Counted from the stretch's first letter, positions 1 through 64,000 are shown. The stretch is 64,000 nucleotides of DNA from an uncultured Clostridium sp. (GCA_948436975.1 CAOJJB010000001.1:14005-78004); one strand, 5' to 3'. The notes: generated by a model not told the origin, from the sequence alone. Translations and numbers: made by a program.

Positions 1-860
1 CTAATAGCATCTATAAATTGATTTAATAAATTTTCATTATATGTATATGAAAGAGAAATCTTCTTTCCAAATAAATTTGTAAATATTAAAGTATAATTAT
101 TCTCTAATAAATTTCCACTCCTACCCTCTAAATATGCATTTTCAACTGCATTTTGTAATTCATATTTAAATTCAATATCTTCTGGATTTAATGAAACTTG
201 ATAATTTTCTCCATATCTTATATTTACTTCATTTAAAAGTTCCATTTTAATTATTTCGTCTAGTTTTTTTATTGCATCTTCACTATTCAAATTAGAAATA
301 TCTATATCTTTTATTGATATACCTTTTATAATGTTAGTATTATTTAAGTTAAATATTGCAAAAAGTGTTGAAAATGCAATTACTAAAACAAATAGTATTA
401 CAATACACACAAATATGTATAATTTCACCTTTCTATTTTTTAACATCTTTTGTACATATTCTGGTTTATCATCTATTTTTTTTATTGATTTTTCTTTATT
501 ATAGTCATTATTTTTTACATTTAAATTCTCTTTATTTTCATTATTTTTATTTTCTTTAATAACATTATTAATTTTTTTTTCATTTATTGTTTTTTTATTT
601 TTTTCAAGATTTGTATGTAATTTTTTATCTATTTTTTTATTTTCTTTATTATTTATTGATTCTTTACTAATTTTTTTATCTTCATTTTTATTTTTAATCT
701 CATTTTTATCTATTTTCTCATAATTTTTATTATTATCATTACTTTGTATTTCTTTTTGATTTTTTATTTTTTCTTTAGTTTTATTTTGTTTCTCTATATT
801 TGGCTTTTGATTAGAAACTTTTTTATTTTTCTTCCCCTTTTTCTTTTTAGAAGTAGACAT
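1..860 (-). CDS. VanW/YoaR-family protein, 5'-partial (runs off the window start): N-terminal Lys/Asn-rich low-complexity region, one TM helix, then a PG_binding_4/VanW-like region
   Basis: My own minus-strand translation starts at the ATG at 858-860 (RBS aggaaagg upstream) and stays open to position 1: MSTSKKKKGKK...TM (LYIFVCIVILFVLVIAF)...GISIKDIDISNLNSEDAIKKLDE...YGENYQVSLNPEDIEFKYELQNAVENAYLEGRSGNLLENNYTL. This matches the VanW/YoaR pattern (GVxIxGxDVSGLTxEEA ... AYxxGRSGN). It is absent from the ORF track because no stop lies in the window. The plus-strand ORFs 356..559 and 744..947 are spurious overlaps. Confidence 0.5.
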   Translation of the reverse strand, partial: MSTSKKKKGKKNKKVSNQKPNIEKQNKTKEKIKNQKEIQSNDNNKNYEKIDKNEIKNKNEDKKISKESINNKENKKIDKKLHTNLEKNKKTINEKKINNVIKENKNNENKENLNVKNNDYNKEKSIKKIDDKPEYVQKMLKNRKVKLYIFVCIVILFVLVIAFSTLFAIFNLNNTNIIKGISIKDIDISNLNSEDAIKKLDEIIKMELLNEVNIRYGENYQVSLNPEDIEFKYELQNAVENAYLEGRSGNLLENNYTLIFTNLFGKKISLSYTYNENLLNQFIDAI

Positions 861-1042
861 CTTAAGTCATTCCTTTCCTCTTATATTCATTTTATTATAT
901 TATCATATGTTCTTTTTCTTCGCAATATTTTTTCTACTAGACAATAAAAAAAATTATATATATAATAACAATAAAATAACATTTATTATATTTTATTCAC
1001 TATATTTTTAATTTATTATAAAAAATAAGAGGGGTACAAAAA

Positions 1043-1609
1043 ATGATAGGAAATATGATTTCTAAAATAAGAAAGGAAAGAGGTATTACAAAAACTGAAT
1101 TAGCAAATCAAACTAATATTAATATTGGTCATTTAACACATATTGAAAAAGGCGAACGAAATCCTAGTCATAAAACATTGAAATCTATTTGTTCTGCATT
1201 AAATATTCCATATCAACAATTGTTATATACATATGATAAGACTCTTTCAGAAGAACAAATAGATTATGGGTATATAGATCATATTTCATATAACAAAATA
1301 CCAGCAATTTCAAAAGTAGATGATTATATAAGTTGTCCTTCTGATTTCTCTAATGCTTCTTTTGCATATAAAGTACCAGATTCTGCAATGGCACCTATTA
1401 TAAAAGAAGGTTCATATGCATTTGTAGAAATTAATGGACTTATAGAAAATAGAGCCATAGGGCTATTTAAATTGAATGATAAATACCTTATTCGTAGACT
1501 TCTATATAAAAAAGATAAATTTATTTTAAGAGCTGATAATAAAGAAGTGAAAGATATTACTATAAATTCACGTGATATATTTCAAATCATAGGTCGTGTA
1601 TATATATAA
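1043..1609 (+). CDS. XRE-family HTH transcriptional repressor with C-terminal S24 (LexA/CI-like) peptidase domain
   Basis: N-terminal HTH_XRE motif (RGITKTELANQTNINIGHLTHIEKGERNPS). C-terminal S24-like segment (VPDSAMAPIIKEGSYAFVE...LIRRL). RBS agagggg upstream. Confidence 0.75.
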   Translation: MIGNMISKIRKERGITKTELANQTNINIGHLTHIEKGERNPSHKTLKSICSALNIPYQQLLYTYDKTLSEEQIDYGYIDHISYNKIPAISKVDDYISCPSDFSNASFAYKVPDSAMAPIIKEGSYAFVEINGLIENRAIGLFKLNDKYLIRRLLYKKDKFILRADNKEVKDITINSRDIFQIIGRVYI

Positions 1610-1714
1610 TTTATTACATTTTAATTACATTTTTATAAAATGTAAAAACTTACTTGAAGAAAAATATTATTAATACTATAATATGTTTATTCATTTACTT
1701 AAGAGGAGAAATTT

Positions 1715-2173
1715 ATGGAATTAATTAAAAATATATTTTTTAATACAGATAGATTAGTAGCAAATAATACAATAAAAATTTCATATACTGGATTATTTTT
1801 TCAATCACAATCTACCAATGTTTATATAAAATATTGTTTTGGTAATGATTGGGAGAATTATACTGAAAGCGAAATGACAAAAACCGAATTAGGATTTCAA
1901 ATAGAAATCGAATTACAAGATAAAGGTTCGTTTAGTTTCTGCTTAAAAAATGAAAATAATGAATGGGACAATAATAATGGAACAAATTATACCTTTAAAA
2001 TTGAACCTCCTGAAACTTCTTTAACCGTTATAGATAATAGTGAAAAATCTATTAGAAGAGTTCGTAAAACTTATATGTGGTCTAAAAAAGTAAAACTTGC
2101 AATATATAAAATGTTAATTTACATACCTAAATTAATTACAGGAAATTATAAAAGAAAGTCAGAAGAACTTTAA
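1715..2173 (+). CDS. hypothetical small protein, possible carbohydrate-binding-like beta domain (W/N-rich C-terminal motif NEWDNNNGTNYTF)
   Basis: RBS aagaggag 8 nt upstream of the ATG. Shares a C-terminal motif with ORF 7369..7758 (NEDNTWDTERYNYTLW). No confident family assignment. Confidence 0.4.
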   Translation: MELIKNIFFNTDRLVANNTIKISYTGLFFQSQSTNVYIKYCFGNDWENYTESEMTKTELGFQIEIELQDKGSFSFCLKNENNEWDNNNGTNYTFKIEPPETSLTVIDNSEKSIRRVRKTYMWSKKVKLAIYKMLIYIPKLITGNYKRKSEEL

Positions 2174-2262
2174 TATATAAAAAATGAAAGAAATGTAAGC
2201 ACTTTTTTGTGTATACATTTCTTTTATCATTTTACTATAACAATCTTCTTTTTATATAAAAT

Positions 2263-3339
2263 TTATACTCTTTCTGCTCTTTTTGATTGTGCACCTAATA
2301 TTTTTTCTACTTCTTTATCTACTACAATATTATAATCTTCATTTTCAACATTATATAAAACTTGTCCTAAATAGCCACCATCTTTAATTTTTTGTCTTAA
2401 TCTATCTTCTTCCAGTAGTTTCCTAATTTCTTTACCATAAATACAATTATTTTTTATTTTTTTAAAATCTATATTTTCACTATATACTATATCAATAATA
2501 TTTAAATCATCTGAGAAAATTAAATATTGACTTAATGGTTTATTATTAATTATAATCTTACCTATTTCCTTAATTATAATATCATAATCCATTATCTCAA
2601 TAATATTATCTGTTTCATTTTCAGCTCTTATATCCCCTATATCACCTGATATATCAAGACTTTTAAAACTTTCTTTATCTACTATTCGATAATACCTTAT
2701 TCCATTCCTATTTGCAACTTCTATGTGTCCTATATAACCATTATAGTATATTTGAGATTTATATATATTATCTCTACTTAATAAATTATTTACACAAAAA
2801 TCACAATATCCTTGACTTCTAAATAACTCTTCTAAATTTATTCTTCCATATACACAATCTACAATATTCATATTATTATAATATTGATTTACTTTATATT
2901 TATATATTGTTTCATTATCAATTAAATATTTATCATCAGGTTGAATTTCTATCTTACTTCCATCTCGTCGTTGAAAAATATATTTATTTGTATGTTCTTT
3001 TATTTCGTTTCTTCTTGTCTGAAAAGTTGAATTTTCTTTTCTATTTTCAGTATTATTAATTTCTTTATCATATTTATTTTTTAATTCTTTATAATAACTT
3101 CTATTATTTTCATCTTTTAAAAAATTATAAGCTTCTTGTAATTTTTGAAAATTTGAATTTGCCCCATAACTATTTAAATTTGAATCTGGGTGAATTTTCT
3201 TTGCAGCACACCAATATGATCTTTTCAAAGTCATTTCATCTACATTTTCATCTACATTTAAAATTTCACAATACTCTTTTATCTTCTGATATAATGATTT
3301 TTCATAATCATATTTCATAATTATCAAATATCCTTTCAT
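2263..3339 (-). CDS. J-domain (DnaJ-like) protein with uncharacterised C-terminal domain
   Basis: J-domain signature with HPD tripeptide (YWCAAKKIHPDSNLNSYGANSNFQKLQEAYNFLKD). The remaining ~250 aa are unrecognised. Confidence 0.65.
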   Translation of the reverse strand: MKGYLIIMKYDYEKSLYQKIKEYCEILNVDENVDEMTLKRSYWCAAKKIHPDSNLNSYGANSNFQKLQEAYNFLKDENNRSYYKELKNKYDKEINNTENRKENSTFQTRRNEIKEHTNKYIFQRRDGSKIEIQPDDKYLIDNETIYKYKVNQYYNNMNIVDCVYGRINLEELFRSQGYCDFCVNNLLSRDNIYKSQIYYNGYIGHIEVANRNGIRYYRIVDKESFKSLDISGDIGDIRAENETDNIIEIMDYDIIIKEIGKIIINNKPLSQYLIFSDDLNIIDIVYSENIDFKKIKNNCIYGKEIRKLLEEDRLRQKIKDGGYLGQVLYNVENEDYNIVVDKEVEKILGAQSKRAERV

Positions 3340-3353
3340 AATATAAAATATTT

Positions 3354-4085
3354 CTATGTAATAACTAAACCACCATTGGGAGAAATTATTTGTCCAGTTG
3401 TAAACTGGTCTTCAATAAGCCAATTAACACATCTTGTTATATCTATTGGTTGCCCTTTTTTCATTAGAGGAGTTTCTTCCAATATTTGTTTCCATTCATC
3501 TTCTCCTAAATCATTATTCATTTCTGTATCAATTGCACCAGGTGCTATAGAATTTACTCTTATATTAGATGGTCCTAATTCTTTAGCTAGAGCTTTTGTC
3601 ATTCCATCAATACCAGCTTTAGACATAGAATAATGAACTTCACAAGAACCTCCAGTCATTCCATATATAGAAGATAAATTTATAATACAACCACTGTGTT
3701 CTTTTATCATATATTTTACAGTTTCTTGTGTCATAAAAAAAGCTGAATATAAGTTGTTTTTTAACATACTTTCAAAATCTTCATCTGTTATATCTGTAAA
3801 TAGCTTCGCTTGTGCTATACCTGCATTATTTATTAAAATATCAATCTTATTATATTTTTGTATTACAAAATTTACTAATTCAATAACTTTATTTCTTTTA
3901 GATACATCAGCCTTAATTATATCTATTTCTACTCCTTGTCTTTTTAACTCCTCCTGTAATTTAATCGCTTCTAATTCAGATTTATTGTAATTTGCTATTA
4001 TTTTATATCCACTTAAAGCTAAATTATATGCTATATTTCTTCCTATTCCTCTACTTGCACCTGTTACTATAACAACTTTACTCAT
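3354..4085 (-). CDS. SDR-family oxidoreductase (FabG-like 3-oxoacyl-ACP reductase family)
   Basis: TGASRGIG Rossmann motif, NNAG and the YxxxK catalytic motif (YSMSKAG). Confidence 0.85.
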   Translation of the reverse strand: MSKVVIVTGASRGIGRNIAYNLALSGYKIIANYNKSELEAIKLQEELKRQGVEIDIIKADVSKRNKVIELVNFVIQKYNKIDILINNAGIAQAKLFTDITDEDFESMLKNNLYSAFFMTQETVKYMIKEHSGCIINLSSIYGMTGGSCEVHYSMSKAGIDGMTKALAKELGPSNIRVNSIAPGAIDTEMNNDLGEDEWKQILEETPLMKKGQPIDITRCVNWLIEDQFTTGQIISPNGGLVIT

Positions 4086-4103
4086 AAAAAATCCTTTCTA
4101 CAG

Positions 4104-5741
4104 TTAAAATGGTAGCTTTGGACTATCTGTTAGTTTTACTACTATTATTCCATTAATAATTTTTACTGATGTTTTATCTGGAAAACGTTTCATTTGTTTA
4201 TATTCTTCTCCTGTAACAATTTTATAATAAATATCATTTGGACATGGTACTACATCAATACCATAGAATATTTTTATAAATTTAACCCATGTTCCAATAC
4301 ATCCATTATATGAATCATGAAAGGTTGGATTTGTAACAATAGACCCTACTGTATATGTATATAATGATGAAGTTCTAGGATAGTTATAATTACCTATAAT
4401 TCCACCAAACAATATCGGATATTCCTCATGATAACCATCTGTATTTTCTATTCTATCCATTATTCTCATTGTTGTTGAATACGCTTGATTATAAGTTAAC
4501 TTTAATGCTGCATAAGAAGTATTATCTGCAATATAATAAGTTCCTATTATTCCTATACATGATACTATTGCTAACCATTTAACAATTGGCATCTTATTTT
4601 TCAGATTTTCAAATATAGCCAAAGAAAATGGTATTATTAAAACCATCTGAACTGTAGTAAGTGCATACATACTGTTTTCCACCACTAAAATATCAATTAT
4701 ATTTAAACATATTGGTAAAGCTAGTATAAATATAATAGCAAGAATAATTTTTGTTATTCTTATTTTAAAATTTTTATCTTTTATAGCCATAATAGAAACA
4801 ATTGAAGACAAAGTAAACATTATAAAAAAAATACTATACATTATTTCTCTTCTAAAATTCGTATTATGTACAATTGAATCTCCTAAAAAGAATATTATAA
4901 AATCTTTATATGTTTGCATTAATGTAGTTTTTAAACCTACTAATATTCCAAATATAGAAATATTTTCTGCCCCTTTATAATTAGCAAATTCTAAATTTAA
5001 TACGTTTAATACCACTTTAGTAGTAATATAATATAAAATTCCTCCACAAATTATAACTATAATTGTTTTTAAAATGTCTATAACAATTTCTTTAATTGTT
5101 TTTTGGTTTCTTATCAAATCTAATACACTTATCATAGCACATAATCCAATACTTACACCTATATAGCTTTGATAAATACTTAATGAAAACATAAAGCATA
5201 TAATAGAAAATATAAAACCTAATTTTTTATAATTAAATTTATATAATAACCAAATAACCAATATTGAAATTAGAAAGTTAAAACAATATGCAAAAGATGT
5301 ATATATATATAACAAAGTTACAGTAAGTGTTGGAGTTACTACCAATATTAAAGAAGTTAAAACAATAGAAATTTTACTTTTAATATTAAATAAATCTATT
5401 ATAAAAACAGCTGCTATTGACATTACTAAAATACATGATATCGTTGAAACTGTTGGTATTGCTATAAAATGATTTAATCTTTCTATTAAAGCAATTCCCC
5501 ATCTTCCAAGTGTACTTTCCCATGCACCTGGTCTGAAATATTCCATAGAATTCCATAATCCATCTTGACTCATTATTGTTTCTGTTATCATTGTTATATG
5601 TGTTATTATGCCTGCTATAAGAGCCACTAAAAAGGCTAATTGTTTTCTACTGTCAAACCATTTCATAAATTTGTTCAACGCTTCTTCTGGTGTAAAAATT
5701 ATTACTTTTTTATTTTCTTCTTCCATTAGTTTATTCCCCAA
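4104..5741 (-). CDS. polytopic integral membrane protein (>10 predicted TM helices), function unknown, possibly a glycosyltransferase-like membrane enzyme
   Basis: 545 aa, dominated by hydrophobic helices. Hydrophilic N-terminus and C-terminal ~130 aa soluble domain. Confidence 0.55.
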   Translation of the reverse strand: MGNKLMEEENKKVIIFTPEEALNKFMKWFDSRKQLAFLVALIAGIITHITMITETIMSQDGLWNSMEYFRPGAWESTLGRWGIALIERLNHFIAIPTVSTISCILVMSIAAVFIIDLFNIKSKISIVLTSLILVVTPTLTVTLLYIYTSFAYCFNFLISILVIWLLYKFNYKKLGFIFSIICFMFSLSIYQSYIGVSIGLCAMISVLDLIRNQKTIKEIVIDILKTIIVIICGGILYYITTKVVLNVLNLEFANYKGAENISIFGILVGLKTTLMQTYKDFIIFFLGDSIVHNTNFRREIMYSIFFIMFTLSSIVSIMAIKDKNFKIRITKIILAIIFILALPICLNIIDILVVENSMYALTTVQMVLIIPFSLAIFENLKNKMPIVKWLAIVSCIGIIGTYYIADNTSYAALKLTYNQAYSTTMRIMDRIENTDGYHEEYPILFGGIIGNYNYPRTSSLYTYTVGSIVTNPTFHDSYNGCIGTWVKFIKIFYGIDVVPCPNDIYYKIVTGEEYKQMKRFPDKTSVKIINGIIVVKLTDSPKLPF

Positions 5742-5838
5742 TATTTATTTAATTAATATTATAAAACCAAGAAAGCTTAATGTCAATGACAGTTCATTAA
5801 TAACATAAAAAATAAGGTAATGTAAATTACCTTATTTT

Positions 5839-5914
<76 letters not shown>

Positions 5915-5948
5915 ATATATATAATTAACCATTCTTATTAAATAAAAG

Positions 5949-6024
5949 TGGTGACCCCTACGGGAATCGAACCCATGTCTCCGCCGTGAAAGGGCGATGT
6001 CTTAACCGCTTGACCAAGGGGCCA
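5949..6024 (-). tRNA. tRNA-Glu (anticodon TTC)
   Basis: Reverse complement is GGCCCCTTGGTCAAGCGGTTAAGACATCGCCCTTTCACGGCGGAGACATGGGTTCGATTCCCGTAGGGGTCACCA. Anticodon loop CTTTCAC. Confidence 0.85.
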
Positions 6025-6055
6025 TACATTAAAGAATATCTAAAAAGATATTCTT

Positions 6056-6131
6056 TGGTGAGCTATCCGCGACTCGAACGCGGGACAACTTGATTAAAAG
6101 TCAAGTGCTCTACCACCTGAGCTAATAGCCC
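6056..6131 (-). tRNA. tRNA-Lys (anticodon TTT)
   Basis: Reverse complement is GGGCTATTAGCTCAGGTGGTAGAGCACTTGACTTTTAATCAAG...CGCGGATAGCTCACCA. Anticodon loop CTTTTAA. Confidence 0.85.
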
Positions 6132-6319
6132 ATAAGTTGTATGGCAATTGCTTAAAAGCAACTGCTTTTATATGATACACTATTTTTTTATACTTGTCAA
6201 CATTTTTTTTATATTTTTTATAAATTTTTGTATAATTATTAATTTAAAAGATTATATTTACTCAAAATCAATATATAATTATTATTTCCAATAACACTAA
6301 TATTATAACTTCAATTATA

Positions 6320-7220
6320 TTATTCAATATACTCAAGAAGTTTACTTGCTGCTATTGAAAGATATTTAGGATTATAAATAATTCCCAAATTATGCATAGA
6401 AGAAATTTCACTAACAGGAAGTTGAAAAAGTTCTCCTGAATCTAATTCATTTTGTATTGATTCTTTTAAGGTATATCCTATTCCATATCCTGCTTTTACT
6501 AAGAAAACAATAGGAGCATGATATGTAAAATCCATAATAGGCTCTAATTTTATATTTCTTTTTTTAAAATCGTTATCTAAAGCAATTCTTTCATAACTAT
6601 TTTGATTTAATAATAATAATGGATAATTAGCTAATTCTTCTAAAGAAACTTTATCTTTTTTAATCAAGTCTTTAAATTTTTTATTACAAAAAAAGCAATG
6701 TGTGATTTCTGAAAAAACTTTAACTGAAAATTTTTGAAATGAAGTATTTTCATCAAATTTACGAATAACCATATCTAATTCATGATTTTCTAACATTTTT
6801 ATCATATCTGTTGCAGGTTTACTAATAATATGAATTTTAATATTAGGATACTTTTTATGATAATTAGAAACATATGGAAATAATCCTACTTGAAATAAAC
6901 TAGGATTGCATCCGAATATTTAGAACTCCATTTATTAATTTTTTATCTTCAATAAAATTCTTTTCGCCTATTAACAATGTTTTATAGCATTCTCTTACAG
7001 AATTATATAATTTTTCTGCTTCTGGTGTAAGAGTAACTCCTTTAGAATTACGATTAAATAATTTTCCACCTAAACCTTCTTCTAAAACTTTTATATTATA
7101 ACTAATAGCAGGCTGTGATACATATAGAAGTTCTGCTGCTTTTGATATACTTTTTGTTTGTGCAACTGTATAAAAAATTTTATAAAGATTTAAATCAAAA
7201 TTGTGATTAATAATATCCAT
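6320..7220 (-). pseudogene. LysR-family transcriptional regulator disrupted by a frameshift (N-terminal HTH ORF 6900..7220 plus C-terminal substrate-binding ORF 6320..6805)
   Basis: 6900..7220 encodes a LysR HTH (KSISKAAELLYVSQPAISYNIKVLEEGLGGKLFNR). 6320..6805 encodes a LysR_substrate domain. Together they make about 300 aa, with a ~95-nt gap and a frame change between them. Confidence 0.6.
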
Positions 7221-7368
7221 ATATAAATCTCCTTTATATCAAACATAAATATTATATATTTTACTTATACCTATAAATGTATTATAATATAGTTATATTT
7301 AAAAAACAATATATACAATAAATTTTACTTATAGTAAATAAGGATGTAAAAGTAAGGAAGGTGAAAAT

Positions 7369-7758
7369 ATGGTCAATTCATTAGTAACAAATATAGAAAA
7401 TGAATTAGAAAATAATGTAGTCTTTAAGAAAGTTTTTAAGAACTTTAAAATACCTAAATTAGATATGTTAGAAAAAAATACAGATTTAGTTTACAAATCA
7501 AATGAGTATATGGGATATTATAAAAAAGAAGTATACTTTGATTTAATACCACAAGAAAAAATTTCATCAGTTAGGGGTACATTAAAACTAACTCTTACAT
7601 CTAGTGTAAAAGAATTTGATATTCAAAAAGCAATGCATCTAGTTCCTACAAATGAAATTCACAATGTAAGTGTAACTTTTATGTTATATAATGAAGATAA
7701 TACATGGGATACAGAAAGATACAATTATACATTGTGGAAAAATTTAAAATGTAAATAA
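7369..7758 (+). CDS. hypothetical small protein (paralog-like of 1715..2173)
   Basis: RBS aaggaagg. C-terminal motif LYNEDNTWDTERYNYTLW resembles FCLKNENNEWDNNNGTNYTF of ORF 1715..2173. Confidence 0.4.
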   Translation: MVNSLVTNIENELENNVVFKKVFKNFKIPKLDMLEKNTDLVYKSNEYMGYYKKEVYFDLIPQEKISSVRGTLKLTLTSSVKEFDIQKAMHLVPTNEIHNVSVTFMLYNEDNTWDTERYNYTLWKNLKCK

Positions 7759-7785
7759 CTTTATAAACTATTATATATAAAAATA

Positions 7786-7814
7786 AAAACCTCTATACAC
7801 TAGAGGTTTTATTT
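7786..7814. terminator. bidirectional rho-independent terminator between convergent genes
   Basis: Hairpin aacctctatacactagaggtt flanked by A-run and T-run. Confidence 0.6.
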
Positions 7815-7817
7815 TGT

Positions 7818-28255: not shown

Positions 28256-29209
28256 ATGAAATTATCACGTAATGAAAAATCACTTATATTTTCTAGTACA
28301 GAAATACCAGATATATTTTTTACCGAATACTTACCAGAAGCCTCTGGTAACTTTATAAAGGTATATTTCTATATGCTATTTTTATCAAAATACAATAAAG
28401 AAATCAAAATTAATGATTTATCAAAAACGTTATCTTTAGATTTTCCTACTGTACAAGATGCAATAAAATATTGGGAAGAAAAAGGCATTTTATTAAAAAA
28501 AACTGATGGTTATACATTATCAGATATTCAAGAATTAGAGATTACTAAATTATACTCACCTAAAGTAACATCCTCTCCAGAAGATGCTATAAAAAGTTCA
28601 CAGAGTCAATATAGAGCAAAAGCTATCGAAAATATTAATTCACAATTCTTTCAAGGTGTTATGTCCCCATCTTGGTATAATGATATAGATCTTTGGTTTA
28701 ACAAATATGGATTTGATGAGCAAGTTATGCTTGCATTATTTAGTTATGCTTATGATAAACGAGCTCTACATAGAAATTATATCCAAGCAACAGCGGACGC
28801 TTGGAGTAAAAATAATATAACTACTTTTAATGATTTAGAAGCTTATTTTGAAAAACAAGAAAAAAGAAATGTAATAAACAGTAAAATATCAAAAAAATTG
28901 AATTTATATAGAAAATTAACTACATATGAAGAAGAAGATATAGTTAAATGGACTGAAAATTATGGTTATGATATGGAAATTATTGAAATAGCCCTAAAAA
29001 AAGCTTCTTCAAATAATAAAGTTAGATTTGATTACATTGATACTTTATTAACAGATTGGCATAAAAAAGATTTCCATACTGTATCAGATGTTAATACTTA
29101 TCTTGACTCTATAAAAGACAAAGATAAGAAAACTAAACAAATAGAAAAAGCAGCATTTGAATATACACAAAGCACATTTGATAATTTAGAAGCATTATAT
29201 GATAATTAA
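28256..29209 (+). CDS. DnaD-domain replication initiation/primosome protein (DnaD/DnaB-like)
   Basis: N-terminal winged-helix-like region and C-terminal DDBH2 motif (ALFSYAYDKRALHRNYIQATADAWSKNNITTFNDLEAY). Confidence 0.75.
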   Translation: MKLSRNEKSLIFSSTEIPDIFFTEYLPEASGNFIKVYFYMLFLSKYNKEIKINDLSKTLSLDFPTVQDAIKYWEEKGILLKKTDGYTLSDIQELEITKLYSPKVTSSPEDAIKSSQSQYRAKAIENINSQFFQGVMSPSWYNDIDLWFNKYGFDEQVMLALFSYAYDKRALHRNYIQATADAWSKNNITTFNDLEAYFEKQEKRNVINSKISKKLNLYRKLTTYEEEDIVKWTENYGYDMEIIEIALKKASSNNKVRFDYIDTLLTDWHKKDFHTVSDVNTYLDSIKDKDKKTKQIEKAAFEYTQSTFDNLEALYDN

Positions 29210-29248
29210 AATATAGGATTTCCCTAAATATATTTAAAGGATGATAAA

Positions 29249-30274
29249 ATGAACAATTCTTTGTTAAAACAAATATTACATGAATATGATGAAAAAAGAA
29301 CTAAAGCTATATTAGAAATAGAAAATAGAAAAAAAGAATTAATGACTGTAAATCCTAGATTATTAGAAATTGAAGAAGAACTTTCTAAAAATTCTATACA
29401 AGCACTTAAAACTATACTTTTATCTAATGTCAAAGAAAAAGAAAAACTCTTATCTAATTTAAAAAAACAAAACAGTCATCTAATAAAAGAAAAAAATGAA
29501 TTTATAAAAAAAATATCTAAAGAAAACAATTACCTTAATCCACATTTTGAATGCAAATTGTGTAAAGATACTGGATATATAACAAAAAATTCTGAAACAA
29601 AAATGTGTTCATGTCTAAAACAAAAAATATTTGATATAGCTTATAATAAATCAAATATGGGCAATTTAGAAAGAGAGAATTTTTCTAATTTTAATATTCG
29701 CACATTTTCAGATAAATCAGATAAAGAAAAATATAAATCTGAAATTTCACCAAGAGAAAATATGAAAATTATTAGAGAAAAGGCTGAATTGTTTATATCA
29801 AATTTTGATAATCCAGAAGAAAAGAATTTAATATTTATAGGAAATACTGGAGTTGGTAAAACATTTTTAACTAATTGTATAGCTAATGAAGTATTAAAAC
29901 TAGGAAAAACTGTACTTTATCAAACAGCTCCTGTTATGTTTGATAAAATCAATAACGCAAAATTTGGAAAAGAAAATTCAAAATTTGATCTATATGAAAA
30001 TATATTAAATGTTGATTTACTAATAATAGATGATTTAGGAACAGAGAAAATTACTGATACCAAAATTACTGAATTATTTACAATTATTAACACGCGATTA
30101 CTTAATCAAAATCATAAAATAACTAAAACCATTATTTCTACAAATTATAATGTTGATGAACTTTTTAAAACATATACAACTAGAATTGGTTCTCGTTTAG
30201 CAGGAAATTATAGATTTTTAAGATTTTTTGGAGATGATTTAAGATTTAAAAAGAATAAAAATGAAGCAATTTAA
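29249..30274 (+). CDS. DnaI/DnaC-like helicase loader (IstB-like AAA+ ATPase with N-terminal zinc-ribbon)
   Basis: Zinc-binding CKLCKDTGY...CSC, Walker A GNTGVGKTFL and Walker B LLIIDDLG. Confidence 0.8.
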   Translation: MNNSLLKQILHEYDEKRTKAILEIENRKKELMTVNPRLLEIEEELSKNSIQALKTILLSNVKEKEKLLSNLKKQNSHLIKEKNEFIKKISKENNYLNPHFECKLCKDTGYITKNSETKMCSCLKQKIFDIAYNKSNMGNLERENFSNFNIRTFSDKSDKEKYKSEISPRENMKIIREKAELFISNFDNPEEKNLIFIGNTGVGKTFLTNCIANEVLKLGKTVLYQTAPVMFDKINNAKFGKENSKFDLYENILNVDLLIIDDLGTEKITDTKITELFTIINTRLLNQNHKITKTIISTNYNVDELFKTYTTRIGSRLAGNYRFLRFFGDDLRFKKNKNEAI

Positions 30275-30311
30275 TTATATTCAACAACAATTTATAGAAT
30301 ATATTCAATAA

Positions 30312-30350
30312 AAAAGAAATCAAATTAATGTTTATTGATTTCTTTTTTAT
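30312..30350. terminator. bidirectional terminator between the convergent DnaI-like and YkgJ genes
   Basis: aagaaatcaa...ttgatttctt 10-bp stem followed by a T-run. Confidence 0.55.
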
Positions 30351-30390
30351 TTTTACTAATAATCATTTAATAATTTTTTTCAAACTAATA

Positions 30391-31008
30391 CTAAAAATTC
30401 AAATTTTTATTTATAATCATTTTCTCTACTTTATACATATTTCTTTTCATTTGATATTTTAAATTCCATTTTTTTAAATTATAATTTTCAAATAAAATTT
30501 TATAAAATTCTTCTAATTTATCATCTGATATTTGATGTTTTTCTTGTTGTATCCATTCTATAAACTGTACCCATTCTATACATATTTTTTTATTTTTCTT
30601 ATATATTTTATTATTTCCGTTTAACCACTCATTTACAGTAATTTCTTTTGTATCTTTTAATATACACTGATTTGAATTATAAAAATAATTTCTTTTTAAA
30701 TTTTCAGGAACTAAAGGAAACATTACACATTGCATAGGTTTAACAGAATGGATACTACAACCTTTTATATCTTTATTATATAAAATGCACTGTTTTAATT
30801 TTCCTGTTGTTTTTAATACTAATTCTAACTTATTATCTTCTAATCTATCTGTATATTCATATATAAATTCTTTTATTGGAATTTTTAAATATTTACTTAT
30901 TTTGCAAATATTTAAAGGATTTAATCTTATATCTCCTCTATAAATACAGCATTTTTCGCATCTAGTACATCCTAATCTTACTTTTGATTTCAATGTTAAT
31001 ATATCCAT
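30391..31008 (-). CDS. YkgJ-family cysteine-cluster protein (CxxCxxCC Fe-S/zinc-chelating domain)
   Basis: LGCTRCEKCC motif. The ORF track starts at 31056, but the internal Met at 31008 has a GGAG RBS. The upstream 16 codons coincide with the gyrA terminator hairpin (ggagtgcaaaagcactcc, 31033-31050), so the shorter start is preferred. Confidence 0.65.
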   Translation of the reverse strand: MDILTLKSKVRLGCTRCEKCCIYRGDIRLNPLNICKISKYLKIPIKEFIYEYTDRLEDNKLELVLKTTGKLKQCILYNKDIKGCSIHSVKPMQCVMFPLVPENLKRNYFYNSNQCILKDTKEITVNEWLNGNNKIYKKNKKICIEWVQFIEWIQQEKHQISDDKLEEFYKILFENYNLKKWNLKYQMKRNMYKVEKMIINKNLNF

Positions 31009-31074
31009 TTTATCTCCATTAACCTCTATAAAATTTGGAGTGCAAAAGCACTCCAAAATTAATGTTTATATAAA

Positions 31075-33507
31075 TTATTCTTCATTTTCCTCAGTAATAG
31101 TTTCTATACTTACTACTTTGCCATCATTTGTTCTCATTAAAGTAACTCCTTGTGTTGATCTTCCAAGAACACTTATTTCTCCTGTATTCATTCTTATTAT
31201 AGTTCCAGTATCTGTTATAAGCATTACATCTTCTGTTCCATCTACAATTTTTATACCTACAATTTCTCCTGTTTTAGGTGTTATTTTATAAGTTATTACT
31301 CCATGTCCACCTCTATTTTGAACTCTATATTCATCTAATTCTGTTCTTTTTCCAAATCCATTTTCTGTTATAGCTAATAATGTTGCTTTGCTACCTGTTA
31401 TAATTGGTTCCATTCCAACTACATAATCCCCATCACTAATTCTCATTCCAATTACACCTTGTGCTGTTCTTCCTACTGGTCTAACATCTTTTTCATCAAA
31501 TGTTATACTCATACCTTTTCTTGTTACTAATACAACATTGTCTTGTCCATCTGTCATTCTTACATCAATAAGTTCATCATCTTCTTTTAAAGTTATTCCC
31601 ATTAAACCATTTTTTCTATTAGAATCATATTCTTTTAATGATGTCTTTTTAATTAAACCTGATTTTGTAGCCATTAATAAATATTTACCTTCAGCAAAAT
31701 TTTGAATTGGAATAATTGCAGAAATTTTTTCTCCACCTTCTAAATTCAACAAATTTACTATTGCTGTACCTTTTGCAGTTCTACCTGCCTCTGGTATTTC
31801 AAATCCACGTAATCTATACATCTTTCCTTTATTACTAAAAAATAATATTGTATCATGTGTAGAAGCTGTAAATATTTCTTTAACAAAGTCATCTTCTCTT
31901 GTAGCAATTCCTGTAATTCCTTTTCCACCTCTTTTTTGGCTTTTATAAGTATCAATTGGCATTCTTTTTATATATCCAAAATGAGTTAATGCAATTACTG
32001 TTTGTTCTTCTTTTATTAGATCTTCTTCTTCAAATTCTCCTTCTGCTGGAGCTATTTTTGTTAGTCTTTCATCACCAAATTTATCTCTTATTTCTGTAAG
32101 TTCTGTTTTTATAATATCAAAAACTAAAGTTTCACTTGATAATATTTCTTTATAATAAGCTATTAATTTCATCAATTCTGCATATTCTTCTTCTAGTTTT
32201 TCTCTTTGTAAACCAGATAATCTTTTTAATTGCATATCTAATATTGCTTGTGCTTGTATATCTGTAAGCTTAAATCGTTCCATTAATCTTTCTTTTGCAT
32301 CATCATAAGATTCACGAATTATTTTAATTACTTCATCTATATTATCGATAGCAATTATTAATCCTTCTAATATATGTGCTCTTGCTTCTGCTTTATCTAA
32401 ATCAAATTTTGTTCTTCGTAAAACAACTTCTCTTCTATGTTTTATATATTCTTCTAAACATTCTTTTAAAGTAAGTATTTTAGGTTCACCATTCACTAAT
32501 GCAAGCATTATAACTCCAAAAGTGTCTTGCATTTGTGTATGCTTAAATAATTGATTTAATATAACTTGTGGTCTTGCATCTCTCTTTAATTCAATTACTA
32601 TTCTTACTCTTTCTTTTCTATCTGATTCATCTCTAACTTCTGAAATACCTTCTATTCTCTTATCTTTTACTAATTCATCTATTTTAATAATTAAATTTGC
32701 TTTATTAACTTGATATGGTAATGATGAAACAATAATTCTTTGTCTATTTCCAGACATTTCTTCGATTTCAGTTTCTGCTCTTACTGTTATTTTACCTCTA
32801 CCTGTTGTATATGCTTGTCTTATTCCTTCTTTTCCTAATATTAATGCTCCAGTTGGAAAGTCTGGCCCCTTTATAACTTGCATCAATTCTTCATTTGTTA
32901 CATTATCATCATCAATTACTTTTATTGTTCCATCAATTATTTCTCTTAAATTATGAGGTGGTATATTAGTTGCCATACCAACAGCAATACCTGAGGAACC
33001 ATTTATTAATAATGCTGGTATTTTAGATGGAAGAACTGTTGGTTCTTGAAGTCTATCATCATAATTTGGCATAAAATCTACTGTATTTTTTTCTATATCT
33101 ACTAACATTTGCTCTGCAATTTTTGCCATTCTAGATTCTGTATACCTCATTGCAGCTGCTCCGTCTCCATCTATTGACCCAAAGTTACCATGTCCATCTA
33201 TTAACATATATCTCATAGAAAAATCTTGTGCTAATCTTACCATAGCATCATATACAGATGAGTCCCCATGTGGATGATATCTTCCTAAAACTGACCCAAC
33301 TGTATTAGCACATTTTCTATAAGGTTTATCTGATGTTATTCCATCCTCATGCATAGAATAAAGAATTCTTCTATGTACTGGTTTTAAACCATCTCTAACA
33401 TCTGGTAAAGCACGTGAAACTATAACACTCATTGCATAATCTATATATGCATCTTTCATTTCTTTTTCTATATTTCTTTCAATTATTTTTCCATCTTGCC
33501 TATCCAT
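31075..33507 (-). CDS. gyrA: DNA gyrase subunit A
   Basis: 810 aa. The [26 protein letters not shown] region contains the QRDR, with the active-site Tyr region and C-terminal beta-pinwheel repeats. Confidence 0.95.
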
Positions 33508-33616
33508 TTATTACCCTCTTTTCTTATATTTCTTTCCTATTGCATTATATAAAAATATATGAAAAAATGCAAGAAAAACGCTAAATTTTTATGTGTTTTT
33601 TCCTTTTATTTTTAAT

Positions 33617-34330
33617 CTATATTTTTTGTGCTAACTCCATTTCTAAACTACTAATATTAAAATTGTTTCCATTATTTTTTATTAAATTTTGAATATTTTC
33701 AATTTTTCTAGATTTATCTATTACTGTTTCTAAAGGTACTATTTTATTTAAATTATTTTTTATGTTCTTATAGCATTTTTCCATTAATTCTAAATCTTTT
33801 TTATTATATGCTATATCCCAATTTTCACAATATTGCTCTAATTTCTCAACTGCTTTTAATTGTCTTGTTAATGTTTCTTCTATATTATTACTTATAGAAT
33901 TTATTATTGTATTTTTACCATTTTTTAACATATATGATGTGGATTTATTTATTAAATTCTTATTAGTTGCTAATTTTATACTATAATCTAACAATTCTGA
34001 AATATTATCTAATATACCTCCTTTTTTTACCGCAAGTTGTATTTGAGATATATTTTCAAAATTTCCTGTTATTATTCCCATGATACTTTTTCCTGTATTT
34101 ATACTAGAATTTATTACTTGCTTTATTCCTTCTGAAAAACCATTTTCTAATATTGCATTTTTTACATCTATTATTTGATCTTCAATAATATCTGGTAATA
34201 GAGCTTTTAATCCTATATCTATTGCTGAATTTATTGTTTTTCCTAAATTACTTTGCAAAAAATTTTGTTGCAATTCAATTAGTTTGTTATTTTTCATTTC
34301 TATATTATTTTCTAAAATCATATCATTCAT
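33617..34330 (-). CDS. hypothetical hydrophilic protein with internal repeats (GK[TS]I...I)
   Basis: 237 aa with no TM helix. Co-oriented with the T4SS-like ATPases inside the gyrB-gyrA insertion. Confidence 0.4.
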   Translation of the reverse strand: MNDMILENNIEMKNNKLIELQQNFLQSNLGKTINSAIDIGLKALLPDIIEDQIIDVKNAILENGFSEGIKQVINSSINTGKSIMGIITGNFENISQIQLAVKKGGILDNISELLDYSIKLATNKNLINKSTSYMLKNGKNTIINSISNNIEETLTRQLKAVEKLEQYCENWDIAYNKKDLELMEKCYKNIKNNLNKIVPLETVIDKSRKIENIQNLIKNNGNNFNISSLEMELAQKI

Positions 34331-34365
34331 ATTTATTATCCTTTCACTTATTTTTTTATTTTAAT

Positions 34366-35610
34366 TTATAATTTTTCATATATTTTTTTATATTCGTCAT
34401 CAAAAATTAAATTATTCAAATTTTTATTAATAAACAAATTATATTTTTCATTATAATTAATATTTCCAAATAACTCATATTCAAAAAATATTTCTTTTAT
34501 AATATTTTTTGAAATATGATACTGATTTAATTTATTAAATAATAATTTAATTTTTTCATTTTCTATATTCCAATCTTTTTTATAAATTTCTAAAATTTTT
34601 TTCGCCTTTTTAATTTCTGATAAATTAGACTCTAATAAAAAAATTATTTTATTAGATAAATTTAAAATTCTTTCGATATAATTTAATTCAATATTAGAAG
34701 ATATATCTAATATTATAAAATCAAAGCTTTCTTTTATTTCACAAAAAAAATCGTTTAATTTATATAGTTCAACTTTATGTATTTTTGTTAATATTGAATC
34801 AAGTCCACACATTATGGAAAAATTATTACTAATATTATTTATTAAATAAACTAAATTATCTATATTAGTATTTTTATTACTATTTTTTAATCCTAATATG
34901 TATTTGATACTATTATTATTTATATCAAAATCTATTAATAAAACTCTTTTATTTTGTTGTTCTATATATTTAGATAAAATTAAAGAAACTATGCTTTTAC
35001 CAACTCCATAATTTCCTGATATAGTAATAATTTTATTATTAATAATATTGTTTTTATATTTTAAATCTAAATATTCCATATTTTTTTCAAATTTCTTTCC
35101 TACACTTTTATAATTTTCTTTAATTAATTTATTGTTTTTTTTTAATATTTTATTTTTATTTAAACAATCTTTTTTATTATAATTATTTAATTTATTATTT
35201 AAAATAAATTCTTTAAAATCCTTTATTTCATTAGTAATTTCGATTTTATTTTTTTCACTATTTATACAAAAATTATTTAAAAAAATATCATAATTATTTT
35301 GATTTAAATAATATATTTTATAAATATTTTTACTATTTAAAAAACTTTCTAAATATTCATTTTTTTCTTTTAAAAAAACTATTATTTCTATATTTTCTTT
35401 TTTATTTAAAATATTATTTATTAATATTTTAAAATCATATTCTATTGGTAAATTATTACTTAAAATTATTACATTAATATCTTCTTTTTCTTCTAAAATT
35501 TCTATTATTCCGTCTTGATATTGTATATCTTGTCCAATTACATCACAAATACCATATTGTCTAATTTTATTATTTAAGTATGGATCACCAATTGCTGTTA
35601 TTATTTTCAA
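34366..35610 (-). CDS. ParA/MinD/CpaE-like P-loop ATPase with receiver-like N-terminal domain
   Basis: N-terminal ~120 aa resembles a CheY-like or TadZ-type pseudo-receiver (MKIITAIGDP...INVIILSNNL). Central P-loop ITISGNYGVGKSIVS and A'-motif VLLIDFDINNNS are typical of the MinD/ParA/CpaE family. Confidence 0.5.
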   Translation of the reverse strand: MKIITAIGDPYLNNKIRQYGICDVIGQDIQYQDGIIEILEEKEDINVIILSNNLPIEYDFKILINNILNKKENIEIIVFLKEKNEYLESFLNSKNIYKIYYLNQNNYDIFLNNFCINSEKNKIEITNEIKDFKEFILNNKLNNYNKKDCLNKNKILKKNNKLIKENYKSVGKKFEKNMEYLDLKYKNNIINNKIITISGNYGVGKSIVSLILSKYIEQQNKRVLLIDFDINNNSIKYILGLKNSNKNTNIDNLVYLINNISNNFSIMCGLDSILTKIHKVELYKLNDFFCEIKESFDFIILDISSNIELNYIERILNLSNKIIFLLESNLSEIKKAKKILEIYKKDWNIENEKIKLLFNKLNQYHISKNIIKEIFFEYELFGNINYNEKYNLFINKNLNNLIFDDEYKKIYEKL

Positions 35611-37316
35611 CTAATTAATCCCTCCTCATTTTTAGAACATTCTATTTTAGCTAATATATGATTATCACCTATAAACATTAATGTTTCTCCCCTTTTTAAT
35701 GATTTTATTTCAATTTTTTCTTTTTCAGAAATATTAGCATATTTTTCTAATACCAATATATTTTCTTCTTCTAAAGAAAAAAAAGATTTTATACTAGAAT
35801 TATTTAATATACTTTTTCCATATGTTCCATTATCTAAACTAAATAAATCAGATACATCTTGTGTAATAGCTACTGCACTTCCACCATACTTTCTTATAGT
35901 TTTAAATATTTTGTAAATAAAACTTGCTACGAATTTATTTGATGTAATTCCTATTAATCTCCATATTTCATCTAAATAAATTGCTTTATTTTTATTTCTA
36001 TCTTTTTTTATTTTATCCCAAAATAATTCTATAAAAATATACATACCATATTTTAAATTCTCTTCTCCTAACTCATATATATCTGCTACTATAAGTTTAT
36101 TGTTTAATTCAATATTTGTATAATTATTTAAAAATTTTAAAGATCCAAATATAAATGGATATAATTTTCTTTTAAAAAACATTGTTTTTTCATCTTTTCC
36201 AAAAATATTATATAAATCTTCTAATATAGGCATTTGTTTACTATTTTTAAATTCTTTATCTTCATTATATAATGAATTATCGTCAAAATTTATTCCTTTT
36301 TCTTTATAGGTTTCTATTAATTTTTCTTCTAATAAAGCTACTTTTTCCTCATCTAACTCACCAAAAACTAAACTGAAAAACATTCTTAATTTACTAATTT
36401 TTGTGGTTAAAAAACCTTTTTCTTCTTCAATACTATCTTCTCTAATATCTAATATATTTATATAAGAATTAGAGGTAGGTCCAAATTTTATACAAACTCC
36501 ATCTAAACTATCACATATTTTTGTATATTCTCTTTCTGGATCTATTATATATTGATCTAGTCCAAATAATCTATATCTTAATATTAATAATTTAGTATAA
36601 AAAGATTTTCCTGCCCCACTAGTACCAAATATACATATATTTGCATTTTTATATTTTTCTTTATTGAATCTATCCACTAAAATCATTGAATTATTATAAA
36701 TATTTGTTCCTATAAAAATACCTGTATCATCACATAAATTAGATGAAATAAATGGATATGTTGATATCAAACCACTTCCTAAAATATTTCTTTTTGTTAT
36801 ATTTTTTATTTCTTTACTATTATTCATTAAAGGTAAACATGCATTATATATTTGTTCTTGTCTAAAATTTCCTTTTCTTGTCATCATTCCTGAGGCTTGA
36901 AGTAATCCCTCTATTTTATTTAAATTTCTTTCCATTTCTTTTTCATTTTCAGAAATAATATTTATATATGTATATAAAAAATATAATTCTTCATTATTTA
37001 CTTGCATTTCTTTCCTTATATATTTGGCATCGTTGTATGTATATGCTGCTATATCTATATCCTCTCTATTTTCATTTCCAGATTTTAAATCTACTCCAAC
37101 ATTTCCAATATAATATGTTAAATCTTTTATAGTTTTATATGTATCTTGTTTTTCATAAAATACAGATATATTCATATTTACATTTGTATTTATTATATTT
37201 TTAAATATAATATCATTATATTCTCTATAATAATCAATAATTAAAATTCCACAATAATATTTACCATCTATTTCTAAATATTTAGGATTTTTATTATTTA
37301 TATAACTCGGTGCCAT
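35607..37316 (-). CDS. VirB4/TrsE/TcpF-like conjugative transfer ATPase (AAA_10-like domain), C-terminal two-thirds
   Basis: N-terminal YLEIDGKYYCGILIIDYY pattern, Walker A CIFGTSGAGKSFYTKL, IIDPEREY, Walker B YLDEIWRL and VAITQD motifs characteristic of Gram-positive VirB4 homologs. Only 569 aa, versus the usual ~800. Confidence 0.6.
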   Translation of the reverse strand: MAPSYINNKNPKYLEIDGKYYCGILIIDYYREYNDIIFKNIINTNVNMNISVFYEKQDTYKTIKDLTYYIGNVGVDLKSGNENREDIDIAAYTYNDAKYIRKEMQVNNEELYFLYTYINIISENEKEMERNLNKIEGLLQASGMMTRKGNFRQEQIYNACLPLMNNSKEIKNITKRNILGSGLISTYPFISSNLCDDTGIFIGTNIYNNSMILVDRFNKEKYKNANICIFGTSGAGKSFYTKLLILRYRLFGLDQYIIDPEREYTKICDSLDGVCIKFGPTSNSYINILDIREDSIEEEKGFLTTKISKLRMFFSLVFGELDEEKVALLEEKLIETYKEKGINFDDNSLYNEDKEFKNSKQMPILEDLYNIFGKDEKTMFFKRKLYPFIFGSLKFLNNYTNIELNNKLIVADIYELGEENLKYGMYIFIELFWDKIKKDRNKNKAIYLDEIWRLIGITSNKFVASFIYKIFKTIRKYGGSAVAITQDVSDLFSLDNGTYGKSILNNSSIKSFFSLEEENILVLEKYANISEKEKIEIKSLKRGETLMFIGDNHILAKIECSKNEEGLIS

Positions 37317-37362
37317 TTTATCCTTAATATTTAATACTCCATCATAAAAATTGCTTATATTA

Positions 37363-37839
37363 TCACTCTCCTAACTCTTTTATTTTTTCTTTTAAATTGG
37401 GGTTAAAAAAAGAATTTAAAATCTTTTCTGTTTCTTTTTTTGAATTAACATCATAAACAATATTTCCACATCTTGATAATGATTCTTTTACTTTGAAAAA
37501 ACTTTCATTTAAAAAGTTAATTGCTATGTTTTCATTTACATAATTTTCAGATGCTTCTAAATTATATTTTATAATTATATAAAAATTTTTTGAGGATGAT
37601 TTATTCTCTTCATTTTTATCTTGAATAAACTCAATATATTTTTCGGTTATATCTTTTATTTTTTTATTTTCTTCGTTTTTGGAAATTTTTTTTAGATTTA
37701 CAAAATGTTTTGATAAATTTTCTTTTTTACTTTGAATAAGTATTTGAATATTAAAATCACAAGTTTTTAAAAATAATTTAAAAGAATTTAAAATAGCTTC
37801 TTTTTCTAAATCAGATTTTAAATAATAGTTAATTGGCAA
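37363..37839 (-). CDS. hypothetical 158-aa protein, possibly the detached N-terminal segment of the VirB4-like ATPase
   Basis: Lies 46 nt upstream of the VirB4-like ORF and co-oriented with it, in a different frame. The sizes sum to a typical VirB4 length, and IQILIQSKKENLSKHF resembles VirB4 N-terminal regions. Confidence 0.35.
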   Translation of the reverse strand: MPINYYLKSDLEKEAILNSFKLFLKTCDFNIQILIQSKKENLSKHFVNLKKISKNEENKKIKDITEKYIEFIQDKNEENKSSSKNFYIIIKYNLEASENYVNENIAINFLNESFFKVKESLSRCGNIVYDVNSKKETEKILNSFFNPNLKEKIKELGE

Positions 37840-38087
37840 GACTCTTATTATTTTTATATAAGATTGTTTACTTATTATAATACCATTTTCTAAAATATCA
37901 TCAAAAGGTATCCATGTTTGTGTTGTATTTTCTTTTTTTATCTAAATCTTCTCCTTTCTTAAATTTTGCTTATATTATAATACTTTTTTTATAAAGTCAA
38001 GATTTTTTTTATAAAAATAGACATATTTTGTTTCAAATATGTCTATTTCTATATTTAAAAAATATTTTTTACTCTCTTTTAATCTAA

Positions 38088-40223
38088 TTATATTGTATCA
38101 AATTCTAGTTCTACTTTGAATAAATCTCCATCTACTTTTAAATCAAATTTACCTTTTTGTAATTCTGTTAAACTTTTTGAAATAGATATTCCTAAACCAC
38201 TCCCTTCTGTTGTTCTAGATTTATCTCCTCTTACAAATCTTTGCATTAACTCATCTGGAGTAATATTTAATCTTTCTTTTGATATATTTTTTACTTCTAT
38301 TTTTACCTTTTTATTATTTTTATTTATATCAATATACACCCTTGAACTCTCTAAAGCATATTTTGATATATTGCTAAATATGTTTTCAATAATTCTATAC
38401 ATATATCTATTATCTGCATTTATAAAAATTTCTTTATCAGGAATATTAGATATTATTTCAAGTTTTTTCTCCTTAAATTTATCTTCAAATTCACCTGTTG
38501 TTTGTTTTATTAATTCACAAATATTTATTCTTTCTATATTTAATTTTACATTTCCAGAAGATGCTTTAGATGCTTCTACCAAATCCTCTGTTAATTTTTT
38601 TAATCTTTGAGATTTATTATCTAAAATTTCTATATATTCTTTTATTTTTTCATTTTCTATATTTTCTTTTTTTAATAAGTCCACATAATTAATAATTGAA
38701 GTTAAAGGAGTTTTTATATCATGAGAAACATTTGTTATTAATTCAGTTTTTAATTTTTCTGATTTAATTCCTTCTTCAATAGCGTTTTTAAATCCACTTG
38801 ATATATCATTAATATATTTTACAATCTCTTGAAATTCTGGAGTAAATTCTGATCTGTTTAATTTCGTACTATTATCTCCTTCATATATTTGTTTTAAATG
38901 TATCTCTATTTTTTTATAACAATTTATTCTTTCAACAAATTTATAAAAAATATAAGCTGATCCAATTAAAGCTATTACAAATCCAAAACCATTTAAAACT
39001 ATTATTAAAATAATTACACATATAAAATATAATATTATTCCACATATTAATTTTGAAGTTATATTCCATGAGTTTGTTGTTTCTTTAATAAATTTTCTTA
39101 ATTTATTTAAAATATTTGTTATTGTATTTAAACACCATTTATATATCTTTCCTGTTATACTTTCTTTTATTAATACTTTTGCTTTTATTCTTTTAATAGT
39201 TGTTATAGTCATTATTGCACATAATATATATGAAATGAAATATCCTGTTATAAAAAAGCTTACTAAAAAATTAAAATATTTTTCTGAAAAATAGCTCATA
39301 AATTCAAATATTACTGCTATAATTATTGATAATAGTATTATTCCTACTAAAAAGATTATTTCTATTGGTATTTTATCAAAATCATTTAAATCTATTCCTT
39401 CTTTTCCTTTTGTATGACCTATTGATATAATTAAATAAATACTAATTACTATTATTAAAATTGAACATATTGGAACAGCATATAAAAACTCATTTTCATA
39501 ATTATTCAAATTTATTATACTATTCCTTAAAAATATATCATCATTTGTTTCAACAACTTCTTCTACATAACTAGTGTATATTTGAAAATCTTCTATTTTT
39601 GTTGTATAAAATTCTTTTATATTACTATTAGAATTTATATTATTTACAATTATATCTTGCTCTATTTTTTCTGACTCATATTTTTGTATATCATTGTTTA
39701 TTGAATAGTAAGTTTCTTCAAAATCGTCATAATATTTTATTGCTTTATTTGAAATAATTTCTGATTCTGATTCTACATTACCATTTATTATATTTGTTTT
39801 TTTAGAATTTTGATTTGAAATATAATTCTTTATCTTTTCTACTGTATTTGTTTCTGCAGTCAATTCAACATTTGTTAAAGCTATATTTTTATATAAAATA
39901 ATATAATAATAATCTTTTATCTGTCTATAATATTGTTCATTTATATCGTTGTTATAACATATTTTAAAATCACCATCTTTTATGCTATTATAACTTTCAT
40001 TATTAAAAATTAAATTATAAGCTTGCCTTGATAATCTTGTCATATATTGATTTAAAAATTCTTCTGTTTGAAAAAAGGAAGAATCATATTTATTATATTC
40101 AATATATTCTTCTTTTTGTGTTAAATAAAATAAAGATATAATTAATGTTAATATTAGTATCGGTAATGTTATATAACTAATTAATCTTAAAATTCTATTT
40201 TCTCTCATATTTTTCTCCTTCAT
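38088..40223 (-). CDS. sensor histidine kinase with large extracytoplasmic sensing domain flanked by two TM helices
   Basis: HisKA (NVSHDIKTPLTSIINYVDLL) and HATPase_c (GSGLGISISKSLTELQKG). N-terminal TM then a ~230-aa Asn/Tyr-rich extracellular region, followed by a multi-TM segment. Confidence 0.85.
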   Translation of the reverse strand: MKEKNMRENRILRLISYITLPILILTLIISLFYLTQKEEYIEYNKYDSSFFQTEEFLNQYMTRLSRQAYNLIFNNESYNSIKDGDFKICYNNDINEQYYRQIKDYYYIILYKNIALTNVELTAETNTVEKIKNYISNQNSKKTNIINGNVESESEIISNKAIKYYDDFEETYYSINNDIQKYESEKIEQDIIVNNINSNSNIKEFYTTKIEDFQIYTSYVEEVVETNDDIFLRNSIINLNNYENEFLYAVPICSILIIVISIYLIISIGHTKGKEGIDLNDFDKIPIEIIFLVGIILLSIIIAVIFEFMSYFSEKYFNFLVSFFITGYFISYILCAIMTITTIKRIKAKVLIKESITGKIYKWCLNTITNILNKLRKFIKETTNSWNITSKLICGIILYFICVIILIIVLNGFGFVIALIGSAYIFYKFVERINCYKKIEIHLKQIYEGDNSTKLNRSEFTPEFQEIVKYINDISSGFKNAIEEGIKSEKLKTELITNVSHDIKTPLTSIINYVDLLKKENIENEKIKEYIEILDNKSQRLKKLTEDLVEASKASSGNVKLNIERINICELIKQTTGEFEDKFKEKKLEIISNIPDKEIFINADNRYMYRIIENIFSNISKYALESSRVYIDINKNNKKVKIEVKNISKERLNITPDELMQRFVRGDKSRTTEGSGLGISISKSLTELQKGKFDLKVDGDLFKVELEFDTI

Positions 40224-40224
40224 T

Positions 40225-40923
40225 TTAATTTATTTTTTCAATTTTATAGCCTATTCCCCATATTACTTTTAAATATTTAGGATCTTTTGGATTTATTTCA
40301 ATTTTCTCCCTTATATGTCTTATATGCACTGCAATTATATTCTCAGCAGCATAAGCTTCATCATCCCAAATATTTTGATATATTTGTTCAATTGAAAAAA
40401 CTATTCCTTTATTTTTAGTTAAAAATTTTAAAATATTATATTCTGTTGGTGTTAACTTTACTTCATTTCCTTCTACTACTACTTTTTTTAAATTATCATC
40501 TATTATAAGTTCCCCTGTTTTATATATATTCTGATTATCTTCATTTTCAAAATTTCCAAACTTTGTATATCTTCTTATTCCTGAATTTACTCTAGCTATT
40601 AATTCTAAAGGATTAAATGGTTTTGTTACATAATCATCAGCTCCAAGATTTAATCCTTTTATTTTATCTTCATCTTCTGATTTAGCTGAAAGCATTATAA
40701 CAGGAATTGATGTTTTTTTTCTAATTTCATTTAAAGTATCTATTCCATCTTTTTTGGGCATCATTATATCTAATATAACTAATTGAACTGTATTATTTTT
40801 TAAAACATCCAAAGCTTCTTCTCCATCATAAGATTTTAATACATTATATCCTTCCTTAGTTAAATAAATTTCAATTGCTTTTACTATTTCTTTGTCATCA
40901 TCACAAACTAAAATATTATACAT
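40225..40923 (-). CDS. OmpR/PhoB-family response regulator
   Basis: Receiver domain (LVCDDDKEI...LDIMMPKKDG...KSEDEDKIKGLNLGADDYVTKPF) and winged-helix output (IWGIGYKI). Its start overlaps the stop of the kinase by 1 nt. Confidence 0.9.
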   Translation of the reverse strand: MYNILVCDDDKEIVKAIEIYLTKEGYNVLKSYDGEEALDVLKNNTVQLVILDIMMPKKDGIDTLNEIRKKTSIPVIMLSAKSEDEDKIKGLNLGADDYVTKPFNPLELIARVNSGIRRYTKFGNFENEDNQNIYKTGELIIDDNLKKVVVEGNEVKLTPTEYNILKFLTKNKGIVFSIEQIYQNIWDDEAYAAENIIAVHIRHIREKIEINPKDPKYLKVIWGIGYKIEKIN

Positions 40924-41662
40924 TTTTTAACTCCTATCTTTAAAAAATAATTATTATGAAAATTATTATATCAATTTTTTTATTATTTTTAAAGTATTTA
41001 TATTATAACAAAAGATTATTAAGAAAAAATAGAGAATTTATTAAGAAATTATTAATTTAATATATTAGTTATTGTAAAACATTTTAGATATAAAATTTCC
41101 AAATTTTTCTATAAAATTTTTTGAATATTTTTTTTAAAATTAGTCATAATAATATTATAAAATTTATATTAGCCTAACTTAGATATAATTTTTATTAATA
41201 AGTTATTTATAAATAACTTATTACTGATAATTATTTCGAGTAAAGATATAATTTATTGAATGAAATCCATTTAGTAAATTATGTCGGTCACAAAGAGTAT
41301 ATTATGTGCTTGATAGTTCTTTAACTTAACAATTTTTTTCTAATATAAATAAAGGATTTGAAAAGTATGTAATATATTTGAAGTTATGATTATTCTTTTA
41401 TTCAAAAGTGGTTATTTATAATCCTTTTTAGGACGAATATAGCTATTTCGAGTGGATTTATAGTCTAGCAACTGATTAGTATATGTGGTATATGGCTTAC
41501 TTGTATAGTAATATACATTAGGTCAGACTACTATGTATATTAGTTTTAGCTGAAAGTTAATATAAGTTTTATCATGATAAATGCCATAAAGTGTATTCTT
41601 TATGGCATTATCAATTTTATTCAGTTTAATTTATATTTGTTAAATTTTATATAAAATAGTAT

Positions 41663-43591
41663 CTATATATCTAAATTTTTTACATATTTAGCGTTTTGCT
41701 CTATAAATTCTCTTCTTGGATTTACTTCATCTCCCATTAACAATGAAAATACTGAATCTGCTGATATAGCATCATCCATTGTTACTTTTACTAATGTTCT
41801 TGTTTCTGGATTCATTGTAGTTTCCCAAAGTTGTTCTGGATTCATTTCTCCTAATCCTTTATATCTTTGTATTCCTAATTGATCTCGTGATATTCCTTTT
41901 TCTTCTAATATTTTAAATTGTTTATCTAAATCTTCATCTGTATAACAATATATATCTTCCATTCCTTTTTTAGATAACTTAAATAGAGGTGGTTGTGCTA
42001 AATATACATTTCCATTTTCTATTAATGGTCTCATATATCTAAAGAAAAATGTTAATAATAATGTTCTTATATGTGCTCCATCAACATCTGCATCAGCCAT
42101 TATTATTACTTTTCCATATCTTATTTTTGTTATATCAAAATCTGGTCCTATACCTGCTCCTACTGCTAATATTACAGGATTTAATTTATCATTTCCATAT
42201 ATTTTATCAGCTCTTGCTTTTTCAACATTTAACATTTTTCCCCATAATGGAAGAATTGCTTGAAATTTTCTATCTCTTCCTTGTTTTGCACTACCTCCAG
42301 CTGAATCCCCTTCTACTATATATACTTCACATTCTTCTGCTATTTTACTACTACAATCTGCTAATTTTCCAGGAAGTGTTGATGTTTCTAATGATGTTTT
42401 TTTCCTTGCAAGTTCTCTAGCTTTTCTTGCTGCTTCTCTTGCTCTTGAAGCACTGATACATTTTTCCAATATAGATTTTGCTATATTAGGATTTTCTTCT
42501 AAAAAATTAGATAAGTGTTCATTCATCATAGATTGTACAACACCTGTAACTTCACTATTTCCTAATTTAGTTTTAGTTTGTCCTTCAAATTGAGGTTCTT
42601 TTACTTTTACTGATATAACTGCTGTTATTCCCTCTCTTATATCATCTCCTACTAAATTAGCATCTTTTTCTTTTAGTATATTTTTACTTCTAGCATAATC
42701 ATTAAATACTTTTGTTAATGATCTTTTAAAACCTTCTAAATGAGTTCCACCTTCTATTGTATTTATATTATTTACAAAAGTATAAATATTTTCTGAATAA
42801 CTTGTTGTATATTGTATAGCTATTTCTACAGGATATTCTCCATCTTTTTCTATGTATATTGGTTGAGGATGTAATTTTTCTTTATTTCTATTTAGATATT
42901 CAACAAAAGAATTTAATCCACCTTCAAAGCAAAATTGTGCTTTTCTTGGTACTTCTTCTCTTAAATCTTCTATTTCTATATTTAATCCTTTTGTTAAAAA
43001 TGCCATTTCTCTAAATCTGTTTTCTAATACTTCATATTCATAATCCAAAGTTTCAAATATTGTACTATCTGCAAAAAATCTAACTTTAGTTCCTGTTTTT
43101 TCAGAATCTCCAATTCTTTCAAGAGTTTTTACTGTTTTACCTCTTTCAAAACTCATTTGATAAATTCCACCATCTCTTTGAATTGTTACTTCTGTCCATT
43201 CTGATAAAGCATTAACTACTGATGAACCAACACCATGTAGTCCTCCTGATACTTTATAACCACTATCTCCTCCAAATTTTCCTCCAGCATGTAAAACAGT
43301 ATAAACTGTTTCTGCTGCTGATAATCCTGTTTTTGCATGTTTATCAATTGGAATACCTCTACCATCATCTTCAACACATATTATATTACCTGGTTCTATT
43401 TTTATATTTATATTTTTACAATATCCTGCTAAAGCTTCATCAACTGCATTATCTACTATTTCATAAACTAAATGATGCAATCCTCTAACAGAAACACTTC
43501 CTATATACATTCCTGGCCTTTTTCTTACAGCTTCTAATCCTTCTAATACTTGTATTTGATCTGCTTTATATTCATGTTCATACTTTTCCAT
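41663..43591 (-). CDS. gyrB: DNA gyrase subunit B
   Basis: GHKL ATPase motifs ([21 protein letters not shown]), TOPRIM (EGDSAGG) and a C-terminal tail. 642 aa. Confidence 0.95.
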
Positions 43592-43607
43592 TTTTATCCT
43601 CCTAAAA

Positions 43608-43853
43608 TTATAACACTCTTTTTATTATTGTATTTACACTAATATTTGTTATATATGCTCTTTTTATTTTATTTTCTTCTATTAGTATAAATGACTTTTG
43701 TTTATTATCAGAAATTTTTATAATTGCTTTATTATCTTCTAACTCTTTATACAAAGATTTATACTCTTTTGTATTTTTTACATAATCTATATTAAATATT
43801 GCAATTATATATTTACTATTTATAATAAAGTCTTTTCCTATATGCAAATACAT
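43608..43853 (-). CDS. remB: DUF370 family protein (RemB/YaaB-like)
   Basis: 81 aa in the canonical position between recF and gyrB. M.LH.G.D..I....IIAI..D pattern. Confidence 0.6.
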
Positions 43854-43870
43854 TTAATCAATCCTTTCTT

Positions 43871-44941
43871 TTAGACTTCCTTACAAACTCCATTTTCTAC
43901 AAAATATATTGAACTTTTATTATTTATATTTATTTGGTCTGTACAAGTTATTATTACTTGATTTCCCTCTATATTTTCTAAAAAATTTTTTCTTCTTTTT
44001 TCATCTAATTCAGACATAAAGTCATCTAACAATAATATAGGTGAATCATTTAATTCCTCTGTTACTATTTCTAATTCACATAGCTTTAATGTTAATACTA
44101 CAGTTCTTTGTTGACCTTGTGATCCAAATATTGAAACTGGTTTATCATTTACATATATAATAAAATCATCTCTATGTATTCCAATTGAAGTAAATCCTCT
44201 TTTTATATCAAAGCTTCTAGTTTTTTTTAAATTTTCTAAAAATGAATTTTTATCTTTACTATTAGTTATATACTTTATTTTTATATATTCTTTTCCACTT
44301 TTTGTTATTAAATTGTGGATATCTTCTATTTTATTTTCAAATTTATCTATAAAATATTTTCTATATTCATATATTTTTAAAGCATATTCTGATAATTGTT
44401 CATCCCAAATTTCTAACATTGAAATATTTTTATTTTCTATCTTTATTTGTCTTAAATAATTATTTCTTTGTTCTAATATTTTATTATAATTATTTAATAA
44501 ATGTATATAATTAGGTTTCAAAGAACTAATCATCATATCTAAAAATCTTCTTCTTTTTTGTGGTCCATTTTTAATTATTTCTATATCATCGGGTGTAAAA
44601 ATTACAATATTTATTTTTCCTATTATATCACTTATTTTATTTTGTTTTATATTATTTATATAAAAAGTCTTTTTATCATTAATTTCTGCACTTATTCTCC
44701 CTTTTCTATCTACTTTTTCGTATTCAATTTCTACTTTTGAAATTTCTTTATCAAATTTTATTAACTCTTTATCTTTTTTGGTTCTAAAAGATTTTCCATA
44801 TGAACATAAATATATTGATTCAATTATATTAGTTTTTCCTTGTGCATTATTTCCATAAATTATATTTATATTTTTATTTAATTTTATTTTTTCATTATTA
44901 TAATTTCTAAAATTTTCGAGTAATATATTATTTACATACAT
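43871..44941 (-). CDS. recF: DNA replication and repair protein RecF
   Basis: Walker A GNNAQGKTNIIESI, SMC-like signature and Walker B LLLDD. Confidence 0.9.
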   Translation of the reverse strand: MYVNNILLENFRNYNNEKIKLNKNINIIYGNNAQGKTNIIESIYLCSYGKSFRTKKDKELIKFDKEISKVEIEYEKVDRKGRISAEINDKKTFYINNIKQNKISDIIGKINIVIFTPDDIEIIKNGPQKRRRFLDMMISSLKPNYIHLLNNYNKILEQRNNYLRQIKIENKNISMLEIWDEQLSEYALKIYEYRKYFIDKFENKIEDIHNLITKSGKEYIKIKYITNSKDKNSFLENLKKTRSFDIKRGFTSIGIHRDDFIIYVNDKPVSIFGSQGQQRTVVLTLKLCELEIVTEELNDSPILLLDDFMSELDEKRRKNFLENIEGNQVIITCTDQININNKSSIYFVENGVCKEV

Positions 44942-45026
44942 TTTTTACCCCTATGTACTTTTAATTGTCAATTTCTATTTTATGTGCCTTTTTACTTTCC
45001 ACTTTTTGTTATCTTACTGTTTATAA

Positions 45027-46142
45027 CTATTCTTTCATTTTTATTGGCAATATCATATATATATAATCTCCTTCTCCAACAGGTCTTATTATACATGGTG
45101 ATCTATTGGTACCAAACTCTATATAAACTTCTTCATCATCTATTGCTTTTAATGCATCTAAGAAAAATCTTGGATTAAATCCTATTTCTAATTCTTTTCC
45201 TTCTGTTTCTATATTAATTTCTTCTTTTGCATCTCCTGTTTGATTAGCACAAGAAATTGTTACTTTTTCTATTTCAATTTTTATTTTTACAGGATATTTT
45301 TTTTCTTTTTCTATTGATGATGATGATATTAAAGATATTCTTTCAAAACAATTTTGTATATTATTTTTATTTACTTTTATTCTAGTTTCCCAATTTTGAG
45401 GTATTGTATTTGAATATTTTAAAAACTCACCATCTAATAATCTTGTTACTATTTTACAATTTTCCATTTCAAATAGAGCTTGGTTTCTTGATATACCTAT
45501 TTTTACAGTATCAAAAGAATCTGATATTATTTTATTTACTTCATTTAATGTTTTTCCTGGTATTACACTATTAAATGTTTTTACATCTCCATTTAATATA
45601 TGGTTTTTTATTGCTAATCTATACCCATCTACTGCTACAACATTTAATTTATTTTCATTTACTTCAAATAAACAACCAGTAAATATAGGTCTGTTTTCTT
45701 CTGTACTTACAGCAAATATTGTTTTTCTTATCATATTTTTAAGTACAGTTTGTTCAATTTCAATTGAATTATCTACATTTATTTTTGGTAACTCTGGAAA
45801 TTCATCTGGATTCATTGTTGCTAATTTATATAGTGAACCTTCACATTCAATTTCTAATAAATTATTTTCATTTATATTTAATTTAATTTCTGCTACTGGT
45901 AATCTTTTTATTATTTCACTAAACATTACAGCATTAACTACTGTTGACCCCTGTTCTTCTATTTGAGCTTCTAAAATATATTCAATTCCTATTTCTAAAT
46001 CATAAGAAGTTAATTTTAATTCATTATCATTAGTTTGTATAAGTATACCTTCTAATATAGGCATAGTTGTTTTTGAAGCAACTCCATTTATAACGGAAGT
46101 AATACCTTTTAAGATTTTTTCTTTCTCACAAATAACTTTCAT
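45027..46142 (-). CDS. dnaN: DNA polymerase III beta sliding clamp
   Basis: 371 aa with a three-domain beta-clamp pattern, immediately downstream of dnaA. Confidence 0.9.
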   Translation of the reverse strand: MKVICEKEKILKGITSVINGVASKTTMPILEGILIQTNDNELKLTSYDLEIGIEYILEAQIEEQGSTVVNAVMFSEIIKRLPVAEIKLNINENNLLEIECEGSLYKLATMNPDEFPELPKINVDNSIEIEQTVLKNMIRKTIFAVSTEENRPIFTGCLFEVNENKLNVVAVDGYRLAIKNHILNGDVKTFNSVIPGKTLNEVNKIISDSFDTVKIGISRNQALFEMENCKIVTRLLDGEFLKYSNTIPQNWETRIKVNKNNIQNCFERISLISSSSIEKEKKYPVKIKIEIEKVTISCANQTGDAKEEINIETEGKELEIGFNPRFFLDALKAIDDEEVYIEFGTNRSPCIIRPVGEGDYIYMILPIKMKE

Positions 46143-46459
46143 TTTTTTCTCCTTTTATAAAATAATATAAATAGTAGTATTAGTTATAGGTGTTGTGAAT
46201 TTGGTGGAAAAGTCTTGAATACCTTTATTTCCCTAATAAAAACTATGTGTAAAAATATGTGAATAAAATTAAAAATTATCCACTTTATTCAATATCATTT
46301 GTGAATATTGAGTTATTAACAAGATATATACATGATTTTCACAATAATATGTGGAAATCTTTTTAGGCTATTCCGTAAGTGTTAATAGCTCATCTTTTGT
46401 AAAAAATATGTTTGTAAAACATTTTTTTTAAAATAATTTAATATTTATTTATTTATAAA
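46143..46459. promoter_or_regulatory. oriC, dnaA-dnaN intergenic part (DnaA boxes plus AT-rich unwinding element)
   Basis: DnaA-box-like 9-mers TTATCCACT (~46277) and TGTGGAAAT (~46349), plus GGTGGAAAA. A very AT-rich stretch lies adjacent to the dnaA stop (tttatttatttataaattaatt). Confidence 0.5.
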
Positions 46460-47806
46460 TTAATTAGAGTCTTGAATAATGTTTTTCACACTTTCCACAA
46501 TTAATTTTGTGTTTGTTTTTTCTTTTATTTCTTTTTCTATTTTATTTACGGCATGCATAACTGTAGTATGATCTCTATTTCCGAAATCAGCTCCAATTTT
46601 AGGAAAAGACATTTGAGTTATTGTTCTGCAAAGATACATTGCTATTTGTCTTGGATATGCAATATCATTTGATTTTTTTGAAGAAATTAAATCTTTTTTA
46701 TCAATATTAAAATATTTTGATACTACTTCTTGTATATAATCAGCAGAAATTACTTTTTCTTTTTGAAGTACAATATCATTAATAGATTTTTCAGCTATTT
46801 CTATTGTTATTTGACTATGTGTTAATGCAGCATAAGCTACTATTTTATTTAATGCACCTTCTAATTCTCTTATGTTTGAATCTACTTTTGTTGCAATAAC
46901 AGATAATATATAGTCATCTATTAATATTTTATCAGCTTGTACTTTTTTTCTGAGTATAGCTAAACGTGTTTCATAATCTGGCATAGATATATCAGCAAGT
47001 ATTCCCCATTCAAATCTAGATTTTAGACGTTCTTCTAATAAAGGAATATCTCTAGGTGGTTTATCACTAGAAATTATTATTTGTTTTCCATTTTGATGTA
47101 AACTATTAAATGTATGAAAAAATTCTTCTTGACCAGTCTTTTTTCCAGCTATAAATTGAATATCATCTATTAGTAAAACATCTATATTTCTATATTTGTT
47201 TCTAAATAATTCATTTTTATAATTAGCATCTTTTATTGAGTTTACTAATTCATTAATAAATTTTTCAGATGTTACATATAAAACTTTTGTATTAGGATTA
47301 TTTTGTATTATTTTATTTCCTATTGCATGCATTAAATGAGTTTTACCAAGTCCTACTCCACCATAAATAAATAATGGATTATAAGCTGTTGCAGGAGATT
47401 CTGAAACAGCATATGCAGCAGCTTGTGCAAATTTATTATTATTTCCTATTACAAAGTTATCAAAAGTATATTTTGGATTTAAAAAACTATTTGTGTAGTT
47501 TTCAGTTTTTACAAAATTTGTTTCTTTTTCTTCTTCAAAATTATTTTGATTTTTTTCTGTTTTTTCTATAATTTCTATTTCGCAATTTTTATTAGTTATA
47601 AAATTAAATGTGTTACAAACTAAATCAAATAATCTTGATTCTATAGCATCTTTTTGCATTTTTGAAAGTGCTACTAAAACAATTTTATTATCATTTATAT
47701 ATTGTATTTCTAAATTTTTAATCCATGTTGTATATGAAATAGTAGTCATCTCTTCTTTTAAAAGATCTTTTACTTTTGTAAGTAAGTCATTCTTATCAGA
47801 ATACAT
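46460..47806 (-). CDS. dnaA: chromosomal replication initiator DnaA
   Basis: AAA+ Walker A GGVGLGKTHL, sensor motifs and a C-terminal DnaA-box-binding HTH. 448 aa. Confidence 0.95.
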   Translation of the reverse strand: MYSDKNDLLTKVKDLLKEEMTTISYTTWIKNLEIQYINDNKIVLVALSKMQKDAIESRLFDLVCNTFNFITNKNCEIEIIEKTEKNQNNFEEEKETNFVKTENYTNSFLNPKYTFDNFVIGNNNKFAQAAAYAVSESPATAYNPLFIYGGVGLGKTHLMHAIGNKIIQNNPNTKVLYVTSEKFINELVNSIKDANYKNELFRNKYRNIDVLLIDDIQFIAGKKTGQEEFFHTFNSLHQNGKQIIISSDKPPRDIPLLEERLKSRFEWGILADISMPDYETRLAILRKKVQADKILIDDYILSVIATKVDSNIRELEGALNKIVAYAALTHSQITIEIAEKSINDIVLQKEKVISADYIQEVVSKYFNIDKKDLISSKKSNDIAYPRQIAMYLCRTITQMSFPKIGADFGNRDHTTVMHAVNKIEKEIKEKTNTKLIVESVKNIIQDSN

Positions 47807-48153
47807 TTTTTTAGAAACCCACCCTTTCTATAAATTTTATCCACAAGGTTGTCCACATAAAACTTGTAAAACTTACAAAATACAATATTACAAATATTAA
47901 CAATATGTGGAAAACCTAAAATTCCTTTTTATACATTATGATGATATAATATCAAAAAAAAAATAAAATATCAAGTTAAAATTAAAAATAAAATTTATTT
48001 TACTTTAGGGCGATAAGAGTTACAAATTTTATTAATTACTTGACTTTTTTAGAACAATTATAGTATAATCTATATTACTTGTGAATAAATATAAAATATT
48101 TAATTCAAATAATAAGTAAAAAATAAAAATATATATAAATTAGGAGGTGCAAA
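47807..48153. promoter_or_regulatory. oriC, rpmH-dnaA intergenic part with consensus DnaA boxes and divergent promoters
   Basis: TTATCCACA at 47837-47845, TTGTCCACA at 47849-47857 and TGTGGAAAA at 47906-47914. Confidence 0.6.
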
Positions 48154-48288
48154 ATGAAAAGAACATACCAACCAAAAAAAAGACAAAGAAATAAAGTGCA
48201 TGGATTTAGAAAAAGAATGCAAACTAGAGCAGGAAGACAAGTTTTAAAGGCAAGAAGAAATAAAGGAAGAAAAAAAATCTCAGCTTAA
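48154..48288 (+). CDS. rpmH: 50S ribosomal protein L34
   Basis: [44 protein letters not shown] (44 aa). RBS taggaggtg. Not in the ORF track because it is under 60 aa. Confidence 0.9.
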
Positions 48289-48360
48289 TAGAAAAGGGGC
48301 AATATAGCGCCCTTTTTTTTCTAACAGTTATTTTTTGTTAGAAAAAGGAGAGTATTAACA

Positions 48361-48705
48361 ATGAAAAATACTATAATGATGAAAAAAAATTATGAATTTA
48401 AAAATCTTTTTTCAAAGGGAAAATTTTATTATGGTCAATATGTTCATATGTATATAAAAAGAACAGAAAAAAATTATAATAAATTGGGAATAGCAGTATC
48501 TAAAAAACAAGGAAAAGCAGTAAAGAGAAATAAAATAAAAAGATTAATTAGAGAGAATTATAAAATCTTTGAAAATAGGATAGAGAAGGGACTAAACATT
48601 TTAATAATAATAAATAAAGAAAAAGATATTAAAGAAATAACATTTAAAAATGTTGAAGAAAATTTTTATAAAATATTAAAAAAAGCAAATGTTTTGGTAA
48701 ATTAA
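48361..48705 (+). CDS. rnpA: ribonuclease P protein component
   Basis: Basic 114-aa protein with the KLGIAVSKKQGKAVKRNKIKRLIRE motif, directly after rpmH. Confidence 0.85.
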   Translation: MKNTIMMKKNYEFKNLFSKGKFYYGQYVHMYIKRTEKNYNKLGIAVSKKQGKAVKRNKIKRLIRENYKIFENRIEKGLNILIIINKEKDIKEITFKNVEENFYKILKKANVLVN

Positions 48706-48706
48706 T

Positions 48707-48916
48707 ATGAAGAAAATATTTATTTTAATAATTACATTTTATCAAAATAATATATCTCCATTGCTGGGAACTAATTGTAAATATCAACCAACTTGTTCTG
48801 AATATACAAAACAAGCAATAGAGAAATATGGTGTTTTAAAAGGTGTAATAAAAGGAATAAAAAGAATTTTAAAATGTAATCCATTCTCAAAAGGTGGATA
48901 TGATCCATTAAAATAG
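48707..48916 (+). CDS. yidD: membrane protein insertion efficiency factor YidD
   Basis: 69 aa with NCKYQPTCSEY and GGYDP motifs. Confidence 0.8.
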   Translation: MKKIFILIITFYQNNISPLLGTNCKYQPTCSEYTKQAIEKYGVLKGVIKGIKRILKCNPFSKGGYDPLK

Positions 48917-48927
48917 AGGAGGAAAAT

Positions 48928-49770
48928 ATGTTTAATTTTTTTGCAAATATATTTGGTTATTTATTAAATGCTATTTATGGTTTTGTAAATAATTATGGAC
49001 TAGCAATAATTATTTTTACAATTATTTTAAAATTGATAATGTTACCAATTTCTATGAAACAACAAAAAACTATGAAGAAATCAGCAAAAATTCAAAAAAA
49101 GGTAAAAGAAATTCAAAAAAAATATAGTAACGATCAAGTAAGACAAAGTCAAGAAATGATGGATTTATATAAAAAGGAAAATATGAGTCCATTTAGTGGA
49201 TGTTTAAGTTCTATTATTCAGTTTATAATAATATTATCAGTATTTTATTTAGTAAGTAAACCATTAACTTATATGAAACATGTAGATGCAAGCTTATTAG
49301 ATTCATATGCAACAGAAATTTCTCAAAATTCAGATGATGCAATGAGATATAGAGAAATAGCTATTATAAAAGCAAAAGGAAATGTAGATGAAAATGTAAA
49401 TTTAAATATGAATTTTTTAGGATTAGATTTAAGCGATGTACCTACACAAGATTTAAAAAATTGGAAAGTTTATGTAATACCAGTACTATATGTTATAACA
49501 TCTATATTCTCAATAAGTTTAACTATGAATATGAATAAAAAACCTAAAGATGAAGAAGAAAAAGAAAACGAAGAAAATAAACCAAAAGAAAAAGAACAAG
49601 ATGCAATGGAAGAAATGAATAAACAAATGAAATTTATGATGCCATTTATGACAGTAAGTATTGCACTTATTGCTCCATTGGGATTAGCCTTATATTGGTT
49701 AGTAAGTAATCTACTTATGATTTGTGAAAGATTATTTATTAATAAATTAGTTAAAGATGAGGAGGTATAA
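48928..49770 (+). CDS. yidC: membrane protein insertase YidC/SpoIIIJ/Oxa1 family
   Basis: TM1 plus a conserved LKLIMLPISMKQQKTMKK region, a Lys/Glu-rich loop and C-terminal TM helices. Confidence 0.85.
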   Translation: MFNFFANIFGYLLNAIYGFVNNYGLAIIIFTIILKLIMLPISMKQQKTMKKSAKIQKKVKEIQKKYSNDQVRQSQEMMDLYKKENMSPFSGCLSSIIQFIIILSVFYLVSKPLTYMKHVDASLLDSYATEISQNSDDAMRYREIAIIKAKGNVDENVNLNMNFLGLDLSDVPTQDLKNWKVYVIPVLYVITSIFSISLTMNMNKKPKDEEEKENEENKPKEKEQDAMEEMNKQMKFMMPFMTVSIALIAPLGLALYWLVSNLLMICERLFINKLVKDEEV

Positions 49771-49776
49771 TAAAAT

Positions 49777-50478
49777 ATGGATAATATATATGTTTTTGAA
49801 GGAAAAACATCAACGGAAGCAATTGAAAAAGGATTGAAAGAATTAAAAGTTTCAAAAAATAAAGTAGATATAAAAATATTAGAACAAGAAGATAAAAGAA
49901 GCTTTTTTAGTATTTTAACACCAAGAATTGTAAAAGTTGAAATGAAATTAAAAGAAAATGTAGAAATTTCAAAAAATAATAAAGTACAAGAAAATAAAAA
50001 AATAGTAACAAATGAACCAGTTGATAATACAGAAGCAATAAAAAATATAAAAGAATTTTTAAATGAATTTATACAAAAACTTTCTAATGATAATTTGGAA
50101 TATTCAATAAAAGAAGAAGAAAATATTATAAAAGTTGATATAAATGGAGGGAATACAGGGTACTTAATAGGATATAGGGGAGAAGTATTAAATAGTATAC
50201 AAACAGTAATATCTAATATAGCTTCTAAATCAAGCAAAGAAAGAATAAGAGTAATAGTAAACATTGGTGGATATAGAGAAAAAAGAGAAAAAGATTTACA
50301 AATTCTAGCATCTAAAATAGCAGCAACAGTGATTAAGACTAAAAAAGCAGTAACATTAGAACCTATGTCAGCTTACGAAAGGAAAATAATTCATACGAAA
50401 TTACAAGAAAATAATAAAGTAAAGACACATAGTGTTGGTGAGGAACCATATAGAAAAGTTGTAGTTTCATTAAAGTAG
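49777..50478 (+). CDS. jag: Jag/SpoIIIJ-associated RNA-binding protein (KH and R3H domains)
   Basis: Jag_N (YVFEGKTSTEAIEKGLKEL), KH-like GYLIGYRGEVLNSIQ and R3H (LEPMSAYERKIIHTKLQ). Confidence 0.8.
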   Translation: MDNIYVFEGKTSTEAIEKGLKELKVSKNKVDIKILEQEDKRSFFSILTPRIVKVEMKLKENVEISKNNKVQENKKIVTNEPVDNTEAIKNIKEFLNEFIQKLSNDNLEYSIKEEENIIKVDINGGNTGYLIGYRGEVLNSIQTVISNIASKSSKERIRVIVNIGGYREKREKDLQILASKIAATVIKTKKAVTLEPMSAYERKIIHTKLQENNKVKTHSVGEEPYRKVVVSLK

Positions 50479-50721
50479 ATGTAATAAAAGATATATATAA
50501 TTTTAATATAGAGGAATTACTAAAATGAGTAATTTCTCTTTTTTTATGTAATAGGAAATTTGTATTAAATTATATAATATTGCATAATTATGTTGACTAT
50601 GATATAATAATAAATAGTTTTTAGAATTAAATAAAATAATAAGAAAACAAGAAGATATTTAATGAATAAAACCAATAAAAAAAAATAATTTAAAGAATGA
50701 AATCAATAAACGGAGGAGAAG

Positions 50722-52086
50722 ATGAATACTATTGCAGCAATTTCAACGGCACCTGGAATAGGTGGAATAGGAATCGTTAGAATGAGTGGTGAAAACTGTT
50801 TTAAAATATTAGAAAAAGTATTTAAGCAGAAAAAATATCAAAATATTAAAAATATAAAAGGATATTCAATTAAATATGGTAATATTGTTGATAATGGTGA
50901 AATAATAGATGAAGTATTAGTTTCTTATTTTAAATCTCCTAAAAGTTATACTTCAGAAAATATGTGTGAAATAAATTCTCATGGTGGAATAGTAATAATG
51001 AATAAGATATTAGATTTATGTATAAAGAATGGTGCAGAATTAGCTGAACCAGGAGAATTTACAAAGAGAGCTTTTTTAAATGGAAGAATGGATTTATCTC
51101 AAGCAGAGGCTGTAATAGATGTAATAAATTCTAAAACAGATAAAGAGGCTAAAGTATCAATGCAACAACTACAAGGAAATTTATCTGAAAAAATATTTGA
51201 AATTAGAAAAGAAATAATTTCAATAATGGCTGATATAGAAGCAAGTATAGATTATCCAGAATATGATTTGCAAGAAGTTACAAATGAGAATATATTAAAT
51301 ATATTGAATAAAGTAGACAAAATTCTATTATCATTAGAGAATAGTTTTTATAATGGTAAAATATTAAAAGAAGGAATAAGTACAGCTATAATAGGAAGAC
51401 CAAATGCTGGAAAATCTTCTTTATTAAATGTTATATTGAATGAAGAAAGAGCAATTGTAACAGATATAGAAGGTACTACTAGAGATATAATACAAGAATA
51501 TATTTCTGTAGAAGGAGTGCCTTTAAAAATAATTGATACTGCAGGAATTAGAAATTCAAATGACGAGGTAGAAAAAATAGGAATAAAAAAAGCGATAGAT
51601 ATAGCAAGATCAAGTGATATAGTAATAGCTATTTTTGATATAAACAGAGAATTAAATGATGAAGATAAACAGATTTTAAGCTTGTTAGAAAATAAGAATG
51701 CTATTATAATATTAAATAAAGTAGACTTAGAAAGAAAGATAGATATTAATGATATAGCTTATTTAAAAAAACCAATTGTTGAAATGTCTACTAAAAATAG
51801 GGAAGGAATAGATGAGTTATATAAAGAAATATCACAAGTATTTAAATTGAAAGAGATAGTTACTGATGGAGAAACAATTATTAGTAATGTTAGGCATAAG
51901 AATATAATAATTAATTCTAGAAAAAATTTAGATAGAGCTAGAGAAACAATTAATAATAATATGCCTATTGATATAATATCAACATATTTAAAAGAGATTT
52001 TAGAAGAATTGGGAAAAATAACAGGAGAAACTGTTACAGATGACGTAATAGCTGAAATTTTTTCAAAATTCTGTTTAGGGAAATGA
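50722..52086 (+). CDS. mnmE: tRNA modification GTPase MnmE (TrmE)
   Basis: N-terminal MNTIAAISTAPGIGGIGIVRMSG, G-domain GRPNAGKSSLLN, and C-terminal ...KFCLGK. Confidence 0.9.
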   Translation: MNTIAAISTAPGIGGIGIVRMSGENCFKILEKVFKQKKYQNIKNIKGYSIKYGNIVDNGEIIDEVLVSYFKSPKSYTSENMCEINSHGGIVIMNKILDLCIKNGAELAEPGEFTKRAFLNGRMDLSQAEAVIDVINSKTDKEAKVSMQQLQGNLSEKIFEIRKEIISIMADIEASIDYPEYDLQEVTNENILNILNKVDKILLSLENSFYNGKILKEGISTAIIGRPNAGKSSLLNVILNEERAIVTDIEGTTRDIIQEYISVEGVPLKIIDTAGIRNSNDEVEKIGIKKAIDIARSSDIVIAIFDINRELNDEDKQILSLLENKNAIIILNKVDLERKIDINDIAYLKKPIVEMSTKNREGIDELYKEISQVFKLKEIVTDGETIISNVRHKNIIINSRKNLDRARETINNNMPIDIISTYLKEILEELGKITGETVTDDVIAEIFSKFCLGK

Positions 52087-52164
52087 TTGTTCCACGAAAA
52101 ACAAATAAAAAGGTTTATAGATTAGATTCCATAAAATCTAAATTTTTTTGAGGTAAATAAAGAA

Positions 52165-54042
52165 ATGAAATATGATGCAGGAAAATATGATATAGCAGTT
52201 ATTGGAGCGGGACATGCTGGCTGTGAGGCAGCTTTGGCTTCAGCAAGATTAGGTATGAAAACATTGTTATTTTCAATTAGTTTGGAATGTATTGCTAATA
52301 TGCCATGTAATCCACACATAGGAGGAACATCAAAAGGCCATTTAGTAAGAGAAATTGATAGTCTTGGTGGAGAAATGGGAAAAAATATAGATAAAACAAT
52401 GATTCAATTAAGAATGCTAAATACATCAAAAGGACCAGCTGTTCATTCATTAAGGGCACAAGCTGATAGAAAACGTTATCAGATGGAAATGAAACATACA
52501 TTAGAAAATCAAGAAAACCTATTTGTTAAGCAGGCTGAAATTATAGATATACAAGTAGAAGATGGAAAAATAAAAGCTGTTGAAACTAATTTAGGAGCTA
52601 TATATAAGGTTGATTGTGTTATATTAGCTACAGGAACTTATTTAAAAGGAAAAATATATATAGGTGAAACTTCTTATGAAAGTGGTCCAGATGGAGTGGC
52701 AACTGCAAATGAATTATCTAATTGTTTAAAAAAATTAAATATAGAATTGCAAAGATTTAAAACGGGTACACCAGCAAGAATAAATAAAAATAGTATCGAT
52801 TTTTCTAAAATGGAAATACAAGAAGGAGATAAAGATTTAGTTCCATTTTCTTTTGAAGATAAAATGCCTGATATAGAACAATTACCTTGTTGGCTTACAT
52901 ATACAAATGAGAAAACTCATGAAATAATAAGAAAGAATTTACATAGATCTCCAATGTATTCAGGAGTTATAGAAGGAACTGGTCCGAGATATTGTCCTTC
53001 AATTGAAGATAAGGTTGTTAGATTTGCAGATAAGGAAAGGCATCAAATATTTGTAGAACCAATAGGTTTAGATACAAATGAAATGTATATACAAGGAATG
53101 AGTTCTTCTTTACCAGAAGATGTTCAAATTGAAATGTATAGAACTTTACCAGGATTAGAAAATGCTGAATTTACAAGACCAGCTTATGCAATAGAATATG
53201 ATTGTATAGAACCATCTCAATTAAAGAGTTCTTTAGAATTAAAATCAATTAGTGGGATGTTTTTTGCTGGACAAATAAATGGAACATCTGGATATGAAGA
53301 AGCTGCATGTCAAGGTCTTATAGCTGGAATAAATGCTACACAAAAGTTGAAGGGTAAAGAGCCATTAATATTAGATAGATCAGATGCATATATAGGAGTT
53401 TTAATTGATGATATAGTTACAAAAAGCACAATGGAACCATATAGAATGATGACTTCTAGAGCGGAATATAGATTATTATTAAGACAAGATAATGCAGATT
53501 TAAGACTTACAGAAATAGGATATCAGATAGGTTTGATTTCAGAAGAAAGGTATAAGAGGTTTGTTGAAAAGAAAAATTTCATTGAAAAAGAAATTCAAAG
53601 ATTAAAAACAACAAATATAAAACCAAATGAAGAAACAAATAAATTTTTAACAGAACAAGGAACTACATCAATAACAACTGGTATGAAGCTTTCGGAATTG
53701 TTAAAAAGAACGGAAATAACATATGAAGCATTAAAAATAATTGATATAGATAGGCCAAATTTAGATAGGCAAGTAATTGAAGAAGTTGAAATAATGGTAA
53801 AATATGAAGGATATATTGAAATGCAAAAAAAACAAGTTGAAGGTTTTAAAAAATTAGAAAAAAAATATTTACCAGAAGATATTGATTATAATAAAATAAA
53901 AGGAGTTAGATTAGAAGCAAGACAGAAATTAAATAAATATAAACCATATTCAATAGGACAAGCATCAAGAATTTCAGGAGTTTCTCCAGCAGATATATCT
54001 GTATTATTAATATATTTAGAACAATATAATAAAAAGAAATAA
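52165..54042 (+). CDS. mnmG: tRNA uridine 5-carboxymethylaminomethyl modification enzyme MnmG (GidA)
   Basis: FAD-binding N-terminus [34 protein letters not shown]. 625 aa. Confidence 0.95.
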
Positions 54043-54057
54043 AAAGGAGAGATAGAT

Positions 54058-54606
54058 ATGTCTGTTAAAGTAACATATTTTGTTCATAGTACTACTTTAG
54101 ATAATATTGAACATAAATCAACAGGATGGTTAGATGGTGAATTATCTGAAAAGGGAATAAATCAAAGTATTCTGTTAAGAGAGCAAATAAATATAGAAGA
54201 TTTTGATGTAGTTTTTTGTTCAGATTTAAAAAGAGCAGTAGATTCTGCAAATATAACATTTCAAAATTCAGTTAAAATTGTTTTAGATAGTAGATTAAGA
54301 GAATGTAATTATGGCGATTTAAATGGAAAAGATAGTAAATTAGTAGTATATGAGGATCATATAAAAGATAAGTTTCCAAAGGGAGAAGCTTTGATTGATG
54401 TTGAAAACAGAGTAAATGAGTTTTGTGAGTTTTTACTTCAGAATTATGATAATAAAAATGTTGCAATTGTGGCACATAAAGCAACTCAAATGGCTTTTCA
54501 GGTTATTACAGAATCTAAAACATGGGATATGGTTATATCAGAAGATTGGAGAAGAACAAAAAACTGGAAACCTGGATGGATATATTATATAAATAAGGAA
54601 GATTAA
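54058..54606 (+). CDS. histidine phosphatase superfamily protein (phosphoglycerate-mutase-like branch)
   Basis: N-terminal catalytic-His region YFVHSTTLDN, later VAIVAHKATQ. 182 aa, inserted between mnmG and rsmG. Confidence 0.55.
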   Translation: MSVKVTYFVHSTTLDNIEHKSTGWLDGELSEKGINQSILLREQINIEDFDVVFCSDLKRAVDSANITFQNSVKIVLDSRLRECNYGDLNGKDSKLVVYEDHIKDKFPKGEALIDVENRVNEFCEFLLQNYDNKNVAIVAHKATQMAFQVITESKTWDMVISEDWRRTKNWKPGWIYYINKED

Positions 54607-54607
54607 A

Positions 54608-55327
54608 ATGAATGTAGAAGAATTTAGAGAAATTTTTATAGAAGAAGCAGATAAAAATAATATATATATTGATAAAAAAGTAATTAGTAAATTTTATACA
54701 TATATGATAGAGATATTAGAGTGGAATAATAAGGTTAATTTAACATCAATAACAGATGAAAGAATGTTTATCGTGAAACACTTTATAGATTCGCTTACAA
54801 TAAACGGTTTTATACAAGATAAAGAAACTATAATAGACATAGGTACAGGTGCAGGATTTCCTGGTATACCTTTAAAAATTGTTAATGAAGATAAAAAGAT
54901 TACAGTAGTGGATTCAATAAATAAAAAATTAAATGTTATACGTTCAATTAATAATAAAATGAATTTAAAGAATTTAGATATAATACATTCAAGAGCAGAG
55001 GATTTAGCAAGGAGAAAAGAATTTAGAGAGAATTTTGATGTAGTAACTACAAGAGCAGTTTCTAATTTTTCAACAATTATAGAATATATGTTACCATTTT
55101 TGAAAGTGAGTGGTATAGCTATTTGTATGAAGGGACCTAATTATGAAGATGAGTTAAGAAATGGGAAAAAAGCTATTAATATATTAGGTGGAAAATTAGT
55201 CGATATAAAAAAAATAAATGTAGATAATGAATTAACAAGAAATATAATATTAATAAAAAAAATAAAGAAAACACCTGAAAAATTTCCGAGAGGACAAGGA
55301 AAAGCTTTAAAAGAGCCGATTACATAA
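54608..55327 (+). CDS. rsmG: 16S rRNA (guanine527-N7)-methyltransferase RsmG (GidB)
   Basis: SAM-binding IIDIGTGAGFPGIPLKI motif. 239 aa. Confidence 0.9.
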   Translation: MNVEEFREIFIEEADKNNIYIDKKVISKFYTYMIEILEWNNKVNLTSITDERMFIVKHFIDSLTINGFIQDKETIIDIGTGAGFPGIPLKIVNEDKKITVVDSINKKLNVIRSINNKMNLKNLDIIHSRAEDLARRKEFRENFDVVTTRAVSNFSTIIEYMLPFLKVSGIAICMKGPNYEDELRNGKKAINILGGKLVDIKKINVDNELTRNIILIKKIKKTPEKFPRGQGKALKEPIT

Positions 55328-55438
55328 GAATGTTGCTCGTGCAACATTCTTGTTTTTTGTATAAATATGTTTAAAACAGATTGACATATTATAAAAAATT
55401 TTATATTATAGTATGGTAAAAAAAAGGAGGGATTTACT

Positions 55439-56233
55439 TTGGGAAGAGTAATATCAATTGCTAATCAGAAAGGTGGGGTAGGTAAAACTACGACTGCAGT
55501 AAATTTAAGTACGATATTGGCAAAAAGAGGAAAAAAAGTAATAATAGTAGATGCTGATCCTCAAGGGAATGCATCTAGTGGATTAGGATTAGAAAGAGTA
55601 ACTGAAAATTCTTTGTATGACATTTTGATTAATGATGTAAAAATAGAAGATACTTTACAAAGTGCTTGTATTAAAAATCTGAAAGTATGTCCTTCAAATA
55701 TGGATCTTGCAGGTGCAGAAGTAGAATTAGTTTCTCAAATGTCAAGAGAACAGAGATTAAAAGAAAAAGTAGATGAGATAAAAGATAATTATGATTTTAT
55801 AATTATAGATTGTCCACCATCATTAGGATTAATTACTTTAAATGCTTTTACTGCATCAGATTCTGTTCTAATACCTGTACAGTGTGAATATTTTGCTTTA
55901 GAAGGTTTGGGGCAGTTACTAAATACAATAAATTTAGTAAAAAAACATTTAAATAAGAACTTAGAAGTTGAAGGTGCTGTACTTACTATGTATGATATTA
56001 GGACGAATCTTTCAAATCAAGTTGTTAAAGAGGTAAAAAGGTATTTTGGTGATAAAGTTTATAAAACTGTAATTCCTAGAAATATAAAGCTTAGTGAAGC
56101 GCCGAGTTATGGTCTACCAATTACTTTATATGATGCTAAATCTAAAGGTGCTAGATCTTATGAGAAACTTGCTAGAGAAGTATTAAATAATGATATAATT
56201 AGAAAAAGAGAAGTATTAAAAAAGGAGGAATAA
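55439..56233 (+). CDS. soj: chromosome partitioning ATPase ParA/Soj
   Basis: Deviant Walker A ANQKGGVGKTTTAVNL. 264 aa. Confidence 0.9.
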   Translation: MGRVISIANQKGGVGKTTTAVNLSTILAKRGKKVIIVDADPQGNASSGLGLERVTENSLYDILINDVKIEDTLQSACIKNLKVCPSNMDLAGAEVELVSQMSREQRLKEKVDEIKDNYDFIIIDCPPSLGLITLNAFTASDSVLIPVQCEYFALEGLGQLLNTINLVKKHLNKNLEVEGAVLTMYDIRTNLSNQVVKEVKRYFGDKVYKTVIPRNIKLSEAPSYGLPITLYDAKSKGARSYEKLAREVLNNDIIRKREVLKKEE

Positions 56234-56235
56234 AC

Positions 56236-57081
56236 ATGACAGGCAAAAAAACAGGATTAGGAAAAGGTTTAGATGCGTTGTTTAGTACACCAATGGTTGA
56301 GGAAATTACTAGAGAAGAAGATATTGTAAAAAAATTGAAAATTAATGAAATAGAACCAAACAAAGGACAAGCAAGAAAAGTTTTTGATGATGAAGCTATT
56401 GAAGATTTATCTAATTCTATAAAAGAATATGGAGTAATACAACCTATAATAGTAAGCAAAAAAGTAGGATATTATGAAATTATAGCAGGTGAAAGAAGAT
56501 GGAGAGCATCTAAAAGAGCAGGATTAGATGAAATTCCAGCAATAGTAAGAGATGATGATGAACAAAGAAATCAAGAAATTTCTTTAATAGAAAATATACA
56601 AAGAGAAGACTTAAATCCTATAGAAAAAGCTAGAGGAATAAAAACATTAATGGATGAATATAGCTTAACTCAAGCACAAGTTGCTGAAAAATTAGGAAAA
56701 AGTAGAAGTAGTATAGCAAATACAGTAAGAATATTAAATTTAGATGAAAGAGTAATAAATTTAGCTTTAGAGGGAAAACTAACAGAAGGACATTGTAAAT
56801 CATTAATGGCTATTGATGATCATGATAAACAATATCAAATGGCTACTTATATAATTGAATCAGGGGATTCTGTTAGAGAAGCTGAAAAGAAAATGAAAGT
56901 AATTAAAAAGGTAAACAAAAAAAATGATAGATACATACCAATCTATAGGGATATAGAAAATACATTTCAAGGTTTTTTTGGTACAAAAGTAAAGCTAGAT
57001 GCTGGAGAAAGAAAAGGCAAAATAATAATACAATACAGCTCTAATGATGATTTAGAGAGAATTTTAGGTTTAATAAAATAA
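56236..57081 (+). CDS. spo0J: chromosome partitioning protein ParB/Spo0J
   Basis: ParB box GERRWRASKRAGL, HTH region and a C-terminal dimerisation region. Confidence 0.9.
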   Translation: MTGKKTGLGKGLDALFSTPMVEEITREEDIVKKLKINEIEPNKGQARKVFDDEAIEDLSNSIKEYGVIQPIIVSKKVGYYEIIAGERRWRASKRAGLDEIPAIVRDDDEQRNQEISLIENIQREDLNPIEKARGIKTLMDEYSLTQAQVAEKLGKSRSSIANTVRILNLDERVINLALEGKLTEGHCKSLMAIDDHDKQYQMATYIIESGDSVREAEKKMKVIKKVNKKNDRYIPIYRDIENTFQGFFGTKVKLDAGERKGKIIIQYSSNDDLERILGLIK

Positions 57082-57096
57082 GGAGAGATTAAATAT

Positions 57097-57624
57097 ATGA
57101 GTAGTATTTTAGAACTATTAGAAAATGAAAATTATGTATTGGCTATTGTTATTGTAAATATTATATTAATAATAGTAACAATCATTAATACGATTTTAAT
57201 AATAAGAGCAAATGGAAAATATGTAAAATTTATGAAAAAATTAGGTAATGGATCTAATTTAGATGAAATGATGAAAGATTATATAAAAGATGTTAAAGAA
57301 ATAAAAAAAGATAATGCAGAAATTAAAGCATATTATACTAAATTAGATAGTGATATAGCTTCATGCATACAGAAAGTAGGGCTAGTAAGATATAACGCTT
57401 TTAAAGATGTTGGAAGTGATTTAAGTTTTGCTGTAGCATTATTAGATAGAAATGATAATGGTGTGGTTTTAAATGGATTATATGGTTCAGAGTCTTCAAA
57501 TATTTACGCTAAGCCTATAAAGAAAGGTGTATCATCATATAAATTATCAGAAGAAGAAGAATATGCTTTAGAAATAGCTGAACAGTCTAAAAACTTTATT
57601 GCTAAGAATAGAGAGAATATGTAA
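57097..57624 (+). CDS. DUF4446 family protein (membrane-anchored; commonly found after parB in Clostridia)
   Basis: N-terminal TM helix, then VRYNAFKDVGSDLSFAVALLD..GVVLNGLYG. Confidence 0.6.
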   Translation: MSSILELLENENYVLAIVIVNIILIIVTIINTILIIRANGKYVKFMKKLGNGSNLDEMMKDYIKDVKEIKKDNAEIKAYYTKLDSDIASCIQKVGLVRYNAFKDVGSDLSFAVALLDRNDNGVVLNGLYGSESSNIYAKPIKKGVSSYKLSEEEEYALEIAEQSKNFIAKNRENM

Positions 57625-57940
57625 TTAGTGAAATTTAAAAAGAGAATATAGGTGATAGATTTTTTATCTGTCATCTATTTTTTTTATAAAATGCTAGTAG
57701 AATGAAAATAATAATAGTAATAAGATATATATTTTATAATGATAAAGTAGTTTTAAAATCAAAAATAAGAGGTTTTTATAATAAAATAATAAAAGTATAG
57801 CAATTTATAAATAAAAATGATAATTAACGATTTTAATAATAATTAACATTTTTATTTATTATTAAAAAATATTTTTATAAAAGTACAATATGTAATAAAG
57901 TTGAGATAATTTTTTTTTGTAAAAAATATGTAAAAAAGCA

Positions 57941-58539
57941 TGTGGATTTAGGGAAAAAGCTGTGGATAACATTAAAAAACTATAAAAAAATAAATTTAAA
58001 AATCAAAAATTAAAGAAAATGAGAAAATAAAAACTATGTGAATAAGTCCACAAAAAGTTGATATATTAAGGGTTTTGTGGCTGTGGATAAAGTTTGAAAC
58101 ATACACATAAATAGGAAAGTGGTTAAAAGAAAAAAATATTATAATTTTTAATACTAAAGTCAATTATAAGTGAGTAATAGTTTAAAATTTTAAAATAATG
58201 TATATAGAGAAGATATAATTATGGAAAAAATTTAATAAAAGATAAGAAAAGTAATGTGGAAAAAATTATAAAAAGTTGTAAAAATGAGTAGTATATAATA
58301 TTATATGGGTTTTGGTAATTAATACTTTTTAATAAAAAAAAATATTAATAGAAAAAAATATTTTTTATTAATAAATATGTAAAATTATTTTATTTATAAC
58401 ATATAATTAATAAAAAAAATTAATAATTAAGATAAAAAGTATAATATAAATAAAAAAATTTTTAAAAAAAATTTTTTTTTGTTTAGTATAAATTTAATAA
58501 AACGTTGTAAAATAAGTAAAAAAATAAAAATGTGGATAA
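57941..58539. promoter_or_regulatory. DnaA-box cluster distal to dnaA (three perfect TGTGGATAA plus several one-mismatch boxes) in a long AT-rich non-coding stretch
   Basis: TGTGGATAA at 57961-57969, 58082-58090 and 58531-58539. TGTGGATTT at 57941, TGTGAATAA at 58037, TTTGTGGAC at 58046 and TGTGGAAAA at 58255. Confidence 0.45.
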
Positions 58540-58687
58540 GTTTTTCTTAATAATTTTAAATTTGCAATTTTTTTCAAAAAAAATTGATAAAATTTCATTT
58601 TAGAAAAGGTTAAGTAATAAAAAAATAAGAAAAAGTATAGAAAAATGTATACAACAAAATTTGAATAAAAAAATATCAAAATTTTAT

Positions 58688-58716
58688 TGACAAATATGAA
58701 AGATATGTGCTAATAT
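58688..58716 (+). promoter_or_regulatory. sigma-A promoter of the tRNA-Ser pair
   Basis: TTGACA-N18-TGcTAATAT (extended -10) about 30 nt upstream of the tRNA 5' end. Confidence 0.5.
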
Positions 58717-58743
58717 ATATGTGTTGTTAATAAAACATCAAAT

Positions 58744-58835
<92 letters not shown>

Positions 58836-58908
58836 ATAGAAAATGGAAGCAGAGAAAAGGTGTTTTAAAGCTTCCTTTTTTATTATAATATCTAATATAA
58901 GAGCATTT

Positions 58909-59001
58909 GGAGATTTACCCAAGTGGTTGAAGGGGACGGTTTGCTAAACCGTTAGGGTTGCGTAAGTGGCCGCGAGGGTTCAAATCCCTCAATCTCCGCC
59001 A
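58909..59001 (+). tRNA. tRNA-Ser (anticodon GCT), long variable arm, CCA encoded
   Basis: GGAGATT acceptor pairs with AATCTCC. Anticodon stem-loop ACGGT-TTGCTAA-ACCGT, extra arm, T-loop GGTTCAAATCC. Confidence 0.85.
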
Positions 59002-59002
59002 A

Positions 59003-59037
59003 AAAAATCTAAAGTTTATATAGCTTTAGATTTTTTT
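59003..59037 (+). terminator. rho-independent terminator after the tRNA-Ser pair
   Basis: atctaaag...ctttagat 8-bp stem followed by T7. Confidence 0.6.
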
Positions 59038-60407
59038 TATTATAGAAATTAAGATTTAATTTCTGTAATATAAAGTCTTATGTAATATTTAAATTTAGTA
59101 TTATAAAATATTACTATAAATTTTATACATAATGTTATTGAAAGAAGTTTATAGTTAAAAAAGTTGTTGAAAAAGTAAAAAAAATTACTTATTTATTATT
59201 ATAAAAAGTCGTTAAAATGAATTTTAAGCTTATTTATTTGTAAAGGTATAATATATGTTGTTGAATTATATAAATTGATTATAATTTATTTTGAAAGAAA
59301 TATGAAGTGATTAATGAATTTGAGGATTAGATTGGTATGAAATATAAATATTTTTATAAGTAAGAATATAAATTAATCGGATTATCTTTTTAGAAAGAAA
59401 TTAGAAAAATTAAGAAAATATAACTAAGATTTTAAATAATTTTTATTTTAAATCTTATATTTTAACATCAAAATGACAAACAATATAAGAGTAATAAAGA
59501 AAAGAATATAAAAACTAATAAAAATATGGGAAATAAGGAGTATATACTTTTTATATAAGTAATAATGGTTTCATAAAAAGTATACATAAATAAATTATTG
59601 ACGACCTAAAAAAGCTTTTTTAATAGAAATTTAGTATTGAAATTTTATATGTAATATATAAAGATAAATTTAATTATTTCTTGTTTAATAACTGATATTA
59701 CTATTAAATTTATGAGATATATTAAAATTTTACTATATTTTCCATTATTATATATAAATATAATATATATTTTAGTGTTAAAACATAATAAAAATGTTGA
59801 AAAATAAATAACATGAAATAGTGAATTTGAATTTTTTAACAAAACAACATTGTCTAATGGACAATATAAATATGATATAACTAATGATTGGATATATAGT
59901 ATATCTAACTTATAGAAGATATAGGAAATAGCAGTTTTAGAGTGTTATAAAAAAGTTGAAAACAAGAAAATATAATTTACATAATTAAAATATGTAAACT
60001 AATATATTGCGTTAAAATATGAATATTTAGTTTAATTATACTAATATTTTAAGAATAAATTGAAGTATTTAAGAAATTTTGTGAAAAATCGAAAGCTTAT
60101 TACATGTAATATAAAGTTTTTCATATCATTTATTTGTGAAATATATTCAATAAAAATTAATTTAGTATATAAATCATGTTTTGAAACAAAATAGATATTT
60201 ATTGATTATATTTTATAAACTTAAAATAAATGCTATGTTGTTTTATATTGAATATATACAATATACATGAAAGATTATAAAATATATTAGTAAGGATTAT
60301 TATATTTGTAACTTTGAAATGTTTAATAATTATTTTTAAAAAATGTTGAATAAATTCTATAAAAGTTATATAATACAGATATAAATTTATTATTTTAGAG
60401 GTGAATT

Positions 60408-64000: not shown

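Follow-up and report, generated by a model that had tools for sequence, protein, structure and literature searches.

The window, a 64-kb stretch (64,000 nucleotides) of DNA from an uncultured Clostridium sp., harbored gyrB (41663-43591, minus strand; 642-aa ORF with HATPase_c, DNA_gyraseB, Toprim and DNA_gyraseB_C domains) and gyrA (31075-33507, minus strand; 810-aa ORF with DNA_topoisoIV and DNA_gyraseA_C domains), parted by six genes all located on the minus strand, an arrangement confirmed by coordinates and gene content. gyrB formed the upstream flank of this block, and gyrA lay between two clusters of secretion genes. A 12-bp hairpin was located 3' of gyrB, and gyrA had a terminator hairpin at 31034-31057; no terminator was detected between gyrA and the last gene of the block, which encoded a 237-aa protein. 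The GC skew switched at about 47-48 kb, with the gyrB-gyrA interval next to oriC, and replication or DNA-transaction genes (gyrB, gyrA, dnaD/dnaI, pcrA) surrounded the set. A canonical Soj/ParA and Spo0J/ParB pair was encoded at 55439-57081.

The original prediction had the protein identities right, and had missed both a second half of the secretion genes beyond gyrA and an RNA gene in the spacer next to gyrB. This 740-bp spacer, described as non-coding, was devoid of protein genes but carried a structured RNA on the plus strand. The block had also been called ultra-AT-rich: its GC content was indeed below that of the window (18.9% against 23.7%), but the GC3 of its genes (0.063-0.105) was the same as that of housekeeping genes (0.056-0.132).

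Two genes of the block encoded the parts of a VirB4-type protein. The C-terminal ATPase (VirB4C; 35607-37316, minus strand, 569 aa) matched VirB4-family HMMs as had been proposed (P-loop_TraG, 71.7 bits; AAA_10, 43.2 bits; NCBIfam CD1110 VirB4, 260 bits for a cutoff of 325, covering model positions 192-731), as well as the VirB4 C-terminal domain structure (PDB 4ag5, E 1.2e-47). GTSGAGKS (Walker A) and DE (Walker B) did not vary across relatives; a VirB4-family ATPase with both motifs intact, a mark of type IV secretion system (T4SS) membership, is therefore encoded at the locus. The N-terminal-domain protein (VirB4N, TrsD-like; 37363-37941, minus strand) had been read as a 158-aa ORF (37363-37839), corrected here to a 192-codon open frame; in the window species, no canonical start codon was found ahead of its conserved N-terminus. 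VirB4N matched positions 1-170 of the CD1110 VirB4 model (E 1e-8), its lineage profile aligned with a PrgI-VirB4 fusion of a plasmid over residues 128-289 (E 4e-26), and the copy of one relative carried PF26593 (TraC-like). VirB4N and VirB4C were separate ORFs at every locus, in relative frames 0, 1 and 2 and with gaps of 0 to 1500 nt. Because the split was universal and occurred in all three relative frames, the pieces are two genes, like TrsD/TrsE, and a separate small homologue of the VirB4 N-terminus (TrsD) provides a precedent (Quinonero-Coronel et al. 2025, PMC12102498). The earlier view of one split ATPase thus stands in that both pieces are VirB4, but their division between two genes is conserved and does not reflect a pseudogene.

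A TadZ-like protein of 414 aa (34366-35610, minus strand) matched CbiA (42.9 bits), ParA and AAA_31, and comprised a pseudo-receiver N-domain (residues 1-101), a variable linker and a P-loop domain of ParA/MinD fold (residues 190-414). The only two-domain structural match of its AF2 model (pLDDT 76.6) was 3fkq from Eubacterium rectale (E 2.4e-9, 450 aligned columns), which we take to be TadZ, the other matches being MinD/ParA. Together with the CbiA match, this supported the proposed ParA/TadZ-like identity with a receiver-like N-terminus, and the predicted model displayed the fusion of a receiver-like domain to a MinD/ParA-fold ATPase domain that typifies TadZ/CpaE. The protein resembled TadZ/CpaE of Tad (Flp) pili in this atypical architecture but had 13% sequence identity with 3fkq and was paired with VirB4, none of the tad locus genes (tadA/cpaF, tadB, tadC, flp) being found in the window or in the loci of relatives. 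Its P-loop (SGNxGxGKS) was devoid of the ParA signature lysine, which makes its ATPase activity uncertain. An assignment as a ParA partition ATPase was rejected, as the KGGxxK[ST] motif was absent, ParA/MinD equivalog scores were far under their cutoffs and the canonical Soj/Spo0J pair was encoded elsewhere. The next gene (33617-34330, minus strand) encoded p237, the soluble, predicted all-helical protein of 237 aa and a conserved partner of the cassette. It had no Pfam, NCBIfam or PADLOC match and no transmembrane (TM) helix, none of its 1681 homologues carried an annotation, and its all-helical AF2 model was of low confidence (pLDDT 57.6) with uninformative fold matches.

The two remaining genes of the block encoded a response regulator and a histidine kinase belonging to the OmpR and HisKA families. 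The regulator was VanR-like (40225-40923, minus strand; Response_reg 111.6 bits, Trans_reg_C 84.6 bits), and the kinase (38088-40223, minus strand; HisKA and HATPase_c) had five predicted TM helices. Some 217 aa between the TM helices at 14-32 and 250-410 were predicted to lie outside the cell, in agreement with the large extracytoplasmic sensor previously ascribed to it. Identity as a VanRS vancomycin-resistance system was discarded (VanR 273.8 bits against 350; VanS 156.2 against 400, over the C-terminal half only).

The second cluster (24886-28123, plus strand) was found beyond dnaD/dnaI, convergent with the first around gyrA, and all 35 loci whose flanks extended far enough had kept its components. 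It began with a type IV coupling protein (VirD4/TraD-like; 24886-26611, plus strand), for which both TraG-D_C (32 bits) and TrwB_AAD_bind (28.3 bits) scored above cutoff. In the window this gene was broken by a 1-nt insertion just past Walker A into two ORFs (24886-25341 and 25280-26611), the N-terminal piece displaying two TM helices and GTIGTGKT, and the same frameshift was present in a second assembly. In relatives, one uninterrupted reading frame (573-590 aa) encoded the coupling protein; the locus type therefore includes a VirD4/TcpA-family coupling protein, intact in relatives and frameshifted in the window. Because of this frameshift, the machine of the window species probably does not need its coupling protein.

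Three membrane proteins followed, whose calls came from sub-threshold Pfam matches or from in-house profiles compared to one plasmid (E 1e-5 to 2e-9). A candidate VirB2-like T4SS pilin of 109 aa (26608-26937, plus strand) had a signal peptide and hydrophobic segments and matched PF18895 T4SS_pilin (E 2.8e-4; 21.3 bits, below the cutoff of 26.6) and TrbC (E 3.6e-3); its lineage profile matched a plasmid "fimbrial protein" (E 1.2e-5), and it was 51-96% identical in relatives. The VirB6-like candidate, a polytopic membrane protein of 292 aa (26952-27830, plus strand) with five to six predicted TM helices, was kept in related loci and had no match to Pfam or to any named VirB6/PrgH model, and its profile matched an unannotated 236-aa membrane protein adjoining the plasmid T4SS pilin gene (E 2.3e-9). 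The third, a putative VirB3/PrgI-like membrane protein of 93 aa with TM helices (27842-28123, plus strand), had no Pfam match by itself; its profile matched the PrgI portion (residues 40-99) of the PrgI-VirB4 fusion from Vescimonas (E 2.8e-6), which identifies it as the VirB3/PrgI-like partner of VirB4, and it was 42-78% identical in related loci. No Pfam or NCBIfam match to a VirB8-like protein (PrgL/TraM/TcpC) or to a VirB1-like peptidoglycan hydrolase was obtained among window ORFs, and VirB8 of monoderms is poorly detectable by sequence (PMC12102498).

The core cassette (VirB4N, VirB4C, the TadZ-like ATPase and p237) had relatives in at least 429 species-representative genomes, located in the gyrB-gyrA interval or immediately 5' of gyrA; among the best 80 of these 429 species, all gut Clostridia MAGs, VirB4C was 67-89% identical. 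gyrB was found upstream in 66 of 85 loci and gyrA downstream in 55, most of the others being truncated, and a minority subclade displayed a rearranged locus in which gyrB was not adjacent. By family, VirB4C was recovered in 82 loci, the TadZ-like protein in 73 of 82, VirB4N in 69 and p237 in 58. Cassette order persisted even where DnaA identity had dropped to 61-66%. VirB4C of 33 distant genomes was 69.6% identical to that of the window, compared with 64.0% for DnaA, 58.7% for RecF and 73.1% for DnaN; judged by these identities, the cassette genes are under purifying selection of housekeeping level. Since the same gene order between gyrB and gyrA was shared by most related genomes, it is an ancestral feature of the lineage. 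The synteny comparison thus contradicted the original interpretation, in which the block was inserted or was a decayed integrative element, and favoured the alternative it had also named, in which a secretion-like system was domesticated near the origin. On the distribution of its genes, the block is part of an ancient, highly conserved, relaxase-free T4SS-like set present in hundreds of uncultured gut Clostridia species.

It appears probable that the interval holds one half of a vertically inherited, relaxase-less T4SS-like apparatus of the monoderm (MPF_FATA) type, fixed in the chromosome and core to this large lineage of very low-GC gut Clostridia. The role of this machine, like that of the spacer RNA, is inferred. 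The VirB3-like and VirB6-like proteins, VirB4N and VirB4C would together build a VirB4-driven translocon in the membrane, the pilin candidate would provide a surface fibre, and the TadZ-like protein may position or dock the machine, the part played by TadZ in Tad pili. By analogy with the T4SS of Patescibacteria, the whole would serve cell-to-cell contact or macromolecule exchange and not the transfer of a mobile element.

The Patescibacteria system is also the closest analogue, being relaxase-less and origin-proximal. The chromosomal T4SS of Patescibacteria/CPR is MPF_FATA-related, lacks a relaxase and lies near dnaA/dnaN (Quinonero-Coronel et al. 2025, PMC12102498); it encodes TrsD, VirB3/PrgI-like, VirB6-like and VirB2-like pilin genes, its VirB8 is mostly undetectable, and its coupling protein was dispensable in the one strain tested (PMC12102498). 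The Clostridia set likewise appears relaxase-less, chromosomal and origin-proximal, with a TrsD-like protein and a VirB2-like pilin (sub-threshold in Pfam). It differs in its Bacillota host, in the disposition of its genes around gyrA in two convergent clusters, and in the addition of the TadZ-like ATPase and p237, neither of which is mentioned in PMC12102498. Conjugative MPF_FATA systems (CTn2/CD1110; TrsC-TrsD-TrsE of pGO1; Vescimonas pMM35_02) were also similar, as the Clostridia VirB4 matched CD1110 and 4ag5, and the pMM35_02 locus had counterparts of the pilin, the VirB6-like and PrgI-like proteins and VirB4N/VirB4C, the VirB3-like and VirB4 pieces mapping co-linearly onto its PrgI-VirB4 fusion. 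In contrast to these conjugative systems, VirB3, VirB4N and VirB4C were three genes in the Clostridia set instead of one, VirB4 was at most 34.6% identical to any plasmid VirB4, no relaxase, integrase, VirB8-like protein or hydrolase (of C39/CHAP type on the plasmid) was found nearby, and the distribution was vertical and core.

The same genes might instead encode a machine for DNA uptake or exchange, of the Helicobacter pylori ComB or archaeal Ced type, rather than for protein delivery or adhesion, which we regard as unlikely. ComB of H. pylori is a non-conjugative, DNA-handling T4SS-like machine. Crenarchaeal Ced is another (cited in PMC12102498), and Ced together with competence-gene neighbourhoods offers precedents for non-conjugative T4SSs that handle DNA (PMC12102498). 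Both share with the Clostridia set a chromosomal, relaxase-independent VirB4-family ATPase accompanied by polytopic and small membrane proteins. Consistent with such a function, the set has no relaxase yet keeps VirB4, the VirB6-like protein and the pilin, most species have a coupling protein of DNA-binding type (TrwB_AAD_bind), and the neighbours are DNA-transaction genes. The latter may however simply reflect the origin-proximal position; the conserved cluster contained neither competence (comEC, comF, dprA) nor recombination genes, and the window species, at least, can dispense with the coupling protein. ComB and Ced differ from the Clostridia set in having experimental DNA-import phenotypes.

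A role in chromosome handling, in which a VirB4-like ATPase of the FtsK/HerA superfamily and a ParA-like ATPase would act in segregation or with gyrase, was suggested by the position between gyrB and gyrA beside oriC and by the ParA/MinD fold of the 414-aa protein. This reading is improbable: the window already encodes the canonical Soj/ParA and Spo0J/ParB pair, the 414-aa protein combines the missing signature lysine with a TadZ architecture, it is partnered by the kinds of membrane and pilin protein that characterise a T4SS, and VirB4C matches the VirB4 C-terminal domain at E 1e-47.

Even less credible is a recent or decaying integrative or conjugative element between gyrB and gyrA, with VirB4 left as two pseudogene fragments. 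The lower GC content of the block relative to its neighbours, the two VirB4 ORFs in different frames, the frameshifted coupling protein and the CD1110-family score under its curated cutoff could all be taken as signs of decay. Against this, the order is common to dozens to hundreds of species, down to the lowest DnaA identities given above (61-66%), VirB4C is better conserved than DnaA and RecF, and the split of VirB4 is universal and involves all frames. The check for foreign composition returned a native GC3, matching core genes. No integrase match was obtained in the block, as originally stated, or in any scanned window ORF; for a relaxase (MOB) and oriT, no relaxase-family match was found in the scanned ORFs of the 64-kb window or in the annotated loci of relatives; and only low-complexity chance repeats, no flanking att direct repeats, were found at the block edges. 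The nearest plasmid homologue was 34.6% identical.

Anti-phage defence of the MADS or Dnd kind, centred on a HerA/VirB4-like ATPase, can practically be set aside, since the PADLOC matches that evoke it (VirB4C to mad8, E 1.2e-22, and DndH, E 7.7e-7; the coupling protein weakly to mad8) are confined to the P-loop domain common to these proteins, none of the four others is matched, methyltransferase or nuclease partners are absent, and defence systems are patchy, unlike this core, syntenic set.

The RNA gene of the spacer (41121-41618, plus strand, about 460 nt) displayed promoter-like boxes of its own (TTGAAT at 41121-41126, ATAATA at about 41146-41151), a folded body (about 41158-41571) and a terminator made of a hairpin (41580-41609) and a downstream T-run. 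It was convergent with gyrB and divergent from the VirB4 operon, its genomic position was fixed, and about 75 of 85 loci shared its DNA, with 67-80% conservation and no 3-nt periodicity. RNAalifold gave -85.7 kcal/mol for the plus strand, with 115 pairs of which 86 showed double (compensatory) changes, compared with -1.23 kcal/mol for the sense strand, and none of 500 shuffled controls reached the observed values; the minimum free energy of the spacer RNA was -141.5 kcal/mol (z = -14.3). No Rfam match reached the gathering threshold in the whole window, and none was obtained at E<=5 on 40850-41700 (4227 models). The spacer RNA is an independent structured RNA gene matching no catalogued family. 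OLE, ROOL, GOLLD and raiA are large structured bacterial non-coding RNAs of unknown function. The spacer RNA resembles them in its size of several hundred nucleotides, its multi-stem form with conserved junctions, its abundant covariation and its own promoter and terminator, but differs in lacking an Rfam match, in its constant placement convergent with gyrB and in being confined, as sampled, to this Clostridia lineage.

Taken jointly, the two parts of the locus could represent an essential, lineage-defining contact or exchange machine, the Bacillota counterpart of the Patescibacteria T4SS, with the RNA as a functional component, although we consider this full combination distinctly unlikely. 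If it were true, the cassette might be the sister or source lineage of the epibiosis-supporting T4SS of Patescibacteria, the RNA might be a regulator, a scaffold or even a transported cargo, and a large structured RNA would for the first time be linked to a T4SS.

The two-component system was the sole part of the block to behave as an insertion. It was present in 9 of 83 loci, all within the subclade of the window, and on this distribution is a later, subclade-specific addition; among the carrier loci, the histidine kinase was 55-59% identical.

The window encompassed the replication-origin region of a Bacillota genome with a very low GC content (23.7%), in which dnaA (46460-47806), dnaN, recF, a RemA-like gene and gyrB (41663-43591) were all encoded on the minus strand, and the sign of the GC skew switched at about 47-48 kb. 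Six co-oriented ORFs separated gyrB from gyrA (31075-33507, minus strand), as stated in the original prediction, and HMM scans agreed with the protein identities named there. The response regulator was OmpR-family and VanR-like (273.8 bits, below the cutoff of 350), and the kinase displayed HisKA/HATPase_c domains, with predicted TM helices on both sides of an outside segment (about 217 aa). The 569-aa ATPase (VirB4C) matched P-loop_TraG and AAA_10, as well as positions 192-731 of the NCBIfam model CD1110 VirB4 (260 bits). A CbiA/ParA/MinD P-loop domain covered residues 190-394 of the 414-aa protein, while HMM scans returned zero family matches for the 237-aa protein (p237).

The interval had been read as an insertion or decayed element, with the same gene order in related genomes as the mark of an ancestral feature. 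VirB4C homologues were found in the thousands (best 120 clusters 71-100% identical), on contigs with a neighbourhood like that of the window. Scanning GTDB with a single genome for each species yielded at least 429 stretches encoding a VirB4C relative; the best 80 of these (67-89% identical) all came from MAGs of uncultured Clostridia, obtained from the guts of rabbits, mice, roe deer, chickens and humans and including 'Candidatus Scatovivens'. When the window proteins were mapped onto 85 loci, the usual order was dnaA-dnaN-recF-gyrB-VirB4N-VirB4C-(ParA-like)-p237-gyrA-...-dnaI/dnaD, where VirB4N is the VirB4 N-domain ORF and ParA-like the 414-aa protein. gyrB was located upstream in 66 of the 85 loci and gyrA downstream in 55, most of the others being on truncated contigs. 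ORF clustering displayed four core families in the interval: VirB4C (82 loci), the ParA-like protein (73), VirB4N (69) and p237 (58). The response regulator and kinase were confined to nine loci, all from the window's own subclade, and the two-component system was thus the sole part behaving like a later insertion. GC3 of the block genes (0.063-0.105) equalled that of housekeeping genes (0.056-0.132), the lower total GC arising from codon positions 1 and 2, and the search for att-like direct repeats around the block (33400-41720) gave AT-rich chance matches only. The insertion reading is not supported; by the criterion of a gene order recurring in relatives, the block is an ancestral feature of the lineage.

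Among the 33 most distant genomes (DnaA less than 70% identical to that of the window), mean identity to the window was 84.8% for GyrB, 81.1% for GyrA, 73.1% for DnaN, 69.6% for VirB4C, 64.0% for DnaA, 58.7% for RecF, 53.7% for VirB4N and 46.3% for p237. The VirB4C ATPase therefore evolves as slowly as core replication proteins. Just upstream of gyrA, after the 414-aa protein and p237 genes, loci L006-L085 of the relatives displayed an insertion hot spot with 1.5-5 kb of unrelated genes (e.g., L067 12969-13967, L015 13764-15002, L041 6864-8330). Its cargo, as read by eye, encompassed Rpn/YhgA-like nuclease, XRE regulators, prepilin-like proteins, PFOR subunits, PNPase and methyltransferases. 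An effector or toxin theme among the variable genes of the interval was rejected, their contents being miscellaneous on inspection.

The 158-aa ORF was part of a 192-codon open frame (37363-37941), whose full translation matched positions 1-170 of the CD1110 VirB4 model (E 1e-8). Together with the stretch covered by VirB4C (192-731), the two ORFs accounted for one complete VirB4, as originally supposed. VirB4N and VirB4C were separate ORFs at every locus, in all three relative frames and with a spacing from abutting to about 1.5 kb, which excluded a fresh pseudogene and also a frameshift programmed at GGAGAG-TGA, where VirB4N and VirB4C join. Fusion to the N-domain was found in none of the best 120 clusters of VirB4C, whose members were of similar or shorter length. 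Both Walker motifs of VirB4C, A (GTSGAGKS) and B (DE), were invariant, and its profile matched the solved VirB4 C-terminal domain 4ag5 (E 1.2e-47). A separate homologue of the VirB4 N-terminus, TrsD, is on record for the pGO1 subclass of monoderm T4SSs and is the commonest T4SS component of Patescibacteria, essential in the only strain tested (PMC12102498). Ahead of the conserved N-terminus of VirB4N, no ATG, GTG or TTG was found in the window (37840-37945, minus strand) or in its closest relatives (L001, L010, L011, L013 and L018), and the start of VirB4N may be non-canonical. The arrangement GGAG, 9 nt, ATA occurred near this start and again upstream of the VirB4C frame.

A second cluster, of four plus-strand genes, was located beyond gyrA (24886-28123), its first sign being a coupling-protein-like gene in the contig annotation. 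It encoded a VirD4/TraD-like coupling protein (TraG-D_C, 32 bits; TrwB_AAD_bind, 28.3 bits; both above cutoff), whose N-terminal piece carried two TM helices and a Walker A motif; a 109-aa pilin-like protein with a signal peptide and sub-threshold matches to T4SS_pilin (E 2.8e-4) and TrbC/VirB2 (E 3.6e-3); a 292-aa protein with 5-6 TM helices; and a membrane protein of 93 aa, for which TM helices were predicted. All four genes were kept in 35 of the 35 loci with enough flank, the most distant included. The closest plasmid-borne VirB4 (34.6% identical) was on the Vescimonas fastidiosa plasmid pMM35_02, at a typical Firmicute T4SS locus encoding a 942-aa PrgI-VirB4 fusion. Searching the lineage protein profiles against this locus related the pilin-like protein to a 'fimbrial protein' (E 1.2e-5) and the 292-aa protein to an adjacent membrane protein (E 2.3e-9). 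The fusion itself was matched by the 93-aa protein at residues 40-99 (E 2.8e-6), by VirB4N at 128-289 (E 4e-26) and by VirB4C at 340-923 (E 8e-105); following one another in this order, the VirB3 and VirB4 pieces are co-linear with the plasmid fusion. In the lineage, VirB3, VirB4-N and VirB4-C formed three genes, with the VirB3-like one beyond gyrA.

No relaxase, integrase, VirB8-like protein or hydrolase was found among the ORFs scanned in the 64-kb window, in line with the original prediction that the block has no integrase, nor in the annotated loci of relatives. The coupling protein gene of the window (24886-26611, plus strand) was split by a 1-nt insertion right after Walker A, near 25320-25335. 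Relatives encoded it as a single ORF of 573-590 aa with YPFT[KR]QLI.Y in frame, and the break was repeated in a second, independent assembly (L086/L087). A coupling protein broken in both assemblies would fit a coupling-protein-independent role. Between the two T4SS clusters (28256-30274, plus strand), convergent with gyrA, were genes for a protein with a DnaD/DnaB_2 domain and for an AAA+ loader of the DnaI/DnaC type (NF005304, 345 bits), and their position was kept across the lineage; they may be the housekeeping helicase loaders or arrivals with the ancestral element.

AlphaFold modelled the 414-aa protein (pLDDT 76.6) as a flavodoxin/receiver-like domain (residues 1-101) joined by a disordered linker of variable sequence to a P-loop domain, and conservation was highest in the receiver-like domain. 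The C-terminal P-loop domain matched MinD, ParA and FlhG structures, and its P-loop (SGNxGxGKS) was without the ParA/MinD signature lysine. Full-length structural similarity was obtained with 3fkq only (E 2.4e-9), a two-domain protein of Eubacterium rectale published as a TadZ structure. Since a canonical Soj/Spo0J pair was encoded elsewhere in the window, the TadZ-like protein is not the chromosomal ParA. p237 was soluble and all-helical, with a poor model and uninformative fold matches. Neither the TadZ-like protein nor p237 had a counterpart in the pMM35_02 T4SS locus. A defence identity for the cassette was dismissed, the PADLOC matches reflecting a shared P-loop only.

Taken as sequence evidence, these features support a putative relaxase-less, chromosomally fixed, monoderm-type T4SS, laid out unusually around gyrA and accompanied by two uncharacterised partners. 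Searches of the literature on VirB4 with gyrA/gyrB in Clostridia and on TANB77 with T4SS found no description of the locus. Firmicutes T4SSs are known almost exclusively from conjugative plasmids and ICEs. The relaxase-free system here is a fixed part of the chromosome that flanks an essential gene on both sides, with tighter conservation than DnaA in hundreds of uncultured gut species, whose hosts encompass humans, mice, rabbits, ruminants and chickens. If it works like characterised T4SSs, its membrane platform would consist of the VirB3-like (93-aa) and candidate VirB6-like (292-aa) proteins and its energising ATPase of VirB4N and VirB4C, while the candidate pilin would build a surface fibre. 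The TadZ-like protein might position or dock this machine, the part that TadZ plays for Tad pili. The lack of relaxase and integrase, vertical inheritance and housekeeping-level constraint argue that the machine serves the cell itself and no longer moves a mobile element, which favours the other reading of the original prediction, a domesticated secretion system at the origin. Its substrate could be protein or DNA, or it may have none and play a purely adhesive role. Conservation of this degree implies that the system has an important role other than conjugation, in a section of the gut microbiota that is abundant but unstudied. Among described systems, the nearest is the T4SS of Patescibacteria, which is MPF_FATA-derived, without relaxase, often adjoins dnaA/dnaN and includes VirB2-like pilins and TrsD; in one strain it is essential for epibiotic growth, the coupling protein being dispensable there (PMC12102498). 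The idea of a domesticated origin-proximal T4SS, until now described in Patescibacteria, would extend to a classical monoderm phylum, with the TadZ-like ATPase and p237 as uncharacterised partners.

The 739-nt spacer next to gyrB harbored a structured RNA gene of about 460 nt (41121-41618, plus strand), a finding independent of the T4SS. Spacer DNA was 67-80% identical in about 75 of the 85 loci, with a column conservation reaching 0.8-0.9 and no 3-nt periodicity in the alignment. The gene-sense strand had essentially no structure (RNAalifold, -1.23 kcal/mol), which first suggested a DNA-level element; this was rejected when a helix search pointed to the opposite strand (41 candidate helices, against 3 in gene sense). 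The plus strand carried its own conserved promoter (TTGAAT-N17-ATAATA), an RNA body closed by pairing of its 5' and 3' ends (P1) and enclosing five stems, and a terminator hairpin differing in sequence per genome, with pairing always kept, followed by a T-run. Consensus energy of the spacer alignment was -85.7 kcal/mol (covariation term -19.6), and compensatory double changes were found in 86 of the 115 consensus pairs. Paired cells reached 95.9%, compared with 81.4% in shuffles and 36-47% with slid partners, and none of 500 shuffles equalled the observed value by any measure. Folded alone, the window RNA recovered the consensus fold at -141.5 kcal/mol (shuffles -81.2 +/- 4.2, z = -14.3), compared with z = -3.7 for its opposite strand.

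Rfam gave no spacer match at gathering threshold for the window or at E<=5 for the spacer, and ARAGORN no tmRNA; RNase P, tmRNA, SRP and 6S RNAs were rejected on this basis and for their poor fit, judged on conserved motifs and architectures. No description of the RNA was found in the literature on ncRNA with T4SS. As a strong candidate for a new large structured RNA class, it would join a small number of such RNAs, none of which is known to have a settled function.

Neighbours of the RNA were also sampled independently of VirB4, by scanning metagenome contigs with a hand-built three-block pattern (an automatic IUPAC pattern being too degenerate), and each of the 120 matches was a genuine copy. 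Of the 100 informative loci, 97 had a convergent gyrB on the 3' side, and VirB4N/C was divergent at the 5' side of the RNA in 70 of 77, with unrelated genes as 5' neighbours in two exceptions. Such near-constant neighbours make the RNA a stable member of the syntenic block, and at most a possible functional partner of the secretion genes. In a few genomes (L094 3427-9805; L194 282-4470), the RNA was found by gyrB with no adjacent secretion genes; its neighbours were either a citrate transporter with LysR and MatE, or a SecY-family protein together with an AraC-type response regulator and a DEAD-box helicase. At L124 (RNA 35-217, flank 375-6460), it adjoined gyrB in a far more distant genome (identity to the window 45% for DnaA, 37% for DnaN and 41% for RecF), and its range may exceed the lineage sampled through VirB4. 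The RNA still adjoined VirB4N in a subclade with a rearranged locus where gyrB was not adjacent (L005, L020, L021, L023, L025 and L027-L032; e.g., L005 4539-9974). Upstream of the RNA and VirB4N, these loci encoded a different ATPase of DUF87/TrwB-like type (about 526-633 aa) along with a glycosyltransferase and a 235-aa protein rich in Cys, and the usual coupling-protein gene by the pilin was missing.

Elsewhere in the window, four ORFs had no Pfam family: 19879-21582 (minus strand, 567 aa, adjoining pcrA), 19444-19824 (plus, 126 aa), 14579-15247 (minus, 222 aa) and 7369-7758 (plus, 129 aa). The presence of a SpoIIR gene (11697-12311, plus strand; Spore_II_R, E 6e-49) suggests that the sporulation programme is kept at least in part. 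Downstream of two tRNA-Ser genes, the stretch 59000-62000 was very AT-rich (15-19% GC), a dip matching the gyrB-gyrA block in strength, and encompassed a gene for an AAA_14/DUF4143 ATPase (60408-61808).
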